DNA from: a virus
Taxonomy: Duplodnaviria > Heunggongvirae > Uroviricota > Caudoviricetes
IMG/VR virus record: IMGVR_UViG_2531839524_000004
Direction: 5' to 3' (one strand)
Length of the DNA: 64,000 nucleotides
In this document: piece by piece, positions 1 through 64,000 of the stretch
Layout: every line of letters begins with the position of its first letter
Numbering within the stretch: position 1 is the stretch's first letter
The notes under the pieces: model-generated
Databases searched by the model: none
What the model saw: the letters and a program-made list of their open reading frames with translations, nothing else
What the model was told of the DNA's origin: nothing
Program-made: the position numbers and the translations under genes

Positions 1-2368
1 TCGAGCGGAAAACCAGATTTTCGCGGCAACATTCGTGAAAGCCCGGCAAGAGGCTCTGGATAAGATCCAGAAAATCAATGATGACGGTTCACTTTCAGAT
101 GACGAAAAGAACAAGCTATTGGCACCGTTACGTGAAACGGTAAACAAAAGCTATCTGGAGCCTGCGCAAAAACTGGTTGATTCACTTTCTTCTCGTAAGA
201 ATGCGACCGAGAAGCAAATTGCGACTCTTAATGATCAGCTTGAAAAAGCCAAAAAGGATGGAAATACCGAGCAGATCCAGAAACTGCAAGGCAGTATTCG
301 TGGTTATCAGGAGCATTTGGAAGCCGTTGCTCAGGAGCTGACTCAGGCAGAGTTCGAGAGAGATAACGCGGCCAAAACTGGTAAGGGCGTAATGTCAAAC
401 CAGGGGACTGTTCTTGGGTTAGGTACAACTGATAAAGCTGCTCAGAAGGCGCTGGCGCAATATATGCGAAACCAGATGGATTCTGCGACTTATCAACGTA
501 CTTTGCCTGACGGCACTCCGATGATGGACTTCGAAGGTAAGCCGATTATTGGGCCTAAACAACTCAAGACGCAGCTTAATTTGCAGAAAGCATCCAGCGC
601 CAGCTCTCTGGAGAAAATGAGCGATGAAGAGCGTGCCGCAGCCATTGCTGCACTGACTAAAGCTCGTGAACAGGATGCCGCAGCCGCCGAGAAAGCAGCC
701 CAACGATCAGCTAACGCCTCGCAGCGTGCGGCCAAGAAGGAACAGGCAGCGCAACAGAAACTGGCAGCCGGATACCAGAAGGCTCTGGACAAAGCCGATC
801 AGCTTATGGGGCAAATGGGGGAAAGCTCTAAGGCTACGGTATCGTTTGATCAGTCTCTTCGCGATACAACGAAATCGCTGACAGATTTGGCTAATGCGGT
901 TCCTAACGAGTTCATCACTCAAGAGATGATCGACAAGGCGAAAAAACGTCTTGAAGACCTCAAAAATGCGACACCTGAATATCGCGAGATGTTTAATCGC
1001 CGCAATGTTGAGCAGATGATCTCCACCTGGGCGCCGGAGGCGGATTCCATTATTAGTGCTGGCTATACGCCGTCTCGCGAAGAGAAAGTTGCTGATTTCG
1101 AAGACACCTACAACCGCAATCTCAAAGCGTTGATAGAACTTCGTGATAAGGCGTCTGATCCTAAAGTTGTGGCGCTTTATACAAAGAAAATCAATCAACT
1201 GATTGCTGCTGGCAATACCGCGCTTATTAAAGAGACGGGGACTGCGACGCAGAAGTTGGCACTGGAATACGAAAACCTGGCAGAGCAGATCGAAAGCACC
1301 TGGACTGATTTGTTTAGTGGCTTAACTGATGTCCTGACTGATTTCGTTATTAACGGGAAGATGAGCTTCTCCAGCCTATCTCAGTCCATTTTGAAAGATA
1401 TCACCAATATGGTCGTGAAGTCGCAAATCACGCTGCCTCTAATGAACATGTTGGGGATGGGAACCACCGCAGCTGGTAGTTCACAGAGTGGCAATTTGCT
1501 CACTGGAGTTGCTTCTGCCGTTGCCAATCAAGGTGTACGAATGGGCAACACTGTTAATGGCGACAAGTCGGTAGGAGAAGCCACGAAGGAGACGTCCAGT
1601 TCGGGAACTGGATTGGGGCAAACAACACAGCAGACCACCAGCGCAATTGGCACAGCAACAAATGCGATTGGTAGCTGGGTATCGGGGCTATTTGATAGCA
1701 CCGAAGCCAAAGATGCTGAGACAAAAGCAGTGAAGGACTCCATCTTCTCGATGCAGAACCTCAGCTCTGTTACCGGCGCTCTGTCTGCCGCGTTTGCAAT
1801 GCTTGGAGCTAATGCTTCCGGCTCTGGTAATAAGTGGTTGAATTTCGGCGCGACAGTTGCATCTGGTTTGGTTTCAGTATGGGCTGGTGGTGGATTCGAT
1901 GGATTGATGTCCGGTTCTTCTGGCTCAACTTCCGGGTTCAACAATCTGACCAGTTCTGCTGCCGATGGCACGAATGGTATTCCTGCAATTCCGAAGTTTG
2001 CAAATGGTGGCATATTCGGAAAAGACGGCGTGATCCCGCTCCGGGCATACCAGAAAGGCGGTATCGCCAACTCACCTCAATTGGCGTTGTTTGGGGAAGG
2101 CGATATGAATGAGGCGTATGTTCCATTGCCTGATGGTCGAACAATCCCTGTAACGCTCAGTACCGATGGTATGAGTGGAGGAGGAAATGTTCTTTCTCCG
2201 GTATCAATTGAGATCAACGTCCATAGTGACGGTAGCACAACTGAATCCGGCGATACAGAAAGCATATGGAACAATGCCGCTCAACGGATGAAAGCAATCG
2301 CGCTTGAGACTATCGCTCAAGAGAAACGCCCTGGCGGATCACTCAACCCAAACACTCAACGTAACTAA
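1..2368 (+). CDS. Tail tape measure protein, 3' portion (gene starts upstream of the window)
   Basis: Reading frame is open from position 2 with no start; N-terminal part is charged and coiled-coil-like, C-terminal part Gly/Ser/Thr-rich; lies directly upstream of gpM/L/K/I/J-like genes. Confidence 0.75.
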   Translation, partial: RAENQIFAATFVKARQEALDKIQKINDDGSLSDDEKNKLLAPLRETVNKSYLEPAQKLVDSLSSRKNATEKQIATLNDQLEKAKKDGNTEQIQKLQGSIRGYQEHLEAVAQELTQAEFERDNAAKTGKGVMSNQGTVLGLGTTDKAAQKALAQYMRNQMDSATYQRTLPDGTPMMDFEGKPIIGPKQLKTQLNLQKASSASSLEKMSDEERAAAIAALTKAREQDAAAAEKAAQRSANASQRAAKKEQAAQQKLAAGYQKALDKADQLMGQMGESSKATVSFDQSLRDTTKSLTDLANAVPNEFITQEMIDKAKKRLEDLKNATPEYREMFNRRNVEQMISTWAPEADSIISAGYTPSREEKVADFEDTYNRNLKALIELRDKASDPKVVALYTKKINQLIAAGNTALIKETGTATQKLALEYENLAEQIESTWTDLFSGLTDVLTDFVINGKMSFSSLSQSILKDITNMVVKSQITLPLMNMLGMGTTAAGSSQSGNLLTGVASAVANQGVRMGNTVNGDKSVGEATKETSSSGTGLGQTTQQTTSAIGTATNAIGSWVSGLFDSTEAKDAETKAVKDSIFSMQNLSSVTGALSAAFAMLGANASGSGNKWLNFGATVASGLVSVWAGGGFDGLMSGSSGSTSGFNNLTSSAADGTNGIPAIPKFANGGIFGKDGVIPLRAYQKGGIANSPQLALFGEGDMNEAYVPLPDGRTIPVTLSTDGMSGGGNVLSPVSIEINVHSDGSTTESGDTESIWNNAAQRMKAIALETIAQEKRPGGSLNPNTQRN

Positions 2369-2410
2369 CTATCGACTGCCCCGGTCGGGGCAGTCTCACA
2401 AGGATGTGAG

Positions 2411-2746
2411 ATGGAAAGACAAACGTTTAATTGGTATCCAGATTACGAATCTGAAAAAAGCGTAAAACCGAATGTAACGGTACTTAATTTTGGTGATGAC
2501 TACGAGCAGCGACAGGCTCAAGGTCTTAATCGTATTAAAGAAGAATGGTCGTTAACCTTTACCAGATCATACAACGAAATTAATGCAATCGATGACTTCC
2601 TGACTGAGCGATCAGGCGTTGAATCGTTCTATTGGGTTAATCCAAGAGGCAAGCAGATTGTAGTTGTATGTGACAGTCATACGGTCAAGCGATATCAGGG
2701 GTACTGTGTCTTAACTGCTACATTCAGACAAGTATTTGAGGCTTAA
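2411..2746 (+). CDS. Minor tail protein (lambda gpM-like)
   Basis: 111-aa ORF in the canonical position between tape measure and gpL-like gene; call is by synteny and size. Confidence 0.55.
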   Translation: MERQTFNWYPDYESEKSVKPNVTVLNFGDDYEQRQAQGLNRIKEEWSLTFTRSYNEINAIDDFLTERSGVESFYWVNPRGKQIVVVCDSHTVKRYQGYCVLTATFRQVFEA

Positions 2747-2795
2747 GTATCTGGATAAGTAAGTACTAATTTACTATCATTGTGGCGCTGACAGG

Positions 2796-3527
2796 ATGTT
2801 AGCGCCTACTTATTTCAAGGATGAAACAATGGGAATTAAAGCTGATATTCAGAGCTTATCTCCCTCTGCACTCATTGAGTTGTTCGTACTGGATATGTCG
2901 AACACAACTTCAGGGGGGAAGCTATTCTTCCACGCCGGAACAAACGAACTGATGCAACCGGTCGTCTGGCAAGGAGTGACATACGAGCCGTGGCCAATAA
3001 AAGCATCAGGCTTTGACAAAACGGGCCAGGGAACGTTGCCACGTCCAAAAATTCAGGTATCGAACTTTGCCGGAACCGTCTCTGCGGAAGTTCAGGCAAA
3101 CGACGATCTTGTTGGCTGCCGCATTATTCGCAAGATGACGCTGGCTCGCTTCCTCGATGCCGTTAATTTTAAAGACGGTAATCCAACAGCAGATCCAAAC
3201 CAACATTTCCCGGATGAAATGTGGTTTATCGAACAGAAAACGCTCGAAACTCATCAGGTTGTCGAGTTTGAGTTGTCCAGTGTGTTCGATTTGATGGGGG
3301 TGCAACTGCCGTATCGTCAGATCATTAAAAACACCTGCCCGTGGAAATACCGAGGGCCAGAATGCGGCTATACCGGTCCATATTTCGACAAAAATAACCA
3401 GCAGACGTCTATGTCTGGTGCTGATTACTGCACAAAACGTTATGACGCCTGTAATGCGCGTCGGAATTATTTTGCCAACGGAGTGATCCATTTTGGCGGG
3501 TTTATTGGAGCTACGCGATATGGGTAA
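2796..3527 (+). CDS. Minor tail protein (lambda gpL-like)
   Basis: 243 aa; C-terminal Cys cluster 'CPWKYRGPECGY...C...C' as in gpL Fe-S proteins; a likelier start is the internal ATG at 2829 preceded by AAGGA. Confidence 0.7.
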   Translation: MLAPTYFKDETMGIKADIQSLSPSALIELFVLDMSNTTSGGKLFFHAGTNELMQPVVWQGVTYEPWPIKASGFDKTGQGTLPRPKIQVSNFAGTVSAEVQANDDLVGCRIIRKMTLARFLDAVNFKDGNPTADPNQHFPDEMWFIEQKTLETHQVVEFELSSVFDLMGVQLPYRQIIKNTCPWKYRGPECGYTGPYFDKNNQQTSMSGADYCTKRYDACNARRNYFANGVIHFGGFIGATRYG

Positions 3528-4317
3528 TAAAGCAATCCCTGAGCTTGGCTCTGATGTTATGCAGCAAATCTATCTCTGCGCCATAAATCGCTACCCTAAT
3601 GAAGCGTGTGGCTTTCTGGTGAGAACTAATGGCGACAAATATCGCTTTATGGAAGCGCGAAATGTTTCGGAGAACCCGCAGAACACTTTTGTAATGCACG
3701 TTGACGACATTATAGCGGCAGAGGATGCAGGTGACGTAATCGCAATCTGGCATTCACATACTGATGAATCAGCAGAAGCATCTGATGCCGATCGTGCAGG
3801 CTGTGAAGCGACGGAAGTTCCGTGGATGATTCTGGCTATTCGCAAGAATGTTGAGGGAGATGCCCCTTTCCATTTTAGCGAGATGAATGTGATCACACCT
3901 GATGGTTTCGAAATGCCATACCTGGGTAGACCGTATGTATTTGGCGTATTCGATTGCTGGATGTTGTGTCGGGACTATTTGAAGCGTGAGTTTAACGTCG
4001 AGCTTAACCCGAACGCACACCTGCATATTCCATCGTGGTACACCGGCGATAACGACATTCTCGACCAGAACTACCGAAACGAAGGGTTGGTACGGCTTGC
4101 GCCTGGAACAGAGCCTCAACGTGGGGACGTCTTCTTTATTCAATACGGGAAAATGCCAGATCACTGCGCGGTTTATATCGGCGATGGAATGATTCTTCAT
4201 CACCAGATCGACCGTCTTAGTTGTCGTGCTTATTACGGCGGAATGTATCAGAAACATACGACGCATCACTTGCGTCACAGAGACTTGCTCAAGGGAGATG
4301 AGACGTGTCTGAGTTAG
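3520..4317 (+). CDS. Tail tip assembly protein (lambda gpK-like; JAMM/MPN plus NlpC/P60 domains)
   Basis: 'AIWHSHTDESAEASDADR' is an HxH...D JAMM-like motif; C-terminal 'FDCWMLCRDY' and 'DHCAVYIGDGMILHH' fit an NlpC/P60 Cys/His pair. ORF track starts at 3493; start trimmed to the ATG at 3520. Confidence 0.7.
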   Translation: MGNKAIPELGSDVMQQIYLCAINRYPNEACGFLVRTNGDKYRFMEARNVSENPQNTFVMHVDDIIAAEDAGDVIAIWHSHTDESAEASDADRAGCEATEVPWMILAIRKNVEGDAPFHFSEMNVITPDGFEMPYLGRPYVFGVFDCWMLCRDYLKREFNVELNPNAHLHIPSWYTGDNDILDQNYRNEGLVRLAPGTEPQRGDVFFIQYGKMPDHCAVYIGDGMILHHQIDRLSCRAYYGGMYQKHTTHHLRHRDLLKGDETCLS

Positions 4318-4898
4318 TTCATGTGCAGCTTGGCGGACCTATGGCTAAACATTTTGGTCGCCACTGGCATCTAAAGGTGCGCAATACAAAACAGGCTCTG
4401 GATTTAATTGAAGCCAACAAGCCTGGGTTTAAAGCATGGATGAAGCGCAATATCAAAACCTATGACAGTTACCACATCCAGATCACCAATAAACAGGGCC
4501 ACAAGTGGTCTGTTGACGAAAGTGAATATCAGATGATGGGGCAGTCTGACAACATTGCCAAAATCCGCATTACACCTGTTCCGCGAGGAAGCGGTGGATC
4601 TGCTTTTGGGTGGTTTCAGACGGTAGTAGGGGCCGCTTTGTTGGTTGTATCGGCGGTAGTGATGCCTGCTTTAGCACCTCTCGGTTTGTCACTGATGATG
4701 GGCGGCATATCACAAATCATATCGCCGCAAGCCACTAACGAAAGTGTGAGACAGGCAGATAACTCGAACTCTTATTATTTCGACGGCCCTCAAAATACAG
4801 AAAACCAGGGCAACCCAGTACAACTTATCTATGGCGAGGAAATTCTGGTTGGCTCACAGGTTGTGAGTTCTTCAATCACGATTGACCAGCTAATGTAA
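4305..4898 (+). CDS. Tail assembly protein (lambda gpI-like)
   Basis: 197 aa with a hydrophobic C-terminal segment, between gpK-like and gpJ-like genes; GTG start overlapping the upstream gene. Confidence 0.55.
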   Translation: MSELVHVQLGGPMAKHFGRHWHLKVRNTKQALDLIEANKPGFKAWMKRNIKTYDSYHIQITNKQGHKWSVDESEYQMMGQSDNIAKIRITPVPRGSGGSAFGWFQTVVGAALLVVSAVVMPALAPLGLSLMMGGISQIISPQATNESVRQADNSNSYYFDGPQNTENQGNPVQLIYGEEILVGSQVVSSSITIDQLM

Positions 4899-4909
4899 AC
4901 AAGGATTTT

Positions 4910-7900
4910 TTGAACATGGAACAGTTCAAGAAGAAAAAGCTACCGCTGTTTATTGCCGGTGCGGGTGGTAAAAAAAGCAGCAAAAGCTCCAGTCGTACAC
5001 CGGTTGAAGCCGACGATACCGTAAATTCTCGTGCAATGGCCGCTATCCTCGATCTTCTTGGGGAAGGGGTAATTGGCGGCTTAGTAAATGGCGCAAGATC
5101 TATTTTTATCGACGATCTGCCGATTGTAAATGAAGACGGTTCCTCCAACTTCAGCGGAATCACATGGGATTTTCGCGACGGTTCACAAGACCAGACTCCA
5201 ATGTCTGGCTTTGATTTCGTTGAAACGCCTAAATCCGTCAATATCCAGTTAAAAAAAACACATTATGTAACGGTTTCAATCGATAACGATGAAGCTGATC
5301 GGGTTCGTGTCATCATGAAGTTTCCTTCTTTGCGAAGCATAGATAAAAAAACTGGTGACACGAACGGTACGACTGTTGAGTACAAGTTCCAGATAGCAAA
5401 TGGCGACTCAACATTTGTAGATGTGGTCGCGGAAGGGGAAAAAAGCGTTGGCATTAAGCTAACAGCAAAGAAGACCGGCGTTTATTACCGTAGCTATGAG
5501 CTGAAGCTGCCTAAGCCTGGACGCGCATACAAGGTTCGTGTAGTCCGTATTACCGATGATAACAGTAGCCAGTATCTCTATAACGATACATGGGTGGATT
5601 CAATCGGGGAAATTGTCGATACACCGATGAACTATCCAAACTCTGTTTTGGTTGGATTGAAGGTAAACTCTGAGCAATTCGGCAGCACCATGCCATCTCG
5701 CTCTTATCTGGTGCGTGGCCTAAAAATTCGAGTACCTTCAAACTATAACGAGTCCAGTAACACTTACGCTGGGGTATGGGATGGCACTTTTAAGCTGTTG
5801 TCTTCTTCGAACCCCGCGTGGATTCTCTTTGATTTGCTGACCAATGCTCGATATGGCCTTGGTCAGTATGTGTCGGAATCTATGATTGACCTTGGCCAGT
5901 TGTACCAGATTGGTCGATATTGTGACGAAGAGGTCGATGATGGCTTTGGTGGCAAAGAGAAACGCTTTGCAATCAATACGCAGATCACCAGTCGACAGGA
6001 CGCATACCGGCTAATTCAGGATATTGCTGGAGCATTCCGCGGCATGGTGTTTTGGGCTGGTGGGATGGTTAACATCATGCAGGATAGCCCATCAGATCCG
6101 GTAATGATGTTTACCAACTCTAACGTCAAAGATGGATTGTTTACCTATAAAGGTTCTGCGCGTAAAGATCGCCCATCCGTTGCGCTCGTAACCTACAACA
6201 ACAAGGAGGACGGTTATAAGCAAAACATCGAGTACGTTGAAGATCAGGACGCAATGCGCCGTTATGGTGAGCGTAAGACAGAAGTCGTAGCATTTGGCTG
6301 TACAAGCCGAGGGCAGGCTCACCGAGTTGGTTTATGGCTTTTATATACCGCCAGAATGGAGTCGGATGTAATTACATTTACTGCCGGCTTAGACGCGTCA
6401 TTTCTGATGCCTGGTGAAACCGTTCTGATTCAGAACAAATATCGCGCAGGCAAACGTAACTCAGGTCGAATTGTGGCGTTTACCAAAAACAGCGTCACAC
6501 TCGATGCGCCTGTGTCGTTAGCCAAAGGCGGCTGCTTTATTCGAATACTGAATCAGGAAGGCAAAATCGTTGAACGCGATGTTCTTGAAACTGGCGAAAA
6601 TATAACAAAAGTTACGTTTTCAAAAGCCCTGTCTTCGGCTGAAACGCCTGTTTTGAACGGCGTCTGGACTATTACAGAACCAGACCTCGAACCTATGCGC
6701 GTTCGCATCGTTAACATCGCGCAGGGGGAAACGCCGGGTAGCTTTGACATCACCGCTGTTGAGAACAATCCGTCTAAATATGAGGCGATCGACAATGGTG
6801 CAACGCTTATCCCGCAAAATACGACGGTATTGGACCCGACTTACTCCAAGCCGTCTAATTTGCAAATCACCGAAGGGACTTATCTCTCAAGCCCTGGCAA
6901 CCTGTCAGTAAAACTGACTGCAACATGGGAAGGGAAATCTCCAGAGTATTGGATCAGTTGGCGACGTTCTGATGAAAACAATGTATCGAACTGGCAATCG
7001 GCGCGTGTAACCGAAGAGCAATACGAAATCGTTAATGTTGCGGAGAATGGACGCTACGACTTCCAGCTGTATGCGGTTTCATTCAACGGTAAAAAAACAG
7101 AGATTATCAGTACCGTTTATCAGGTGCTGGGCACAATGACACCGCCAGATGCCCCAACGTCATTAACGGCCGTTGGAGACTATCGTAATGTGATACTGAA
7201 TTGGGTTAATCCAGATTCGGTAGACCTTGATCACATTAATGTTTACGCGTCCCAGACCAATAATCTGGATACGGCGAAACTGATCGCAGAGTCTGCAAGC
7301 ACCACCTTTACACATGCTGGTCTTGGGGATAGCGAAACGTGGTATTACTGGGTTCGAGCATCGAACAAGCGAGGTATGTTAAGTCCTCCGAACTCAAACT
7401 TGGGTACAGAGGCGACAACTCGCGATGTACTGTCGTTCCTGACTGGCAAAATTACATCTTCCGAGCTTGGTCAGGCTCTGCTTGAGGACATCAACAGCAA
7501 AGCCTCTCAAGAAGCCGTTGACGAGTTAAATGAGCATATCAACCAGAGCGTCGAATCTTTGGAGGGGGCGGTAAACGACGTTAAGGAAGATATAGCTGAA
7601 TTAGATAAGCAGTTCAGCGATAACCTCGCGGATTTTGAAATAAAATTCAACGAGCGTAGCGATGCTTTGGAGAACGCACAAACCGAGCTTAAAGGGGAGG
7701 TTTCGGCAACGATCGACAAGGTCAATGAAGCGTTTGAAAAAATTGATGCTACTGATGCTGCAATTGTTGAAATCGAAAATACAGTATCTGAACACGATAA
7801 AGCTCTCGCTAATACAGTCGAGGCAATAAAGGCTGCAAGAGATGAAGCGGCGGCTCTTATTGCTAAGGAAAGCGAGGCTCGTGTTGAAGGCGATGCTGCA

Positions 7901-9643
7901 AACGCTAAACAACTGGAAGTGTTGCAGTCAACGGTAGAGGAAAGCTCCGCTGCCGTTGAAGAAATGAAAAAGACGGTTGCAGAGGTCGATCGTGCAAGTG
8001 CAGAACTGACTACGAACATTGAGGCGTTAGCCAAAACAAATATTGACCTGGCTCTTCGTCAAGATGAAGACCAGCACAAGCAGATGGTCAATAACGCGAA
8101 GATCGCAACAACACAGAAAACCTTTGCTGATGATATGTCTGCAATGGCTACGAAGGTTGAAGAAATTCGCGTAGAAATTGGCGAAGACATTAAGGCCAGT
8201 ATTCTGGAAGAGTCCACCGCGCGTGCCGATGGCGATGAAGCGTTAGCAAAGCGTGTCACTCAGCTGCAATCTAAGTTTGAAGGAGATATCAGCGCGGCGA
8301 TTAGTACAGAACAGGAGGCTCGTACATCTGCCGATGAAGCTTTGACGAAACAAATAACTCAGCTTGAGTCGAAAGTAAGCAACGATATTGTCGCAGCCAT
8401 TAAGGAAGAGCAAGAAGCCCGAGCAACGGAAGATTCGGCTCTGGCAAGCCAGATCACCCAACTTCAGGCAAAAGTTGATGATGATATTTCTGCTGCAATA
8501 CGCAGTGAGCAGGAGGCTCGTGCGAGCGGAGACTCTGCGTTAGCTAAACAAATAAACCAGCTTCAAGCAAAGGTTGACGGTGATATATCCGCCGCCATCA
8601 CTCAGGAGCAGGAGGCCAGAGCAAGTGCTGACGAGGCGCTCTCACGAGAAATTAACAGCCTGCGGGCGCAGACCGGAACTGACATTGCCGCAGCCGTTGC
8701 TGTAGAGACAAAGGCAAGGACTGACGCTGATAGTGCATTGTCCAGCCAGATTACATCTCTTACAGCAAAAGCTAATGATCTCGAGGCGTCTCTTGCCAAA
8801 GAAACAACGGCTCGTGCAGATGGGGATACCGCTTTAACAAAAGAGGTTTCAAGTTTAAAAGCACAGACTGCGAAAGATATTAGTGCGGCCGTTGCAGTGG
8901 AAACGCAGGCTCGAACTGATGCTGACTCGGCGTTGTCATCTCAGATCACCAAGCTGACCTCTCAATACAAAGAGGATATTAAAGCGGCTGTGGCAACCGA
9001 AACGAAAACGCGTACAGAGCAAGATGCGGCATTGGCGACCCAAATCACAAACTTAGAGTCTCAAACAGCAGCCAACATTTCTGCGGCGGTCACAACTGAA
9101 ACGACAGCGAGAACGCAGGCAGATAATGCTCTAAGTGGGCGAATCGATACTCTGAAAGCAGAGGTGGATGGAAATACCGCGACAATTCAACAGCAGGCAA
9201 CAGCTATTGCTGATACCAACAAAAAAGTGTCAACCGCGTGGACGTTGAAAATGGAGACTTCAACGAGCGGAGGGCAGAAGTATGTTGCCGGTATTGCGCT
9301 TGGTATTGACACCACTGGGCTATCTCAGTTTTTGGTTCAGGCGGACAGGTTTGGTTTGGTCAACTCTGTCAACGGGAAGATCACCACGCCATTTGTTATC
9401 GAAAACAGTATTGCCTATATGAATGGTGCTTATATCAAGGATGGCACAATCACCAATGCAAAGGTAGGCGATCTGCAATCTACCAATTTTGTTAGCGGTA
9501 GATCTGGATGGCGATTCGGTAAAAATGGAACGCTTGAAATAAACGGTAATAGCGGCGGCAATGGGCGATTGGTCATTAATGGTCAGCGGATTGACGTTTA
9601 TGACGATAACAACGTCCTACGAGTAAGAATTGGCCGTCTGTGA
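4910..9643 (+). CDS. Tail tip / central fibre host-specificity protein (lambda gpJ-like) with an inserted coiled-coil repeat array
   Basis: 1577 aa following the K/I-like genes; large N-terminal region typical of gpJ-like proteins; C-terminal half holds tandem 33-aa repeats. Confidence 0.8.
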   Translation: MNMEQFKKKKLPLFIAGAGGKKSSKSSSRTPVEADDTVNSRAMAAILDLLGEGVIGGLVNGARSIFIDDLPIVNEDGSSNFSGITWDFRDGSQDQTPMSGFDFVETPKSVNIQLKKTHYVTVSIDNDEADRVRVIMKFPSLRSIDKKTGDTNGTTVEYKFQIANGDSTFVDVVAEGEKSVGIKLTAKKTGVYYRSYELKLPKPGRAYKVRVVRITDDNSSQYLYNDTWVDSIGEIVDTPMNYPNSVLVGLKVNSEQFGSTMPSRSYLVRGLKIRVPSNYNESSNTYAGVWDGTFKLLSSSNPAWILFDLLTNARYGLGQYVSESMIDLGQLYQIGRYCDEEVDDGFGGKEKRFAINTQITSRQDAYRLIQDIAGAFRGMVFWAGGMVNIMQDSPSDPVMMFTNSNVKDGLFTYKGSARKDRPSVALVTYNNKEDGYKQNIEYVEDQDAMRRYGERKTEVVAFGCTSRGQAHRVGLWLLYTARMESDVITFTAGLDASFLMPGETVLIQNKYRAGKRNSGRIVAFTKNSVTLDAPVSLAKGGCFIRILNQEGKIVERDVLETGENITKVTFSKALSSAETPVLNGVWTITEPDLEPMRVRIVNIAQGETPGSFDITAVENNPSKYEAIDNGATLIPQNTTVLDPTYSKPSNLQITEGTYLSSPGNLSVKLTATWEGKSPEYWISWRRSDENNVSNWQSARVTEEQYEIVNVAENGRYDFQLYAVSFNGKKTEIISTVYQVLGTMTPPDAPTSLTAVGDYRNVILNWVNPDSVDLDHINVYASQTNNLDTAKLIAESASTTFTHAGLGDSETWYYWVRASNKRGMLSPPNSNLGTEATTRDVLSFLTGKITSSELGQALLEDINSKASQEAVDELNEHINQSVESLEGAVNDVKEDIAELDKQFSDNLADFEIKFNERSDALENAQTELKGEVSATIDKVNEAFEKIDATDAAIVEIENTVSEHDKALANTVEAIKAARDEAAALIAKESEARVEGDAANAKQLEVLQSTVEESSAAVEEMKKTVAEVDRASAELTTNIEALAKTNIDLALRQDEDQHKQMVNNAKIATTQKTFADDMSAMATKVEEIRVEIGEDIKASILEESTARADGDEALAKRVTQLQSKFEGDISAAISTEQEARTSADEALTKQITQLESKVSNDIVAAIKEEQEARATEDSALASQITQLQAKVDDDISAAIRSEQEARASGDSALAKQINQLQAKVDGDISAAITQEQEARASADEALSREINSLRAQTGTDIAAAVAVETKARTDADSALSSQITSLTAKANDLEASLAKETTARADGDTALTKEVSSLKAQTAKDISAAVAVETQARTDADSALSSQITKLTSQYKEDIKAAVATETKTRTEQDAALATQITNLESQTAANISAAVTTETTARTQADNALSGRIDTLKAEVDGNTATIQQQATAIADTNKKVSTAWTLKMETSTSGGQKYVAGIALGIDTTGLSQFLVQADRFGLVNSVNGKITTPFVIENSIAYMNGAYIKDGTITNAKVGDLQSTNFVSGRSGWRFGKNGTLEINGNSGGNGRLVINGQRIDVYDDNNVLRVRIGRL
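8186..9174 (+). repeat. Ten tandem 99-bp (33-aa) repeats inside the gpJ-like gene
   Basis: Repeat units such as 'DISAAISTEQEARTSADEALTKQITQLESKVSN' and 'DIVAAIKEEQEARATEDSALASQITQLQAKVDD' recur in-frame. Confidence 0.75.
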
Positions 9644-9736
9644 TGGTGGAAAAAAAATTTTATATCGGTAAGAATAGGTAAGTACTTACTTAATGGCGGG
9701 CAAGGATAGCCCGCCAAATCAAGGAGCATATTCAAC

Positions 9737-12700
9737 ATGTGGTACAGGGAAGGTACTATCACATTTACACAGGGTAGCAATACTCTGGTTGGGGCAGGGA
9801 CAGCCTGGAACGTAACAGCTAATGGGGTGTTGCCTGGGATGATCGTCATTGGCCCCGACAACAAGCTGTATGAGATCAAGCGCGTAACCAGTGATACGAA
9901 CATTGTTCTCTCAGAACCTTATACCGGCGAAACTCAGTCTGAAGTTCCGTGCCGAATCATTACGACCTATGAAGGCGACTTAACACAGTTTAGCGCGCGC
10001 TTTACTGCACTAATGTCGCGTATGTCGGCTGATTCCAAGTCCATGCGCAGTTGGTTGACTGCTCTGGATGAGGTGACAATCGAGCGTGAAGACGGTACAG
10101 AAGTGACCGTTAAGCCGCTAATGCAGATCGTCAACGAGCACAACGAAAACGTTGAGTGGTATAAAAATAACACTGACGCGATTGATGCTGCTGGCGACAA
10201 AGCTCGTGAGGCGGCGGCCAGTGCTGCCGCAGCAGCAGAAAGCGCCAATACCGCTGGAGAAAAAGCCTCTCAAGCGTCTCAAAGTGCATCCGCTGCGGCA
10301 TCCTCACAAAGTGCTGCAAGTGCGAGCGCAACTGCTGCGAAAAAATCTGAAACGAACGCACAAGCCGCAAAAGAAGCGGCAGCAGAATCAGCATCTTTAG
10401 CGTCGGCCAAAGCATCGGAGGCAGCAACATCTGCGTCCAGTGCCTCTGCATCTAAGGATGCAGCCAAAGCATCAGAGACTAACGCTTCATCGAGCGCAAA
10501 CGCGGCAGCATCATCGGCAACAGAAGCTGCAAATTCGTCTAAGGCAGCAAAAACGTCAGAGGCAAACGCAAAAGCATCTGAAACGGCAGCCGAACAGAGT
10601 GCATCGTCTGCAAACAGTTCGAAATCTGCGGCAGAAGCGTCAGCAAGCGCAGCCTCAGCAAGTGCGGATAGTGCTTCATCAAGTGCAACAGCGGCAGGAA
10701 AATCTGCGGATAGCGCATTGTCATCAGCGACAACAGCTACCACAAAAGCGACAGAGGCGACGAGTCAGGCTACAGCTGCTAAAAATTCAGCATCTGCAGC
10801 AAAAACCTCTGAAACAAATGCAAAGACTTCAGAAGACAATGCTGCTTCCTCTAAGGCGGCAGCTGCTGAATCTGCAAGTTCTGCGTCTGCATCAGCCTCC
10901 TCAGCATCCGCTTCAAAAGATGAGGCGACCAAGCAGGCATCAGAAGCGAAGGGCAGTGCTTCAACGGCATCCACGAAAGCAACAGAGGCGGCAGGCAGTG
11001 CGACGGCTGCATCTCAGAGCAAAACTGCTGCTGAATCCGCTGCGACCCGTGCGGAAGCTGCTGCTGATCGTGCTGAAGAGATTGCCGGTGCAGTTGCGAT
11101 GGAAGACGCAAGCCTTACAACTAAAGGTGTTGTGAAACTTAGCAGTGCTGTCGATAGCACCAGTGAATCGCTGGCCGCAACGCCAAAAGCAGTTAAAGCA
11201 GCCAATGACAATGCGAATAGCAGGGTGCCATCTAACCGAAAAATTAACGGAAAAGCACTGACTGCGGATATAACATTAACGCCGAAAGATATTGGTACTT
11301 TAAATTCAGTAACGATGTCTTTCTCTGGCGGGGCTGGGTGGTTCAAACTGGCTACGGTTACCATGCCACAAGCGAGTTCCATCGTTTACATCACATTGAT
11401 TGGTGGTGCTGGATATAATGTTAACTCCCCTATGCAGGCTGGTATATCTGAACTTGTTCTTCGTGCGGGAAATGGAAATCCAAAAGGTCTTACTGGTGCG
11501 TTATGGCGAAGGACATCGGTTGGATTTACTAATTTTGCATGGGTGAATACATCCGGCGATACATATGATATTTATGTTGAGATTGGCAATTATGCGACGA
11601 GTGTAAATGTCCACTGGGATTGTACTGCAAATGCGTCAGTTTCTATTTATACATCGCCAACATATTCAGCGAGTAAGCCTGCCAGCGTTACCGATGGTGT
11701 TGTTTATACGATGTATAGCTCACATCAGAAACCTACGCCATCAGATATTGGAGCACTGCCAACAACCGGAGGAACAGTTTCTGGTCCGTTGTCTGTTACA
11801 GGCGGATTAACTGGTTCATTGAATGGTAATGCAAGTACAGCAACGAAATTACAGACGACAAGAACTATCGGCGGCGGGAGCTTTGATGGTACTGCAAATA
11901 TTAATTTGCCAGGTGTTAATACGACTGGTAATCAGAATACAACAGGTAATGCGGCTACTGCTACGAAGTTGCAGACTGCGCGTACTATTAATGGGGTGTC
12001 GTTTGACGGTTCGGCAAATATTTCCTTGTCACCAGCAAATATAGGTTGCCCGGCATCTCCTACTGGTTGGTTAACTACAGGAAGTAATGGCGGAGCAATA
12101 ACAACAGCCCAGTTAGTGACGTTATTGCAAAATAATGGAGCCTTTAACACAAAGGCATGGATTGCTCGATGTGCGTGGGCCTATGCCAATAGCGCAACCA
12201 TACCAAATAGTGAAACTGGTTGTGGCGTTATTCCATTGGCAGGAGCTGTTATAGAAGTATTTAATAACGGTAGTAGTTCAAATAATTATACGATCCGCAT
12301 AACAACGGCCACAACGACAAGTGTTTCCGGTGCTCTCACTAATGCGGAGTTTATCTATGTATTTAATGGCACAGATTATTCTCCAGGATGGCGAAGAGTA
12401 TATAACACGAAAAACAAACCAACTGCATCTGACGTTGGTGCATTACCTCTTACCGGTGGTACATTATCTGGAGGTTTGACATCTTCTGGTGAGATCGTTT
12501 CAAAATATGCAAATGGTTTCCGCATTGCTTACGGTAGCTTTGGGTTCTTTATCCGTAATGACGGCGGCAGCACATATTTCATGCTAACAGCATCAGGAGA
12601 TACGTTAGGTTCATGGAACGGCTTGCGACCGATTACAATTAATAATACTAGCGGGGTTGTGTCTATTGGTAATGGACTAAATGTTACTGGTGGCGTAAAT

Positions 12701-13645
12701 GGTAGTTTGAACGGTAATGCTTCAACAGCTACGAAGTTGCAAACAGCGAGAAACATCAATGGTGTTAAGTTTGATGGCTCAGGCGATATCAACATTAATA
12801 CATTGGTATCTCGTGGCCGAGTTACGGCGTTAAGCGGCTCTACTCAAGGCACTGCTGGCATTCAAATGTACGAGGCGTACAACAATAGCTATCCGACCAC
12901 GTATGGCAACGTATTGCACATGAAAGGTGCGAGTGCTGCTGGCGAGGGTGAGTTGCTTATTGGCTGGAGTGGTACGAGCGGTGCACATGCGCCGGTTTTC
13001 ATTCGCTCCCGAAGAGATACCACTGATGCAGCATGGTCAGCGTGGGCACAGGTATATACCGCTAAGGATTCAATCCCTGGTGTGAATACAACCGGTAATC
13101 AGAACACTACTGGTAATGCTGCCACCGCCACAAAATTGCAGACAGCAAGGAAAATTGCTGGTGTGGCGTTTGATGGCTCTGCCGATATTACTTTGACTGC
13201 GGCTAACCTTAATGCCTATACGAAAACAGAGGTAACAAACCTTCTAAGTTCCTATGTGAAGAGCAGTTCTCTTCCAAGCATGACTGTGCGAACTTCCTCT
13301 GTTTCAGGTGGGGATATGGGCATGAGTTTGTCCGCATTCATTAGCCACCTTAAATCAAATGGGGCGTTTAGCAAAAGTTATTGGATTGGCTTTGGCGATG
13401 CTATGGGATTCAATGCTGGCAGTATCAACAATATAACGGGATTTGGTGCTGTAGAATTAGCAGAATCCATAATCGAAGTTTTTAATCTACCTAATGGTGA
13501 TTATACAATTCGTTTAACGACGTCACACAAAGCTGACTACGGTGGGATTACAAACGCAATCCTCGTTTATCACTACCGCAGTAATAGAAACCCGGCAGGT
13601 CAATGGCTTAAATTTGCCGGTACTCTTGGGGCTACAAACAACTGA
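9737..13645 (+). CDS. Tail fibre protein
   Basis: 1302 aa; Ala/Ser-rich low-complexity segment, then four copies of 'GNA(S/A)TATKLQT(A/T)R.I.G..FDGS' and two copies of 'GVNTTGNQNTTGNA', motifs typical of phage fibre repeats; more AT-rich distal part. Confidence 0.75.
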   Translation: MWYREGTITFTQGSNTLVGAGTAWNVTANGVLPGMIVIGPDNKLYEIKRVTSDTNIVLSEPYTGETQSEVPCRIITTYEGDLTQFSARFTALMSRMSADSKSMRSWLTALDEVTIEREDGTEVTVKPLMQIVNEHNENVEWYKNNTDAIDAAGDKAREAAASAAAAAESANTAGEKASQASQSASAAASSQSAASASATAAKKSETNAQAAKEAAAESASLASAKASEAATSASSASASKDAAKASETNASSSANAAASSATEAANSSKAAKTSEANAKASETAAEQSASSANSSKSAAEASASAASASADSASSSATAAGKSADSALSSATTATTKATEATSQATAAKNSASAAKTSETNAKTSEDNAASSKAAAAESASSASASASSASASKDEATKQASEAKGSASTASTKATEAAGSATAASQSKTAAESAATRAEAAADRAEEIAGAVAMEDASLTTKGVVKLSSAVDSTSESLAATPKAVKAANDNANSRVPSNRKINGKALTADITLTPKDIGTLNSVTMSFSGGAGWFKLATVTMPQASSIVYITLIGGAGYNVNSPMQAGISELVLRAGNGNPKGLTGALWRRTSVGFTNFAWVNTSGDTYDIYVEIGNYATSVNVHWDCTANASVSIYTSPTYSASKPASVTDGVVYTMYSSHQKPTPSDIGALPTTGGTVSGPLSVTGGLTGSLNGNASTATKLQTTRTIGGGSFDGTANINLPGVNTTGNQNTTGNAATATKLQTARTINGVSFDGSANISLSPANIGCPASPTGWLTTGSNGGAITTAQLVTLLQNNGAFNTKAWIARCAWAYANSATIPNSETGCGVIPLAGAVIEVFNNGSSSNNYTIRITTATTTSVSGALTNAEFIYVFNGTDYSPGWRRVYNTKNKPTASDVGALPLTGGTLSGGLTSSGEIVSKYANGFRIAYGSFGFFIRNDGGSTYFMLTASGDTLGSWNGLRPITINNTSGVVSIGNGLNVTGGVNGSLNGNASTATKLQTARNINGVKFDGSGDININTLVSRGRVTALSGSTQGTAGIQMYEAYNNSYPTTYGNVLHMKGASAAGEGELLIGWSGTSGAHAPVFIRSRRDTTDAAWSAWAQVYTAKDSIPGVNTTGNQNTTGNAATATKLQTARKIAGVAFDGSADITLTAANLNAYTKTEVTNLLSSYVKSSSLPSMTVRTSSVSGGDMGMSLSAFISHLKSNGAFSKSYWIGFGDAMGFNAGSINNITGFGAVELAESIIEVFNLPNGDYTIRLTTSHKADYGGITNAILVYHYRSNRNPAGQWLKFAGTLGATNN

Positions 13646-13848
13646 TTTAGGGATTATTTATATGGCTGTGTGGTTTAAAAATGCGATTTCACAGCCGCAA
13701 TCATAGGGATATATTAGTGAGTTACTAGATGCGAATATGAACAACCGTTAAACGGTATATGTATAGGTAGGTAAGTATATACCTACAATTAAAAGGAGAA
13801 GTGTGATATAAATCCGCCATCCCGATTTGACTTTTCACGGAGGAAAAC

Positions 13849-14172
13849 ATGTCGAACGAGATGGCGGGCGTTACAACAGAGCAAGTTGAGCGTATTGCCG
13901 CGATCGTTGCTCGGGAGGTTGTTGGCAAATTAGGCAAAGAGCTACGTGAAGAAATTGGCCAGGAGGTCAATGATCAGCTGAAAACCTACTTTGGTGATAT
14001 GACCCCGGCGCAACATAGTATTCAACACTCCAACCTGGACAAGCTCCTTAACCGGTTAGATTCCATCTCCAGTGGGTTCTTTGGCGGCATTGTTTCTAAA
14101 ATAACGTCGTTCATTATTACTGCACTGCTTTTGGGGTTAGCCGCGTATGGCGTAAAAAATGGACTGCAATAA
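13849..14172 (+). CDS. Holin-like small membrane protein (putative)
   Basis: 107 aa with a single C-terminal TM segment 'ITSFIITALLLGLAAYGV'; immediately precedes the putative endolysin with overlapping ends. Topology is atypical for a holin. Confidence 0.35.
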   Translation: MSNEMAGVTTEQVERIAAIVAREVVGKLGKELREEIGQEVNDQLKTYFGDMTPAQHSIQHSNLDKLLNRLDSISSGFFGGIVSKITSFIITALLLGLAAYGVKNGLQ

Positions 14173-14185
14173 CAGGAGATCAAGG

Positions 14186-14878
14186 ATGAAGACTCCGAGA
14201 GGCATTCGTAATAATAACCCCGGTAATCTTGATAAAGGATCACCGTGGCAAGGTCTGGTTGCGAATCCAGATGAACCGCGCTTTTGCACGTTTAAAGACC
14301 CTGTTTGGGGGATTCGTGCGTTGGCGGTGACTCTAATTACCTACCACGACAAACGTCGCGCAAAAGACGGCTCAAGTATCGATACCATTCGTGAAGTTAT
14401 TGAACGTTGGGCACCGCCGAATGAAAACAACACTGACGCCTACATTAATGAGGTGTCTAAAGCCGTTGGTGTAACCGCAGACATGATCATCGATCTGCAT
14501 GATTACGACATTCTTCGACCTTTGGTTGAGGCAATCATTCGCCATGAGAATGGGCGAGGTCCGCTAAAAACGCTGAACACCTGGTATGCGGCAGAAGTTA
14601 TTGAGGAAGGTCTGCGTCGAGCTGGCGTCGTTAAGCCGGTGAAAACCGTGAAGGCTGTTCCTGTAACTAAAGAAACAGCAGGCGCAACTGTCACAGCAGG
14701 TATTGGTCTGGCGCAGCTGGCCGATGTTATGCCGCAGGTTTCCGCTGCTATGGATAAAGCACAAGGTCATATCTCTAGCGGGGATACAGTACGCATCATC
14801 TTCGGTATTGCCACTATTGTTGTGGCTGGATTTATCGCCTGGTCGCAGGTAAGAAGACACCAGAAAGGGATGGTCTAA
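14186..14878 (+). CDS. Putative endolysin / peptidoglycan hydrolase with C-terminal membrane segment
   Basis: 'GIRNNNPGNL' N-terminal motif, which I associate with phage cell-wall hydrolases; located between holin-like and spanin genes; ATG at 14186 is preceded by AGGAG. Confidence 0.5.
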   Translation: MKTPRGIRNNNPGNLDKGSPWQGLVANPDEPRFCTFKDPVWGIRALAVTLITYHDKRRAKDGSSIDTIREVIERWAPPNENNTDAYINEVSKAVGVTADMIIDLHDYDILRPLVEAIIRHENGRGPLKTLNTWYAAEVIEEGLRRAGVVKPVKTVKAVPVTKETAGATVTAGIGLAQLADVMPQVSAAMDKAQGHISSGDTVRIIFGIATIVVAGFIAWSQVRRHQKGMV

Positions 14879-14879
14879 T

Positions 14880-15131
14880 ATGCTAGGCAGCCTGATGACA
14901 AAGCTCAAAGTTGCTTTGATTACGCTGGCTGCCGTTCTTTTCGTTCTGGTCGGCGCTTACACGATGGGCGGAAATGCGGCGCGACGAGCAATGGAAGAGA
15001 AGGCAAAACAGGAAGACAGGAAACGACTTCAAAGCACAGTGGACGTCAAAAATGAAACACTTGATGAGTTACGGCGCAAGGATGCTTCTACTGTTCATCA
15101 TGAGTTGCACAATAAGTGGTTGCGTGATTAA
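14880..15131 (+). CDS. i-spanin (Rz-like)
   Basis: 83 aa with N-terminal TM 'LKVALITLAAVLFVLVGAYTMG' then charged coiled-coil-like region; directly after the endolysin. Confidence 0.5.
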   Translation: MLGSLMTKLKVALITLAAVLFVLVGAYTMGGNAARRAMEEKAKQEDRKRLQSTVDVKNETLDELRRKDASTVHHELHNKWLRD

Positions 15132-15282
15132 GCCTCAATCCTCTGGTGTGCTTTTCTGCGATGCGGCTACACCGCTATACATCAGCCGTGATGATCTCAT
15201 GACCGAAGAGACTGAAAGGGAAGTACTTTTTCACAATATGATAGGGGAGCGATTGTGTGGATGGGGCAGAAAAGTGCCATAA
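15052..15282 (+). CDS. o-spanin lipoprotein (Rz1-like), out-of-frame overlap with the i-spanin gene
   Basis: 'MKHLMSYGARMLLLFIMSCTISGCV' has a signal peptide and lipobox-like 'ISGC'; start lies inside the i-spanin gene in another frame, the classic Rz/Rz1 arrangement. Confidence 0.5.
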   Translation: MKHLMSYGARMLLLFIMSCTISGCVIKPQSSGVLFCDAATPLYISRDDLMTEETEREVLFHNMIGERLCGWGRKVP

Positions 15283-15456
15283 TAAAAGCGGAATTTTCTA
15301 ACATAAAATTTGCATATTATTAGAGCACAAGGTAGATTTGAAGCATGGATGTCAAGTAAATCATACCTTGTTTTAATAAATCGACGCATACTCGTAGCCT
15401 CTAAACCGACAAGGTCGCCGCTATGACATAAAGTTATTACCGGCTAAGGTGGAAAC

Positions 15457-15855
15457 ATGCATACTGCACTTAACGCATCTCGTTCTATTCAGACGATAAG
15501 AGACTGTACCAAGATGATCGCATCGGTTCCGTTGCGACATTGGAATGACTCGCTCCAAATTCGTGAAATGAACAAACCGGGTATGCTTAAGGATCAGCGT
15601 TTCATCGTTAACCTTAAAAGTGACGTTGAAGAAGGCAAGTTTACCATCAAATTGTTTGCAGAAATGATGGTGCTCAACAATCGGTTACGTTTTCTTGTTA
15701 AGCCAGAAAAACAGTTTCCCGATGTTGTGCGTTGTGAACAGGATGCTTTCTATGAGATTGAAAGCAAAATAGCTAAATTTATCAAAGATAAATACCGCGT
15801 AGATGTTAAAATAGCGAAACTGGATTCATCTACGGATATGCGGCTTGCTAACTAA
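15457..15855 (+). CDS. Hypothetical protein (first gene of a two-gene cargo operon)
   Basis: 132-aa ORF with its own upstream intergenic region; no motif recognised. Confidence 0.5.
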   Translation: MHTALNASRSIQTIRDCTKMIASVPLRHWNDSLQIREMNKPGMLKDQRFIVNLKSDVEEGKFTIKLFAEMMVLNNRLRFLVKPEKQFPDVVRCEQDAFYEIESKIAKFIKDKYRVDVKIAKLDSSTDMRLAN

Positions 15856-16632
15856 ATGTCACCATCATTCATAGCAGAGTATTCAAAAGTACTGTCTGGT
15901 TTCCCTGAATGTGAAGCAAGAGAGAAAATCAGAGTTGGCTACATGGTTAACTCTGATTTTTCTGTTTTACGGCTCACAGAGTGGTCCTTGATCGGGTCTA
16001 ATTATGATTACTGTTTGACAGTGTCATTTGTAGGCGACCCTGATGCAGATTGGCTTCAAGAACATGCAATGGATCTTGACGAGCAGGGGTATTCAGAAGC
16101 AGAGATAGTTCATAGTGTTCGTGAATTAGTTGGTGATGAGCAAGAAGATGATGACGGCATTCAGATCGCCAGGTTCGTCTACAAACGATTCCAGTTTCGC
16201 TCACAAAAAGGCTCTCATCTTGGGGTCCAGATTAAAGGGGCATTTGTAACCCCTTCAAAGGAACAAAAGGGACTTGCTAGAAGAGTTTACAATTTCCTTC
16301 TCAATTGGCATGACCATGTGGTATGTGATGACCATCAGACGGTTTACGGTGCCAGAATTTGGGCGGTCGGTATGCTTCTGGTCGGGCGTGTCCAAATCTA
16401 TGACAATTTAAACAAAGAATTTATAGATGTCCTTGTTGAAGGTGGTATTGGGCAGAATGGCGTCAAACCGTGGGACGCGCTGCTATTGAGCAGCGAGGCC
16501 CAGTTACGTCACTGGAACCCTATGGCCGTCAGCATAGACCCATCTAGTCAGATTCTCGCCATCATCTCCAAAGAAGACCGTCACATTGAAGTGGGCGTTA
16601 CAACTTTTGACGCCAGGTCTACCAACCATTAA
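15856..16632 (+). CDS. Hypothetical protein (second gene of the cargo operon)
   Basis: 258-aa ORF abutting the previous gene; followed by a rho-independent terminator; acidic stretch 'GDEQEDDDG'. Confidence 0.5.
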   Translation: MSPSFIAEYSKVLSGFPECEAREKIRVGYMVNSDFSVLRLTEWSLIGSNYDYCLTVSFVGDPDADWLQEHAMDLDEQGYSEAEIVHSVRELVGDEQEDDDGIQIARFVYKRFQFRSQKGSHLGVQIKGAFVTPSKEQKGLARRVYNFLLNWHDHVVCDDHQTVYGARIWAVGMLLVGRVQIYDNLNKEFIDVLVEGGIGQNGVKPWDALLLSSEAQLRHWNPMAVSIDPSSQILAIISKEDRHIEVGVTTFDARSTNH

Positions 16633-16640
16633 TTCCTAAA

Positions 16641-16661
16641 CCCGCTTCGGCGGGTTTTTGA
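16641..16661 (+). terminator. Rho-independent terminator
   Basis: 'CCCGCTTCGGCGGG' hairpin followed by TTTTT. Confidence 0.65.
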
Positions 16662-16787
16662 TGTTTCAGTTTCTTTATCAACCTACTAATTAACCTTTAC
16701 ACCGCAGCCGTAGGCATTTAGGCTATATCACATATAAGAAAACAAGTTGTTTCAGACGATAATTATATACGCAAAGGGAACTCTCCA

Positions 16788-17456
16788 ATGACCAAGATCT
16801 TTGTGGTTGGCGGCACAAAGGGCGGGCCTGGCAAATCCACCGTTGCCCAGCAAATTGCCGTTTGCCTGAAAGTCAAAAAGAAGAAGAAGGTTTATATCAC
16901 TGATATAGATATTCAGCGCACGACAACAAGCTGGTGTGAAGACCGTCGACAGAACGAAGACCTTGAGCTGATTCCTTTTGCATACGTTCAGGATGACATC
17001 ATTAAGCACCTAAAATCGCTTCAGGGTAGAGCTGAGTTTGTAGTGGTAGATGCTGGTGGCTTTGACTCCGAAATTCAGCGACAAGCGATGCTGATGGCCG
17101 ACGTTATCATTATCCCGCTGCGTCCTAAGCGTCGTGATTTGAAATCTTTACGTGACATCGATCCTATTATCGACAATGTTCGTAATGTAAACGATAAAGT
17201 GAAGGTCCGCGCGGTCATGAACCAGTGCCCGGCTTTGCCATCACAAGTGTCTCGCATTTTGGCGGCTAAAGAGATTGTCGAGACGTTTGGCATCGAGTCT
17301 GCGCCAGTCAATTTATATAACCGCAACGTCTATGATGATGCGGAAGAGTCTGGTCGTTCTATCTTTGAAATGACCGGTAGCGAGCGCGACAAAAAGGCGG
17401 AAGCCGAGTTTGAAGAATTTGTAGATTATCTGTTGAGTCTGGAGGAAGAAGAATAA
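16788..17456 (+). CDS. parA: ParA-family partition ATPase
   Basis: Deviant Walker A 'GGTKGGPGKST' near the N-terminus; 222 aa; followed by a small DNA-binding partner gene. Confidence 0.8.
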   Translation: MTKIFVVGGTKGGPGKSTVAQQIAVCLKVKKKKKVYITDIDIQRTTTSWCEDRRQNEDLELIPFAYVQDDIIKHLKSLQGRAEFVVVDAGGFDSEIQRQAMLMADVIIIPLRPKRRDLKSLRDIDPIIDNVRNVNDKVKVRAVMNQCPALPSQVSRILAAKEIVETFGIESAPVNLYNRNVYDDAEESGRSIFEMTGSERDKKAEAEFEEFVDYLLSLEEEE

Positions 17457-17815
17457 TGTCCATGAAAATGGGTGACCTAGCAAAGCGCAAAGAGCCTGAT
17501 GCACCGGCTAAGAACACAACTCCTTTGCGCCAACCAGTCAGACCACAGGGACGCCCGACTCGTGGCAAAGAGAAAATTAAAAGCCGCACAATGTCACTGG
17601 AGGACGAATACTTCGAACTGCTGGAGATGATGAAGTTCATCCCTCGCTTCGAGAAGTTCACTCGTTCTGACGTGATTCGAGCAGCCATTTTCCATCTGGC
17701 AGAGAAGTCACCGCAGGAAATCGAGGACATCGTGAAATTGAATGAGGCGATCACCGCTGCCGATGTCACGATGCGTACCGATGAAATCAAACGAGAGTTG
17801 ATGAAGAAAGGTTAA
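17456..17815 (+). CDS. Partition DNA-binding protein (ParG/ParB-like, putative)
   Basis: 119 aa with a basic, Pro-rich N-terminal tail and a compact C-terminal domain; start overlaps the parA stop. Confidence 0.5.
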   Translation: MSMKMGDLAKRKEPDAPAKNTTPLRQPVRPQGRPTRGKEKIKSRTMSLEDEYFELLEMMKFIPRFEKFTRSDVIRAAIFHLAEKSPQEIEDIVKLNEAITAADVTMRTDEIKRELMKKG

Positions 17816-17820
17816 AAATC

Positions 17821-17851
17821 ATGCATTGGCGCGTACATTGCGCCAATGCAT
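17821..17851. other. Perfect 12-bp inverted repeat with 7-bp spacer (candidate centromere-like site or bidirectional terminator)
   Basis: 'ATGCATTGGCGC-GTACATT-GCGCCAATGCAT' between the convergent partition gene and the GIY-YIG gene. Confidence 0.4.
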
Positions 17852-17867
17852 AACTACAGTGTCAGCT

Positions 17868-18635
17868 TTATGCCGCGCTAACACTATGTTCAGTCCTAAC
17901 CACCCCAACCTTCACAAAAGGGCTACCGTAGCTTGGTGGCTTCTTGATTAATTTGCCTACATACAGTTTTCTAATATGCTCATCGGCTATTCTGCCAACA
18001 AATTCATAACGTTTTGTGTCGGGGCCAAGAGCTATATCCCTTGTAAAGTACTGCTGAGAACCGGCTTTGACCCAGCATTCAATCTGATAAACTTCCATTA
18101 TCAGCCCACCATATGTAGCGTAGGCATATTTGAGATTCTCGTCTCTTGGAACCTTTGCCCATACGCCACGCGTAGCTTCATATAATGCCAGAGCGGACAT
18201 TCCTGACTTGTAGGTGCTGTTTAGCAGGAAGGCAAGACCGGCGTGCTCAGGAGCAATTTCAGTTTCCTCTTGCAGCACTAAGTGATGGTAGGCGTCCAGT
18301 GATATTCTGCCCATCATGGAACCACTTCCTCGTACCTTATTCGTAAGCTCTCCGACCCCCATAAGGTCGATGCATGTCGCCTCAACAAGTTTGGCTGTGG
18401 TTTCATCCATACCATGACGAAGTATATCTATGCCTAATTTTTTATTAGCCAAAAGTTCTTTGATCCGCATGGATTTGGGAGAGTCATCGGGATACTTGAT
18501 GTGATCGAGACAACGAGTCGATTTGCCTTTTCCTATGTAAAACGGTCTTTTCATCTTGTCTTCTGTATCATAGAGACAGTAAACATAGTATTTAGCCTTA
18601 TCCAATGATCTCGCGTATACCGATAAATCGTCCAT
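17868..18635 (-). CDS. GIY-YIG nuclease-domain protein
   Basis: N-terminal 'YYVYCLYD...RPFYIGKGKSTRCLDHIK' matches the GIY...YIG motif; about 200 aa of uncharacterised C-terminal sequence. Confidence 0.6.
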   Translation of the reverse strand: MDDLSVYARSLDKAKYYVYCLYDTEDKMKRPFYIGKGKSTRCLDHIKYPDDSPKSMRIKELLANKKLGIDILRHGMDETTAKLVEATCIDLMGVGELTNKVRGSGSMMGRISLDAYHHLVLQEETEIAPEHAGLAFLLNSTYKSGMSALALYEATRGVWAKVPRDENLKYAYATYGGLIMEVYQIECWVKAGSQQYFTRDIALGPDTKRYEFVGRIADEHIRKLYVGKLIKKPPSYGSPFVKVGVVRTEHSVSAA

Positions 18636-18909
18636 TATTGCATCTCTTTGCTACTGACTAATGCGTTCTATTTTACACATAAGTTTTTAATCAATTTAAC
18701 AGGCTCAAAGTGTAGAGCTTCTGGGCGTCTAAGACGACAAGTTAGCCTGCTTCTGTATATATAAATAATAAGTAACTTATTAAATATATATACGGAAGCA
18801 GGTCTTTTAAAAGACACCACCAGAACAACTCCCTTCCGTTTCCACTTCCAAAAACTGCCACCAGTCGCTATCATCCGCTCATTGTGATAAGTAAGTAACT
18901 ACCTACCAG

Positions 18910-19659
18910 GTGAGCCACATGAGCCAAATCTTTTTCGATACCATCGACAACGACCAGTACGACTTCATGACAGAGTGGAATACCGCTGTTATGGACAAGT
19001 GGGTCGCTGAAAACATTGGTTTGTCGCGCTGTAAAGACGAGGCTGAACTCTTCGAGACGAAGTGGTTTGATTACCGCGACATGCATCCTCTCATGGCCAC
19101 CTGTCTTTTTACGGAGGCATACAAACGTCAGTACTCAAATATCATGCTGACGCACGGTCGCGAACACTTTGAAACAGCTCCGTTCACCACCGGGTTAAAA
19201 CGCCTGCCTTATCAGGAGTTGTCGACTGCCAATAAAACGTCGCTATGGAAAGCACGCCAGTTTGCGGATCGCTATTGCTGCTCATACGACTACTTTATCT
19301 CCACCGTTCTTTCCGCAGCTGCACGACGGCTGTGGGACAAGCTGCCGCGCCCACAGCATTTGTGGCAGCCAGAACTGATTGAGATATTTGAAGAGAAATT
19401 AGCCAGACGCGCAACAACCCGTCTGGATGACTCTCTGGTTAGCTTTAAGCATATGGGAGACATGCAGTTCAACCCGATTCAGGAAAGCTATTTTGAGTGG
19501 ATTCTGGAGCGTTTGCGCACCATCCCTCGCAGCAAGCGCATACGCGCAATTTTCTCCGCTATCTGGCTAATGGAAATCGTTCCAGAGCGCCTTATTTCCG
19601 CCCACTTTCCAGAAGAACTGGAAGAAGCACGGCGGTTTATTGATCCCCTATCTAATTAA
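18910..19659 (+). CDS. Hypothetical protein (upstream of the helicase; possible replication accessory)
   Basis: 249-aa ORF preceded by the palindromic motif near 18885; no motif recognised. Confidence 0.5.
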   Translation: MSHMSQIFFDTIDNDQYDFMTEWNTAVMDKWVAENIGLSRCKDEAELFETKWFDYRDMHPLMATCLFTEAYKRQYSNIMLTHGREHFETAPFTTGLKRLPYQELSTANKTSLWKARQFADRYCCSYDYFISTVLSAAARRLWDKLPRPQHLWQPELIEIFEEKLARRATTRLDDSLVSFKHMGDMQFNPIQESYFEWILERLRTIPRSKRIRAIFSAIWLMEIVPERLISAHFPEELEEARRFIDPLSN

Positions 19660-19702
19660 CTAATACTAGAAAACAATTTGTTTAAAAAACAAAGGAAAGC
19701 AC

Positions 19703-21043
19703 ATGACCGAACTTTGCCATACAGGACGCGGGCTGTCCGAAGAGTTTGATGAAGATTTCCAGAACAGACTGACGGCATATTTTTGTCGTGATCACGAGTT
19801 TCTTACTCGTGCGGGAGATCTGGTTGTGCCTAGCCAATTTGCCAATGCGGCCAATGCCATATTGGTTAATATGGTTTCGGGCTATTACCGTATGTACAAG
19901 AGCGCGCCCTCTTCATCTGCAATTCTGGATATGCTTAAGCGTGCGAAACGCGATAAGACTATCCGTGAGGAACTATTCGCCGATGTTGTTGCTGCGTTTA
20001 AGCGCATTCTTGCAGAAAAATTGTCCGATACCTCGTACATGGTTGACCAGGTATCAACCTTCGCAAAAAGTGTAGCGTTTGATGATGCTCTGATTAAGGC
20101 TGCTGAACTGAAAGAGAAAGGCGACTTTCACGGGGCGATGGCAATCATGGCCAAGGTTCAGCAGATTGGATCGAACGAAGCGACCGGAATCTATGACTAC
20201 TACACCTCCGCAAGTGAGCGATTGAAAGCGCGTGAATATGAGGCTTCAGAGGAGTATGTACCAAACAGTATTACAACTGGACTCCCTCTTCTCGATAGGT
20301 TGCTGTACCAAAAAGGCTGGGCAAAGCGCGAAATGGTGCTCTTCATGGGGTTCGCTAAATCCGGTAAATCGACCGCAATGGGTGAGTTTTCCATAAACGC
20401 AACACTTGCTGGCTACAATGTTCTGTATCTCTCGCTGGAGGTTCACACCACCATTTTATCCGACCGTTTTGATGCAAGATTGTCGGAGACGGAAATGTCC
20501 AAGTTGGTGGAACGGCGCGATGAAGTTCATCGCAAGTTGGCAGAGTTGGGAGCTACGAAGGGTATTGGTAGTTTGTGGGTTGTTGAGCGTCCGTCAGGAA
20601 GTATGTCACCGGCAGATCTGGACCGTATGCTTAACAGCATGAAAGCCAACGGCATGGTGCCTGACATGGTTGTTGTCGACTACGCAGATTTGATGCGTGC
20701 CAGTTATGACCTTCGTGATGATCGCGCCAACATTCGTAGTATCTACACCGATTTACGTGCTCTTTATGACAAGCATAACGTTGCTGGGATCACGGCATCG
20801 CAGACAAACCGTGAAGGTGGCGCGTCAGAAGTTGCCACAATGATGCACGCTGCCGACAACATCGAAAAAGTACGTATTGCTGACCTGGTAATAACGATCA
20901 ACAAAACCGAAGAAGAAGAAGCGAAAGGAGAGGCTCGTCTCTACTTTGCTGGTTCACGTAACCAGCAGGGAGGGATCAGCATTCGCGTTAAACAAAACCT
21001 CGAACAAATGCGCTTCATTGAGCGAATCTTAGACGTTACCTAA
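19703..21043 (+). CDS. DnaB-like replicative helicase
   Basis: Walker A 'GFAKSGKST', Walker B-like 'VVVDYADLM', and 'SQTNREG' motif. Confidence 0.8.
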   Translation: MTELCHTGRGLSEEFDEDFQNRLTAYFCRDHEFLTRAGDLVVPSQFANAANAILVNMVSGYYRMYKSAPSSSAILDMLKRAKRDKTIREELFADVVAAFKRILAEKLSDTSYMVDQVSTFAKSVAFDDALIKAAELKEKGDFHGAMAIMAKVQQIGSNEATGIYDYYTSASERLKAREYEASEEYVPNSITTGLPLLDRLLYQKGWAKREMVLFMGFAKSGKSTAMGEFSINATLAGYNVLYLSLEVHTTILSDRFDARLSETEMSKLVERRDEVHRKLAELGATKGIGSLWVVERPSGSMSPADLDRMLNSMKANGMVPDMVVVDYADLMRASYDLRDDRANIRSIYTDLRALYDKHNVAGITASQTNREGGASEVATMMHAADNIEKVRIADLVITINKTEEEEAKGEARLYFAGSRNQQGGISIRVKQNLEQMRFIERILDVT

Positions 21044-21052
21044 AAAATAAGC

Positions 21053-22306
21053 GTGGAGAACACCTCCACGCTTGATTCATTGGTGAAACAACTTTTCTTT
21101 TGCCAAACCACAAAAGAAAAACACATGAGCCTTTATGTTATATCAACATTTAGGTTGGTCACAATATTGCCTGTTAAAAGTGGAATTATCGTGAGCGAGC
21201 TGAAAGAGCTAATTACCGAATTAGATTTTGAACAATGGTTGGATACTGAAGGTATCGTTTATCGACGTGGAGGCGTGAGTACTCGCGGTCGTGAAGTGAA
21301 TATCAAGGAGTGTCCGGTATGTGGCAGCTCCAACTGGAAGGTATATTTCAATCTGACCAGTGGCGTCGGTAAATGCTTCGCTGGTGATCATCCCGAAGAG
21401 ATTCAGTTCAATAAGCTGGTCTTCCTCAAGCACTACAGCGGCAAATCACGACGACAGTTCGAGGAATATGTGCAGAACGCCCTTCTTTCCCAGGGGTGGG
21501 CACCAAAGAAAGAAGAGCTAGTGCTTGCAAGCACAGTCGAGTTAGAGGGGCCAGTTGCACTCCCTCGTCATTACGAGCTTCCTATAGATGGTCGTCTTCC
21601 AGACTATCTGGTTGAACGAAACATATCGCCTGAAATGGCAAAGTATTTTGACCTACGATACTGCGTCGAAGGCAAGCACGCCTATGTAGATCCGTATACA
21701 GATCAGGTTAAAGGACAGATATTCGATATGCGAATACTGATACCGGTTTACGATCTGGATGGGGTAATGAAGACATTTCAGGGACGAGACATTACCGGTA
21801 CAGCAGAACGTCGCTACCTCTTTCCTATGCAGCTTCCAGCTTCAGGTAAGTTTCTCTACAACGGCCATAATGCAGTCGGCAAACAGACGGTAGTTGTCTG
21901 TGAGGGGGCGTTCGATGTTATGGGGGTCAAACGAGCTATTTTTGACGAAGAAACATTACGTGATTACGTGGAACCAATAGGAACGTTCGGGATGCATCTA
22001 TCTGGCAACACCACTCAGGATGCAGAAGATCAGCTGGGCGCGTTCCTGACGCTCAAGGCGCGTGGATTACGTAATGTGATCATGATGTGGGATAGTGAAA
22101 AGCAAGCTATACGCAACACTATGGCCGCAGCTAGGCGACTCACAAGTATTGGCCTTAATGTCAAAGTTGCGTGTTTGGGCGAGGAAGGACTCGACCCCGG
22201 CGATGCGACACCGGGGCAGATTATCAAAGCCTACTATTGCGCAAAACCTTATTCACGACAGCTTGAACTCTTAAGCAAGGTGAAAGGCATTGCAGCACTA
22301 GTTTGA
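21053..22306 (+). CDS. DNA primase (zinc-binding plus TOPRIM)
   Basis: 'CPVCGSSNWKVYFNLTSGVGKCFAGDH' zinc-ribbon-like element and 'VVVCEGAFDVMG' TOPRIM acidic motif; true start may be downstream of 21053. Confidence 0.7.
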   Translation: MENTSTLDSLVKQLFFCQTTKEKHMSLYVISTFRLVTILPVKSGIIVSELKELITELDFEQWLDTEGIVYRRGGVSTRGREVNIKECPVCGSSNWKVYFNLTSGVGKCFAGDHPEEIQFNKLVFLKHYSGKSRRQFEEYVQNALLSQGWAPKKEELVLASTVELEGPVALPRHYELPIDGRLPDYLVERNISPEMAKYFDLRYCVEGKHAYVDPYTDQVKGQIFDMRILIPVYDLDGVMKTFQGRDITGTAERRYLFPMQLPASGKFLYNGHNAVGKQTVVVCEGAFDVMGVKRAIFDEETLRDYVEPIGTFGMHLSGNTTQDAEDQLGAFLTLKARGLRNVIMMWDSEKQAIRNTMAAARRLTSIGLNVKVACLGEEGLDPGDATPGQIIKAYYCAKPYSRQLELLSKVKGIAALV

Positions 22307-23335
22307 ACCAGTATTAGTCACGTAAACATTGACCGAAAATGATTTAACTTCTGTGTTGAAGTTGTCAGTCATTACCGCGAGGTAGGCATTCTTGGTATCT
22401 CTGAATTGCTTCAGGATGATTTGAACGTTATCGGTGCAAACAAACGAGGTAGCCAGATTGCCTCCTTTCTCTGAAAAATCCTTTAGGAAAGTGCAGTCAA
22501 TTTTGCCATCATTAGCGGTGAAGGTGGCATCATCACCCTGCCAGGTAAATGTTGCGTTAACGCCTTTATCAATGGATTTAGCAATAAGTCGCTGAGTGGA
22601 GGATTTTGCTTTAGATCTTGCTGCTGATGGTTGGTATTTACCGCTTTCTTTTAGTTCTGCAATGTAATCACAGCCATTTTTATCTTCTTTATCGCAAGCT
22701 GCCTGATAAAGCTCAGCTGCTTTTTTATAATCTTTTTTAACCCCTTCACCATACTCATACATAATGCCAAGATTCGCCAATGCAGATGCACTGCCTAGTT
22801 CGATTCCTTTTTTATAATACTCTATTGCCTTTTTGTAGCTTTTTGGCACGCCTGCGCCAACATAATATAACTGTCCTAGATATGACGCAGATTCAGGGTC
22901 GCCAGCCTCTACTGCAAGTTTGTGATATTTCAGGGAAAGTTTTTGGTCTTTCTTACCCGCAAGTCCTTTATGATAAATAACACCCAGATTGTGATAAGAG
23001 TTGCCTCCAGCTGCATCACCAGCTTTCTTAAAGAGTTCCTCTGCCTTTTTGAAATTTTTATCAACCCCATACCCAAGGGCATACATTATACCTAGAGCAT
23101 TAAACGCTTCTTTGTTCCCCTTAGAAGTCGCCAGTTCAAGCCATTTTCTGGCTTCATCGTAGTTTTTTTCGACACCATGAATACCTTTCATATAGTCGAT
23201 ACCTAAAGCACTCTGTGACTCAACGTCGCCTGCTTTTGCCGCATCGATCAGCTTTTGTATTTCATAGGCATGTGCACTCCCCGAAACAAGTAATAGCGAC
23301 AACATAAAGAAAGATATTGGTTTGAAATGTTTCAT
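22298..23335 (-). CDS. Secreted Sel1-repeat (SLR) protein
   Basis: Signal peptide 'MKHFKPISFFMLSLLLVSGSAHA'; multiple ~36-aa repeats of the form 'A...LG.MY..G.GV.KNY.KA..' typical of Sel1; opposite strand to the flanking replication genes. Confidence 0.75.
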   Translation of the reverse strand: MKHFKPISFFMLSLLLVSGSAHAYEIQKLIDAAKAGDVESQSALGIDYMKGIHGVEKNYDEARKWLELATSKGNKEAFNALGIMYALGYGVDKNFKKAEELFKKAGDAAGGNSYHNLGVIYHKGLAGKKDQKLSLKYHKLAVEAGDPESASYLGQLYYVGAGVPKSYKKAIEYYKKGIELGSASALANLGIMYEYGEGVKKDYKKAAELYQAACDKEDKNGCDYIAELKESGKYQPSAARSKAKSSTQRLIAKSIDKGVNATFTWQGDDATFTANDGKIDCTFLKDFSEKGGNLATSFVCTDNVQIILKQFRDTKNAYLAVMTDNFNTEVKSFSVNVYVTNTGSN

Positions 23336-23516
23336 TTTTGGATTTTCACAAGATGGTTAGGTGGTTGTGGCTACTCGGTGTAAGGCTTTGTAATCACCGA
23401 TTGGTAAGGTTACTTCAATTTAGCTTAACTGTCAGCATACCCAATCGCCGAAAAGATAAGTAGATGATTACTTATTAGTGTGTAAGAATACTGCCATCTG
23501 TTAGCTAGGAGTTGGT

Positions 23517-24299
23517 ATGAAAGAAGAAATTAAGAGATTAGCCTGCAACATCATTGATAAAACTGGTTTAGAAATCAGCGAGAGCAATCGGCTAGACATC
23601 ATTGAAAAAGCCGTCAATACGGCAATGGATCATATCGCCACTCGTTTGGTCGAGATCCCGCTACCGGGGCTACCTTATCTGAAGGTTAAGTTGCGCGTAT
23701 GGGGCGAACCTGCACATGCACGACGTTCTGCATTAGTTGTTTTTGTACGCAAAGAAAACTTACGAACTCTAAAAGTGCAGGTTGGGGCGTGGTTTGATGG
23801 CAGAGTCATCTATACAGATACCATTATCTGTCCTCCAGGTGACGAACATATTGAAGCCGTCATTCGAGAATCAATTCGAGCTATGCGCAGTTTAGCTTTG
23901 CTGGAAGACAAGCAAAACTTTGAAGATTACTTGCTGTCGGTAAAAGCTGAACCAACATTGTCTCTGAAAGCCGATTTCGTCACCCCGACAAATCTGTTGG
24001 AGGTTTTGATTAATAAAGGGGCTAATGATGCTGTAAACCTAATCAGGGAAAGCGAATATTCGACTCTTTGCGACATGTGCAAAAGCCAGTTGGATCTGGT
24101 GCATATCGTTATTGATGCTGGGAAGGCATGTGATGGCGTAATGGCTGAATTTGCTGGGAAGATGGTCAGGATTGCTAACGAATTACCGATGATAGAGCAA
24201 GAGGCCAAATCATACGCCACCAATCATGTCACAGAGCTTCTTGCCCCCTATCGCTTAGAAAGCGATCAGCGCAAGATGATTAGCTGGGGAAGTTGGTAA
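23517..24299 (+). CDS. Hypothetical protein
   Basis: 260-aa ORF; no motif recognised. Confidence 0.5.
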   Translation: MKEEIKRLACNIIDKTGLEISESNRLDIIEKAVNTAMDHIATRLVEIPLPGLPYLKVKLRVWGEPAHARRSALVVFVRKENLRTLKVQVGAWFDGRVIYTDTIICPPGDEHIEAVIRESIRAMRSLALLEDKQNFEDYLLSVKAEPTLSLKADFVTPTNLLEVLINKGANDAVNLIRESEYSTLCDMCKSQLDLVHIVIDAGKACDGVMAEFAGKMVRIANELPMIEQEAKSYATNHVTELLAPYRLESDQRKMISWGSW

Positions 24300-24366
24300 G
24301 CTCTCTGTGTGTCGTTTTTTACGCAAATAATGATAGGTAAGCACAAGATTATTTCTGGCGGTAATT

Positions 24367-24837
24367 GTGAAAGCTGATTTGTCAAAAATCCCTTCTATTT
24401 CAGGAAATAACGGTTATTCACTTCGTTGTGAGGAAGTAAAGATAAACGGTGAGTCGGCATATTGCAGCTATTCCGTTTGCCAGCACACCATTCTTGCCTT
24501 CAAAGAAAACCGTCTTCCTCGAACTTCTTTCCAGTCGTGCGCAACCGCTATCAAAGCAGGCAAATGCAAGGCGTTAAAAATGATGGTTGAAGAGATTCGT
24601 AAAGGAGAATCTCTGTATTTCGAAGATATGACCGCGCTCATTAAGGAGGTTGAAGAACGGAATAAACAAGCCAGAACTATAAAACGAAAACGTGACAGTG
24701 TAACGATTAATAGCATGGTTAAGAAGAGCACCACATCACAAACAGCGATCACTGACGTGTATGCGGCGTTGCTTGAAGAAACAACAAAAGAAACACATGA
24801 GCAAATCGATCAACATATGGAGGCAAAACAACAATGA
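24367..24837 (+). CDS. Hypothetical protein
   Basis: 156-aa ORF with several Cys near the N-terminus; stop overlaps the ligase start. Confidence 0.45.
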   Translation: MKADLSKIPSISGNNGYSLRCEEVKINGESAYCSYSVCQHTILAFKENRLPRTSFQSCATAIKAGKCKALKMMVEEIRKGESLYFEDMTALIKEVEERNKQARTIKRKRDSVTINSMVKKSTTSQTAITDVYAALLEETTKETHEQIDQHMEAKQQ

Positions 24838-26156
24838 AAAAGTTGATCGCACTTAAGCATAAGCTGGACGAAATGAAAGCTATGGGAACCAATGCAAAAA
24901 AAGAGGCATTGGCCAACATGGATGACTTCGAGCAAAGCATGGTTTCATTGATGCTCAACCCTTTCATCCGTTTTGGGGTAAAGAAATACAAAGTGGCAGA
25001 GCCGCTTAGTGAGTCCGTCCCAAGTGACGAAAAAGCCATTGATATACTGAATAAGCTGGCCTCTCGCGAGCTGACGGGGAACGCAGCAATAGCTGCTGTT
25101 GAGTCTATCGTGGCGTCAATGTGCGCCGATGGGCAGGACGTGTTCCGTCGTTTCCTCTTAAAAGATCCGAAAGCTGGCGTTGGGATTAGCCTATGTAACA
25201 AGGTTTTTGAAAATCCCATTCCGAAATTCGAGGTGCAGCTGGCGTCACCGTATAAAGAAAAAGGCGACAAATACCCCTTCAAGCCAAATCCTAAAGCCAA
25301 ATGGCCGATGATTGGCAGTCTTAAGCTCGATGGTTTGCGAGTAATTTGCGAGGTTATTGTTGACGAGGAAGAGGTTAACTTCCTTTCTCGTACTGGTAAT
25401 CCAATCACGTCTCTCGATCACCTAAAGCCAGCCATGCTCGAATTAGGCAAACTTTCAGGCCACAAACACATCTTCTTCGATGGTGAAGGAACTGCCGGTT
25501 CATTTAACCAGTCCGTATCTGCATTGCGCAAAAAGAACGTGCAGGCAATTGGCGCTATTTATCATGTTTTCGACTTCTTCCTACCGGAATGGCGAGCACA
25601 GGCTAAATCCAAAGAGTATGCAAAGACAGGTATGAAGCTGAAAGAGCGCCTGGCTATGCTGGTGGCGTTGTTCAAAAACGATCGCAGTGAAGGCTACACA
25701 CAAGACATTCACCTGCATCCGTTCTATATCATCCATAGCCACGAAGACTTCATCGAACGCTTCATGAAACGCCTGGACGATAACGAAGAAGGGGAGATGG
25801 GCAAAGATCCGAACTCTGTTTACGAGTTTAAACGTACCCGCAGCTGGTGGAAGTTAAAAGACGAAGATTCAGAAGATGGTGAAATTATCGACTTTGAGCC
25901 GGGCGACCCGGACTCTGGTTTTGCCAACACACTTGGAAAAATTGTTATTCGTCTTGAAAACGGCGTCATCGTTCGTGCGAGCGGTATTAAGCATAAATAT
26001 CTGGACGAGATCTGGAACAACAAAGAGAAGTACCGTGGTCGTATTGTTGAGGTTCATTGTCACGAGAAAACACCGGATGGCAGCTTACGCCACCCCCGAC
26101 TGAAATGGCCGCGTTGCTTACGCGATACAGAAGATCGAATCGGAGATAAAGAATGA
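24834..26156 (+). CDS. ATP-dependent DNA ligase
   Basis: Adenylation motif KxDG in 'MIGSLKLDGLRV'; 440 aa. Confidence 0.7.
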   Translation: MKKLIALKHKLDEMKAMGTNAKKEALANMDDFEQSMVSLMLNPFIRFGVKKYKVAEPLSESVPSDEKAIDILNKLASRELTGNAAIAAVESIVASMCADGQDVFRRFLLKDPKAGVGISLCNKVFENPIPKFEVQLASPYKEKGDKYPFKPNPKAKWPMIGSLKLDGLRVICEVIVDEEEVNFLSRTGNPITSLDHLKPAMLELGKLSGHKHIFFDGEGTAGSFNQSVSALRKKNVQAIGAIYHVFDFFLPEWRAQAKSKEYAKTGMKLKERLAMLVALFKNDRSEGYTQDIHLHPFYIIHSHEDFIERFMKRLDDNEEGEMGKDPNSVYEFKRTRSWWKLKDEDSEDGEIIDFEPGDPDSGFANTLGKIVIRLENGVIVRASGIKHKYLDEIWNNKEKYRGRIVEVHCHEKTPDGSLRHPRLKWPRCLRDTEDRIGDKE

Positions 26157-26332
26157 TGCTCGGCTGGATGATTGCATTTTTAGCAGTTGGGTTTTTCATA
26201 GGTATTGTGGTGATGTCCAGTTGCATCAATGACTACATTAAAAGCGGTGTTATAGAAAGACGCGGTCGTATTTATCGCATTGTAGAAATAACCAACACCC
26301 TGAAGGAGATTAAGGATGATCGTATTAAGTAA
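26153..26332 (+). CDS. Small membrane protein (59 aa; below the ORF-track length cut-off)
   Basis: ATGA overlap with the ligase stop; 'MMLGWMIAFLAVGFFIGIVVMSS' TM segment then 'RRGRIYRIVEITNT'; paralogous to the ORF at 26528. Confidence 0.4.
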   Translation: MMLGWMIAFLAVGFFIGIVVMSSCINDYIKSGVIERRGRIYRIVEITNTLKEIKDDRIK

Positions 26333-26531
26333 ACGGGAGAAGGAAACGCTTCATGAAATCAGTAAGTGGCCGGAGTTCCCTGAGTACTGGAAGCCTAAAA
26401 CGCGAGCTAAGTTAGAGCGTTTAGGGTTGGTTGCAAACGTTTCTGAAACGTGGTGTTCGGCCAACTACCAGTTAACTGATAAAGGGAAAGTATTGCTACA
26501 GCAATTAGTAGAATCAGGAGTGTTAAAATGA
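26316..26531 (+). CDS. Hypothetical small protein
   Basis: 71-aa ORF overlapping its neighbours in a tightly packed string of small genes. Confidence 0.4.
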   Translation: MIVLSKREKETLHEISKWPEFPEYWKPKTRAKLERLGLVANVSETWCSANYQLTDKGKVLLQQLVESGVLK

Positions 26532-26680
26532 TTCCATACATCTCATTAGCTTTTATGGGTGGCTTCCTTATCGGCTTCGGCATCTGTCGTGATTTAATTA
26601 AGCAGGAACTTAAAACCAAAACACTGTGCATCGGAAAGCGTGTGTATCGGGTAGTTCATGAAACAAAGGTGAAAAAATGA
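26528..26680 (+). CDS. Small membrane protein (50 aa), paralog of 26153-26332
   Basis: 'MIPYISLAFMGGFLIGFGIC' TM segment then 'GKRVYRVVHETKV', same architecture as the 59-aa protein; ATGA overlaps at both ends. Confidence 0.4.
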   Translation: MIPYISLAFMGGFLIGFGICRDLIKQELKTKTLCIGKRVYRVVHETKVKK

Positions 26681-26967
26681 GCAATTTAACTTCTTGGGAA
26701 TGGTGGTTGGCCACCTATTTCTTAGCGGCCGGAGTCGCATTCGCCTTTTACGTAGGTCAGTTAGTCGTAAAACTGTTGCTGATTAAATTTGCTAGTCATA
26801 AACGTATCGATGATGGTCTGTGGCGTCTTGGCACCCTGGTGGAAACTCGCTACGGGCAACTTAAGGAGAACGAAACCATTACTATCCAAGCGAAACGATT
26901 CACTGCCACCATTACAAGAACACCTAGTCGTAGAGTGGCCTTGATCAAAAAAGTCACAACCGAATAA
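26677..26967 (+). CDS. Small membrane protein
   Basis: 96 aa with N-terminal TM 'WWLATYFLAAGVAFAFYVGQLVV'. Confidence 0.45.
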   Translation: MSNLTSWEWWLATYFLAAGVAFAFYVGQLVVKLLLIKFASHKRIDDGLWRLGTLVETRYGQLKENETITIQAKRFTATITRTPSRRVALIKKVTTE

Positions 26968-27202
26968 AAACATATTGATAAGTATTTACTTACTTATCTT
27001 TTGTGTATAAGATGACTTTGTTTTCGTTGAGACGCGACTGTTTGAACTTAAATACAAGTGCAAACGAAGAAGTCTATCTGGCAGTAGCCTAATAAGCCAA
27101 ACACCAGCGAGGTCAGTTTCCAGCCTCGTTACCGAAATGGGACACACTGAGCGAGTGGGATTGCAGAACGCAGGAGGGAACATTCATGTTCCCTCCGATG
27201 AA

Positions 27203-27281
27203 GTAACAGAATGGGCGGTTGGTATATTTTCAACTCCATATGACTCCCGGATTCTTAGCCACTGACCGCCCATTCTGTTAC
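27203..27281 (+). ncRNA. Hairpin element A (17-bp perfect stem, 45-nt loop), member of a three-copy family
   Basis: 'GTAACAGAATGGGCGGT' pairs with 'ACCGCCCATTCTGTTAC'; loop contains 'TTTTCAACTC' and 'GACTCC' shared with element C. Confidence 0.45.
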
Positions 27282-27356
27282 GTCATTTTGTTCAATTATG
27301 TCGTTTATACTGGGTTAAAAAGCGGCGACGTAGCCCGGCTGGTATGGTTAGCCAGC

Positions 27357-27479
27357 ACACAACGTTGAGGCCATTACATTTTTATCAATTCTAAGGTTCT
27401 ATTCACAGAGATACCGGCGAGCGTTGATATGTAACATGTTGGGCAAACATTCAATCGGAGTAGTGGCCTCAACGTTGTG
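27357..27479 (+). ncRNA. Hairpin element B (16-bp perfect stem, ~90-nt loop)
   Basis: 'CACAACGTTGAGGCCA' pairs with 'TGGCCTCAACGTTGTG'; stem closely resembles element C; loop begins 'TTTTTATCAATTC'. Confidence 0.45.
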
Positions 27480-27745
27480 AAGACGGGATTGTTGTGTAGG
27501 TTTAACCACTGTTGCCATTGGTGCCTGTTTTCACAACAAATGATTCCATACATCACATTGTATAAATTACAAAGTAGGTGCTGTCCTCAGAAACATCATC
27601 TACTTAAAGATTTTGCCTTCTACTATTGAGCGAAGTCGAAAGCGTCTGGCACTAACGAAAAGTGCAAGTAGCGGTGCGTTTCCTGGCAGAAACTAAACCG
27701 TCGCGATTGGCACTGTTGAGTAATAAATACTGGCAGTGCTGAATT

Positions 27746-27820
27746 GATGGTGTAGCTCAGCGGTAGAGCAGTTGGCTGTTAACCAACTGGTCGGTGGTTC
27801 GAATCCACCCACCATCGCCA
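27746..27820 (+). tRNA. tRNA-Asn (anticodon GTT)
   Basis: Acceptor stem GATGGTG/CACCATC, anticodon loop CTGTTAA, T-loop GGTTCGAATCC, 3' CCA encoded. Confidence 0.8.
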
Positions 27821-27825
27821 ATTTA

Positions 27826-27912
27826 GGGGAGTTAGTCCGTAGAGGTAGCGGTGTAGACTGTAAATCTACTGTCATGGCGACTCGGGTGGTTCGACTCCAT
27901 CACTCCCCACCA
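27826..27912 (+). tRNA. tRNA-Tyr (anticodon GTA), long variable arm
   Basis: Acceptor GGGGAGT/ACTCCCC, anticodon loop CTGTAAA, T-loop GGTTCGACTCC, encoded CCA; 87 nt. Confidence 0.7.
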
Positions 27913-27916
27913 AATT

Positions 27917-27992
27917 GCCGGTTTAGCTCAGTTGGTAGAGCGCCTGCCTTGTAAGCAGGATGTCAGCGGTTCGAGTCCGTTAACCGGCACCA
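27917..27992 (+). tRNA. tRNA-Thr (anticodon TGT)
   Basis: Acceptor GCCGGTT/AACCGGC, D-arm TAGCTCAGTTGGTAGAGC, anticodon loop CTTGTAA, T-loop GGTTCGAGTCC, encoded CCA. Confidence 0.8.
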
Positions 27993-28209
27993 ACACAACA
28001 GGAAAGAGCATTGAAACCCGCCGAGACTGCCCTGTTTTAAGCGTAAGTCCGTGCAAACGTCATACAGTGCTCTTTTCGTTGTGGTTGATGCGCAGACTGA
28101 TGCGCGGAAAGAAATGCCCCAGCGACACACGAGGCGAGTTCACACACTGCAATGCAGTCAGTAGCCGGGGTCGCTAAGCCGGAGATCAGTACCGGTAACC
28201 ACAACAATT

Positions 28210-28296
28210 GGAGAGTAGGGAGCATGGTGCTCAAGCGGTCTTGAAAACCGTCCCATTGTGCAAACGATGATGGTTCGATTCCATTACTCTCCGCCA
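28210..28296 (+). tRNA. tRNA-Ser (anticodon TGA), long variable arm (tentative)
   Basis: Acceptor GGAGAGT/ACTCTCC, anticodon loop CTTGAAA, T-loop GGTTCGATTCC, encoded CCA; D-arm is unusual. Confidence 0.55.
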
Positions 28297-28297
28297 G

Positions 28298-28376
28298 ACA
28301 CAGCGTTGAGCGGTTTGGCCTTTTAATCAACTCGATTAAGACTCCGCTAACATAAACCAGACCGCTCAACGCTGTG
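28298..28376 (+). ncRNA. Hairpin element C (16-bp perfect stem, 46-nt loop) abutting the 3' end of tRNA-Ser
   Basis: 'CACAGCGTTGAGCGGT' pairs with 'ACCGCTCAACGCTGTG'; loop contains 'TTTTAATCAACTC' and 'GACTCC'. Confidence 0.45.
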
Positions 28377-28450
28377 ATAGATAATTACGGCAGACGTTCT
28401 TAACCATAGCTTGCTAACATCCTAGCAACACTTTTTTCAGCGCAAAATTC

Positions 28451-28473
28451 AAAGGGGCTTCGGCCCCTTTTTT
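28451..28473. terminator. Bidirectional rho-independent terminator
   Basis: 'AAAGGGGC-TTCG-GCCCCTTTTTT' with an A-tract on the other side; between the tRNA cluster and the convergent minus-strand gene. Confidence 0.65.
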
Positions 28474-28488
28474 GTTGAACAGTGCAAT

Positions 28489-29751
28489 TTACTTTGCATA
28501 GTCGCCCAATTTTAATATTTCGCGCTTATATTCATTAACCATGCTACTGGATTCAGTATAAATTCGATTTAAAAGATTATCGTTATCTTTATTTTCATTT
28601 ATCTTAATTAGTGCTAATTTATATTCATAGTCATCAAATGCCACAATTAAATGGTGGCCTGGGATTATATCTTCGTCACTCTTAAAGTATATATCTTCAA
28701 GTATGTAATCTAGTTGATTAGATTTTCTTTTCTCGATGTAATCTTCAGCCATAGCTATTACATCATTCCTGTCATTTAACCTGTTTTTTTCGGAAGGCAC
28801 ATCTTCGTAATGTTGCACGATTGAACAACCAATAAGGCGTGGGATGTAAACGTCAAAATGAGTAACTCTATCATTCGCGGTTTTAAGTAGTTCCTCAAAG
28901 TAGTTTCTTACATGTAAAGGCAACTTCTCAAAGTAATCATTAATTATAGGAGAACAAGGAGTTTTATAATTCATAAGAACCGACGGTACGAGCTTTGGGT
29001 GTCGAAACATCCAGTCCCTTTTAACGTCCGATGGAACATAATAACTTTTAATGATATTATCAAAATAATTTATCATTCGAGATTTGAATATTTTGTTGAA
29101 TCTAAGGTTTATGAATGTATCCAGATAAGGCATATTTGAATAAGCATCATCAAAAAATATTTCATCATTGAAAAAATCATATTTATTCAATAAACAACAC
29201 AGTTTTTCCGAATTAATATGTTCACAATAATCGATTTTTAATCCAAAGATAGCAATGATCAACTTCATCTGAGGTGGGATTTTAAAAATTAATTGTGACA
29301 CATACGCTCTTTTTTCCTTGAGACATTCCCCATCAATATAAAATGAACCATCCACATACTCAAATATATTAATAATATGCTTCACATACTGTATTACCTC
29401 ATGCTGTCTTACCAATGGATAATATAGTCTATGTAACTCATCGCTGTTTAAATTAATTTTGTGTTTATCGATAATTTGTTTTGCAAGAAGACATAACTCA
29501 TCATGTTGATTTAATAAGGAATCAAACCATTGTTTAAATGCACTCTTTCGCATTTCGAACAATGATTCAGTTGTTAATTGAAGGGCTGAAAAAGCTGCTT
29601 TTGCACTTTTTCTCGCTTCGTAGGCATTCCATGCTGTTGCTATAAAAGCAAATGCTGTAGCCAATGTTCCAACAGTTTGACCATTTAAAACAACCCAATC
29701 CCAAAAAATGACGGTGAGCAGTAGTATAATAATGAAAATTAAAAAAGGCAT
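28489..29751 (-). CDS. Membrane-anchored hypothetical protein encoded in an AT-rich island
   Basis: 420 aa; two N-terminal TM segments then a large soluble domain with no motif I recognise; locus is visibly much more AT-rich than surrounding phage genes. Confidence 0.6.
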   Translation of the reverse strand: MPFLIFIIILLLTVIFWDWVVLNGQTVGTLATAFAFIATAWNAYEARKSAKAAFSALQLTTESLFEMRKSAFKQWFDSLLNQHDELCLLAKQIIDKHKINLNSDELHRLYYPLVRQHEVIQYVKHIINIFEYVDGSFYIDGECLKEKRAYVSQLIFKIPPQMKLIIAIFGLKIDYCEHINSEKLCCLLNKYDFFNDEIFFDDAYSNMPYLDTFINLRFNKIFKSRMINYFDNIIKSYYVPSDVKRDWMFRHPKLVPSVLMNYKTPCSPIINDYFEKLPLHVRNYFEELLKTANDRVTHFDVYIPRLIGCSIVQHYEDVPSEKNRLNDRNDVIAMAEDYIEKRKSNQLDYILEDIYFKSDEDIIPGHHLIVAFDDYEYKLALIKINENKDNDNLLNRIYTESSSMVNEYKREILKLGDYAK

Positions 29752-29925
29752 GTATGTATTTCACTCTACTAACTATAAAATATTAGGCTAATGTTAACCA
29801 AACAATGCCTTAATTAATAGATTGATCGAGGCTTTAATAGCTTTATAATGCAGACTGTAAAGATAAGTATGCACATACCTATCTTCTTTGTAAGTAAAGT
29901 TGCATATCAATTCTATGAGGTAACA

Positions 29926-30171
29926 ATGACGATCACTATCTACGGACGAGATAACTGCTCATACTGCAAACGTGCGGTCGAGCTGGCGAAGCAACTAAAG
30001 GGACATGGCTACGGTGATTATGAGTACATCGACATCACCACTGCCGGTATCGACAAGGAAAAACTAAGTGAAATTGTTGGTAAACCGGTAGAGACTATCC
30101 CCCAAGTGCTGATCGATGGCCAACCGATTGGCGGATACACAGAACTGGCTGCATACGTCAGCACCCTCTGA
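29926..30171 (+). CDS. Glutaredoxin / NrdH-like redoxin
   Basis: 'MTITIYGRDNCSYCKRAVELA' carries the CxxC active-site motif at the expected position; about 80 aa from the internal ATG of the 29848 ORF. Confidence 0.7.
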   Translation: MTITIYGRDNCSYCKRAVELAKQLKGHGYGDYEYIDITTAGIDKEKLSEIVGKPVETIPQVLIDGQPIGGYTELAAYVSTL

Positions 30172-30176
30172 TTTTA

Positions 30177-30198
30177 ACGGCTCACAGGAGCCGTTTTT
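30177..30198 (+). terminator. Rho-independent terminator
   Basis: 'ACGGCTC-ACAG-GAGCCGT' followed by TTTTT, immediately after the redoxin gene. Confidence 0.6.
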
Positions 30199-30250
30199 AT
30201 TCCCACCAAACTCACTCCCGTTTCCCTTAAAATTCAAAAAACAACGTCAA

Positions 30251-30283
30251 AATGATTCCATACCTACTATGTATGGAATCATT
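30251..30283. other. Candidate site-specific recombination site: perfect 13-bp inverted repeats around a 7-bp spacer
   Basis: 'AATGATTCCATAC-CTACTAT-GTATGGAATCATT', about 100 bp upstream of the tyrosine recombinase gene. Confidence 0.45.
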
Positions 30284-30381
30284 ACTGAAAATGAGTTACT
30301 TTGACTCTTGATCCTATAAGAATCTATGCCTAATATACTGTTTACTTATACAGTGAATCGGCGTAACTCGGTGATTGTCAT

Positions 30382-31485
30382 ATGAAAAATAGCTTTGACA
30401 GAGCACGCGCTGCGGAGAACACCTCAAAAGAGGCGATTGAGTATCTCGAAAGAGCATCTCAAATGCAGGCCGTTATGATCTCGCAGGTTAGCAATGATAT
30501 GAGATTCTCGGACGCATTCATGTTATTTACTCGCTTATCTCTGCTGATAACAAGACGTCGGCCGGAGATCGCTGTTCATTGTATTTTGATACATGTTTTG
30601 CCGCACATTGCTGATGTAAAAGTAAGTGACATTAATAGGTTCATGGTGAACCAACTGGTCAACCCCCTAATACTGGATGGCAAAATTGTTATGGGCCGCC
30701 GCGTTTTCTCTCTGATGAAGCAGTTCCTTAGCTGGTGTGCCTTCCAGGGGATGATCGACGTGTCACCGTTAAACGATATGTCACTAAACAAAGTTGCCGG
30801 TGGCGCAAAGCCCACGCCTCGCGAGCGGAAGCTAACCGACGCAGAGGTATGGGTGTTCTGGAATATATGGGACTACTTCAATGTGTGCGCTGGTACAAAA
30901 TGGGCGGCCAGGCTATGTCTTGTATCCGCAAGACGACCTGACGAAGTACTGCGGGCTAAAAAAAGTGAGTTCAACCTCCAGCGTGGGGTTTGGAATCAAG
31001 GCAAGAGAAACAAATCAGCCCGTGAGCATTCTCTGCCTTTAAGCACATTAATGCGCACATGCATTGAAGAGTTATTCGAATATGGTAAAGGCAGCCAGTG
31101 GCTTGTGCCTTCGAATAAAAAAATCGGGAAAGATCTTCCGATGTCTAAAGTGGCAATAGCCCAGGCATTACGCCGTATCCTGGAACGACCAGAACTGATG
31201 GAGCTTGAGCCATTTACACCACGAGATTTGCGTCGTACTGCGCGTAGTTACTTCCCAGCATTAGGCATAAGCCAGGAGGTATCACGTAAAATCATGAACC
31301 ACAGTCTTGAGGGGATAGATCGGGTCTACGACCGGCACGATTATATGGACGAGATGCGAGACGCCTTAGAAAGTTTCTCGACGTACATCGCATCAATCGT
31401 AGAGCAACCGGATTTAGACGAAATTGACCACAAATTCAAGGGAGATCGTCTATCGACAGAGCTTATTCGTGTAAATTTTTCATAG
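30382..31485 (+). CDS. Tyrosine recombinase / integrase-family protein
   Basis: C-terminal 'TPRDLRRTARSYF...IMNHSLEGIDRVYDRHDY' resembles the HxxR...H...Y catalytic region of tyrosine recombinases, with Arg where the first His is usual; 'SARRPDEVL' is a box I-like Arg. Confidence 0.65.
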   Translation: MKNSFDRARAAENTSKEAIEYLERASQMQAVMISQVSNDMRFSDAFMLFTRLSLLITRRRPEIAVHCILIHVLPHIADVKVSDINRFMVNQLVNPLILDGKIVMGRRVFSLMKQFLSWCAFQGMIDVSPLNDMSLNKVAGGAKPTPRERKLTDAEVWVFWNIWDYFNVCAGTKWAARLCLVSARRPDEVLRAKKSEFNLQRGVWNQGKRNKSAREHSLPLSTLMRTCIEELFEYGKGSQWLVPSNKKIGKDLPMSKVAIAQALRRILERPELMELEPFTPRDLRRTARSYFPALGISQEVSRKIMNHSLEGIDRVYDRHDYMDEMRDALESFSTYIASIVEQPDLDEIDHKFKGDRLSTELIRVNFS

Positions 31486-31866
31486 AGACTTTATGGCCTC
31501 AACAACCTTTTGTGATGCGCCTTTCTCTTTACCGAATCGCTCGTTATATGCAGCAAGAACCTGTTTTTCGTCCTCGTTAAGAGGAGCAGTGCCTTCTTTG
31601 TATAAAAATGCTGCGAGTTCGGGTTGGCGTTCTTCCAGCACCATCATCATAAGACGACTTGGCTCAATACCCAGTGCCAGCGCCAGCGGACGAACCTTAT
31701 CGATAGGCAAAGGAATTTTGCCGCTTTTAATTAAAGAAAGGTTGTTGGCGTTTTTATACCCAATTGTTTTGGCTATCTGGGCCTGGCTCATAGGTGAGGA
31801 TTCAATCAACCCTGCGATAAAAGCAGCGTAGCGACTTTCTATAAATTCAATCTTGTTGTCAGACAT
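31480..31866 (-). CDS. XRE-family helix-turn-helix transcriptional regulator
   Basis: 'SQAQIAKTIGYKNANNLSLIKSGK' HTH-like segment; 128 aa; convergent with the recombinase and divergent from the vWA/AAA+ operon across a 560-bp AT-rich region. Confidence 0.6.
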   Translation of the reverse strand: MSDNKIEFIESRYAAFIAGLIESSPMSQAQIAKTIGYKNANNLSLIKSGKIPLPIDKVRPLALALGIEPSRLMMMVLEERQPELAAFLYKEGTAPLNEDEKQVLAAYNERFGKEKGASQKVVEAIKSL

Positions 31867-32118
31867 TGTTACAACCTTTGCGCGTTCAATTCTCTCTGGT
31901 AAGTGCTTACCGATATTACATCAAAGGTTAGGGTTGTAAAGCTATTATCATTTTTTTCGATAGGCACTTAAAAGACCGGTTAAAGGCCATTGCACGGAGA
32001 AAAAATTAGCCCAAAACAGGTAAGAAAATTAACTTGCATCTAATATGGATGTATTCAGTATTGATATAAATTTTAGTAGTATTCCTTACAATAGTATAAG
32101 TAAGAATGGATTGATTGA

Positions 32119-32331
32119 ATGAACACCACTATTTCCAGCCTAATAGCTCTTGAGATCGGACACGTACAAAAATTAGCTGATGAGTGTGTAGCTGACATCC
32201 TCACCGAGCTACCGAATGAGCAGATTGAGGTTGGTGTGAATGACACAACTGGCTTTATATTCGAACTTAACAACAAACGCTTCACGCTTATCAATACCGG
32301 CTCCGGGTCTTTAGCCGTCAGAACCTGTTAA
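32119..32331 (+). CDS. Hypothetical small protein
   Basis: 70-aa ORF in the AT-rich intergenic region; coding status uncertain. Confidence 0.3.
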   Translation: MNTTISSLIALEIGHVQKLADECVADILTELPNEQIEVGVNDTTGFIFELNNKRFTLINTGSGSLAVRTC

Positions 32332-32429
32332 TCCCTCTTCTACCTGCGCGAATGGCTTAGTTCCCTGTTCGCGCAGTGCTACATTAAACACACTAGTAAA
32401 TAATTTGTTTTCATAACAAAGGATTAGCC

Positions 32430-34538
32430 ATGTCTAAAAAACGTTCCATCAAAGAGGTTCAGGACTTCCGTGACAGTGTAAAACGAGTAGTCGCTCTCCT
32501 TTCAGGTAAAAACATCCCTGTTGCAGAACGAGGGGACGACGCTTATGTACGCTATAACGATGATGGAGAGCCAATTCTCGTAAACATCCCATCAATCCCG
32601 GATAACGCAACACCGGCATTGATGAATGCTGTGCGCGGATTTCTCGATCATGAGGTTGCTCACATTTTGTTTACCGATATTCGTGTGTCCAACAAAATGA
32701 GAGAAAAAGGACGCGTTCCTTCCTGGTCGCTATGGAATGCCTTAGAAGACGTGTTCATCGAGCGAAAAATGGGTCAGGTCTTTAACGGAACAAGACGTAA
32801 TCTGATGGCAACTCAGCGCCTTATAATCGAAAAAGTCTTTAAACCAAAGGCTTCAGAGGCTATTGCTTATTGTGGCAAAGATCAGCGCGCGCTTTTTCTA
32901 AACTTCTTTCTCTGTCCGGTTGTAAGAGCCTGGGATGGCCAAGCACCGTTCGTAGATTTCATGGATGAATATTGGCCTGTCATTGAGAAACCAATTTCAT
33001 TATTAAAAGAACATGGTATCGATGTGGCCGTGCGTAACATGTCTTGCACCGAGGATTGTGTAAAGGTGGCTGCGACCATAGCTAAGATCCTCAAAGACAC
33101 TGAAAGTGAAAGCAAAGGTAAGGAGTCAGCTCCGGGAAAAACTTCCGATCCTTCAGACGCTGACCAGACGGATGCCTCTGGAGAAAACAATGAAGACAAC
33201 GAAGATCATGAGACACTCTCAGTGTTAGATAATCACAAATCTATCAAATCAGAATCACATAGTAAGTACAAACATGATAATAACGACAGTGATGATTCAG
33301 ATAATTCTGAATCATCAGAAACAATATTCGATGATACAGAAAATGATAAAGAGGTATCAGATTCTGATGCTTCTGATAACGCGGCGTCAGAATCATTAAC
33401 CGCTGACCACGAAAAAAGAAAAACGACAGAAGACGGCTCTTCAGATATCCCAACTCCGTCAAAAATGAGTCTGGAAGAGGCTTTAGAGGAGCTGGATAGC
33501 ATAGAAGATGAAGTCGGAGGCATGACAGAAGATGCTCTATCCGAAACGATTAAAAGCGAGTTAACAGAAAGCTCGAAAAGCGAATACAGGCCATACAATC
33601 GCTCATACGACTTCATCGGCTCGATTGATCAGGCAGAAGCCCATATCAAACGGCTTATTAAAACATTCTCCGATATTGATTTAGGTGGATATCCAATCAG
33701 CCGTTATCGCATCGTTCCTGAAGGCAACCAACTCTTCGACAAATATATTGAAAAGCACCTTTCGTCAGGTGTTTCGTCGACGCTGGCAAAAGACCTGGAA
33801 CGTGCAATAGCAAGCAGAAACAGAGTTCAGTTTATACCTGGCCAGCGTCGGGGGCGCATTCATGGTTCAAGTATCTACAGATTAACAATGAATGATGATC
33901 GCGTGTTTCGTAAAAAAGAAGAATCTAAAGCCGTTAACGCCTGTGTTCAACAAGTGATTGATTTATCAGGTTCAATGAGTGGTATAACGATACAATTGGC
34001 TCTTGCAAGTGCATATACCATCGCCGATGCCCTTGATCGAATAAATGTTCCCAACATTATCACCGGCTTCACTACATTTGGTAGTCATATGGCGGCAGGA
34101 GAACTTAAGGCTGTCAAGTATGAGTTCTCTCGCTTTGAATCTTTAATGCTACCTATCATCAAAAATTGGAATGAAAAGGTAAATTCTCGCGAAGTTCGCT
34201 CACGTATGGGGTGCGTAGGCTACACATTCCCACTTCTTAATAACGTGGATGGTGAAAGCATAGCCAGCCTTGCATCGTTATTTTCCGGTCGCATGGAGGA
34301 CAGGAAGATCATGCTTGTTCTGAGTGATGGCGCGCCGTGGGCTGTTGGGAGAGGTTTTGACGCTCATTTGCGTTCAGTTGCGAAGCAAATTGAAACGCAG
34401 ACTGATATTGATTTGATGGCAATTGGCATCATGACTGACGCACCGGAGAGATTTTACGCAAATCATGCCCTGGTAACGAGCGTTGATAGTCTTGGTGCAT
34501 CTGTAGTTACTGAACTATCTCGTATCATTTTGAAGTGA
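32430..34538 (+). CDS. vWA-domain protein (CobT-like) with N-terminal HExxH motif and acidic linker
   Basis: 'FLDHEVAHILF' (HExxH) at residues 74-78; long acidic Ser/Asp/Glu-rich central region; C-terminal 'VIDLSGSMSG' MIDAS-type vWA motif. Confidence 0.7.
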   Translation: MSKKRSIKEVQDFRDSVKRVVALLSGKNIPVAERGDDAYVRYNDDGEPILVNIPSIPDNATPALMNAVRGFLDHEVAHILFTDIRVSNKMREKGRVPSWSLWNALEDVFIERKMGQVFNGTRRNLMATQRLIIEKVFKPKASEAIAYCGKDQRALFLNFFLCPVVRAWDGQAPFVDFMDEYWPVIEKPISLLKEHGIDVAVRNMSCTEDCVKVAATIAKILKDTESESKGKESAPGKTSDPSDADQTDASGENNEDNEDHETLSVLDNHKSIKSESHSKYKHDNNDSDDSDNSESSETIFDDTENDKEVSDSDASDNAASESLTADHEKRKTTEDGSSDIPTPSKMSLEEALEELDSIEDEVGGMTEDALSETIKSELTESSKSEYRPYNRSYDFIGSIDQAEAHIKRLIKTFSDIDLGGYPISRYRIVPEGNQLFDKYIEKHLSSGVSSTLAKDLERAIASRNRVQFIPGQRRGRIHGSSIYRLTMNDDRVFRKKEESKAVNACVQQVIDLSGSMSGITIQLALASAYTIADALDRINVPNIITGFTTFGSHMAAGELKAVKYEFSRFESLMLPIIKNWNEKVNSREVRSRMGCVGYTFPLLNNVDGESIASLASLFSGRMEDRKIMLVLSDGAPWAVGRGFDAHLRSVAKQIETQTDIDLMAIGIMTDAPERFYANHALVTSVDSLGASVVTELSRIILK

Positions 34539-34633
34539 TTAAAACAGCCTTAATGATAAGTAACTACTTATCATAGTTAATGGTATATTTATATAAGAAA
34601 TTAAACGCTCATTAGAGAACAAAGGAAAAGCGC

Positions 34634-35869
34634 ATGACTACGACTGCACTGCAAAATGATAAAAATCCTTCTGATTACCTTGTTTGCAAGTGGTGCGGCA
34701 AATCATTTCATTATTTTAAGTCCCATGTAGCCAATGGTAATTGCGAGGGCATTCCTGAGTCAGTAAAAGATGCCGATCCTGACACTGTACTGAAAATGTA
34801 CACAACGCAGTTTCCAGACGAGCCGACGCTATCAAAAAAGGCACTTGATGCAATTCAAGCCAAACGTGCCGAGCAAAAAAGCGAAATAGCCAAATCTTCT
34901 GGCGTAACCAGTAACCCAGGCTACACAGGCACAGTTGAGTACAAGACAGATCTGGTCGCAGCTCACGAACTGCTAGGTGTAACGGTGAAAGAACTCGGGA
35001 CAAAACGTGGGGCGCCGCTCATGGTTAGCGTCAACGTCAATACGCCGTTTCCAGAGTTCGTTCCAGAAGTGAAGCAGGGCTACGTATATGGCGACTTTGA
35101 ACTGATCAAAGACATTTTCATGATGCTTGAACTTGGCATACCAGGCTATTTGTGGGGTCATGCGGGAACAGGCAAATCATCATTACCTACACAGCTATGT
35201 GCTTTGCTCAATCGTCCGTTAATCCGTGCCCAACATACAGCATCAATGGAAGAGGCTCATGTTACTGGTCAAATTCTGGCGCGTGATGGCTCTACGTATT
35301 TCGAACCTGGCTTACTTGCGCTTGCCATGAAGCATGGCTGGGTTTACCTCGCGGATGAATACGACTTTGCGTTTCCACAAATTCTTGGCGTGTACCAGCC
35401 AGTGCTGGAAGGTGAGGCGTTGGTTATCAAAGAGGCGACTCCAGAATGGCGTCGCATTACTCCGCATGAACGATTTGCTTTCATTGGTACTGGCAACACA
35501 AACGGTTCTGGTGATGAAACCGGCTTGTACCAGGGTACAAATATCCAGAACGCCGCAAACTTTTCGCGTTTTGGCATCGTTTCGAACGTGAAATACATGA
35601 GCAAAGAGGCAGAGATCAACATGTTGATAAATGCCGGCATCGTGGATGAATACGCTGAGAAGATGGTTAAGTTTGCCGGTATCGTTCGCGATGGATACGA
35701 AGAACACAATATCAGCCAACCAATTGGGCCTCGTGAGCTTTTGTTGTCGGCCAAGATTGGAATGATGCGAGGCGACTTTGTGACAGGCATTGAGCGTTCT
35801 TTCATTAACAAACTCCCTTCAGCTTCTGCGCAAGCGGCTCGTGAAATTGTTCAGAAAATATTTGGTTAA
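34634..35869 (+). CDS. AAA+ ATPase (MoxR / CobS-like)
   Basis: Walker A 'GHAGTGKSS' and Walker B 'VYLADEYDFAFPQ'; immediately downstream of the vWA protein gene. Confidence 0.75.
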   Translation: MTTTALQNDKNPSDYLVCKWCGKSFHYFKSHVANGNCEGIPESVKDADPDTVLKMYTTQFPDEPTLSKKALDAIQAKRAEQKSEIAKSSGVTSNPGYTGTVEYKTDLVAAHELLGVTVKELGTKRGAPLMVSVNVNTPFPEFVPEVKQGYVYGDFELIKDIFMMLELGIPGYLWGHAGTGKSSLPTQLCALLNRPLIRAQHTASMEEAHVTGQILARDGSTYFEPGLLALAMKHGWVYLADEYDFAFPQILGVYQPVLEGEALVIKEATPEWRRITPHERFAFIGTGNTNGSGDETGLYQGTNIQNAANFSRFGIVSNVKYMSKEAEINMLINAGIVDEYAEKMVKFAGIVRDGYEEHNISQPIGPRELLLSAKIGMMRGDFVTGIERSFINKLPSASAQAAREIVQKIFG

Positions 35870-35871
35870 TC

Positions 35872-36075
35872 GTGCGTAAAGGATGTTTCGGCTCTCTTAT
35901 CGCTGCTTCTGAAACTGGTAAGGCTTGTCTGGTATGTCCAGACAAGCCCGATTGTCACCAATCAGCAAAAGAAGTTGCGATTTCGATGTATGGGAAGTTC
36001 GTAGGCTTCCCCAATGACAAAATCAAAAAAACCAGAAAGGTAAAAACACATGAAGGCTCTAATGGTTCGAACTGA
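35872..36075 (+). CDS. Small Cys-rich protein (putative zinc ribbon)
   Basis: 'CFGS...CLVCPDKPDC'; 67 aa; overlaps the polymerase start. Confidence 0.35.
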   Translation: MRKGCFGSLIAASETGKACLVCPDKPDCHQSAKEVAISMYGKFVGFPNDKIKKTRKVKTHEGSNGSN

Positions 36076-39000
36076 CTTCTCTCTTGGGGAGTCGGCTCTA
36101 AAAGCAGAAAACGCGGGGAAGATTGCCAGAGAAGCTGGCTACACCGCTGTAATTTCGGCAGATAGCATGAATATTGCGAGTGTTATTCCACTACAACGTG
36201 CCGCTGGTGACGACATGGCGGTTATTTGTGGTGTGAAACTAAACATCGTTGATGATCCCACATACGAGCACCGGGCTAAACTTGCTAAAGAGTCTATGAG
36301 ATGTATGGAATCATTAGAGCGTGGGCGGAACTACTCGTTTACCGCTCTAATTAAAAATGAGCAAGGATATCGCGACATCTGCGAACTAATGACGGTGGCC
36401 AACACACGAGAACAATTCTACTTTGTACCGCGTCTCTCGCTCGATCAGCTGGTTTCTACATATGCCAAAGGCAACATCATCCTGCTTACTTCCGACATCG
36501 GTAGCGTGTTCCAACGCAACGATTTTGCAAAAATCATAAGCTCACTGATTACAGCGGGTGGAAAAGACAACTTCTATAGCGTGGTTTATCCGCACCCTAC
36601 CCCATTCTACGACCAGATTAACGTCCGAGCGATGAAAGTAGCTAGCGCACTGAAAATAGAGCCAGTGGCGTTCTATCCCGCTTATTACGAATCGATCGAC
36701 GATGCAGACATTAAAGACATTGCGCACATGGTTACGAACAACATCAAAATAGCCCAGCCGCATCGTCTGCGTATCCCCCACCAGCGAGATAACGCCGTCA
36801 ATGGTCGCCGCCATCTCCTTGAGGCGCTTAAAGCCTTCTCCGTTCGCATGGATGTGCCGGTAACAGCTGCAATGGCCTCAACAACGCAGGACACCATTAT
36901 CGAAGCCTGCACATGGCGCTGGCATGAATTGCCACCAGCACTTCCTAAGATGGCAGACGACGAACCTGCAACACTGATGAAACTTGCTGTTGCAGGGCTG
37001 CGTAAGCGTCTTACCACAAAAGAGTTTGGCTATATACCACCGGCTTCTGAGAACAGGGTTTATGTTGAACGACTTAAGTACGAAATGGACACGCTGACTC
37101 GCCTGGGATTCTGTGGTTACTTCCTGATGGTGCGCGATCTGATGAATCATAGTCGTGAAACTGGCATTCCCGTTGGGCCTGGTCGTGGTTCCTCTGCCGG
37201 TTCTCTGGTGGCGTGGTGCATAGGCATAACCAACGTCGACCCAATCCGTCACGGTCTTCTGTTTGAACGTTTCATCAACCCTGAGCGTCTCGACTTGCCG
37301 GATGCGGATTTGGACTTCAGCCAGGCACGTCGCCATGAGGTGATCGAGTATCTGAATGAACGCTACGGCGAAGATTACGTTGCAGGCATTCCGAACTTCA
37401 CCTACCTGGGCGCCGCCTCTGCACTACGTGACACTGCTCGTATTTATGGTGTGGAGTCCGCAGATATGGCGGTATCAAAAGAGCTGAAGAACGTCGAGGA
37501 TGATAGCCTTCCATTGGAGGAGCTGCGCGAACAACTGGCAAGTCTCGACAAATACGCGACAAAATACCCTGATGCATTCAATGCAGCCTGCAAGTTACAA
37601 AGCCTTATGCGTGGCTTTGGTAGGCATGCGGCTGGGATGATCGTAGCAGGTGTTCCTCTGACTGAACGTACACCGGTTGAACGTCGTGGTGACGCGCGTT
37701 GTATCGCATTTGACAAGCGTTACTGCGAGGCTATGGGCCTAATTAAGCTGGACGTACTTGGCCTAGCAACTCTCGATTTGCTCGATAGTGCAAAACGCTA
37801 TATCAAAGAGAACACGGGTGAAGATATCAACCTTGATGCCATTTCTCTTGAAGATCGCAAGGTGCTGGATGGTTTTGCTGCTGGGTACACTCAAGGTGTT
37901 TTCCAGCTTGAATCAGGCCCAATGCGCAAGCTGCTTAAGGACTTAGGTAGTGGCATTGAGCCAATGAGCTTTAAAACGGTCGTTGCTACGACTGCGCTCT
38001 TCCGACCGGGGCCAATTCAGTCAGGCATGTTGGATGACTATGTTTCTGTCGCCAAAGGTTTTATGACGCCAGAGTCACTACACCCCGTTCTTGATGAGCT
38101 TACCGCAGAAACCAACGGTGTGATTCTCTATCAGGAGCAGACGATGAACGCGACCCGATTGCTTGCCGGCTTCACAATGGCTGAAGCTGACGGCGTTCGT
38201 AAAGCGATCGGCAAAAAAGATATGGAAAAAATGAAGAGCATGGGCGAGAAGTTCATCGTTCAGGCTCAAGCTGGCTGGATAGACGTTGAGCTGGAAGATG
38301 GCACTACACAGCGCATTCACCGTGCGGAACATTTTAAATGCGAAGACGGAACTCTGAAAACTGTCGAAGAGGCACTTGAGCACGGCGCAAAACTACCTAT
38401 AAACGCAGTACGCGTGACAGCGTCACACCCAGGGCTATCAGAGATGAAAGCGAAGGAGATCTGGACCGCATTCGAAAAAAATGGTGCCTACCAGTTCAAC
38501 AAATCACACTCTGTTGCTTACTCCTTAATCAGTTATCAATCTATGTGGTTGAAAACTCATTATCCCGCAGAGTTTTTCGCTGCTGCTCTTACTATTCTTG
38601 GTGAAGATAAACACCAGGGGCTGGTTAAAGATGCGCTGACCTATGGCATTCGCGTATTGCCACCAGACGTTAATGTGTCATCTAACCGAATAGAGATCCG
38701 CACGCTTGAAGATGGCAGCCAGGTGCTGTTCGCGCCTTTCTCTGCTGTGAAGGGGTGTTCAGAGAATGGCTGCCAAGCCATCATGAGAGCGCGTGAAAAA
38801 GTTGGAGGTAAATTCGAGTCACTGGCGCAATTCGAAGAAGCTGTCGAGAAACGTGCCTGTAATAGTCGAGTACGCGAATCACTGCAAAAAGTAGGGGCGT
38901 TTGCATCCATTGAGCCTGGTAGTCTGCCAGCAACTGATCCAGAGCGTCTCCGCGACCAAGCAGAATTGATGGGAAACCTTGTCATAGACGCAGTTAAAGC

Positions 39001-39568
39001 CTCACGTCCGTTTGAAATGAACCCCAAACGATCGGCTGAAATTAACGTGCTCATGACACGGATGGCGGCTGAAATGGGTTTAGGTGATGAACTAATCCGC
39101 CCCAGCATTGGTATTAAGCCGAAAATCATGATCATTCTGGACAATGCGAACGGCAATGATGCTCGAACCGGTTACTTTATGGAGAACGGATACGACGATT
39201 TTAAGGCCAAGTTGCTGACGGCCGGAGATTTGCGTATGGGCGATCTCTATGTCACAGGCGTTTGCAAGAAGGTTAAAGACAAAGAAAAAGACTACACCAA
39301 AGACGAGATCGGCCAGTTCACCGACTTTATGCGTGAAGAGATCAATCTGGTGCGTCCGACCTATGTTCTGACGTGTGGTAGTCGGGCGACGTCGCTCTTC
39401 AACAACAAGAGCAAACCATCCGACCTGGTTGGACGCAAAGAGTATCTGCCAGAGCTGGATGTGACCGTTTTCTACGGCTTTAACCCGAATATTTTGTACT
39501 TTCGTCCAGAGGAAGGCGAGAAGCTGGAAGCAATTCTGGCAGAGGTAGCGGAGACTATTAGCAAATGA
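36050..39568 (+). CDS. dnaE: DNA polymerase III alpha-like replicative polymerase (DnaE family)
   Basis: 'GPGRGSSAGSLVAWCIGITNVDP...FERFINPER...DLPDADLDF' and 'FNKSHSVAYSLISYQSMWLKTHYPAEF' are hallmark DnaE motifs; N-terminal PHP-like region lacks the usual His residues. Confidence 0.85.
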   Translation: MKALMVRTDFSLGESALKAENAGKIAREAGYTAVISADSMNIASVIPLQRAAGDDMAVICGVKLNIVDDPTYEHRAKLAKESMRCMESLERGRNYSFTALIKNEQGYRDICELMTVANTREQFYFVPRLSLDQLVSTYAKGNIILLTSDIGSVFQRNDFAKIISSLITAGGKDNFYSVVYPHPTPFYDQINVRAMKVASALKIEPVAFYPAYYESIDDADIKDIAHMVTNNIKIAQPHRLRIPHQRDNAVNGRRHLLEALKAFSVRMDVPVTAAMASTTQDTIIEACTWRWHELPPALPKMADDEPATLMKLAVAGLRKRLTTKEFGYIPPASENRVYVERLKYEMDTLTRLGFCGYFLMVRDLMNHSRETGIPVGPGRGSSAGSLVAWCIGITNVDPIRHGLLFERFINPERLDLPDADLDFSQARRHEVIEYLNERYGEDYVAGIPNFTYLGAASALRDTARIYGVESADMAVSKELKNVEDDSLPLEELREQLASLDKYATKYPDAFNAACKLQSLMRGFGRHAAGMIVAGVPLTERTPVERRGDARCIAFDKRYCEAMGLIKLDVLGLATLDLLDSAKRYIKENTGEDINLDAISLEDRKVLDGFAAGYTQGVFQLESGPMRKLLKDLGSGIEPMSFKTVVATTALFRPGPIQSGMLDDYVSVAKGFMTPESLHPVLDELTAETNGVILYQEQTMNATRLLAGFTMAEADGVRKAIGKKDMEKMKSMGEKFIVQAQAGWIDVELEDGTTQRIHRAEHFKCEDGTLKTVEEALEHGAKLPINAVRVTASHPGLSEMKAKEIWTAFEKNGAYQFNKSHSVAYSLISYQSMWLKTHYPAEFFAAALTILGEDKHQGLVKDALTYGIRVLPPDVNVSSNRIEIRTLEDGSQVLFAPFSAVKGCSENGCQAIMRAREKVGGKFESLAQFEEAVEKRACNSRVRESLQKVGAFASIEPGSLPATDPERLRDQAELMGNLVIDAVKASRPFEMNPKRSAEINVLMTRMAAEMGLGDELIRPSIGIKPKIMIILDNANGNDARTGYFMENGYDDFKAKLLTAGDLRMGDLYVTGVCKKVKDKEKDYTKDEIGQFTDFMREEINLVRPTYVLTCGSRATSLFNNKSKPSDLVGRKEYLPELDVTVFYGFNPNILYFRPEEGEKLEAILAEVAETISK

Positions 39569-39702
39569 ACAAAGAGAACACCATAAAGGTGGTCAAAGAA
39601 TTTATGGAAGTGAACAGATTGGCGATGTGAGACAGTATCGGCTGAAGCGTCAAACCAGAGTAACGCGATCCAACATTTTTAGTAAGAAAGTCGCTTAATT
39701 GT

Positions 39703-39726
39703 AAGGCTCGCTAAGTAGCGAGCCTT
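39703..39726. terminator. Stable hairpin (terminator-like) downstream of the polymerase gene
   Basis: 'AAGGCTCGCT-AAGT-AGCGAGCCTT', 10-bp perfect stem, no strong T-run. Confidence 0.45.
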
Positions 39727-39746
39727 AATAGCAACAATAAGAGGAC

Positions 39747-40595
39747 TCAATATTTAACAAATATTTCATTAAGCCTAGGGTTAACTTGGTCATATTTATC
39801 TATGTCGTCTTTTAAAACTGAATGACATTTGACACCAATTTCAAATGCTATCAATATCGAATTTATATATTGATTATAGCATTCAATCAAAGATTTAATA
39901 TCAGATGATAGTTGTATCAACCGTGGATTGACTCTAAGAGCACTAATAACCTTATCATACTTGTTAAGCAACCCATTCAATTCATTAGCAAAATTATATG
40001 GATAACCATTTTGGTATGTATTTTCATCATCAGCAGGACCTAAATAATCACCAATGCACTTAAGTTTATTCTTAATGAATACAGCATCTTCAGTGGCATC
40101 TATATCATTTTTCGTTAAGAAAAGTTCTATCCACTTGTTCTTGTCCGACTCTTTCAAAAGGTTATTTTCTTTATCAAAAGTAATACAATAGCTATCACTT
40201 TTTTTCTCGTTGGAAATACTAATCATTTCCGCCAACTCGTCTTTACCTAAATGTTTCCAAAATATTACAGGGAGACCGTTGTCGTTTAGAAAAACGCGAA
40301 CAATGACAATCGGATCATTAATACTTTGCCAATAAATTAAATTTTTAATAGGTACAGAAACTCTTAGTGAATCATCGATTTTTTTACTTGTTGTTTTAAC
40401 TTGAACTCCAATAAACATACCTGTTGAATGACAGTTGTCATCATAAATCTCAACCTGAGCATCCAACCCCATGTCAATATCAAGAATTCGGCAAGGCCAT
40501 ACAAATTTATTTGAAATCCAATATGCGAAATAAAACTCACCAGCATTTCCGTTAGCAACTCTTTCGATATATCTCATGCCCTGATCGTTTGCCAC
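39747..40595 (-). CDS. Hypothetical protein with possible PD-(D/E)xK nuclease-like N-terminal domain, in an AT-rich island
   Basis: 282 aa; N-terminal 'GNAGEFYFAYWIS...ILDIDMGLDAQVEIYDD...FIGVQVKTT' gives a G-x-D...Q-x-K pattern reminiscent of restriction-endonuclease-like folds (inference); strongly AT-rich. Confidence 0.5.
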   Translation of the reverse strand: MANDQGMRYIERVANGNAGEFYFAYWISNKFVWPCRILDIDMGLDAQVEIYDDNCHSTGMFIGVQVKTTSKKIDDSLRVSVPIKNLIYWQSINDPIVIVRVFLNDNGLPVIFWKHLGKDELAEMISISNEKKSDSYCITFDKENNLLKESDKNKWIELFLTKNDIDATEDAVFIKNKLKCIGDYLGPADDENTYQNGYPYNFANELNGLLNKYDKVISALRVNPRLIQLSSDIKSLIECYNQYINSILIAFEIGVKCHSVLKDDIDKYDQVNPRLNEIFVKY

Positions 40596-40749
40596 TTCCG
40601 TATCCCTTGTTAAGTTATCACTGGAGCACTTTAGAGAACACTTTGATAATTAACAAGTTGCAGCCTAGTGGACAGACAAAGGCTATTGTTTGATGTAACA
40701 CCAGATAGTCATATAATTGATATATAGAAATAAGTAACAGGATACATTT

Positions 40750-41181
40750 ATGAACGCCGATATTTACGAGAAAATAATGTCTGATCTCGAGTTTGACCGA
40801 GACAATCTGGAAGACGTCTGGCGTAGACAACCTCGCCTGTTGATGGAGTATGGTTCAAAGCTCGCCCATGCAGAAAGAAGTGTCGCAGAGGCAAAACTTA
40901 ACCTTGAAGCTGTTGAAGCAAAGCTATACGACACAGAGCGTAAGAACTTGAGTATGAACGGCATTAAGTTCAACGAATCTGTACTAGACGCTAAGGTTAA
41001 AACAAACCCACAGTATCTATCTAAACGGCAGAAGTTGGATGAAGCACGGCACATCGCAGACATATACAAACATGCTGTCGCCGCCTTTTCGCATCGCCGA
41101 GACATGATCGTTCAGGCGTCGAAGATGGCCATTGTTGAATTAGAGCGATTAGGCTCTGAACGCTTTATCACTCCCCGTTGA
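40750..41181 (+). CDS. Hypothetical protein (predicted coiled coil)
   Basis: 143-aa ORF divergent from the AT-rich minus-strand gene. Confidence 0.45.
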   Translation: MNADIYEKIMSDLEFDRDNLEDVWRRQPRLLMEYGSKLAHAERSVAEAKLNLEAVEAKLYDTERKNLSMNGIKFNESVLDAKVKTNPQYLSKRQKLDEARHIADIYKHAVAAFSHRRDMIVQASKMAIVELERLGSERFITPR

Positions 41182-41298
41182 TTTTTGATAGATAATAAGT
41201 AAGTACTGATCTATCATTTAGCAGCTCGAAAGAGTCACGAATGAACGAAAGCCCAACGCGCATAGCGCCATCGGCCAAATCACAACAAGGAGAAACAC

Positions 41299-42327
41299 AT
41301 GTCTAAGACATTACTTGATTTGCTTAACAAAACTCGTGAAGACATTGCCGCCAAACGTGGTAACAACGTTGATCTGACTCGCTTAAAAGACGGCGTCAAC
41401 TATATCCGCATCTTCCCGAATAAAGACGACCCAAACGGTAAGTTCTTCCAGACTTTCGGTATGCACTACGTTAAGTATCAGAACGAGGAAGGTAAAGAAG
41501 CAACCAACGCTTATATTTGTGAGCAACATACTCACGGTCGCGCTTGTCAGCTATGCGAAATGGTGATGGAAGGTCGCGCTCGTCACAAGGGTAACAAAGC
41601 AATGGAAGAACGCATCGGTCAAATGCGTGCCACTCCTCGCTACCTGGTCAACGGCATTCTTTCTGCTCGTGAGGATTTCGCAGATGCTGAGAAATGCCAG
41701 TTAATCGAGCTGCCGTCTACTGTATTCGATGATATCTGCAAAGCAATCACCGAAGACATCGCTGATGATATCGGCAATCCACTGAGCAAAGAGGAAGGCT
41801 ACGCATTCCTGATTAAACGTACTGGCTCTGGTCGCGATACCAAATATGACGTCTCGCCTAAGCGTAAAGTCTACAAAGGCGATATCGAAGATAAATTCTG
41901 GAACACCCAGCATGATCTGATCGCATACGCAAATCAGGCTGATGAAACTCGTCTTCTGTCGACAGTTCGCACTATGGGTCGTCTGATTGGCATCGCTGCA
42001 CCAACTGCCGCAGCATCTGCACCAGCAATTTCCTCAACCGCGAAAACATCGGCTGCGGCACTACCTGGATTTGGCTCTGTCACTGGTCATACAGAAGGAG
42101 CGACGGCTGTAGCTACCGCTCATACCCCAGCTTCTGAACCAACCAGTCTGGTTGATGAAGAAATCCTCCGTGCCGTTGAAACTGAATTTAAACCAGAAGC
42201 AAGTTCCGCTGCCGTTGCCGTATCAGTCAAAGAGTCTGAAGCAGTCGCAGCGACATCTGTAGCAGCCGCATCTGCGACGGAAGATGAAGGTCTGGATGAC
42301 CTACTGAGAGAGCTGGACTCTCTGTAA
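41299..42327 (+). CDS. Single-stranded DNA-binding protein (T4 gp32-like, putative)
   Basis: His/Cys cluster 'HTHGRACQLCE' resembling a gp32-type zinc site; Ala-rich linker; acidic C-terminal tail 'EDEGLDDLLRELDSL'. Confidence 0.5.
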   Translation: MSKTLLDLLNKTREDIAAKRGNNVDLTRLKDGVNYIRIFPNKDDPNGKFFQTFGMHYVKYQNEEGKEATNAYICEQHTHGRACQLCEMVMEGRARHKGNKAMEERIGQMRATPRYLVNGILSAREDFADAEKCQLIELPSTVFDDICKAITEDIADDIGNPLSKEEGYAFLIKRTGSGRDTKYDVSPKRKVYKGDIEDKFWNTQHDLIAYANQADETRLLSTVRTMGRLIGIAAPTAAASAPAISSTAKTSAAALPGFGSVTGHTEGATAVATAHTPASEPTSLVDEEILRAVETEFKPEASSAAVAVSVKESEAVAATSVAAASATEDEGLDDLLRELDSL

Positions 42328-42336
42328 TCCCATTAC

Positions 42337-43332
42337 GTGACCAGTAAGGCGTCTACGGACGCCTTACTTTTTGGAAGGAATGTACCGGTGAATTATCTCT
42401 TCGTAGATGGCAATAGCCTGGGTTATTACCACCAACAATCTGACAAATTGCACAACGGCGAAATGGAAGTACAGGCTGCTTTCGGCTTTGTTAAGAACGT
42501 CCGTCGTTATGCCTCCATCCTCCATGCCCGACCTATGATTCTTTGGGATGGATTTAGTGACAAGCGTCGCGACTTTTACCCGGACTACAAAGCAAATCGC
42601 GACGACGATCCTGATATGAAAAAGATGAAGGAAGGCTTTGCTATCCAGAAGCCATACATCCTCAAAATGATGACCGCGCTTGGTGTTAACCAAATCATTG
42701 CAAAAGATGCAGAAGCGGATGATCTGGCCGGGCTGCTGGTATCCCGCATGGCACCGCAGCCAACCGTTGAACACATCTATCTGTTAACAGGCGATAGCGA
42801 CTGGCTTCAGTTAGTTCGCGAAAACGTAAGCTGGGTAAGCCTGCGTGAAGACGCCAAAAACAAGCAGGTTAATTTTGAGCAATTTGCGGAGCTGACAGGA
42901 TTCGCCACGCCTCGCGCATTTTTGGAAGCAAAAGCATTACAAGGCGATAACTCGGACAACATTAGCGGTGTTGGTGGCATTGGTGCTGGCGGTGCGAAAG
43001 AGCTGCTGCATGAATGGGGAAGTGTCGCAACGATGGTACGCGGCATCAACGACGGCTCAATCGTGGTTAATAAAGGGCGTCATAAGACCGCCTTCAACAA
43101 ACTAGCGAAGAATGCCTTCAACGAGAAAACAGGCTGTCGAATGCTCGAAGCGTTCAAGAGAAACATCACGCTAATGAACCTGATTGAGACGAAGTTTCCG
43201 CCTACCGAAATCGAAACAATCAAAGGCAATCGTGACGTGAAAGCATTCGAGCAACTGTGCTACGAGCTGAATTTCCGTTCGTTCCTTGAAGACCTTGAAG
43301 TGTTTGTTCTTCCATTCGAAAGGTATTGCTAA
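42337..43332 (+). CDS. 5'-3' exonuclease / flap endonuclease
   Basis: N-terminal 'VNYLFVDGNSLGYY' and helix-hairpin-helix 'GDNSDNISGVGGIGAGGAKELL' are characteristic of FEN-family nucleases. Confidence 0.75.
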   Translation: MTSKASTDALLFGRNVPVNYLFVDGNSLGYYHQQSDKLHNGEMEVQAAFGFVKNVRRYASILHARPMILWDGFSDKRRDFYPDYKANRDDDPDMKKMKEGFAIQKPYILKMMTALGVNQIIAKDAEADDLAGLLVSRMAPQPTVEHIYLLTGDSDWLQLVRENVSWVSLREDAKNKQVNFEQFAELTGFATPRAFLEAKALQGDNSDNISGVGGIGAGGAKELLHEWGSVATMVRGINDGSIVVNKGRHKTAFNKLAKNAFNEKTGCRMLEAFKRNITLMNLIETKFPPTEIETIKGNRDVKAFEQLCYELNFRSFLEDLEVFVLPFERYC

Positions 43333-43598
43333 TGCTTAAATCGATTATCAATGGCGCTACAACCACCCCTGCCCAACTGGCAAAAGAGATTGTCTTTTAT
43401 CACGGTGAGTACGCTGTCATCGCACTGCCGTCAATTCTAGGCGCTGCCGGAATGAAAGCGACAGATCGCGAGTTTGGATTAGTCAGCGAGCAGGTCGTAA
43501 AAATCCTCGCTCGTGTATCCAGACTCCTTAACCACGATGCGATTGTATTCGACGAATCCGCCGCTTTAAAACGAATCAACGAAACAAAAGGAGCCTGA
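43326..43598 (+). CDS. Hypothetical protein
   Basis: 90-aa ORF between the FEN and recombinase genes. Confidence 0.4.
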   Translation: MLMLKSIINGATTTPAQLAKEIVFYHGEYAVIALPSILGAAGMKATDREFGLVSEQVVKILARVSRLLNHDAIVFDESAALKRINETKGA

Positions 43599-43600
43599 TC

Positions 43601-44674
43601 ATGGCAAAAGGAAAATCCGCACTGGCACTTGCTCTGAAAAAGAAAATCGGTAGCAACGACGAAATTCAGAAAGTAACTCATTGGATTGATACAGGCTTTC
43701 CACCGTTAAACAAAGCTATTTCTGGTCGTTACGATGGCGGCTTCCCATGTGGTCGTATCGTCGAAGGATTCGGTCCTCCAAGTGCAGGGAAAACGTTCCT
43801 TGCAACAGCAGCGATGATCTCCGCTCAAAAACAAGATGGTCTGGCGGTATTCCTCGATCATGAAAACAGTTTTGACGTTGGCCTGGCTGTAGCCAATGGC
43901 CTGAACGCAGATGAGGATGACGGTCAGTGGGTATACAAGCAGCCTGATACCTTCGAAGACTCTGTAGAGTTGATCGGCACAATTCTTAAATTGGTACGTG
44001 ATGAAGAGCTTATTCCTGAATCAGCACCTATCTGTATCGTGGCTGACTCACTTGCGTCTATGGTTCCGAACTCCAAAGCCGAGAAGTTCGAAAAGATGGC
44101 TGAAGGCACTGCCAAAGACAAAGATCAGCTAAACATGAACGACAATACGGCACTGGCTCGTGCGACAAGTGCGAACTTCCCTACTCTGGCTTTGTGGGCA
44201 CGCAAATACAACGCCTGCATCATCTTCTTGAATCAGGTTCGCACAAAAATCGGTGTAATGTTTGGCGACCCTACTACGTCGCCAGGTGGAGATTCACCGA
44301 AGTTCTACGCTTCTGTACGTATCCGTCTTGGTGCATCGGTGATGAAGGATGGTAAAGAGAAGATCGGCCAGGACGTAGGCGCAGAATGCATCAAAAACAA
44401 AGTTGCACCACCGTATGGCAAATGCACCTGGAAATTCTACTTCGATCCTACTCGTGGCCTCGACGTTATCGAATCGCTCGTCGAGTACATGCTGGAAGAA
44501 GGATACCTGCCAAAGAACGCCAGCGGGCGAGTTGAAATTGGTGACAAGAAATACACCAAATCGCAGATCGTCGAGATGTATCGGGAGAAGCCACTGGCTG
44601 AAATCATTGCGGCTTTGCAGGCAATCGACGACCGAAGAGCAAAAGACAACCCCACCGAGTCAGTAGAAGAGTAA
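43601..44674 (+). CDS. RecA/UvsX-family recombinase
   Basis: 'GRIVEGFGPPSAGKTFLA' closely parallels the RecA Walker A region; 'ICIVADSLASMVP' is Walker B-like. Confidence 0.75.
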   Translation: MAKGKSALALALKKKIGSNDEIQKVTHWIDTGFPPLNKAISGRYDGGFPCGRIVEGFGPPSAGKTFLATAAMISAQKQDGLAVFLDHENSFDVGLAVANGLNADEDDGQWVYKQPDTFEDSVELIGTILKLVRDEELIPESAPICIVADSLASMVPNSKAEKFEKMAEGTAKDKDQLNMNDNTALARATSANFPTLALWARKYNACIIFLNQVRTKIGVMFGDPTTSPGGDSPKFYASVRIRLGASVMKDGKEKIGQDVGAECIKNKVAPPYGKCTWKFYFDPTRGLDVIESLVEYMLEEGYLPKNASGRVEIGDKKYTKSQIVEMYREKPLAEIIAALQAIDDRRAKDNPTESVEE

Positions 44675-44766
44675 ACACAAGGCGTCCACAGGACGCCTTT
44701 TTTATCTCTTGAAAATATATAAGTACTTACTTATTATTTTCGCATAACAACCACATAGGAAAACAC

Positions 44767-44967
44767 ATGATCAAAATCTATCTATTGGCAGTAGCCACAG
44801 GCCTTTCAGTGGCTCTCATCTACGGTTTACTGGTTCCGTCGCTGATTTCTACCAAGAGTGATTTAGCCGTCATGTTTGGAGTTATCGTTGGTTTTGGTGC
44901 TCCTGTAATCGGTCTTATTGCTGGTCGTAAGTTTATCAACTCATTAATCAAAGCAAAGGGGAAATAA
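44767..44967 (+). CDS. Small two-TM membrane protein
   Basis: 66 aa, two hydrophobic segments; immediately upstream of the SPFH gene. Confidence 0.45.
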   Translation: MIKIYLLAVATGLSVALIYGLLVPSLISTKSDLAVMFGVIVGFGAPVIGLIAGRKFINSLIKAKGK

Positions 44968-44970
44968 GTA

Positions 44971-45801
44971 ATGAAGAAAGGTTTACTTGCAGTTGCTCTG
45001 GCGGCTATTTGCACAATGGGTCTTACTGGCTGTGATCGCGTGGAGCCTGGATACGTTGGCATCAAAGTAAACAAATTAGGTGAAGACAAAGGGATCGGTG
45101 AAGTGGTTGGCGTTGGTCGCCAATGGACAGGTCTTAACACCGAACTTTACGTATTCCCGACCTTCAAACAAATGAAGACCTACGACGAACCGTTCACATT
45201 CCAGATGAGTGACGGTACTGCTATTGGTCACAAAATTGGCGTTGCGTATCTGGTTAATCGTGACAAGGTAACGACGGTGTTCCAGACCTATCGCAAAGGC
45301 GTAGACGATATCACCGAATCAGATCTGCGTCAGAAAATTGCCGACTCTCTAAACCGTTTGGCCAGCCGTATGACCACTGACTCATTTATCGACGGTGGTA
45401 AGGCGCAATTGCTGGACAACGCACTGAAAGATATTCAGAAAGAGATGTCTCCGGTTGGTATTGAGGTACTGAGCCTGTCATGGGTTGGAAAGCCTGATTA
45501 CCCAAAAACCGTCATTGAATCTATCAACGCCAAAGTAACGGCTAACCAGCGTACTCTGCAACGTCAGCAGGAAGTTGAACAGCGTAAAGCTGAGGCGAAT
45601 ATGCTACGTGAACAGGCTAATGGTGAAGCTGATGCTATCCGTGCTCGTGCGCAAGCAGAAGCCGACGCCATTCGTCTGCGCGGTGAAGCTCTGCGTCAAA
45701 ACCCGAACGTTATGGAGCTGGAAGCCATCAATAAATGGAATGGCCAGTTACCGCAGTACATGACTCAAGGGGCTAACACTCCTTTCATTACAGTGAAATA
45801 A
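44971..45801 (+). CDS. SPFH/band-7 (stomatin/HflC-like) lipoprotein
   Basis: Signal peptide with lipobox 'LTGC'; SPFH-like core; C-terminal Ala/Glu/Arg/Gln-rich coiled coil 'EADAIRARAQAEADAIRLRGEA'. Confidence 0.7.
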   Translation: MKKGLLAVALAAICTMGLTGCDRVEPGYVGIKVNKLGEDKGIGEVVGVGRQWTGLNTELYVFPTFKQMKTYDEPFTFQMSDGTAIGHKIGVAYLVNRDKVTTVFQTYRKGVDDITESDLRQKIADSLNRLASRMTTDSFIDGGKAQLLDNALKDIQKEMSPVGIEVLSLSWVGKPDYPKTVIESINAKVTANQRTLQRQQEVEQRKAEANMLREQANGEADAIRARAQAEADAIRLRGEALRQNPNVMELEAINKWNGQLPQYMTQGANTPFITVK

Positions 45802-45896
45802 CTCTCATTAAGAAGATCAGGCGTCCAGTTGGACGCCGTTTTATTCTCGTTATTATCACACACAAGAAAACAATTTGTTAAAAGGTTAAGTTAATT

Positions 45897-46721
45897 ATGC
45901 CCAACCACATTACAAACGAAATCCGAGTCATAGGTGGTACAAATAAACAACGCTTAGATTTCATACGTGCCATAACTAACAAAAAAGGTCTAATTGACTT
46001 TAATACCATTTGCAGACGTCCGAAAAGTATAGAAATGGAAGAAAACAATCATATCAGGCGCATGGCCTCTGCAATGGCGGGCGAAACAGTTTACGACCAC
46101 ATGTTCGGTGAATTAAAGACTCCAGAACAGGTCGAATTAGCTATGCGTGAATCAGGAATGACACGCAAGGAAATTCGCAAAATCAAAGAGCAGGCTCTTA
46201 TGCGGCTTGAGAATTATCGTCGCTATGGCTATTACTCATGGTTTGACTGGTCGCGAGCTAATTGGGGAACAAAATGGAATGCCTACAACATCGAAATGCC
46301 CGTAAAACGTATCCCTACACGTATTAAGTACGGCCATAATTTCCGCCATACACACGTTCGAGCATATGCAAAACGAATCTATAAAAAACGTCTTGCAAGA
46401 CATGCCGCAACTGGTAGTGAGTTGGTGATTCGCTTTGAAACAGCCTGGTCTATGCCAAAACCAATTTATCAAGAGATGGCTAGAAAGTTCCCGCACCTTG
46501 AGTTTGTAATACGTTATGCAGACGAAGACTTCGGCAATAACTGCGGATTCATTTTACTTCGCAACGGCAAATGGGAATATGACTACATTGCACCGGCGAA
46601 TAACAAACAATCGTCAGAAGAAAAAATCAAATGGCGCAAGTTCGCCTTTGAGTTATGTTGTCCTGGTATCACTCCACAAGAATACGGTCTAAATGAAGAA
46701 TACGAATACGCCGGATATTAA
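45897..46721 (+). CDS. Hypothetical protein
   Basis: 274-aa ORF; Trp/Tyr-rich segment 'YSWFDWSRANWGTKWNAYN'; preceded by the AACAATTTGTT motif. Confidence 0.5.
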   Translation: MPNHITNEIRVIGGTNKQRLDFIRAITNKKGLIDFNTICRRPKSIEMEENNHIRRMASAMAGETVYDHMFGELKTPEQVELAMRESGMTRKEIRKIKEQALMRLENYRRYGYYSWFDWSRANWGTKWNAYNIEMPVKRIPTRIKYGHNFRHTHVRAYAKRIYKKRLARHAATGSELVIRFETAWSMPKPIYQEMARKFPHLEFVIRYADEDFGNNCGFILLRNGKWEYDYIAPANNKQSSEEKIKWRKFAFELCCPGITPQEYGLNEEYEYAGY

Positions 46722-46768
46722 AAAAAATTGTCATTTAGCTTTACGCATGAAGCATAGAGGTTAATAAG

Positions 46769-47509
46769 ATGAAAAGAAAAATTGAAGAACCAAAAACGAC
46801 CCTTAATAAACATGGGGAAAAAATTCAAACACATCCAGCGTTCGGTCTTGTGAAAACAAGCCGTGTTAGCACAACTGGCATTCGCCTATTTGATTCAGAA
46901 CTGGAACATAGAGACTATATTGAAATAGGCGTTTACGAGGCGGAACTGTCCTTAGACAATGAACGAACCCGCCCACAAAGAAGTTGCAATAGACGGCCTT
47001 TAGTTGAAATTAGACTTAGCCAGGCACAATGGGCTGCTATGGTTAGCAGTTTTGGAGTGGGCGAAGGTGTGCCATGCACTATTTCATATAAAACCATTGG
47101 AGACTCAATTAGAGTTCATGATATTGCCGAGCAAAAAAGTATTCGGCAAAAATTCAACGATCAAATAAAGGCCGCTACGAATAGTGAGATTGATCGACTT
47201 AATCAGCAAGTTTCAGAGCTAGGTGAACTTGTGAAAAAAGGAAGAGCTGGAAAACGTGACCTTGAAGAACTATATAGAAAACTAGCATCTGCTGTAGCTA
47301 ACCTTCCTGAAAATCTGTGCTTTGCTACCGAATTAATGCAGGAACAAATGGATGAAATTGTCTCATCTGGAAAGGCGGAGATTGAGGCGTATGTTGCGGG
47401 CACGGTTATGCGTAAAGGGTTAGCAGCATTAGGCACAGAATCATGCATTAACGATGATCCTACTGTCTCTATCACCAAAATGGAAAGCGGTAAAGAATTA
47501 CTGCCATAA
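46769..47509 (+). CDS. Hypothetical protein
   Basis: 246-aa ORF; no motif recognised. Confidence 0.5.
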   Translation: MKRKIEEPKTTLNKHGEKIQTHPAFGLVKTSRVSTTGIRLFDSELEHRDYIEIGVYEAELSLDNERTRPQRSCNRRPLVEIRLSQAQWAAMVSSFGVGEGVPCTISYKTIGDSIRVHDIAEQKSIRQKFNDQIKAATNSEIDRLNQQVSELGELVKKGRAGKRDLEELYRKLASAVANLPENLCFATELMQEQMDEIVSSGKAEIEAYVAGTVMRKGLAALGTESCINDDPTVSITKMESGKELLP

Positions 47510-47529
47510 ATGCATCTGAGGTACTGACA

Positions 47530-47919
47530 ATGTTTTTAATTCAACCTGGGTTCGGTTTAAAGATAAAAAAAGGGCATATGTTTGGTGAGCGAGATTCCAA
47601 ACGAAAAATTCTGTCTATTCGATTACCATTTATCACCATTCATTGGTTAAACAGAGAGTCAACCGATTATTGGTATAAATGCGCAAGAGCAGCATTTAAC
47701 GACCCTGACTGGTTTGTAGAAAATCACCACGCGGTTCGTCAGGCAAAAAGAAAGGCTAATACGACATATATGAAGGCATATCAGGATGCCTGGGAAGAAC
47801 ATCGTGGCCGATACCAAAAAAACATTGAAAAACTTGAATCAGAAAATATGGACCTAAGAAGAAAACTCGGTGAAGCACGTCGAGACATCGAAGCATATAA
47901 ACGTCTTGTATCGGAGTGA
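47530..47919 (+). CDS. Hypothetical protein
   Basis: 129-aa ORF with basic/coiled-coil C-terminus. Confidence 0.4.
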   Translation: MFLIQPGFGLKIKKGHMFGERDSKRKILSIRLPFITIHWLNRESTDYWYKCARAAFNDPDWFVENHHAVRQAKRKANTTYMKAYQDAWEEHRGRYQKNIEKLESENMDLRRKLGEARRDIEAYKRLVSE

Positions 47920-47980
47920 ATATATCTTTGCTTTATTTTTTCAAAGGTGATTATTTTCCTATTTATAAGGAGAAGTAAAC

Positions 47981-48406
47981 ATGGCAGCAATTAAGAAACT
48001 CTACGATGCCGCAAACGCGGCTCTGGATGTTATTGATGATGAAGTATCAAAAGGCTTTCCTGAACCTGATTGGGCGCATCAGCTACGAAACGCTATCGCA
48101 GAAATGACCCCATCAGATCCAACCCCCGACGAGACAAACTGGCAGCGATTCATCCGTATGTACGCTCAGGAAATAGGTCCAACGCCAACGGCAGAGCAGG
48201 CAATGCTGCTGAAATACTTCAAAGAGGCGGGAGAGGATTTACCAATTGATGACTCAGCATATTGGTTCCACTGCGCATGGCGTAAGTATGACGTGATATT
48301 CACACAAGGCATGGGAAGCAAAGATATGGTTGTGTGGCATCTACTCCATATAGACACAGCCGTTGACAGAGTTATTGAACAGTTTTTCCCTAACCAAGAA
48401 GATTGA
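47981..48406 (+). CDS. Hypothetical protein
   Basis: 141-aa ORF. Confidence 0.45.
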   Translation: MAAIKKLYDAANAALDVIDDEVSKGFPEPDWAHQLRNAIAEMTPSDPTPDETNWQRFIRMYAQEIGPTPTAEQAMLLKYFKEAGEDLPIDDSAYWFHCAWRKYDVIFTQGMGSKDMVVWHLLHIDTAVDRVIEQFFPNQED

Positions 48407-48461
48407 TCGCCTATTCATAACTAACAAAATAAGTAAACACTAACCACAAAAGGAAAAACAC

Positions 48462-48737
48462 ATGAGAGTTTTAGTTCGAATCGTTACCAGCACTGTCTAT
48501 GACGTGTTTCCGCTTTTTATGGTCAAAGTCGATGGCCTTAACGATGAAGAAACTGACGCGCTGATCCAGCGTATTCTCGTTGAATATACAGGTCATGACG
48601 CTGATTCAGTGATGGTTGATGATGATGGTGTTTGTTGGCATAACGGCAACTGTTGGTACGTAGAAGAGACTCAACAAATCAGTGATGAAGATGCCGCACA
48701 TCTTGAGCGTATTTTAAGCATCAGCACTTTTGAGTGA
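48462..48737 (+). CDS. Hypothetical protein
   Basis: 91-aa acidic ORF preceded by the AAAGGAAAAACACATG initiation context. Confidence 0.4.
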   Translation: MRVLVRIVTSTVYDVFPLFMVKVDGLNDEETDALIQRILVEYTGHDADSVMVDDDGVCWHNGNCWYVEETQQISDEDAAHLERILSISTFE

Positions 48738-48777
48738 GTTTACAGTAAAATTTATATAAGTTAGTATCTACCTATCA

Positions 48778-48957
48778 TGAAGATTTTTATTGAATACTTG
48801 TTACTCATCGTTTCAATAGCTTTTGTCATCGACTGCATTTTCACCGGTGTCATTCGTAAAGTCTTTTCCCCGGTGAACGACGTAGTCATAAACGCTTTGG
48901 CTATCGTGCTCGTATTTAATTCAGCATTTGATCTAATCAAAGAGGTGGCAGCATGAA
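48778..48957 (+). CDS. Small membrane protein (59 aa; below the ORF-track cut-off)
   Basis: 'MKIFIEYLLLIVSIAFVIDCIFTGVI...' read directly from the sequence; overlaps the start of the next ORF. Confidence 0.3.
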
Positions 48958-49288
48958 GGCCATCCCATTCGCGCTGTTGTTCCTTTCTTCGATCGTTGTG
49001 GCCGACACCACTGTTTATCAGTGTGAAATGTCTGTAGCCGACGTTAAGAATGGCGCTCTTACCGACGTCATAAAAGCACCATATGGAGCGATGGTCGTAG
49101 ACAGCGGCGACCAGTTCTATGTTGTGCGTGACGATCGAGTGTTGTCATCCCCATATCTCACAAATCGTAATGGCAAATTAACCGGCGTCGGAGAAGACCA
49201 CTTCGTATACAACAAATACAAGGGCTTCTATGGCGTTCACGCTTCTCAGCAAAGCTACCTTTTCGATGACTGCAAGGAGGTTGGGTAA
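48953..49288 (+). CDS. Small secreted protein
   Basis: Signal peptide 'MKAIPFALLFLSSIVVA'; 111 aa. Confidence 0.45.
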   Translation: MKAIPFALLFLSSIVVADTTVYQCEMSVADVKNGALTDVIKAPYGAMVVDSGDQFYVVRDDRVLSSPYLTNRNGKLTGVGEDHFVYNKYKGFYGVHASQQSYLFDDCKEVG

Positions 49289-49500
49289 TGGCATTAACAC
49301 TGGCAGGTCTGGAAATCGAGAAAACAAGCGGCTACTGGCGTGCTAAGGGTTTCAAGCAGCCTGGCATTCTTGAGCGTCTGGAACGTGAAGATGGGTATAT
49401 CGTCCACCAGCGGCGTGAATGGCGTATGTACGATCCAGAAACAGGAAAACTGACTACAAAAGCCGGAACACTTTGGGGTCTGTTGAAGAAAATACACTAA
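49288..49500 (+). CDS. Hypothetical small protein
   Basis: 70-aa ORF overlapping the previous stop. Confidence 0.35.
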   Translation: MALTLAGLEIEKTSGYWRAKGFKQPGILERLEREDGYIVHQRREWRMYDPETGKLTTKAGTLWGLLKKIH

Positions 49501-49546
49501 ATGCAAACTGACTGCGGCTCGTTCCGCAGTCATATTTCATAGTCGT

Positions 49547-50081
49547 CACCGCTGACAGCATACACAATCAACTACCGCTGATAGCATATCGAGAGTCTAT
49601 CTCACCGCTCACAGCATACTTTACTCGATTTTTTACCGCTGACAGCATACTTAAGAAATTGCATGAATAATGTGTCCCAGTATGGGTATAACCAGAACAA
49701 AATTACCGCTGGCAGCATACGAATGTCTGACATATACCATTAATTACCGCTGATAGCATATCCAAACAAAAATTCCTCAATAAAACACCGCTGACAGCAT
49801 ACGTTCTATCAGGGAGTAGCAGGCAATAAATGCCTTTCACTACAAGCAATCAGCGCAATAGCAATAGAATGTTAGTGAGCGCAAACCTATATGGAATGCA
49901 CTCTTCGAGGTTAGTAACCACTGGGGAGGTATGACAGAGCATTGAGTGGTGATAGATGATTTACCGCTCACAGCATACGTTCATCTCACTATACCGCTGG
50001 TAGCATATCTTTAACCGTTCACAGCATACTTTTCAGAAAAATAGCCGCTGATAGCATACATTTCACCGCTGACAGCATATC
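49547..50081. repeat. Array of 12 iterons (17-19 bp, consensus (T/C)ACCGCTGACAGCATAC) downstream of repA
   Basis: Copies start near 49547, 49573, 49603, 49634, 49704, 49745, 49786, 49961, 49992, 50013, 50043, 50064; spacing is irregular and copies carry point variants. Confidence 0.85.
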
Positions 50082-51294
50082 AAAGCAGTTTGAGACTATT
50101 GGAAAGGATCTCAATCATCTTGATATTTTCAGGCGTCAAATTCTGCGAAAGTTCGGTTATCTTGTTGATAATGTTCTGTTTGGCATCAATTTCCCCAGCT
50201 TTCTCATCTGGTTTTTTGGGTTCGATGTCTTCAGGTTTTGGCGGTGCGACTTTGAGTTTTGGATTGCGGCTGTGAATCTGGATATAGATCGACCGCCCAC
50301 GCTTAATCTCGCTGTATTCGAGATAGCCCAAATCTTGGAGAGCTTTTAAGCCGTTACGTATAGTCTGATTCTGCGAGCTGACATTCCTGCTACTCAAATT
50401 GAGTCGCGCACGCAATCGAGCAAGCGATACCGGCGCAGGCTTGGTTGGAAGACTTTCGATGAAGGTGTACAGAGCCTGTGCTGTTTCTTTGCGTGGTAGC
50501 TTATTGATAACCTTTAACTGCAAAAGAACCTTATGGTCAAAGCGATATAGTTCGGCCAGCTTCGGTTCTGCATAGAACACCACCGTATCTTTCTGCTCGT
50601 TGTAGTCCACGCTATTGATGAGGTGCACCATCAGAAGCGAGATCTTGTTAGAGCCGTCGACGTTCTTTTCTTCATACGTTCTCTGGAAAGACAGAGTTGT
50701 ACGCATGATCTTCAAAAGACTGTTTGTAAGCCGGTCGCGGAGTGTTTTGCGGATCTGTGACGATGGATAGCCACAAAACTTAGCAAATTTCGTGATGCTT
50801 AACTCGACACGACCGTTAGGTTCGCCGTATTCTGCCAGCGAACGCACAACGCCCACCCACGTTTTGAAATCATGATCCATGTCGAGACGAGGACCGGTTA
50901 TCTTGATATCGGAATAGCCTTCAGAACGGGCTACTTCGAGCTGGACAAGCTCCTTTGAAGCATCGATCTCATTTGGCTTGTTACGTTTACTGTATTTTGT
51001 TCCCTTAAGCGTGGGGACGAACAACCCCAGTCGCATCAACGCAATTGGTTGGACTGTATTGTTGCTATTAGGGACAAGTTCCCCTGTGTACAATTCAAGG
51101 GAACCTTCTTCAAAGTTGTCGATGTTATCTTCTACTTCTTTGTTATTTTTACCTTTTTTATTTTTTGTGGACATGTGGACACCTTTGTCATTCAACCGCT
51201 GACAGCATACTTGATTTGCCGCTGACAGAATACCAAAAACAGTTGGCAGCATACGGTGAACCGCTGACAGACTATCAATTACCGCTGACAGCAT
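50080..51294 (-). CDS. repA: Replication initiator protein (iteron-binding RepA-type)
   Basis: 404-aa protein whose gene is bracketed by iterons on both sides, overlapping its start and stop; a P1 RepA-like arrangement. Confidence 0.7.
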   Translation of the reverse strand: MLSAVIDSLSAVHRMLPTVFGILSAANQVCCQRLNDKGVHMSTKNKKGKNNKEVEDNIDNFEEGSLELYTGELVPNSNNTVQPIALMRLGLFVPTLKGTKYSKRNKPNEIDASKELVQLEVARSEGYSDIKITGPRLDMDHDFKTWVGVVRSLAEYGEPNGRVELSITKFAKFCGYPSSQIRKTLRDRLTNSLLKIMRTTLSFQRTYEEKNVDGSNKISLLMVHLINSVDYNEQKDTVVFYAEPKLAELYRFDHKVLLQLKVINKLPRKETAQALYTFIESLPTKPAPVSLARLRARLNLSSRNVSSQNQTIRNGLKALQDLGYLEYSEIKRGRSIYIQIHSRNPKLKVAPPKPEDIEPKKPDEKAGEIDAKQNIINKITELSQNLTPENIKMIEILSNSLKLL

Positions 51295-51296
51295 AC
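51194..51296. repeat. Four to five iterons upstream of and overlapping the repA start
   Basis: 'AACCGCTGACAGCATAC' (51194), 'GCCGCTGACAGAATACC' (51218), partial 'TTGGCAGCATAC' (51243), 'AACCGCTGACAGACTATC' (51259), 'TACCGCTGACAGCATAC' (51280). Confidence 0.8.
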
Positions 51297-51299
51297 ATG

Positions 51300-51420
51300 A
51301 ACATGACTTCAGACCAGGCGTGGCGCGGCTTACAGCGATCGGGGATCTTATTTGATCTATATAAGGATCTATCTATGGATCTCTTTATTAGGATCTATCC
51401 TGTGGATATGTGAATAATTA
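51300..51420. promoter_or_regulatory. Putative replication origin core: GATC-rich AT-rich segment with a DnaA-box-like sequence
   Basis: Six GATC sites within ~60 bp (five as (A/G)GGATCT) and 'TGTGGATAT' at 51401-51409 (8/9 match to the DnaA-box complement), adjacent to the upstream iterons. Confidence 0.5.
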
Positions 51421-51495
51421 AAACAGGCATTTACTACCTTCGGCGCACCTGGTGGGTTATCGTTGCCTCGGCTAACAATCACAGAAAAATGACAT

Positions 51496-52140
51496 ATGGA
51501 TCTAAAACGCACGCGCTGGGTTCGTCGTCTTGAAGACGGCTCCTACACTATCGAATCAAATTCCAACCTGAATAAGCAGAAGTTGCTTTGTGACATCTGC
51601 GGTATAGCGGCGAAGTGCCCGATCTACGAAACCAGAATTAAACTTGATAAGGCTGGTGTGAATTTTCATTTAAACAGTTGCATCAGGTACGTTCCATTAC
51701 TCGCATTTCGTAAACCGATCATCGGATTGGATGCTCCCTACTTCAACACACTCCGTTCAGGTGTGACGTGGCGAGATCGTTTATCACCAGACAAGCTGAT
51801 TTGCCTCGTATCCGCAGACACAGGGAAAATCATCCGTTTTGGGAAAGTAGACAAGGTTTACTCAGGCCCAGTAGACGAAATGTTGCGGAAACACAGCCGG
51901 TTTAATCATCTCTGTATGGGTGGTGAGAAAATCGAGAAGGTAGAAGAAGTGATCCGCAAATCCTACGGACACTTTCTGACCAAAGATAGCCTGCTCACCG
52001 CAATCTACATCAGACATGTAAAACGTGAGTTCGACCTCGAATACCACAGCGAAGAAGAGCTTAACCTTGTTGACCCACGTCCAAAAGCTGGCGTCATAAG
52101 CATAAACGCAGCGCGTAAAAAGCCCACTGACGCGCTGTAA
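51496..52140 (+). CDS. Hypothetical protein
   Basis: 214-aa ORF adjacent to the replicon; no motif recognised. Confidence 0.5.
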   Translation: MDLKRTRWVRRLEDGSYTIESNSNLNKQKLLCDICGIAAKCPIYETRIKLDKAGVNFHLNSCIRYVPLLAFRKPIIGLDAPYFNTLRSGVTWRDRLSPDKLICLVSADTGKIIRFGKVDKVYSGPVDEMLRKHSRFNHLCMGGEKIEKVEEVIRKSYGHFLTKDSLLTAIYIRHVKREFDLEYHSEEELNLVDPRPKAGVISINAARKKPTDAL

Positions 52141-52394
52141 CCCTCCAGATCGTATATTGGCGTAGATAGAATCTACGCCTCCTCAAAATAGCTCTCATAG
52201 CGTTCTACAGTGATTCTGTCTTATTTTTAGTCATATAGACAAGCAAACTTGCGCCACAATAAATAGGTATATACTTACTTATAAATTTTGTATATTAAGG
52301 CGCTCGTTTCATTCCTAACATACCGTTATGCATAGTTGTTTACCTCATCATTGCTCTTAGAATTTGTATCAAAATAACCACAAAGGAAAAATAC

Positions 52395-53480
52395 ATGACT
52401 TTGCCATACGGCGTCATTTCTGACTGCCACTACCACAAATGGGATGCGTTCTCCACGACGAACGCTGAGGGGCTTAACTCCAGACTTGAAATACAGTTGG
52501 AAGCAACGAAAGAAGCAGCCATCGCCATGAAGAAGGCCGGTTGTAAGTACATGTTGGTTGCCGGTGATACATTTCACGTCCGAGGAACTGTGTCCCCTTC
52601 TGTTTTGCATTACGTAACTGAAACGTACAAGTGGATTATCAACGAGCTTGATCTGATAGTAGTAATGCTGGCCGGTAATCACGATCTTGAAACCAACGAT
52701 TCAGTATATAGCGCCAACGCAGCAGCATCGCTGAGTTCTATCGGCGTGGTAATCGTATGTGGCAAGCGCCCACACTCAATAAAAATTGGTGATGTGACTG
52801 TCCACCTGATTAGCTGGCGTAACAATCATGCGGAGCTTATCAGCGATCTGAAAGCATTACGTAAGAGCGTAGAAGGTGATAATCATGACGTTGTTATCCA
52901 TACATCCATTAACAAAGCCATTCCAACAATGCCTGACGTCGGTATCGATGCGCAGGAGTTAAAGGATATCGGCTTTCGTCTCGTGCTTAGTGGGCATTAC
53001 CACAACCACAAAGAGGTCATTCCTGGAGTTATCAGTGTCGGTGCGCTGACCCATCAAAATTGGGGAGATGTTGGATCTCTGGCTGGTTACATGATCGTAA
53101 ACCCGGACGGCAGTTTCAGTCACTACGAAACCAGTGCGCCTAAATTCATTAACCTGGAAGATTATGTTGCCGATGACCAAATTCGCGGCAACTACGTGCG
53201 TTTCCGCGCCGTAATCGAGAACGATGAAGAAGGCATTAAGTACCAGAACATCCTTAAAACAATGGGTGCAAAAGGTGTTGTGTGCAACTTCATCCGTAAG
53301 TCATCAATGATGGAAGGGACAGCAAGCACAACGGAAACCAGCAAAATCGATAGCCTGGGAGAGTCGGTATCTGCTTATTGCAAGATTGTCCACGATACTG
53401 ACGGCGGATTTGATCTGAGCAAGTTGGATATTTTGTGTCAGGAAATCCTCACCGAAGCGGAGAGTTCGGAGGCTGTGTGA
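52395..53480 (+). CDS. sbcD: SbcD/Mre11-family nuclease
   Basis: Calcineurin-like phosphoesterase motifs 'VAGDTFH', 'LAGNHDLE', 'LSGHYHNH'. Confidence 0.8.
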   Translation: MTLPYGVISDCHYHKWDAFSTTNAEGLNSRLEIQLEATKEAAIAMKKAGCKYMLVAGDTFHVRGTVSPSVLHYVTETYKWIINELDLIVVMLAGNHDLETNDSVYSANAAASLSSIGVVIVCGKRPHSIKIGDVTVHLISWRNNHAELISDLKALRKSVEGDNHDVVIHTSINKAIPTMPDVGIDAQELKDIGFRLVLSGHYHNHKEVIPGVISVGALTHQNWGDVGSLAGYMIVNPDGSFSHYETSAPKFINLEDYVADDQIRGNYVRFRAVIENDEEGIKYQNILKTMGAKGVVCNFIRKSSMMEGTASTTETSKIDSLGESVSAYCKIVHDTDGGFDLSKLDILCQEILTEAESSEAV

Positions 53481-53518
53481 GGCAAAGTCGTTATGGGAGC
53501 TTTCGAGACTTTGCCATC

Positions 53519-53713
53519 ACGATGAAAAGACTTGAACGAGGCCAGACGGTGATGTTTCACAAGCCCTACCCGCCACAAGGAAATCCCGTAGCGTTTTATC
53601 TTGGAAGGTTAACCAGAAAAGGCGTATTGAGGCGCAGATCCTTCCCGGCGCATACGGAGTTCAGATTGAAAGAAGGTCAAAAGCTAACACACGGTATCAA
53701 AGGTGTTATATGA
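53519..53713 (+). CDS. Hypothetical small protein between sbcD and sbcC
   Basis: ORF track gives 53435-53713; the in-frame ATG at 53519 clear of sbcD is a likelier start; basic 64-aa product. Confidence 0.3.
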   Translation, partial: TMKRLERGQTVMFHKPYPPQGNPVAFYLGRLTRKGVLRRRSFPAHTEFRLKEGQKLTHGIKGVI

Positions 53714-55626
53714 AGTTTTTAAAGCTCCAGGTTGAGAATTTTATGGCTATCGCCAGCGCGGAGGTCGAGTTAGATCAGCGTGGTTTAGTGCTCATTCAGG
53801 GTGTTAATAGTGATGATAGTTCCGCATCAAGTAATGGCTCTGGAAAGTCAACTCTAATGAATAGCCTGATGTGGTGTCTTTATGGCGAAACAGCTCATGG
53901 TGTGAAGGGGGACGATGTGTTGTCTACCGACCATGAAAAGAACTGTCGTGTTGCAGTAACCATCGAGGATGAAGGCAAGAGATATGCGATCATTCGTCAC
54001 CGTAAACACAAAGAGTTCAAAAATCGTCTTATCGTTCGTGGTGAAGACGGCGATATGACGAAAGGCAAAGATGCGCTGACGCAAGAGTTCGTCGAGCGTC
54101 TGATCGGTGCATCTAAAGAGGTTTTCATGGCTTCCATCTATGCGAGCCAAGAAGCTATGCCAGATTTACCTGGAATGTCCGACAAAAACCTCAAAACCAT
54201 CGTAGAAGAAGCCGCTGGCGTTGACAGACTGACACGCGCCTACGCTATTGCTCGTGAGCGAGCTAATGCAGCTGCCGCACGTATGGATGTGGTTAAAACC
54301 AAATTGGAGTCGACAATCTCGACCATTGAGGCAACACAGTCAGAAATTGAGTCAGCGAAAGCCTCCTCTGAATCATGGGAGCAAGAGCGTTCTAAACGTT
54401 ATGACGATGCCCTGGCTGGGCTGGCCAGTGCCGAAGTTGAGTTAACGGAAGTTGAACTTGAGATCCGCACTCTTCCCGAACAGATCCGTGATACCGAGAA
54501 GGCAATCGAAAGTGAGCGCAAAAAGTTAGCCTCAAAAGAAGAACATGACGCCAAGTTGCTCAAAGTTCGTGGTGCGATAACTGATATTCGGGCAAGCATC
54601 AAAGCTACAGAAAATAGTCAGGCTGATGCAATGAACCGCGCGCGTAATTTTAAGACCAAAGCAGAAGAGGTTGGTACTAAAGTGGGATCACCATGCCCTA
54701 CTTGTGGCAAAGCCTACTGCGAAGAAGATCTATCAACGGTGAAGGAGAATTTCATTGAACAAGCACGTCAGGAAATTGGTCAGGCGAAGACACTTGCAGA
54801 GGCAATGGCTAAACACAAAACGAATCTTGAGAAAGCGTTAAGCATTGAGTCTGCCCTTGTTAAAACGACACCTGATGTAACGGCTATCATTGCCCGGATT
54901 GAAGAGCTTACGAAACAACTCTCATCTTTGCGTCATCGTGAGAAGGAGGTTGTTGCTATTGAGTCTCTTGTGACTCGTGCTCGTACTGAGGTCGATCGTA
55001 TATCAAAAGAGATTAATCCGTTTATTGCTCTTATCGCCAGACACGAAGATAACCTGGTATCCAGTAAGTCTACCTTCAAGTCCTTAAAAGATGAGTTGAA
55101 GGCTATTCAGGAACAAACGTTGCTATTGGAAAAAGCTCGTCAGGTCTACTCTCCTGCCGGGGTGCGTTCTCATATTTTGACGTCTGTTACGCCTTTCCTG
55201 AATACACGCACTGCCGAGTATCTCAATACGTTGTCTGACGGGAATATTACTGCTGAGTGGTCGACGATGGATGTCACTAAAAAAGGTGAGTATCGCGACA
55301 AATTCAACATTAGTGTGCAGAAGAAAGGTTCAAGTAAGTCGTTCCAGACCCTCTCTGGTGGTGAGAAGCGGAAGGTTCGCATTGCGTGTTCTTTGGCATT
55401 GCAGGATCTGGTTAGTAACCGGGCGAGTAAAAACATCGATTTGTTTATCGGCGACGAAATTGACGATGCACTCGATACAGCCGGTCTTGAACGCCTCATG
55501 GGTATTCTGGAGTCCAAAGCTCGCGAGCGAGGTACTGTGCTGATTATCTCCCATAAAGAGATGAAGTCATGGTTCCGGGAAACTATTACGCTGGAAGTTA
55601 AAGAGGGGCGCAGCTATGTCGTTTAA
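53710..55626 (+). CDS. sbcC: SbcC/Rad50-family ATPase
   Basis: Walker A 'SSNGSGKST', central zinc-hook-like 'CPTCG' within a coiled coil, signature 'LSGGEKRK', Walker B 'LFIGDEIDDALD'. Confidence 0.85.
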   Translation: MKFLKLQVENFMAIASAEVELDQRGLVLIQGVNSDDSSASSNGSGKSTLMNSLMWCLYGETAHGVKGDDVLSTDHEKNCRVAVTIEDEGKRYAIIRHRKHKEFKNRLIVRGEDGDMTKGKDALTQEFVERLIGASKEVFMASIYASQEAMPDLPGMSDKNLKTIVEEAAGVDRLTRAYAIARERANAAAARMDVVKTKLESTISTIEATQSEIESAKASSESWEQERSKRYDDALAGLASAEVELTEVELEIRTLPEQIRDTEKAIESERKKLASKEEHDAKLLKVRGAITDIRASIKATENSQADAMNRARNFKTKAEEVGTKVGSPCPTCGKAYCEEDLSTVKENFIEQARQEIGQAKTLAEAMAKHKTNLEKALSIESALVKTTPDVTAIIARIEELTKQLSSLRHREKEVVAIESLVTRARTEVDRISKEINPFIALIARHEDNLVSSKSTFKSLKDELKAIQEQTLLLEKARQVYSPAGVRSHILTSVTPFLNTRTAEYLNTLSDGNITAEWSTMDVTKKGEYRDKFNISVQKKGSSKSFQTLSGGEKRKVRIACSLALQDLVSNRASKNIDLFIGDEIDDALDTAGLERLMGILESKARERGTVLIISHKEMKSWFRETITLEVKEGRSYVV

Positions 55627-56359
55627 ATTAAGCCGCTCGCAGTTTTTGCAGGTATTTGCAGTGATGCAGTCGATAAAACTGATCAATGGGCATACTTCCA
55701 ATGGTGCGGCTCCACGTATTCTGTGGGGCAGCAACAATATTGACGGAGTACAATTCGCCGCGTTGCTTGGTCTAATATCCGAGACGCCATTGATGCAAAG
55801 TTTGAAATCACTACCACCTGGATGTATTGCGCCGATCCTGATTAATCCTTTTGTTGAGGGGGGATATCTTCCCAACGTCGGGCCTGGGTTTATTGCATCC
55901 CATGAAACTGAAGATCTTAACATTAATAGCGAAGGGTTCTTTGGGGGAATGGGTGCGCATCACTGTATGGCTTTCACGAACCTTATTCGACTTGCCAATA
56001 AGCGGGTGGATAGTTTGGCATCGCCAGGTGATGCTTTTACTGGTTTCCTTATCCAAAGGAGGGATAAAAAGTACAGTGCGGACAAACTACAGTTTGTTGG
56101 TAAGTATGGAGAAATGGTAGAAATCGAACTTCAGCTCCCTCATGTTTTAGCAAACGATAGTGCAGACAGTCGGAGGCTGTTGGGCATCATGCGTCATTTC
56201 ATAGCAAGTGGTGTTAAACATGCCGCAGATAAACGTGTCACGCAGGAAAATGAGTATTCAGACTTTGCAAACTATCCCCAACCAACGTTGCAAACGGCAA
56301 TAGTAGCCAATTCGTTGGAGGCGAGATTATTGGAAAACCCTATATGGGGAACATGGTAA
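55616..56359 (+). CDS. Hypothetical protein
   Basis: 247-aa ORF between sbcC and the RuvC-like gene. Confidence 0.5.
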   Translation: MSFKLSRSQFLQVFAVMQSIKLINGHTSNGAAPRILWGSNNIDGVQFAALLGLISETPLMQSLKSLPPGCIAPILINPFVEGGYLPNVGPGFIASHETEDLNINSEGFFGGMGAHHCMAFTNLIRLANKRVDSLASPGDAFTGFLIQRRDKKYSADKLQFVGKYGEMVEIELQLPHVLANDSADSRRLLGIMRHFIASGVKHAADKRVTQENEYSDFANYPQPTLQTAIVANSLEARLLENPIWGTW

Positions 56360-56368
56360 GGAGACTAT

Positions 56369-56938
56369 ATGAGTAAAAAAATCAGCGTAGTTGGTGTTGA
56401 TCCCTCAATGAGCAACTTTGGGCTTGCTGTGGGCACTTTAGACCTTGAGACGGACGAACTTGAGATTCACGGCCTTACTCTTGTTGAGACTAAAGCGGGG
56501 AGTAACAAAAAGACCGTTCGTGTGAACAGTGACGATCTGCGCCGAGCCAGTGAAATATGGCGTGTTGCGAAGCCAATCATTGATAAGGCAAATATGGTTT
56601 TTTGTGAGCTACCGGTTGGGAGCCAAAACTCTCGTTCGCAGACGTCTTACGGTATTTGTATCGGTGTACTTGCGTGTGTGGATAAGCCATTGATCCAGGT
56701 TACTCCAAACGAAATCAAGCATTTTGTCGGCAATAAACTTACTACATCGAAAGAAGAGATTATCCAGTGGGCTACGAAAAAACACCCTAAAGCACCGTGG
56801 CTGCGTCGTAAGCAATCTGGACAGGATGTTCTCGTGAACAAAAACGAACATTTGGCTGATGCGGTGGCTGCCATCCATACCGGTATGCAAACAGATCAGT
56901 TCCGCCAGGTGCGCGATGTTCTTAAGTCTCTCATTTGA
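56369..56938 (+). CDS. RuvC-like Holliday junction resolvase (putative)
   Basis: N-terminal 'ISVVGVDPSMSNFGLAV' matches the first RuvC catalytic Asp motif. Confidence 0.6.
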   Translation: MSKKISVVGVDPSMSNFGLAVGTLDLETDELEIHGLTLVETKAGSNKKTVRVNSDDLRRASEIWRVAKPIIDKANMVFCELPVGSQNSRSQTSYGICIGVLACVDKPLIQVTPNEIKHFVGNKLTTSKEEIIQWATKKHPKAPWLRRKQSGQDVLVNKNEHLADAVAAIHTGMQTDQFRQVRDVLKSLI

Positions 56939-57011
56939 TTTCATTGATAGGTAAGTGCTTATCTATTAACATGGGCCACTATATTTAGTGGCCCTCTTTA
57001 TTTGGTGATAC

Positions 57012-59327
57012 ATGATAAGCATCGTAAAACGTAACGGCCAAACAGAGCCGTTATCCGAAGAAAAATACAACCGCGTCGTAATGTATGGCGTAGAAGGCAT
57101 TCGTGGTGTAAGCGCATCCGCTGTAGCAATGGGAGCTGCGGCCAGCATTTTTGATGGGATGACCACCAGCCAGTTGCATGAGGCTTTGGTTAAATCTGCC
57201 GCTGATTTGATCTCACCAGAAGCACCAAATTACTCACAGGTGGCTGCCCGCCTGAACATTTTTAAAATCCGCAAAGATGCCTTCGGTCGTTACGACTATC
57301 CGAACTTCTACCAACACATTGTCAAGAACGTTAACAAGGGCGTTTATGACAAGGATTTGCTGACACATTATTCGTTTGAAGAGATCGAAGAACTCGGCAA
57401 TTACATTAAGCCGAAACGTGACGATCTTTTTGGCTATGCAGCTACGGTGCAGTTGCAAAGCAAATACCTCGTTCAAAACCGTGTTACTGGTGAGATTCAT
57501 GAGGGGCCGCAACATATCTATATGCTGGTAGGCATGTGTCTGTTCCAGAATTGGGAAGACGACTGCGCTGGCAAAACACGTATGGAGATGGTCAAAGGTT
57601 TCTATGACGTTACAAGTACGTTCAAACTGTCTCTGCCCACACCAATCATGGCCGGCGTCCGTACTCCAACCCGTCAGTTCTCCAGTTGTGTGCTGATTGA
57701 GTCTGGCGATAGTCTGAAAGGGATTAGTGCAGCTTCAGCCGCAATTATCGACTACGTTTCACGTCGTGCTGGAATTGGTATTGGTTTTGGCCGTATCCGT
57801 GCGCTGGGCAGCGAGATCCGCAATGGTGAAGCCACCCATACCGGAGTTATTCCATTCCTGAAGCATTTCCAGACGGCTGTTAAATCTTGTTCGCAAGGTG
57901 GTGTTCGTGGTGGCGCAGCAACAGCGTTTTACCCGATCTGGCATCTTGAAGTTGAAAGTCTGCTGGTGGTGAAAAATAACCGTGGTATTGATGAAAACCG
58001 CGTTCGCCATCTTGATTACGGCGTCATGAGTAACCGTCTAATGTACCGTCGACTCGTCAGAAGCGAGAACATCACTCTGTTCAGCCCGCATGATGTGCCT
58101 GATATGTACGAAGCCTTCTTCACAGACCAGGAGCTGTTTGAAAAGCTGTACCATAAATACGAAGCCGATGATTCAATTCGCAAGAAGTCAGTACCTGCCA
58201 TTGAGCTGTTCTCATCTCTGATGCAGGAACGAGCGTCCACGGGCCGAATTTATATTGCGAACGTCGATCATATTAATGAGCATGGCGCTTTCATTCCTGC
58301 TCTTGCACCTGTCCGCCAGTCAAACCTGTGCATGGAGATCACTCTACCCACTCGTCCACTGGCATTTACCGACGACCCGAACGGTGAGATCGCGCTATGC
58401 ACTTTATCCGCTTTTAACCTCGGAGCCATCCGTTCACTGGAGTCTCTTAAAGAGGTGGCGTTCTATGCCGTTGCTGCACTGGATTCGTTACTGGATTATC
58501 AAGACTATCCGATGGAGGCAGCCGAAGTGCCTGCCAAAGCTCGTCGTAGCTTGGGAATTGGTGTAACCAACTTTGCTTATTACCTGGCAAAGAATGGCGT
58601 TCGTTATTCTGATACCGCTGGCAATAAACTGGTGCATGAAACGTTCGAAGCTATCCAGTATTACCTTCTTGATGCCAGCTGCCGACTTGCTGAAGCAAAA
58701 GGTGAGTGTGACTGGTTTGAGCAGACCAAATACGCAATTGGTCAGTTGCCGATCGACCATTACCGTTCTTCATTAGACGAAAGTGGCGAAACCAACTTTG
58801 AGTTAAAGATGCCGTGGGAAGAACTGCGTGAACGTATTGCAAAATACGGCCTTCGCAACTCCACACTGACGGCACAAATGCCATGCGAGACTTCCAGCCA
58901 GATCACTAATTCCACCAACGGCATCGAACCGCCTCGTGGCCCGGTGTCAGTGAAATCTTCTAAGGACGGCATCGTCAAGATGGTCGTGCCTGAGTTTGAA
59001 AAACTGAAGGAACAGTATGAATACCTGTGGGATATGCCGGACAACCGCGGCTATCTGACAAAGGTGGCGATCATCCAGAAGTTCTTTGACCAGGCTATTT
59101 CGGCCAATACCAACTATGACCCTTCTCGCTTTGAAGGCGATAAAGTCCCAATGATGACGCTACTGTCAGATTTGCTTCTCGCCTACAAGATGGGAGTTAA
59201 AACGCTTTACTACCACAACACCAGAGATGGTGCAGGAAAGCGTGATGACGACGAACCGCAGAATCCACTGGCGCAAGCTGTAGCCGTCGAGCCAGAAGAT
59301 GAGTGCGACGGAGCCTGCAAAATCTGA
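57012..59327 (+). CDS. nrdA: Ribonucleoside-diphosphate reductase alpha subunit (class Ia)
   Basis: 771 aa; N-terminal ATP-cone-like 'MISIVKRNGQTEPLSEEK'; 'SNLCMEI' active-site region; C-terminal Cys pair 'CDGAC'. Confidence 0.9.
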   Translation: MISIVKRNGQTEPLSEEKYNRVVMYGVEGIRGVSASAVAMGAAASIFDGMTTSQLHEALVKSAADLISPEAPNYSQVAARLNIFKIRKDAFGRYDYPNFYQHIVKNVNKGVYDKDLLTHYSFEEIEELGNYIKPKRDDLFGYAATVQLQSKYLVQNRVTGEIHEGPQHIYMLVGMCLFQNWEDDCAGKTRMEMVKGFYDVTSTFKLSLPTPIMAGVRTPTRQFSSCVLIESGDSLKGISAASAAIIDYVSRRAGIGIGFGRIRALGSEIRNGEATHTGVIPFLKHFQTAVKSCSQGGVRGGAATAFYPIWHLEVESLLVVKNNRGIDENRVRHLDYGVMSNRLMYRRLVRSENITLFSPHDVPDMYEAFFTDQELFEKLYHKYEADDSIRKKSVPAIELFSSLMQERASTGRIYIANVDHINEHGAFIPALAPVRQSNLCMEITLPTRPLAFTDDPNGEIALCTLSAFNLGAIRSLESLKEVAFYAVAALDSLLDYQDYPMEAAEVPAKARRSLGIGVTNFAYYLAKNGVRYSDTAGNKLVHETFEAIQYYLLDASCRLAEAKGECDWFEQTKYAIGQLPIDHYRSSLDESGETNFELKMPWEELRERIAKYGLRNSTLTAQMPCETSSQITNSTNGIEPPRGPVSVKSSKDGIVKMVVPEFEKLKEQYEYLWDMPDNRGYLTKVAIIQKFFDQAISANTNYDPSRFEGDKVPMMTLLSDLLLAYKMGVKTLYYHNTRDGAGKRDDDEPQNPLAQAVAVEPEDECDGACKI

Positions 59328-59433
59328 CATATGGTGGGGGATATCCCCACCTTCTCTTTGATTTGTAAGCCTTGTTTAAACACATAAGATAACAACTTGT
59401 TTAAACGCACCAAAAAAGAAAAAGGAAAAACAC

Positions 59434-60576
59434 ATGTCATATTCAACGTTCCGTTTGGGTGCTAATGATGCAACCAAAGAGCCTATGTTCCTCGGACAAT
59501 CTGTCAACGTGGCACGTTACGATCAGCAAAAATACCGTGATTTTGAAAAGTTGATTGAACGTCAATTGTCTTTCTTCTGGCGGCCGGAAGAAGTTGATAT
59601 TTCGAGCGATCGTATCGACTTCAACACGAAGCTGCGGGACCACGAACGTCACATTTTTCTGAGCAATCTCCGTTATCAAACGTTACTCGATTCAGTTCAG
59701 GGACGTAGTCCAAATGCAACGCTGCTGCCGCTTATCTCTATTCCTGAACTGGAAACGTGGGTTGAAACGTGGTCTTTCTCTGAGACTATCCATAGCCGCA
59801 GCTACACCCACATTATTCGTGGCATGGTGGACGATCCGAGCATTGTTTTTGACGGTATTGTTACGGATGAAGAAATCATCAACCGAGCGATCAGTATCTC
59901 TGCTGAATATGACAGGCTTTATGGGATGACCTGCGAGCGCCAGTCGTTAGGTGAGAAGGAATTTGAGCGTCTGTACGTAAATGAATATGGCTGGGAGCCA
60001 TACCCTTTGCATCGTCAGCTTTTCCGCACGTTGGTGTCCATTAATGCGCTTGAGGCGATCCGTTTCTACGTAAGTTTTGCATGTACGTTTGCCTTTGGTG
60101 AACGGAAGTTGCTTGAGGGTAACACCAAAATTATGCGCTTTATTGCCCGTGATGAAGCTCTGCATTGCGAAGGAACTGAACGCATGATCCGCTTCATGCG
60201 TACCGGTCGCGAAGGTTTATTGTGGAAAGAGATTGCTGCTGATGAAGAAAACGTCATTTACGACACCATGAAATCAGTCGCCGAACAAGAAATGAACTGG
60301 GCAGACTATCTCTTCAAAGACGGTTCGATGATTGGTTTAAACGCGGATATTCTCAAAACCTATGTAAAATACCGCACCAATCTGGCTATGAATCGTCTTG
60401 GCCTGAAGGCTTTATTTCCAGAAGTTACCACAGATCCGCTGGTCTGGATGAACAAGTGGTTGTTAACCGACACACTGCAAATTGCACCACAAGAGGCAGA
60501 GCAAAGCACATATCTGGTAGGTCAGATCGATTCTACCGTGGATAAGGCTTCTCTAAGCCAGTTTGCAGACCTGTAA
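59434..60576 (+). CDS. nrdB: Ribonucleoside-diphosphate reductase beta subunit
   Basis: 380 aa immediately downstream of nrdA; ExxH iron-ligand motif 'DEALHCEG'. Confidence 0.85.
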
Positions 60577-60653
60577 ACCGATACAAAGCATTATGTGGCC
60601 TGGCAACGCTGGGCCACAATGGATCACAAGAATTAAGAAGGAACAAAACTAGC

Positions 60654-61523
60654 ATGAACTTTACCAAACTGACTGACCCCCTGAAACTTGCCACCGATCG
60701 TCTCATTGGATTTAAGCCAGAACCATATGAGTTGCATGAAGGTCATGGTGTAGCTACTGAAAGTATTTACAAGATGGTCGATCAGTTTCATGAACTCTTC
60801 CAGCATCCGAGACGCGTTATGCCGACACCAGAGCTGCTTCGTCTCCGTGCAAGCCTGATTCATGAAGAAGCTGTAGTGGAAGGTATTCCAGCCGCAATGA
60901 ATGGGGATATTGAGCAACTGCTGGATGCAATGGCCGACTTTTTATACGTTGGTGTTGGTACGATGGTCGCCATCAAAGGTGGTATTTCTACCGGCATGAC
61001 CTATTACACGCAGGAACAGAGCATTGATCGCTTTATGCAGACAATTTTTGTGCCCGGTAACACTGTTTTCGATGATATGGCAATGCCATTTCAGGAAGCT
61101 CGTGAGGCGTCATATATGCTCGAAGAGCTGGCAGATAAACTTGAGAACAAGACTGTTAAGGATTCTGAGCTGATTCAGGAACTGCGCCGTGTCATGAACA
61201 AAATCTATGTGGCGTGCATGATGACCTATCGACTGGCTGATTTCCTCGGTATCAATGTAGTCGAGCTGGTTGGCGAAATTCATCGGTCTAACATGACAAA
61301 ATTATGGCCTGCTGATGTCGAGGAACGTCGCCAGGCTGTGGCCAACTGCAAATACGACTCTTCAGACCTGGGATTTCGCCATGCTGATGGTACCGATAAG
61401 ATGATCGGTTTTCGAATTTCCGATGGAAAGATTCTGAAGTCTCCAACCTATAGTGATGTCGATTTATCCTCCTTTGTTGAGCAAGCTAAAGCCTCAGCAA
61501 TGTACGGAATGATCAAAAAATAA
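60654..61523 (+). CDS. Putative MazG-like / all-alpha nucleoside triphosphate pyrophosphohydrolase (tandem domains)
   Basis: Two segments with the 'EE..E...D' pattern ('LIHEEAVVEG...EQLLDAMADFLY' and 'LEELADKLE...RLADFLG'); located in the nucleotide-metabolism block. Inference only. Confidence 0.4.
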   Translation: MNFTKLTDPLKLATDRLIGFKPEPYELHEGHGVATESIYKMVDQFHELFQHPRRVMPTPELLRLRASLIHEEAVVEGIPAAMNGDIEQLLDAMADFLYVGVGTMVAIKGGISTGMTYYTQEQSIDRFMQTIFVPGNTVFDDMAMPFQEAREASYMLEELADKLENKTVKDSELIQELRRVMNKIYVACMMTYRLADFLGINVVELVGEIHRSNMTKLWPADVEERRQAVANCKYDSSDLGFRHADGTDKMIGFRISDGKILKSPTYSDVDLSSFVEQAKASAMYGMIKK

Positions 61524-61666
61524 TTGTAGGTAGTTATCTATCTATGTATATTGTGTTAGCGCGTTAAATTCCTGAAACAACTATTCGTTTTGGTGGCCTA
61601 TGGCCACCATTTTTTTATCTATCTGGCCTTGTTCCCTCAATAAATGTAAACTCACGCAATGAATAA

Positions 61667-62797
61667 GTGATTACTTATCTTTGTGAGGTTTTTGTGTCAC
61701 TCCTTTTGAATCGTGAGCATACGAACGGTCAGGTAACAAACGCATCGTATGCAAAAGTTATTGAGACGGTGCTTAAAAGCGGCGTGCAGGCTGATGATCG
61801 CACAGGCACTGGTACTTTAAGCACCTGCTACGTTCCCTCTTACTACATGCTTACTGGTGGGACTGTGCCGCTTATTTCTGGAAAGGCGGTAAATCTTAAG
61901 CCACTGCTTGTCGAACTTGAGTGGTATCTGAAAGGCACGGGCAACATCCAATTTCTCAAGGATAACGGCGTTAAGATTTGGGATGCATGGGCCGATGAGA
62001 ATGGCGATTTGGGGCCAGTTTACGGTAAGCAGTGGCGTCGATGGGAAGATACCCGCATCGTGAGCCATAGTGAATATCTGAGCAAGATCGCTACTTTCCG
62101 TGAACGCGGGTACAAAGTCGAGGGATACCTAGGTATCAGTGAAGATCGCGTAGTGCTGTCCCGTGAAATCGATCAGCTACAGCGTATTGTCGATACACTG
62201 CGCACGAACCCTACCGATCGTCGCATCATGCTTAACGCATGGAACGTAGGCGAGCTTGAGGATATGAAACTGCCACCTTGCCACTTTGTCTTCTCTTTGT
62301 GGAGTCGTGAGCTTGATTTTGAAACCCGTTTAACGATGGCAACTGACATTGGTCTTCAACACAGTCGCCTCGGTTACGAGTCTATCTACACCAAGATGCT
62401 ATACGATCTGGAGATGGACGGCAGTGTTACTGAAGCTGAACTGGATGAACTTGGAATCCCCAAACGCATCCTCAACTCCTGCCTCGTACAGCGTAGCGTA
62501 GACACTTTTGTTGGTATGCCATTCAATATTGCTGGCTATGGCATTCTCACTCATTTTCTCGCGAAGATTACGGGTCACATGGCCGGTGCATTTGTGCATT
62601 TTGGCTTTGACGTGCATTTGTACAATAACCACATGGAAAGTGTGCGTGAGCTAATGCAACGACAGGCTCCAGAGCATTCAGATCCGGTCGTTATATTCCC
62701 TAATGAATGGTCTGAGCTGGATGATTTCAAATGGGACGAGATTCTTATTCTTGGCTATGCCCCTCTACCGTGGATCAAGGTTCCAGTGGCGGTGTGA
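61667..62797 (+). CDS. thyA: Thymidylate synthase (ThyA family) with two insertions
   Basis: 'DDRTGTGTLS', 'IWDAWADENGDLGPVYGKQWRRW', 'LPPCH', 'QRSVDTFVGMPFNIAGY', 'HLYNNHM' match ThyA almost residue for residue; true start is probably downstream of 61667. Confidence 0.9.
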   Translation: MITYLCEVFVSLLLNREHTNGQVTNASYAKVIETVLKSGVQADDRTGTGTLSTCYVPSYYMLTGGTVPLISGKAVNLKPLLVELEWYLKGTGNIQFLKDNGVKIWDAWADENGDLGPVYGKQWRRWEDTRIVSHSEYLSKIATFRERGYKVEGYLGISEDRVVLSREIDQLQRIVDTLRTNPTDRRIMLNAWNVGELEDMKLPPCHFVFSLWSRELDFETRLTMATDIGLQHSRLGYESIYTKMLYDLEMDGSVTEAELDELGIPKRILNSCLVQRSVDTFVGMPFNIAGYGILTHFLAKITGHMAGAFVHFGFDVHLYNNHMESVRELMQRQAPEHSDPVVIFPNEWSELDDFKWDEILILGYAPLPWIKVPVAV

Positions 62798-62798
62798 T

Positions 62799-63212
62799 AT
62801 GGCAAGAGGTATGTATGTCTTATGCGAAATTGAAGGTGTGCTGGCAAATACCAGCCATCGTAAATCTGTATCTGACTCGGATGCAGGCCAATTCATTGCC
62901 GGTGATGAACTCATTTTCCCCACCAGCCGTATGTTGCGTGGTTTTGCTCGCTCAGGGGCTGAAGTGGTGCTTATCAGTAGCCGCTCTGAAACTCTTGAAG
63001 CGCCCACTAAACGATGGCTGAAAGATTTTGGTGTTGATTACGACTGGCTTCATCTCGTACCGAATAGCACTAGTTATGAGAAGCATATTAAGCGCACATT
63101 AGCGGAGCATAAAGGCGATCTGCTTATCGCTGCGCTGGTGCACGATCCTCGACTCCGTGCCGCTTTAGCTGACTCTCATCATAGACCGGTCATCTATGAG
63201 GTGAGCAAATGA
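62799..63212 (+). CDS. Hypothetical protein (possibly HAD-like phosphatase fold)
   Basis: 'MARGMYVLCEIEGVLANT' resembles HAD motif I but with E-x-E in place of D-x-D; ORF track gives 62703-63212 overlapping thyA, start trimmed to the ATG at 62799. Confidence 0.35.
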   Translation: MARGMYVLCEIEGVLANTSHRKSVSDSDAGQFIAGDELIFPTSRMLRGFARSGAEVVLISSRSETLEAPTKRWLKDFGVDYDWLHLVPNSTSYEKHIKRTLAEHKGDLLIAALVHDPRLRAALADSHHRPVIYEVSK

Positions 63213-63685
63213 AGATGATAGCTGCTGTTGGCCGTAACTATGAGATCGGCATAGCGAACGAACTGCCCTGGCGTTGTTCTACCGATCTGAAGCTATTTAA
63301 GAGACTCACCAAAAACGCCACTGTCGTTATGGGGCGTAAAACGATGGAAAGTCTCAAACGCCCTCTTCCAGAGAGTCATAACCTCGTTTTGACGCGCTCT
63401 CATGGCTTTGTACCAAATGGATTCTACCCTGCTGGTGTGGATGATGTGTTGCGATTACCAGAGCCTGTGTGGGTGATTGGCGGGGAACAAATTTACTCGC
63501 TATTCATGCCGCATGTTGAAGAGATTTGGCTCTCCCACATCGGCGTTGATGTGCCAAACGCCGATGCATTCTTCCCGGCAAGCATGATGCGTAATTTAGG
63601 CTTTGTGCCTGTTGAAACAGCTTATACCCAACGAGCCAGCGAGGAAGAGCCTGGCTTTTCGCAGATCGTATACAGAAGGTCGTAA
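63209..63685 (+). CDS. folA: Dihydrofolate reductase
   Basis: 'MKMIAAVGRNYEIGIANELPWR...VVMGRKTMESL' matches the DHFR N-terminal fold signature; 158 aa. Confidence 0.85.
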   Translation: MKMIAAVGRNYEIGIANELPWRCSTDLKLFKRLTKNATVVMGRKTMESLKRPLPESHNLVLTRSHGFVPNGFYPAGVDDVLRLPEPVWVIGGEQIYSLFMPHVEEIWLSHIGVDVPNADAFFPASMMRNLGFVPVETAYTQRASEEEPGFSQIVYRRS

Positions 63686-64000
63686 TGGATTACCGGATTG
63701 GGATCACTGGTGCTCAGGGCAGTGGGAAAACAACCCTGGCTAAATATATCGACAAACATTACGGAATCCCTTACGTGGATGCTGGTGTCGGAAGTTTGAT
63801 GAGCCGCCTCGGTGTTCGAGTAGGTGATTCTATGCCTCTATATGAGCGGCTTCAGATTCAAATGGAAATAGCAAAGCATATAGAGCTACTTACGCGTGGT
63901 GTTGAAGGCTTTGTTATCGATCGCACACCTGCTGATGTTATGGCCTACACGTTGGATTTGGTCGGCCATACAAATGAAGATCGGTGTATTGAGTTAGCCC
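63685..64000 (+). CDS. P-loop NTPase, putative (deoxy)nucleotide kinase (5' part; continues past window end)
   Basis: ATG overlaps the DHFR stop by 1 nt; 'MDYRIGITGAQGSGKTTLAKYI' Walker A near the N-terminus. Confidence 0.5.
   Translation, partial: MDYRIGITGAQGSGKTTLAKYIDKHYGIPYVDAGVGSLMSRLGVRVGDSMPLYERLQIQMEIAKHIELLTRGVEGFVIDRTPADVMAYTLDLVGHTNEDRCIELA

What the first reader, a model, noticed from the sequence alone, without database searches (positions are those of the whole stretch)
45897..49500. Block of eight same-strand hypothetical genes immediately upstream of the replicon
Eight plus-strand ORFs of 59-274 aa, tightly packed, several with the shared initiation context and one with a signal peptide (48953-49288). 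None carries a motif I recognise. Such blocks in phages are typically early host-takeover or anti-defence genes, the class in which new anti-restriction or anti-CRISPR-type functions are usually found.
Basis: inference. Interest (0 to 1): 0.4.

Follow-up and report, generated by a model that had tools for sequence, protein, structure and literature searches.

The report
Accessory gene block of SSU5-like phage-plasmid
The eight genes are real but are not one unit: they are a swappable cassette of phage accessory genes of unknown function, followed by a conserved, separately switched three-gene operon (a membrane protein, a secreted barrel protein and a small basic protein) that sits beside the replication origin of a common enterobacterial phage-plasmid.

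Summary
Observation confirmed. All eight plus-strand ORFs exist at the stated coordinates, are tightly packed, match PHROG families and are under purifying selection. The window is an SSU5-family phage-plasmid, 99.5% identical to E. coli O104:H4 and Shigella sonnei plasmids.

The block is not one unit.
- O1-O3 are a low-GC cassette found in only 25 of about 190 Escherichia/Shigella relatives. O1 is a YubB/DUF1281 protein. O2 belongs to a family found in early-gene arrays of virulent phages. O3 is a lambdoid nin-region gene.
- O4 (DUF7238) and O5 are small acidic proteins. They lie behind a terminator, have no detected promoter, and are silent in lysogen RNA-seq of a relative.
- O6-O7-O8 are the conserved core, kept next to the iterons even in Klebsiella relatives. 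They have their own strongly conserved promoter, overlapped by a palindrome that recurs eight times in the window. Their homologues rise about 60-90-fold in stressed lysogens.
- O7 is a lineage-restricted periplasmic beta-barrel. O8 is a homologue of P1 Cra.

No ORF matches a known defence, anti-defence or structural family. The early, non-structural reading is partly supported. The anti-defence reading is untested. Functions remain unknown, and overall interest is modest.

The parts
44709..44737 (+). Context: promoter-like site (TTGAAA-17-TATTAT) of the upstream TM-protein + SPFH operon. The palindrome TAAGTACTTA lies in its spacer.
   Evidence: This is the best sigma-70 match in the region, 10 of 12. 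It is fully conserved in SSU5, pMT1 and AnCo3. It scores as a weaker copy of the dispersed palindrome. The Cyrano homologues CYRAN_56/57 are co-induced with the O6-O8 homologues.
45820..45837 (+). Terminator-like hairpin after the SPFH gene; the upstream boundary of the block.
   Evidence: GGCGTCCAGTTGGACGCC followed by GTTTTATT. In Cyrano, expression drops from log2 7.3-7.4 (CYRAN_57) to 3.9-4.2 (CYRAN_58) across the equivalent site.
45897..46721 (+). O1: YubB/DUF1281 (Api92-like) ferredoxin-like-fold protein, basic (pI 9.5). Part of the variable cassette.
   Evidence: Pfam DUF1281_C scores 58.8 bits against a cut-off of 22.8. phrog_12644, E 1e-105. 847 homologues, some named YubB/DUF1281. 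Invariant motifs are MPNH (N-terminus), DFN..P.P, NWGTKWNAY, TAW and ADED.G.N.G. pN/pS is 0.30 against AnCo3.
46769..47509 (+). O2: N-terminal beta domain (motifs THPAFG and LSxAQWAxxVSS..GxGVPCT) plus a long helical hairpin. Part of the variable cassette.
47530..47919 (+). O3: lambdoid nin-region gene (sits between ninE and ninF in HK630 and Stx phages). Part of the variable cassette.
   Evidence: 82% nucleotide identity to Stx and lambdoid phages. Position in the HK630 nin region. phrog_1511. pN/pS is 0.21. Absent from Salmonella AnCo3, which has O1 and O2.
47981..48406 (+). O4: DUF7238 protein, acidic (pI 4.5).
   Evidence: Pfam DUF7238 scores 129.9 bits against a cut-off of 27. The core domain occurs in 414 phage records, mostly virulent enterobacterial myoviruses, e.g. 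RB49 gp83 in the tk-rI region. pN/pS is 0.17. The Cyrano homologue is silent in all five RNA-seq conditions.
48462..48737 (+). O5: small, very acidic protein (pI 4.15; 19 D+E against 5 K+R).
   Evidence: phrog_2209 over the full length. Charge data. pN/pS is 0.21-0.22. Reduced to a truncated remnant in a Klebsiella relative.
48739..48776 (+). Promoter-like site of the O6-O8 operon: TTTACA-17-TAGTAT, overlapped by the palindromic element ATAAGTTAGTATCTACCTAT. The ATG lies 9 nt after the -10 hexamer, so the mRNA would be nearly leaderless.
   Evidence: Promoter scan and sequence. The O5-O6 intergenic stretch shows 92% mean column identity across Cyrano, SSU5, E. hormaechei and pMT1, while the coding DNA is about 73% identical. 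The same arrangement is kept in a Klebsiella relative. The motif has 8 copies in the window against 0.07 expected and is palindromic. O6 has no SD.
48777..48956 (+). O6: 59-aa membrane protein with two hydrophobic segments.
   Evidence: Mean Kyte-Doolittle hydropathy over 19 residues peaks at 2.68, with 20 windows above 1.6. phrog_2535. The 4-nt overlap with O7 (ATGA) suggests translational coupling. 46% identical in the Klebsiella relative, with the hydrophobic pattern kept.
48953..49288 (+). O7: secreted (periplasmic) all-beta barrel protein with two invariant cysteines (C24, C107).
49288..49500 (+). O8: small basic protein (pI 9.6), homologue of phage P1 Cra. The most conserved gene of the block.
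   Evidence: phrog_804. 43.5% identity to P1 Cra over 62 aa, E 1e-4. 93-96% aa identity to SSU5, pMT1 and Enterobacter although pS is 0.59-0.66, giving pN/pS 0.05-0.07. 84% identity in Klebsiella.
49509..49532 (.). Bidirectional hairpin that ends the O6-O8 unit and separates it from the iterons and repA.
   Evidence: TGACTGCGGCTCGTTCCGCAGTCA is found on both strands. The iterons start about 15 nt further on.

Best explanation
The block is the mosaic accessory region of an SSU5-family phage-plasmid. It consists of two different things.

(1) O1-O5 lie behind the intrinsic terminator of the SPFH operon, and I could detect no promoter of their own. O1-O3 fill a cassette slot that in relatives is empty, holds ninX, or holds other combinations. 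O4 and O5 are small acidic proteins. Their homologues elsewhere sit in nin regions or in arrays of small early genes. I infer that these genes are dispensable accessory genes. They would be transcribed only by read-through during lytic development, and their biochemical roles are unknown.

(2) O6-O7-O8 is a conserved, translationally coupled operon. It has its own sigma-70-type promoter, and the -10/+1 region of that promoter is overlapped by a palindromic operator-like element that recurs across the genome. The operon is off in the unstressed lysogen and is strongly derepressed when the prophage switch is perturbed. It makes a small inner-membrane protein, a disulfide-bonded periplasmic beta-barrel and a highly constrained basic cytoplasmic Cra-like protein.

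My best guess at the mechanism, which is inferred and not shown, is an early envelope-directed function. O6 and O7 would act at the inner membrane and periplasm to block a periplasmic enzyme or an incoming phage. That would be superinfection exclusion or inhibition of a peptidoglycan hydrolase, analogous to T4 Imm/Sp. O8 would be a cytoplasmic regulator or partner.
For: Identity of the element.

Real genes under purifying selection.

Variable slot:
- O1-O3 are present in 25 of about 190 Escherichia/Shigella relatives. The slot is empty in Cyrano and most E. coli relatives, holds ninX in SSU5, pMT1 and Enterobacter, and holds O1-O2-ninX in AnCo3.
- The breakpoints fall at the region just upstream of each start codon.
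- GC is 0.39-0.42 for O1-O3 and 0.406 for 46-48 kb, against 0.44-0.49 for most of the rest of the window.

Early-array or nin context of homologues.

Two transcription units:
- Terminators at 45820-45837 and 49509-49532, and a promoter at 48739-48767.
- The intergenic promoter/palindrome is nearly invariant across relatives with saturated synonymous sites.
- The palindrome occurs 8 times against 0.07 expected, and all eight copies are intergenic.

Expression, from PMC9928086 S1 Table:
- CYRAN_58 (O4) stays at log2 2.3-4.2 in all conditions.
- CYRAN_60/61/62 (O6-O8) are at 2.3-3.8 in LB and reach 8.3-9.0 at 6 h in macrophages.
- The neighbouring recA, exonuclease and sbcCD genes stay at about 2.4-4.8.
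- The cro-side gene CYRAN_46 reaches 10.8.
- At 1 h, O6-O8 (6.0-7.4) are already above the capsid gene (4.0).

Core status of O6-O8: a Klebsiella relative lacks SPFH, O4 and O5 but keeps O6-O8 with the promoter, next to repB.

O7 is an exported beta-barrel.
Against: - There is no functional experiment for any of the eight genes.
- The RNA-seq comes from a relative that lacks O1-O3. It was done in macrophages and DMEM, not as a phage-induction time course, so stress-specific (moron-like) expression cannot be separated from partial prophage derepression.
- No transcription start site has been mapped. The absence of a promoter upstream of O1 and O4 rests on a simple consensus scan.
- The protein that binds the palindrome is unknown. 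No copy scoring above 12 was found between the predicted repressor and cro-side genes.
- O6 and O7 have no detectable homology to T4 Imm or Sp.
Confidence: 0.6

Rival explanations
1. One reading: the block, or at least O1-O5, encodes early anti-defence or host-takeover proteins, such as DNA-mimic anti-restriction proteins or inhibitors of other immune systems.
For: - O1-O3 sit in a hot-swappable slot, which is typical of counter-defence islands.
- O2 and O4 families are widespread in early-gene arrays of virulent phages.
- O4 and O5 are small and very acidic, pI 4.5 and 4.15, as many DNA mimics are.
- O1 has invariant acidic and N-terminal motifs that suggest an enzyme.
- The O4 and O5 homologues are silent in the lysogen.
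Against: - No match to any known defence family.
- No match to Rad.
- DefenseFinder found no anti-defence gene other than Rad in 1227 SSU5-group contigs, and none at all in the Salmonella elements, which include AnCo3-type elements carrying O1, O2 and O4-O8.
- No solved-structure relatives by sequence.
- O2's broad host range, from Actinobacteria to Proteobacteria, argues for a phage-intrinsic role rather than a host-specific target.
- Acidity alone is weak evidence.
Confidence: 0.25
2. O6-O8 are lysogenic-conversion (moron) genes that benefit the bacterial host inside phagocytes. For example, O7 could be a periplasmic inhibitor of host lysozyme of the MliC/PliC/PhiA type.
For: - The homologues rise about 60-90-fold in LF82 inside macrophages, where Cyrano virions were not detected above background.
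- The family is carried by plasmids of pathogenic lineages: Y. pestis pMT1-type, Salmonella plasmids carrying the widespread O6::O7 fusion, and AIEC pLF82.
Against: - The genes are at the noise floor in LB and were not scored as morons.
- Capsid, tail, integrase and cro-side genes rise in the same samples. That fits partial prophage derepression better than a dedicated host-benefit regulon.
- The structural scores are in the range of unrelated small barrels, and Foldseek TM-scores are about 0.4.
- No MliC Pfam signal in any of the 14 family members.
Confidence: 0.12
3. O6-O8, and especially the Cra-like O8, are accessory factors of the plasmid replicon, acting in copy-number control, dimer resolution or coupling of replication to the envelope.
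For: - The trio is invariably adjacent to the iterons and repA/repB, even in a Klebsiella relative that has lost SPFH, O4 and O5.
- O8 is the most constrained protein, with pN/pS 0.05-0.07.
- In P1, cra lies directly upstream of cre. Cre/lox is a plasmid-maintenance function (established knowledge).
Against: - A bidirectional hairpin separates O8 from the iterons.
- In Cyrano, RepA is expressed constitutively at log2 6.6-8.3 while O6-O8 are off in LB, so the plasmid is maintained without them.
- P1 cra is non-essential for plaque formation.
- A periplasmic barrel protein is an unlikely replication factor.
Confidence: 0.1
4. The genes are late or virion-associated (structural or assembly) proteins.
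For: None specific. Some late genes also rise in the macrophage samples.
Against: - No PHROG, Pfam or NCBIfam structural annotation.
- The block lies between the recombination/replication module and the replicon, far from the head, tail and lysis genes.
- O6-O8 rise before the capsid gene.
- Homologues sit in early or nin regions.
Confidence: 0.03

Closest known systems
nin region of lambdoid phages (lambda, P22, HK630)
   Same: A run of small, dispensable, same-strand genes. It lies downstream of the replication/recombination genes and behind a terminator, and it is mosaic gene by gene. O3 is a direct homologue of the HK630 gene between ninE and ninF. ninX occupies the same slot in SSU5, pMT1 and AnCo3.
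   Different: Only O3 (and ninX in relatives) is homologous to a nin gene. No N/nut or Q-type antitermination has been shown here. The block ends at a plasmid replicon rather than at Q and the late operon.
T4 Imm and Sp (spackle) superinfection-exclusion pair
   Same: A small inner-membrane protein paired with a small signal-peptide periplasmic protein. Both are expressed early and not in a quiescent state. Sp works by inhibiting a tail-associated lysozyme. (These properties of Imm and Sp are established knowledge, not tested here.)
   Different: No sequence similarity was found. As far as I recall, Sp is helical, whereas O7 is predicted to be all-beta. This is a functional analogy only, and exclusion by O6/O7 is untested.
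MliC/PliC/PhiA/ACP periplasmic lysozyme and peptidoglycan-hydrolase inhibitors
Phage P1 Cra (cre-associated function)
   Same: O8 is a full-length homologue: same PHROG, and 43.5% identity over 62 of 70 residues. Both are small and basic and sit next to plasmid-maintenance functions.
   Different: The function of Cra is unknown, and it is non-essential in P1. Here the gene is the last cistron of an operon with two envelope proteins and abuts iterons, not cre/lox.
YubB / DUF1281 (Api92-like) ferredoxin-like-fold proteins
   Same: O1 passes the Pfam DUF1281_C threshold and shares the family's invariant motifs.
   Different: No function is known for the family. O1 carries a basic insert of about 45 residues (roughly 131-175) that most distant members lack.
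Dispersed C1 operators of phage-plasmid P1
   Same: A short conserved element is repeated at many intergenic sites around a phage-plasmid genome and overlaps promoters, including the promoter of O6-O8. (The P1 C1 logic is established knowledge.)
   Different: The sequence is unrelated and palindromic (ATAAGTAAGTA..TACCTAT). The binding protein is unidentified, and repression has not been shown.

Membership tests
Pfam DUF1281_C / YubB ferredoxin-like (O1) | Sequence match above the curated gathering score | tested here: met
   58.8 bits against a cut-off of 22.8, residues 171-242. Homologues are named YubB/DUF1281 by UniRef.
Pfam DUF1281_C / YubB ferredoxin-like (O1) | Relationship to the solved Api92 structure | tested here: not met
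   Neither phmmer nor a 34-sequence profile search of PDB sequences returned an Api92-like chain at E<=1. The fold of O1 was not modelled.
Pfam DUF7238 (O4) | Sequence match above the gathering score | tested here: met
   129.9 bits against a cut-off of 27, covering 111 of 112 profile positions.
P1 Cra family (O8) | Full-length sequence homology to P1 Cra | tested here: met
   tblastn gives 43.5% identity over residues 8-69, E 1e-4, to P1, P7, RCS47 and SJ46 cra. phrog_804, E 6.5e-34.
P1 Cra family (O8) | Position directly upstream of cre | tested here: not met
   O8 is followed by a hairpin, iterons and repA. There is no cre-like gene adjacent.
Lambdoid nin-region genes (O3) | Homology to, and synteny with, a gene between ninE and ninF | tested here: met
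   81-82% nucleotide identity over 390 nt to 30+ lambdoid and Stx phages. HK630_055 lies between ninE and ninF.
MliC/PliC lysozyme inhibitors (O7) | Exported small beta-barrel fold | tested here: inconclusive
MliC/PliC lysozyme inhibitors (O7) | Sequence signature of the family (Pfam MliC model) | tested here: not met
   No MliC hit for any of the 14 family members at E<=10, and none for O7 at E<=0.1.
MliC/PliC lysozyme inhibitors (O7) | Inhibition of lysozyme | not testable with these tools
   Needs purified protein and an enzyme assay.
T4 Imm/Sp-type superinfection exclusion (O6/O7) | Membrane protein plus periplasmic protein, expressed early | tested here: inconclusive
   The architecture is met. 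Expression is off in the lysogen and derepressed under stress in a relative. No timed infection data exist.
T4 Imm/Sp-type superinfection exclusion (O6/O7) | Homology to Imm or Sp; exclusion phenotype | not tested
   No direct comparison was run. The exhaustive profile search for O7 returned only its own small family.
Known anti-defence proteins | Homology to Rad, the only anti-defence gene reported in SSU5-group phage-plasmids | tested here: not met
   SP15 ORF75 (189 aa), searched by tblastn against the whole window, gave only noise, E>=4.7.
Known anti-defence proteins | Match to curated anti-defence models (DefenseFinder or dbAPIS type) | not testable with these tools
   No such library was available here. 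A published DefenseFinder v1.3.0 screen found none other than Rad in SSU5-group contigs.
Known anti-phage defence systems | Match to PADLOC models | tested here: not met
   The only hits were E 0.007-0.017, about 12 bits, and partial.
Virion structural proteins | Match to structural PHROG or Pfam families, or location in the morphogenesis module | tested here: not met
   All eight PHROG categories are 'unknown function'. The block lies between the recombination genes and the replicon.

The most novel reading that the evidence does not exclude
O6-O7(-O8) could be a previously undescribed early envelope module that is conserved beside the replicon of every SSU5-family phage-plasmid examined, including Y. 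pestis pMT1-type plasmids and AIEC pLF82. A nearly leaderless operon would be held off by a palindromic operator that recurs around the genome. When derepressed, it would place a small membrane protein and a lineage-restricted periplasmic beta-barrel in the envelope. There they would block superinfecting phages or neutralise a peptidoglycan hydrolase. This could also protect the bacterium inside macrophages.
Probability: 0.15. Interest if true: 0.55.

Novelty: new member of a known kind. Interest (0 to 1): 0.3.

Why it matters
SSU5-family phage-plasmids are common in E. coli, Shigella, Salmonella, Klebsiella, Enterobacter and Y. pestis. They are increasingly tracked as carriers of resistance genes, yet this region is annotated only as 'hypothetical protein' in more than 400 public records.

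Splitting the region into two parts narrows the problem. One part is a swappable cassette slot. The other is a conserved, separately regulated envelope operon. This tells experimenters which genes to test for counter-defence (O1-O5) and which for exclusion or envelope functions (O6-O8).

It also points to a candidate genome-wide operator that could explain how this phage-plasmid family switches its early genes on. None of this is surprising in kind, because mosaic accessory regions are the rule in temperate phages.

Tried and rejected
1. Sequence searches of O1, O2 and O4 against PDB chains, and profile searches for the O1 and O2 families. These returned only noise or coiled-coil matches.
2. 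NCBIfam and PADLOC scans of all eight ORFs. Nothing significant.
3. Literature searches for DUF1281, YubB, Api92 and DUF7238. No functional information.
4. My recollection that YubB/DUF1281 is a leading-region gene of conjugative plasmids. tblastn found O1 homologues in only 47 plasmids, and 43 of these are non-mobilizable. I dropped the idea.
5. The idea that one of O1-O3 is Rad. The carriage frequency (about 13-16%) and the S. sonnei association looked similar. I rejected it because O1 and O2 have the wrong phage distribution and SP15 Rad has no match in the window.
7. The AFDB Foldseek library was unavailable.
8. An Rfam scan of 44-53 kb found no RNA family.
9. A LexA box at the O6 promoter. 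I found none by eye in the sequence.
10. One preprint on phage-plasmid copy number could not be retrieved.

Full report
WHAT THE WINDOW IS. The 3.6-kb region is 99.4-99.5% identical to plasmids of about 109 kb from E. coli O104:H4 2009EL-2050, other E. coli and Shigella sonnei, and to 'Escherichia phage CMS-2020a'. Its right half is 98.5% identical to phage-plasmid Cyrano (pLF82) and about 75% identical to Salmonella phage SSU5. The window is therefore part of an SSU5-family phage-plasmid. The upstream genes are UvsY-like, gp32-like SSB, a 5'-3' exonuclease and a RecA-like recombinase (43601-44674), followed by a small membrane protein and an SPFH/stomatin-like protein (44767-45801). Downstream lie 12 iterons, repA/repB on the minus strand (50080-51294), an ASCH protein and SbcCD.

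OBSERVATION. All eight plus-strand ORFs are present at the stated coordinates. They are tightly packed, with gaps of 47, 20, 61, 55, 39, -4 and -1 nt. Seven have a Shine-Dalgarno-like context and O6 has none. They are real genes:
- Each matches a PHROG family end to end, E 1e-31 to 1e-105, and every family is of 'unknown function'.
- Each shows purifying selection against diverged relatives. pN/pS is 0.05-0.30 for O1-O5, O7 and O8. O6 is 0.19-0.22 against SSU5-type relatives and 0.55 against the Klebsiella relative. Synonymous sites are near saturation.
- Minus-strand ORFs in the region are short and fully overlapped. Rfam finds nothing.

THE BLOCK IS A MOSAIC. Comparison with relatives shows a cassette slot between the SPFH terminator and O4.
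- The slot is empty in Cyrano and in about 150 E. coli plasmids.
- It holds ninX (DUF2591) in SSU5, Y. pestis pMT1-type plasmids and Enterobacter.
- It holds O1-O2-ninX in Salmonella AnCo3.
- It holds O1-O2-O3 in this window and 24 other records, and O1-O2-O3-ninX in E. albertii and some E. coli.

The breakpoints lie in the short regions just upstream of the start codons. O1-O3 are AT-richer than most of the window: GC is 0.39-0.42, and 0.406 for 46-48 kb, against 0.44-0.49 over most of the rest. O3 is a recent import. It is 82% identical at the DNA level to the gene between ninE and ninF of HK630, VT1-Sakai and many Stx phages.

At the other end, a Klebsiella relative lacks SPFH and O4 and retains only a remnant of O5. 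It still keeps O6-O7-O8 next to repB. O6-O8 are therefore the conserved core, O4-O5 are common but dispensable, and O1-O3 are cassettes.

THE INDIVIDUAL PROTEINS.
- O1 passes the Pfam DUF1281_C (YubB/Api92-like ferredoxin-like) threshold. It has 847 detectable homologues. The family alignment shows an invariant N-terminal MPNH plus the motifs NWGTKWNAY, TAW and ADED.G.N.G, which looks enzyme-like. No function is known. By tblastn it occurs mainly in other non-mobilizable plasmids of about 100 kb and in a few phages.
- O4 is a DUF7238 protein. Its core domain occurs in 414 phage records, mostly virulent enterobacterial myoviruses, for example RB49 gp83 in the tk-rI region.
- O4 and O5 are acidic, with pI 4.5 and 4.15.
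- O6 is a 59-residue protein with two hydrophobic segments.
- O8 is a homologue of P1 Cra, with 43.5% identity over 62 residues and the same PHROG. It is the most constrained gene of the block: 93-96% amino-acid identity where synonymous sites differ at 59-66%. P1 cra is non-essential and its function is unknown.

TRANSCRIPTION UNITS. A terminator-like hairpin follows SPFH (45820-45837), and a bidirectional hairpin follows O8 (49509-49532). The consensus scan found no plus-strand promoter-like site upstream of O1 or O4. The only one within the O1-O5 stretch lies inside O2 (46894-46921).

Directly upstream of O6 there is a promoter-like site, TTTACA-17-TAGTAT (48739-48767), with the ATG 9 nt after the -10 hexamer and no SD. 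This implies a nearly leaderless mRNA, which is an inference. The 40-nt intergenic stretch shows 92% mean column identity across Cyrano, SSU5, E. hormaechei and pMT1, whereas the flanking coding DNA is only about 73% identical. The same arrangement is kept in the Klebsiella relative, where O7 is only 59% identical.

The -10/+1 part of the promoter belongs to an 18-20-nt palindromic element with consensus ATAAGTAAGTA..TACCTAT. It occurs 8 times in the window against 0.07 expected, always between genes. A weaker copy lies in the spacer of the conserved promoter of the upstream TM-SPFH operon.

EXPRESSION DATA FROM A RELATIVE. Published RNA-seq of E. coli LF82 carrying Cyrano (PMC9928086, S1 Table) gives these log2(fpkm+5) values:
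- The O4 homologue is 2.3-4.2 in all five conditions.
- The O5 homologue is 2.9-5.7.
- The O6, O7 and O8 homologues are 2.3-3.8 in LB, 6.0-7.4 at 1 h in macrophages and 8.3-9.0 at 6 h.
- The TM-SPFH genes rise to 7.3-7.7.
- The adjacent recA, exonuclease and sbcCD genes stay at about 2.4-4.8.

In the same samples the gene on the cro side of the putative repressor reaches 10.8, the integrase 10.3 and the capsid gene 7.4-7.8 (4.0 at 1 h). None of the O4-O8 homologues was scored as a moron in LB. Cyrano is induced 39-fold by ciprofloxacin, but its virions were not detected above background in macrophages.

This pattern fits the two palindrome-bearing promoters being switched on together, with O4 and O5 insulated between a terminator and the O6 promoter. 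It cannot separate partial prophage derepression from a stress-specific response. Cyrano also lacks O1-O3.

TESTS OF THE ANTI-DEFENCE READING. PADLOC gives no match. A recent survey reports Rad (anti-retron) as the only anti-defence gene in SSU5-group elements. It is present in 16-22% of Escherichia/Shigella elements and in no Salmonella element. That frequency resembles the frequency of O1-O3, so I retrieved Rad (SP15 ORF75, 189 aa) and searched the window. There is no match. The phage distributions of O1 and O2 also differ from that of Rad. Salmonella elements such as AnCo3 carry O1, O2 and O4-O8 and scored zero in that survey, so those genes are not recognised by current anti-defence models. 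This does not exclude new anti-defence functions. It only means there is no positive evidence.

INTERPRETATION. What is shown:
- Gene reality.
- Family assignments: DUF1281_C, DUF7238, a nin-region gene and a Cra homologue.
- The mosaic structure.
- Conservation of the O6 promoter and palindrome.
- The dispersed motif.
- The predicted beta-barrel fold of O7.
- The expression pattern in a relative.

What is inferred:
- O1-O5 are read-through, lytic-phase accessory genes.
- The palindrome is an operator.
- The O6-O8 mRNA is nearly leaderless.
- O6 and O7 act in the envelope, most plausibly in superinfection exclusion or inhibition of a periplasmic hydrolase, by analogy with T4 Imm/Sp and MliC/PliC-type inhibitors.

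The rival readings cannot be excluded and are scored separately: anti-defence for O1-O5, host-beneficial lysozyme inhibition for O7, and replicon accessory functions for O8. A structural role is very unlikely.

VERDICT. In kind it is ordinary: a mosaic accessory region of a well-known phage-plasmid family, present in hundreds of public records. The more useful results are the split into a cassette slot and a conserved, separately regulated envelope operon, and the candidate genome-wide operator. Interest is 0.3. Novelty: new member of a known kind.

Noticed in passing
window 9674-9691(-), 13769-13786(+), 18889-18906(+), 23456-23473(-), 26978-26995(-), 29865-29882(+), 48758-48775(+), 52263-52280(-); weaker copies at 44715-44736, 56947-56966, 2755-2774 and 41195-41214: A dispersed palindromic element, consensus ATAAGTAAGTA..TACCTAT. 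It has 8 strong copies against 0.07 expected, and all are intergenic. Two of them overlap conserved promoters. It is a candidate genome-wide operator of the phage-plasmid's early genes, similar in logic to the C1 operators of P1. The binding protein is unknown.
   Followed up: partly
window 52140-52290, minus strand: A second near-perfect copy of the O6-type promoter/palindrome points leftward between the ASCH gene and sbcD. It is conserved in Cyrano, SSU5 and pMT1. It is followed by only a 9-codon mini-ORF and a hairpin, so it may drive a short non-coding or antisense transcript.
   Followed up: partly
protein P0200 (Salmonella enterica; seen on 1000 or more contigs, the counting cap): An in-frame deletion fuses the first hydrophobic segment of O6 to the barrel of O7, replacing O7's signal peptide. 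This widespread Salmonella variant may therefore make a membrane-anchored version of the protein.
   Followed up: no
L001 (Cyrano) 8000-8020: In Cyrano, which lacks O1-O3, the O4 homologue has no ATG and is annotated with an ATT start. It is also the least expressed gene of the region. It may be poorly translated or decaying there.
   Followed up: no
L001 (Cyrano) 4450-6789, compared with window 43601-44674: Cyrano's annotated RecA gene is 2340 nt, against 1074 nt here. This suggests an insertion in the recombinase gene of that relative, possibly an intein or homing element.
   Followed up: no
L012 (Klebsiella phage ST13-OXA48phi12.3) 2790-4050: This relative goes from the recombinase almost directly to O6-O8. 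SPFH and O4 are absent, and only a truncated O5 remnant remains, preceded by another palindrome copy.
   Followed up: partly
window 45897-45910 (O1 N-terminus) and alignment A5: The N-terminal Met-Pro-Asn-His is invariant or nearly so (M, P, N in all, H in at least 90%) across 34 diverse YubB/DUF1281 proteins, together with an ADED motif. A processed N-terminal proline acting as a catalytic residue, as in the tautomerase superfamily, is a speculative possibility.
   Followed up: no
window 45852-45881, minus strand: A good sigma-70-like site (TTAACA-18-GATAAT with an extended TG, 10 of 12) points leftward from just upstream of O1 into the SPFH terminator hairpin. Its significance is unknown.
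   Followed up: no
whole window: Rad, the anti-retron gene reported in 16-22% of Escherichia/Shigella SSU5-group elements, has no tblastn match in these 64 kb. If this plasmid has it, it lies in the part outside the window.
   Followed up: yes

Follow-up and report, generated by a model that had tools for sequence, protein, structure and literature searches.

A probable plasmid-maintenance replicon of the P1 RepA/RepFIB iteron family in an SSU5-supergroup phage-plasmid

Closest described replicons and the carrying element

The replicon of phage P1 runs from tandem DnaA boxes through GATC/AGATCC repeats, a GCCGCGCC spacer, and five direct iterons to repA and the control array, and the same order is found in the 64,000-nucleotide stretch of viral DNA analysed here (the window; IMG/VR record IMGVR_UViG_2531839524_000004). 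Replicons of the RepFIB/IncFIB type are carried by F-like conjugative plasmids, and the SSU5-supergroup phage-plasmids type as IncFIB (PMC7969092). Among the latter, the RepA of pECOH89 (NC_023916.1, E. coli H89, 111,741 bp) was reported to be 100% identical to that of p09EL50 and 48% identical to that of pLF82 (PMC3999498). The Klebsiella 'IncpKPHS1' replicon was described as having only four iterons downstream of repA and a RepA without a known domain (PMC6735626).

The window showed 99.7% identity to the E. coli phage-plasmids p09EL50 and pECOH89, and 99.7-99.8% to approximately 100 E. coli and Shigella plasmids (~109 kb) and to phage PhiR41_1. Near-identity and synteny with p09EL50, pECOH89, and PhiR41_1 place it in the SSU5 supergroup, and its backbone is common to pLF82/Cyrano and SSU5. 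The element carrying the replicon is a siphovirus-type, SSU5-like phage-plasmid, whereas P1 is a myovirus; tail genes and genes for DnaE, a DnaB-like helicase, a primase-like protein, ligase, and NrdAB lie near the module. The replicon itself is already known: the phage-plasmid is common, occurring in about 2% of complete E. coli genomes, and its RepA was reported in 2012-2014. In our survey, the module was present in 120 of 5426 complete E. coli genomes, at 185 places on plasmids and at none on chromosomes. The sequence-only reading had staked itself on the repeats recurring in related genomes, and they were found in approximately 120 PLSDB records, in those 120 E. coli genomes, and in three further genera (Salmonella, Cronobacter, and Klebsiella), where the layout of the replicon is likewise kept. 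Very probably, the module is the theta plasmid-maintenance replicon of a p09EL50/pECOH89-type phage-plasmid of the SSU5 supergroup and belongs to the P1 RepA/RepFIB iteron-replicon family.

Anatomy of the replicon module

The features of the module, together with the partition and replication genes elsewhere in the window, are listed in Table 1.

Table 1. Positions of the replicon features and of associated genes in the window
Feature	Position	Strand	Remarks
parA, short ParA-type partition ATPase	16788..17456	+	222 aa; NCBIfam ParA_partition E 1.9e-33, below equivalog cut-off
ORF after parA, possible partner	17456-17815		119 aa
DnaB-like helicase	19703-21043		
Primase-like gene (probable DnaG-like)	21053-22306		
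DnaE	36050-39568		
Whole replicon module, intergenic-to-intergenic cassette	49501..51495	.	Bounded by identity drop vs pLF82/Cyrano
Bidirectional terminator-like hairpin	49509..49532	.	9-bp stem, 6 GC pairs, both strands; between cra-like gene and array
Distal block, 7 copy-control (incA-like) iterons	49549..49801	-	Cores at 49549, 49575, 49605, 49636, 49706, 49747, 49788
Conserved 65-bp core in 176-bp gap	49866..49930	.	Two GTTAGTrryyAC boxes ~40 bp apart
Proximal block, 5 copy-control iterons	49964..50079	-	Spacing 21, 30, 21, 30; first abuts repA stop
repA, replication initiator, predicted iteron-binding	50080..51174	-	364 aa; Rep3_N and P1/P7 homology
Two abutting weak DnaA-box-like 9-mers	51166..51182	-	ATGTCCACA, GTGTCCACA (7/9 each); overlap repA start and ribosome-binding site
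Five origin (incC-like) iterons	51196..51295	-	Spacing 21, 21, 21, 23; third degenerate
Candidate repA promoter	51207..51236	-	TTGGTA, 18 nt, AAGTAT; inside iterons, inferred
GC-rich spacer	51297..51336	.	Contains GCCGCGCCACGCCTGG; 56% GC
AT-rich repeat region	51337..51395	.	Six GATC (AGATCC-type repeats); aligns with P1 Dam sites
Two abutting DnaA boxes	51401..51417	-	ATATCCACA (51401-51409), TTATTCACA (51409-51417); each 8/9 to consensus

The longest repA reading frame (50080-51294, minus strand) would encode 404 aa, and its first 40 codons are iteron sequence. The ATG at 51174 agrees with the N-termini of homologs, is preceded by the ribosome-binding site AAAGGTG 5 nt upstream, and is the exact starting point to which many public records have been rotated. 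The sequence-only reading had four to five upstream iterons overlapping the repA start; upstream iterons are indeed present, five in number, but because this ATG fits the homologs and has a ribosome-binding site, they lie just upstream of the likely start, which is 21 nt past them. The product matches Pfam PF01051 Rep3_N (37.1 bits, gathering score 22.4, E 5e-9), the signature of the Rep_3 initiator superfamily (winged-helix WH1-WH2), and shares 43.5% identity with P1/P7 RepA across aa 32-309 (tblastn, E 2e-64), with 87 invariant columns in an alignment of seven RepA sequences. Identity to the RepA proteins of Klebsiella, Cronobacter, and Salmonella phage-plasmids is 85-92%, while homologs in more than 5000 plasmid records are mostly below 60% identical, those sampled at ~50% identity including IncFIB-typed records. 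A C-terminal tail of ~55 aa, not found in P1 RepA, is typical of the IncFIB/SSU5 proteins. Neither the RepA sequence nor a seven-member RepA profile matched any PDB entry, and a single-sequence AlphaFold2 model was unusable (mean pLDDT 40).

The iteron core is CCGCTGACAGCATA (+ strand), present in 17 copies of the same orientation, 12 downstream and five upstream of repA. A window-wide scan allowing up to three mismatches returned 22 matches where 4.6 +/- 2.0 were expected, a number reached in none of 100 shuffles; all 16 matches with at most two mismatches fall in the two arrays, and one three-mismatch copy at 51240-51253 completes the 17. Repeats flanking a replication gene need not be iterons; they could instead be, for example, prophage attachment sites, members of a CRISPR-like array, or the ends of a transposon, and GenBank record MZ779062 (Klebsiella phage pJN2-26) labels two 20-bp copies flanking repA as attL/attR. 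This interpretation is extremely improbable, as there are 17 copies rather than two, they flank a Rep_3 initiator at P1-identical spacing and correspond by positional homology to the P1 iterons for which RepA binding has been defined by experiment, no integrase or transposase lies next to them, and the element was never chromosomal. The attL/attR repeats of this relative can be recognised as iterons.

Beyond the upstream iterons and the GC-rich spacer, in which the element GCCGCGCC is invariant from P1 to all relatives, lies the GATC-rich, AT-rich segment that had been read from the sequence. It holds its six GATC sites within 59 bp, whereas any other 70-bp stretch of the window has at most three, and it has a GC content of 32%, compared with 46% in the window as a whole; it is the probable unwinding and Dam/SeqA-controlled element. 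As to the DnaA-box-like sequence noticed in the same reading, two abutting 9-mers of this kind lie at 51401-51417. DnaA-box matches in the window numbered 17 with 15 expected, so the pair alone is not above chance, and it is significant only because it is aligned with the annotated DnaA-binding site of P1 oriR, TTATCCACATTATCCAC. The two further 9-mers at the repA start are weaker candidates for DnaA boxes: their block, AAAGGTrTCCACATG, is kept in five lineages, with a Klebsiella and Salmonella version (GTATCCACA) that matches the consensus at 8/9, and it aligns beside the repA-proximal TATCCACA of P1.

A scan for promoters and terminators gave no consensus-grade sigma-70 promoter on the repA strand. 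Since the last iteron is only 21 nt from the ATG (~56 nt in P1), the repA promoter would have to overlap the iterons; the candidate in Table 1 falls within 2 nt of the annotated P1 PrepA position in the alignment, and is weak, with a poorly conserved -10 element.

The control array bears out the 12 downstream iterons that had been counted from the sequence: 12 copies of the core lie at 49549-50079, all in direct orientation and split 5 + 7 by a 176-bp gap. The spacing of the proximal block is nearly the same in Salmonella AnCo3 (21, 31, 21, 30), and Cronobacter has six proximal copies spaced 21, 21, 30, 21, 30. A 701-bp query covering the whole array (49440-50140) was fully covered at the same length in ~120 PLSDB records. 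PhiR41_1 lacks 49564-49634 through an iteron-to-iteron deletion that removed three copies, leaving nine rather than 12. There was no evidence of control by an antisense or structured RNA, as a search of 49200-51700 against Rfam at E <= 1 gave no match.

The tolerance of PhiR41_1 for the loss of three control iterons would be compatible with a decayed replicon whose repeats merely hitch-hike while the element is maintained from another of its origins. Such a relic is, however, very unlikely. The repA gene is intact, with 85-92% conservation among four genera, and the length of the array is fixed in ~120 records. Across E. coli, Salmonella, Cronobacter, and Klebsiella, identity is 91% in the iteron cores, 89% in the DnaA boxes, and 84% in the GATC region, well above the inter-iteron spacers (69%) and the GC spacer (67%). 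In addition, the module is the only replicon listed by MOB-suite on p09EL50, and it is retained in degraded E. albertii derivatives of 62-64 kb that have lost the virion genes.

Relation to the P1, IncFIB, Klebsiella, and pLF82-type replicons

The claim that the locus mirrors the P1 replicon held at both the protein and the DNA level, given the RepA homology and the alignment of the origin to the annotated P1 oriR (78% over 118 bp), and the likeness reflects homology rather than analogy. The GATC repeats align with the AGATCC repeats that hold the five annotated Dam sites of P1, the origin iterons are spaced 21, 21, 21, 23 here and 21, 21, 21, 22 in P1, and the control array begins at the repA stop in both, where iteron 9 of P1 incA abuts it. 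Differences were observed as well. The iteron is rTATGCTGTCAGCGGT here and GATGTGTGCTGGAGGGAAA in P1, so that a different incompatibility specificity is expected. All 12 control iterons are direct, whereas the nine of P1 comprise three direct and six inverted copies, and the looping geometry may therefore differ. RepA, with its C-terminal tail, has 364 aa compared with 286 aa in P1.

The RepFIB/IncFIB RepA is ~50% identical to that of the window, nearer than P1 RepA, and shares the C-terminal tail; these replicons also have iterons on both sides of repA and upstream DnaA boxes with a GATC cluster. However, the iteron of IncFIB plasmid pCFSAN060804 (ATAAGCTGTAGTGAG) is unlike that found here, its control iterons are of mixed orientation, and the replicon here is in a phage genome, apparently as its only one, rather than on an F-like conjugative plasmid. 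In the Klebsiella pKPHS1/pJN2-26 group, published as 'IncpKPHS1', RepA is 85-87% identical and both the iteron consensus and the origin geometry are identical, with eight control iterons instead of 12.

Comparison with pLF82 and phage Cyrano sets the borders of the module. Identity in the flanks is 96-100% per 50-bp bin, whereas 49500-51499 reaches only 15-72%; the neighbours are a cra-like gene (49288-49500, +) and a gene for 214 aa (51496-52140, +). With the 701-bp query, ~69 PLSDB records matched only the last ~60 bp of the cra-like gene. A reading in which the DnaA/GATC part belongs to the backbone was dropped, as its binned identity to Cyrano (63-72%) makes it part of the divergent cassette. 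These alignments show the whole 2-kb module to be a swappable allele. The pLF82/Cyrano/SSU5-type replicon lies at the same locus, bounded by the same genes, and has the same overall design, but its RepA is only 48% identical, its iterons are AACCACTGTAGAGAG-like, its origin (DnaA boxes, GATC repeats, and iterons) is tandemly duplicated, and its control iterons are of mixed orientation.

Both types have the 65-bp core in common. Cronobacter, Klebsiella, and Salmonella all keep it, as do SSU5/Cyrano, where its orientation relative to repA is inverted, and it is thus retained in either orientation in replicon alleles with wholly different RepA and iteron specificity. Variants of its motif were not enriched elsewhere, outside the core, as a regulon- or parS-like recurrence. 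Box 1 was considered as a palindromic operator and dropped, the perfect 18-bp palindrome of Cyrano not being conserved in the window. The core might be bound by a factor, either of the host or encoded by the (phage) backbone, that couples RepA copy control to the phage state, which we consider unlikely; if it were so, the bound factor could, for example, lift handcuffing or turn replication over to the DnaE, helicase, and primase of the element on induction.

Proposed mode of replication and maintenance

By homology with the P1 oriR-repA-incA system, RepA monomers would bind the five origin iterons (51196-51295), and host DnaA would bind the tandem boxes at 51401-51417 and possibly the weak boxes at the repA start. 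Together they may open the AT-rich GATC segment (51337-51395), where the host replisome would be loaded. Firing would need full Dam methylation of the GATC repeats, with SeqA sequestering the hemimethylated DNA after initiation. If its promoter lies within the origin iterons, as predicted, repA would be repressed by its own product. The 12 downstream iterons (49549-50079) would titrate RepA and handcuff the origin iterons, and titration and handcuffing would in turn lead to low copy number and incompatibility.

That the plasmid state depends on RepA and the host replisome is assumed from P1, and the element has its own DnaE, helicase, and primase. This part of the sequence-only reading was also sustained, as the window encodes DnaE, a DnaB-like helicase, and a probable DnaG-like primase. 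In a functional module, RepA could instead recruit these proteins rather than host DnaB/Pol III, and lytic replication may use the module as well, the 65-bp core acting as a switch or an accessory site. Several observations are consistent with this: the window holds a complete phage-type set of replication genes, the ~55-aa tail of RepA is without counterpart in P1 RepA, a non-iteron core is conserved in the control array across alleles of different specificity, and the degraded E. albertii derivatives still have the helicase, the primase, and both halves of dnaE. However, a conjugative IncFIB/IncFII plasmid has a RepA with the same C-terminal tail, and plasmids of this class would not be expected to carry genes for a phage replisome. 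Conservation of the DnaA boxes and of the array of Dam sites, as in P1, points to dependence on host factors, and P1, the closest characterised relative, keeps its plasmid replicon (oriR) and its lytic replicon (oriL) separate. Recruitment of the element's own replisome is therefore improbable, and initiation through host factors is preferred. The 62-64 kb E. albertii derivatives were also considered as a natural test of dnaE loss; their dnaE is split by an HNH endonuclease insertion, and no inference is possible since both parts are present.

Segregation would be provided by the distant, short parA locus. The sequence-only reading had joined parA to low-copy plasmid maintenance; the gene is present and encodes the only ParA of the window, but it is of the short type and lies 32 kb from repA. 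The ParA product also matches Pfam MipZ, AAA_31, and CbiA. No clear centromere repeats were seen in the region upstream of parA, and the match of the adjacent ORF to aCcr1 (NCBIfam), at 21 bits against a cut-off of 60, was discarded as noise. The type Ia parA-parB-parS locus that lies beside incA in P1, with its large ParA, has no equivalent at this position, where the control array adjoins the cra-like gene.

The value of these results is at the level of annotation, and they matter little for discovery: they map the origin, the iterons, and the control array of the pECOH89/p09EL50 allele to the base, correct the start of repA, and set borders for a 2-kb replicon cassette that occurs in no fewer than two incompatibility-type alleles on the same backbone. 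ESBL genes occur on these phage-plasmids, and repA and the copy number of such an element are reportedly linked to heteroresistance in a 2026 preprint. The positions of the control iterons and their varying number, nine in PhiR41_1 compared with 12 here, could help to interpret copy-up variants.

Iteron arrays and alignment with the P1 origin

The region 49300-51700 contains a minus-strand ORF, repA, with one repeated motif on both of its sides. The 14-nt core of this motif, CCGCTGACAGCATA on the plus strand, forms a control array downstream of repA and an origin array upstream, in one orientation throughout; read on the repA strand with its flanks, the repeat unit is about 19 bp long (rTATGCTGTCAGCGGTrAw). 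With up to three mismatches allowed, the core gave 22 matches window-wide against 4.6 ± 2.0 expected, a number reached in none of 100 shuffles, and all 16 matches with at most two mismatches fell inside the two arrays, the 17th copy being degenerate. A 176-bp insert divides the control iterons into groups of 5 and 7. Beyond the GC-rich spacer, six GATC sites fall within 59 bp of AT-rich sequence (32% GC), the maximum in any other 70-bp stretch of the window being three. The sequence-only reading, which had described iterons on both sides of repA together with a GATC cluster and a DnaA-box-like sequence, is confirmed in these observations at the coordinates it gave, and its interpretation as a P1-like replicon is supported with minor corrections.

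Features of the replicon and of associated genes (window positions)
Feature	Position	Strand	Remarks
parA	16788-17456		222-aa short ParA
DnaB-like helicase	19703-21043
Probable DnaG-like primase	21053-22306		Just under Pfam cut-offs
DnaE	36050-39568
Control iterons	49549-50079		12 copies
Conserved core of ~65 bp	49866-49930		Inside the control-array gap 49802-49962
Two abutting weak DnaA-box-like 9-mers, TGTGGACAT and TGTGGACAC	51166-51182	plus	7/9; sequences as read on the plus strand; overlap repA ribosome-binding site and start codon
Origin iterons	51196-51295		5 copies
Degenerate iteron copy	51240-51253		3 mismatches
GC-rich spacer	51297-51336		56% GC; beyond the upstream array
Two abutting DnaA-box matches, ATATCCACA and TTATTCACA	51401-51417	minus	8/9 each

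The P1 reference (GenBank AF234172), in which oriR is annotated in detail, carries a DnaA site, five Dam sites, five incC iterons containing PrepA, repA, and nine incA iterons that begin on the final base of repA. Reverse-complemented, window positions 51165-51440 align with P1 oriR column by column, including the DnaA boxes and first repeat (TTATCCACATTATCCACTGGATAGATCC in P1, TTATTCACATATCCACAGGATAGATCC in the window), the GC spacer (GCCGCGCCACGTCTGG and GCCGCGCCACGCCTGG, respectively) and the origin iteron spacing (21, 21, 21, 22 in P1 and 21, 21, 21, 23 in the window), with the AGATCC repeats of the window in the same columns as the P1 Dam sites. The first downstream iteron adjoins the repA stop codon in both replicons, and RepA is 43.5% identical to its P1 and P7 counterparts (tblastn, aa 32-309, E 2e-64). 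The term P1-like therefore denotes homology in both protein and DNA rather than a loose analogy. However, the control iterons are all direct in the window and in Klebsiella, whereas P1 has three direct and six inverted copies and those of phage SSU5 are mixed.

The weak 9-mers at the repA start lie in an AAAGGTrTCCACATG block that is conserved in five of five lineages and near the P1 repA-proximal TATCCACA; its Klebsiella and Salmonella version matches the DnaA box at 8/9. The only candidate for a repA promoter, a weak TTGGTA-18-AAGTAT, aligns within 2 nt of the P1 PrepA position, and was not reported by a consensus promoter scan.

As for parA, proposed as a partner in plasmid maintenance, the gene is present, but it lies 32 kb from repA, with a 119-aa ORF downstream, and is not a P1-type parAB beside incA. 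Upstream of it (15457-16632) are two ORFs of 132 and 258 aa, the latter without a Pfam match, and the same position in the p09EL50 record (94552-95350) is occupied instead by a DUF1778/GNAT toxin-antitoxin pair; the site is a variable accessory slot beside the partition genes.

RepA and a proposed mode of control

The initiator has a Rep3_N (WH1) domain (37.1 bits against a Pfam cut-off of 22.4). Its tblastn identity was 92% to Salmonella AnCo3, 89% to Cronobacter, 85-87% to Klebsiella phage-plasmids and 48% to SSU5 and Cyrano (= pLF82); more than 5000 plasmid records were also matched, most below 60%, the sampled ones at about 50% and IncFIB-typed records among them. The RepA C-terminal tail of about 55 aa is common to SSU5-type and F-plasmid IncFIB RepA, unlike P1 RepA, which has no such tail, and the protein is nearer to RepFIB than to P1 proper. 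SSU5-supergroup phage-plasmids type as IncFIB (PMC7969092; bioRxiv 10.1101/2025.09.12.675607).

The RefSeq/PGAP call gives RepA 404-405 aa, starting at 51294 within the first origin iteron, yet the extra 40 codons (51175-51294) are the iterons themselves, through which the frame stays open by their 21-nt periodicity. The true start is likely the ATG at 51174 (364 aa), since homolog N-termini align there, an AAAGGTG ribosome-binding site lies just upstream, the annotation of phage PhiR41_1 begins there, and many public records are rotated to start at exactly that base.

The P1 R replicon and iteron plasmids, as described by Abeles, Chattoraj, Austin and colleagues, are controlled through incC and incA iterons, autoregulation and handcuffing, with Dam and SeqA dependence of oriR. 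Modelling every step on these systems, we infer that RepA monomers would occupy the five origin iterons and DnaA the tandem boxes, and that the AT-rich GATC repeats would melt for host helicase loading and, hemimethylated after firing, would be sequestered. RepA would repress the promoter of its own gene; with no more than 21 nt between the last iteron and the ATG, that promoter must overlap the iterons. The 12 downstream iterons would titrate RepA and handcuff the origin, keeping copy number low and defining incompatibility.

Host element and conservation in relatives

About 100 plasmids from E. coli and Shigella, each of about 109 kb and among them p09EL50 (E. coli O104:H4) and pECOH89 (E. 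coli H89), carry the 2.1-kb region at 99.7-99.8% identity, and it is also matched by the inducible phage PhiR41_1 and by 'phage CMS-2020a'. Of 5426 complete E. coli genomes, 120 carry the module, with all 185 places on plasmids and none on chromosomes, and it is the sole replicon of p09EL50 in the MOB-suite listing. The p09EL50 annotation and Pfam scans of the window identify the element as a siphovirus-type SSU5-supergroup phage-plasmid. Besides tail genes and the helicase, primase-like and DnaE genes, it encodes an ATP-dependent ligase, a tyrosine integrase, RecA-like and SbcCD-like proteins, NrdAB and ThyA; with this phage-type set, the replicon was correctly described as embedded among phage replication genes.

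Published reports cover RepA of both p09EL50 and pECOH89 (PMC3486847; PMC3999498), and 'four iterons downstream of repA' are in print for the Klebsiella sister group (PMC6735626). The replicon, its family and the host element are all already known; no base-level origin map of this replicon allele was found in the literature. A 2026 preprint on phage-plasmid heteroresistance reportedly makes heavy mention of repA and copy number.

The architecture is common to E. coli, Salmonella (AnCo3), Cronobacter sakazakii (pCsaC105731a) and Klebsiella (pJN2-26, pIncFIB_DHQP1400954), each with five origin iterons and with 12, 11, 11 and 8 control iterons, respectively. Across the four genera, pairwise identity was 91% for iteron cores, 89% for DnaA boxes, 84% for the GATC region, 69% for inter-iteron spacers and 67% for the GC spacer, a pattern such as protein-binding sites are expected to show. 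Far from being absent in related genomes, the repeats were present in all four genera and in about 120 PLSDB records, where a 701-bp query (49440-50140) spanning the whole control array matched with full coverage and unchanged length at 95-99.9% identity. In PhiR41_1, a 71-bp iteron-to-iteron deletion relative to window 49564-49634 leaves 9 control iterons, not 12; this natural variation in array copy number might affect plasmid copy number. Two repA-flanking iterons of Klebsiella phage pJN2-26 (2753-2772 and 4023-4042) are labelled attR and attL in GenBank, and are almost certainly misannotated RepA-binding repeats.

The ~65-bp core of the insert in the control array holds a pair of GTTAGTrryyAC boxes spaced by about 40 bp and is kept in Cronobacter, Klebsiella and Salmonella, as well as in SSU5 and Cyrano, where the iterons are unrelated and its orientation relative to repA is opposite. 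An Rfam search gave no match, and the motif was not enriched elsewhere in the window. Either a factor of the host or backbone could bind the core, or its boxes could be relic iterons.

A swappable replicon cassette

Compared with pLF82 in 50-bp bins, the window is 96-100% identical as far as the cra-like gene stop codon (49500) and 90-100% again from the next gene start (51496), whereas identity between these flanks is 15-72%. This allele is carried by about 120 PLSDB records, and about 69 share only the 3'-terminal ~60 bp of the cra-like gene (98-100%) before diverging. The replicon at 49501-51495 is thus a sharply bounded, swappable cassette, and this drop between near-identical flanks, together with the divergent records, indicates that a single E. 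coli phage-plasmid backbone circulates with two or more replicon alleles. The 48% RepA identity between pECOH89 and pLF82 was recorded earlier (PMC3999498), and a comparable replicase allele pair, IncY and p0111, is described in P1-like elements (PMC7969092).

In Cronobacter pCsaC105731a, two iteron-like sequences of the SSU5 type in inverted arrangement, ATCCACTATGGGAAG / CTTCCCATAGTGGTTAT (~2225-2270), sit between the cra-like gene and the iteron array of the p09EL50/pECOH89 type, and may mark a past exchange of replicons. The origin of SSU5 itself (DnaA boxes, GATC repeats and iterons) is tandemly duplicated (1750-1990 and 2140-2400), as is that of Cyrano, with the repA-proximal copy lacking most of its GATC sites. 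In degraded E. albertii derivatives of 62-64 kb that have lost the virion genes (p2014C-4015-1, region 20939-25181), a NUMOD4 HNH endonuclease gene interrupts dnaE, and hdeAB and IS elements are inserted nearby; parA and the repA-iteron module are retained.
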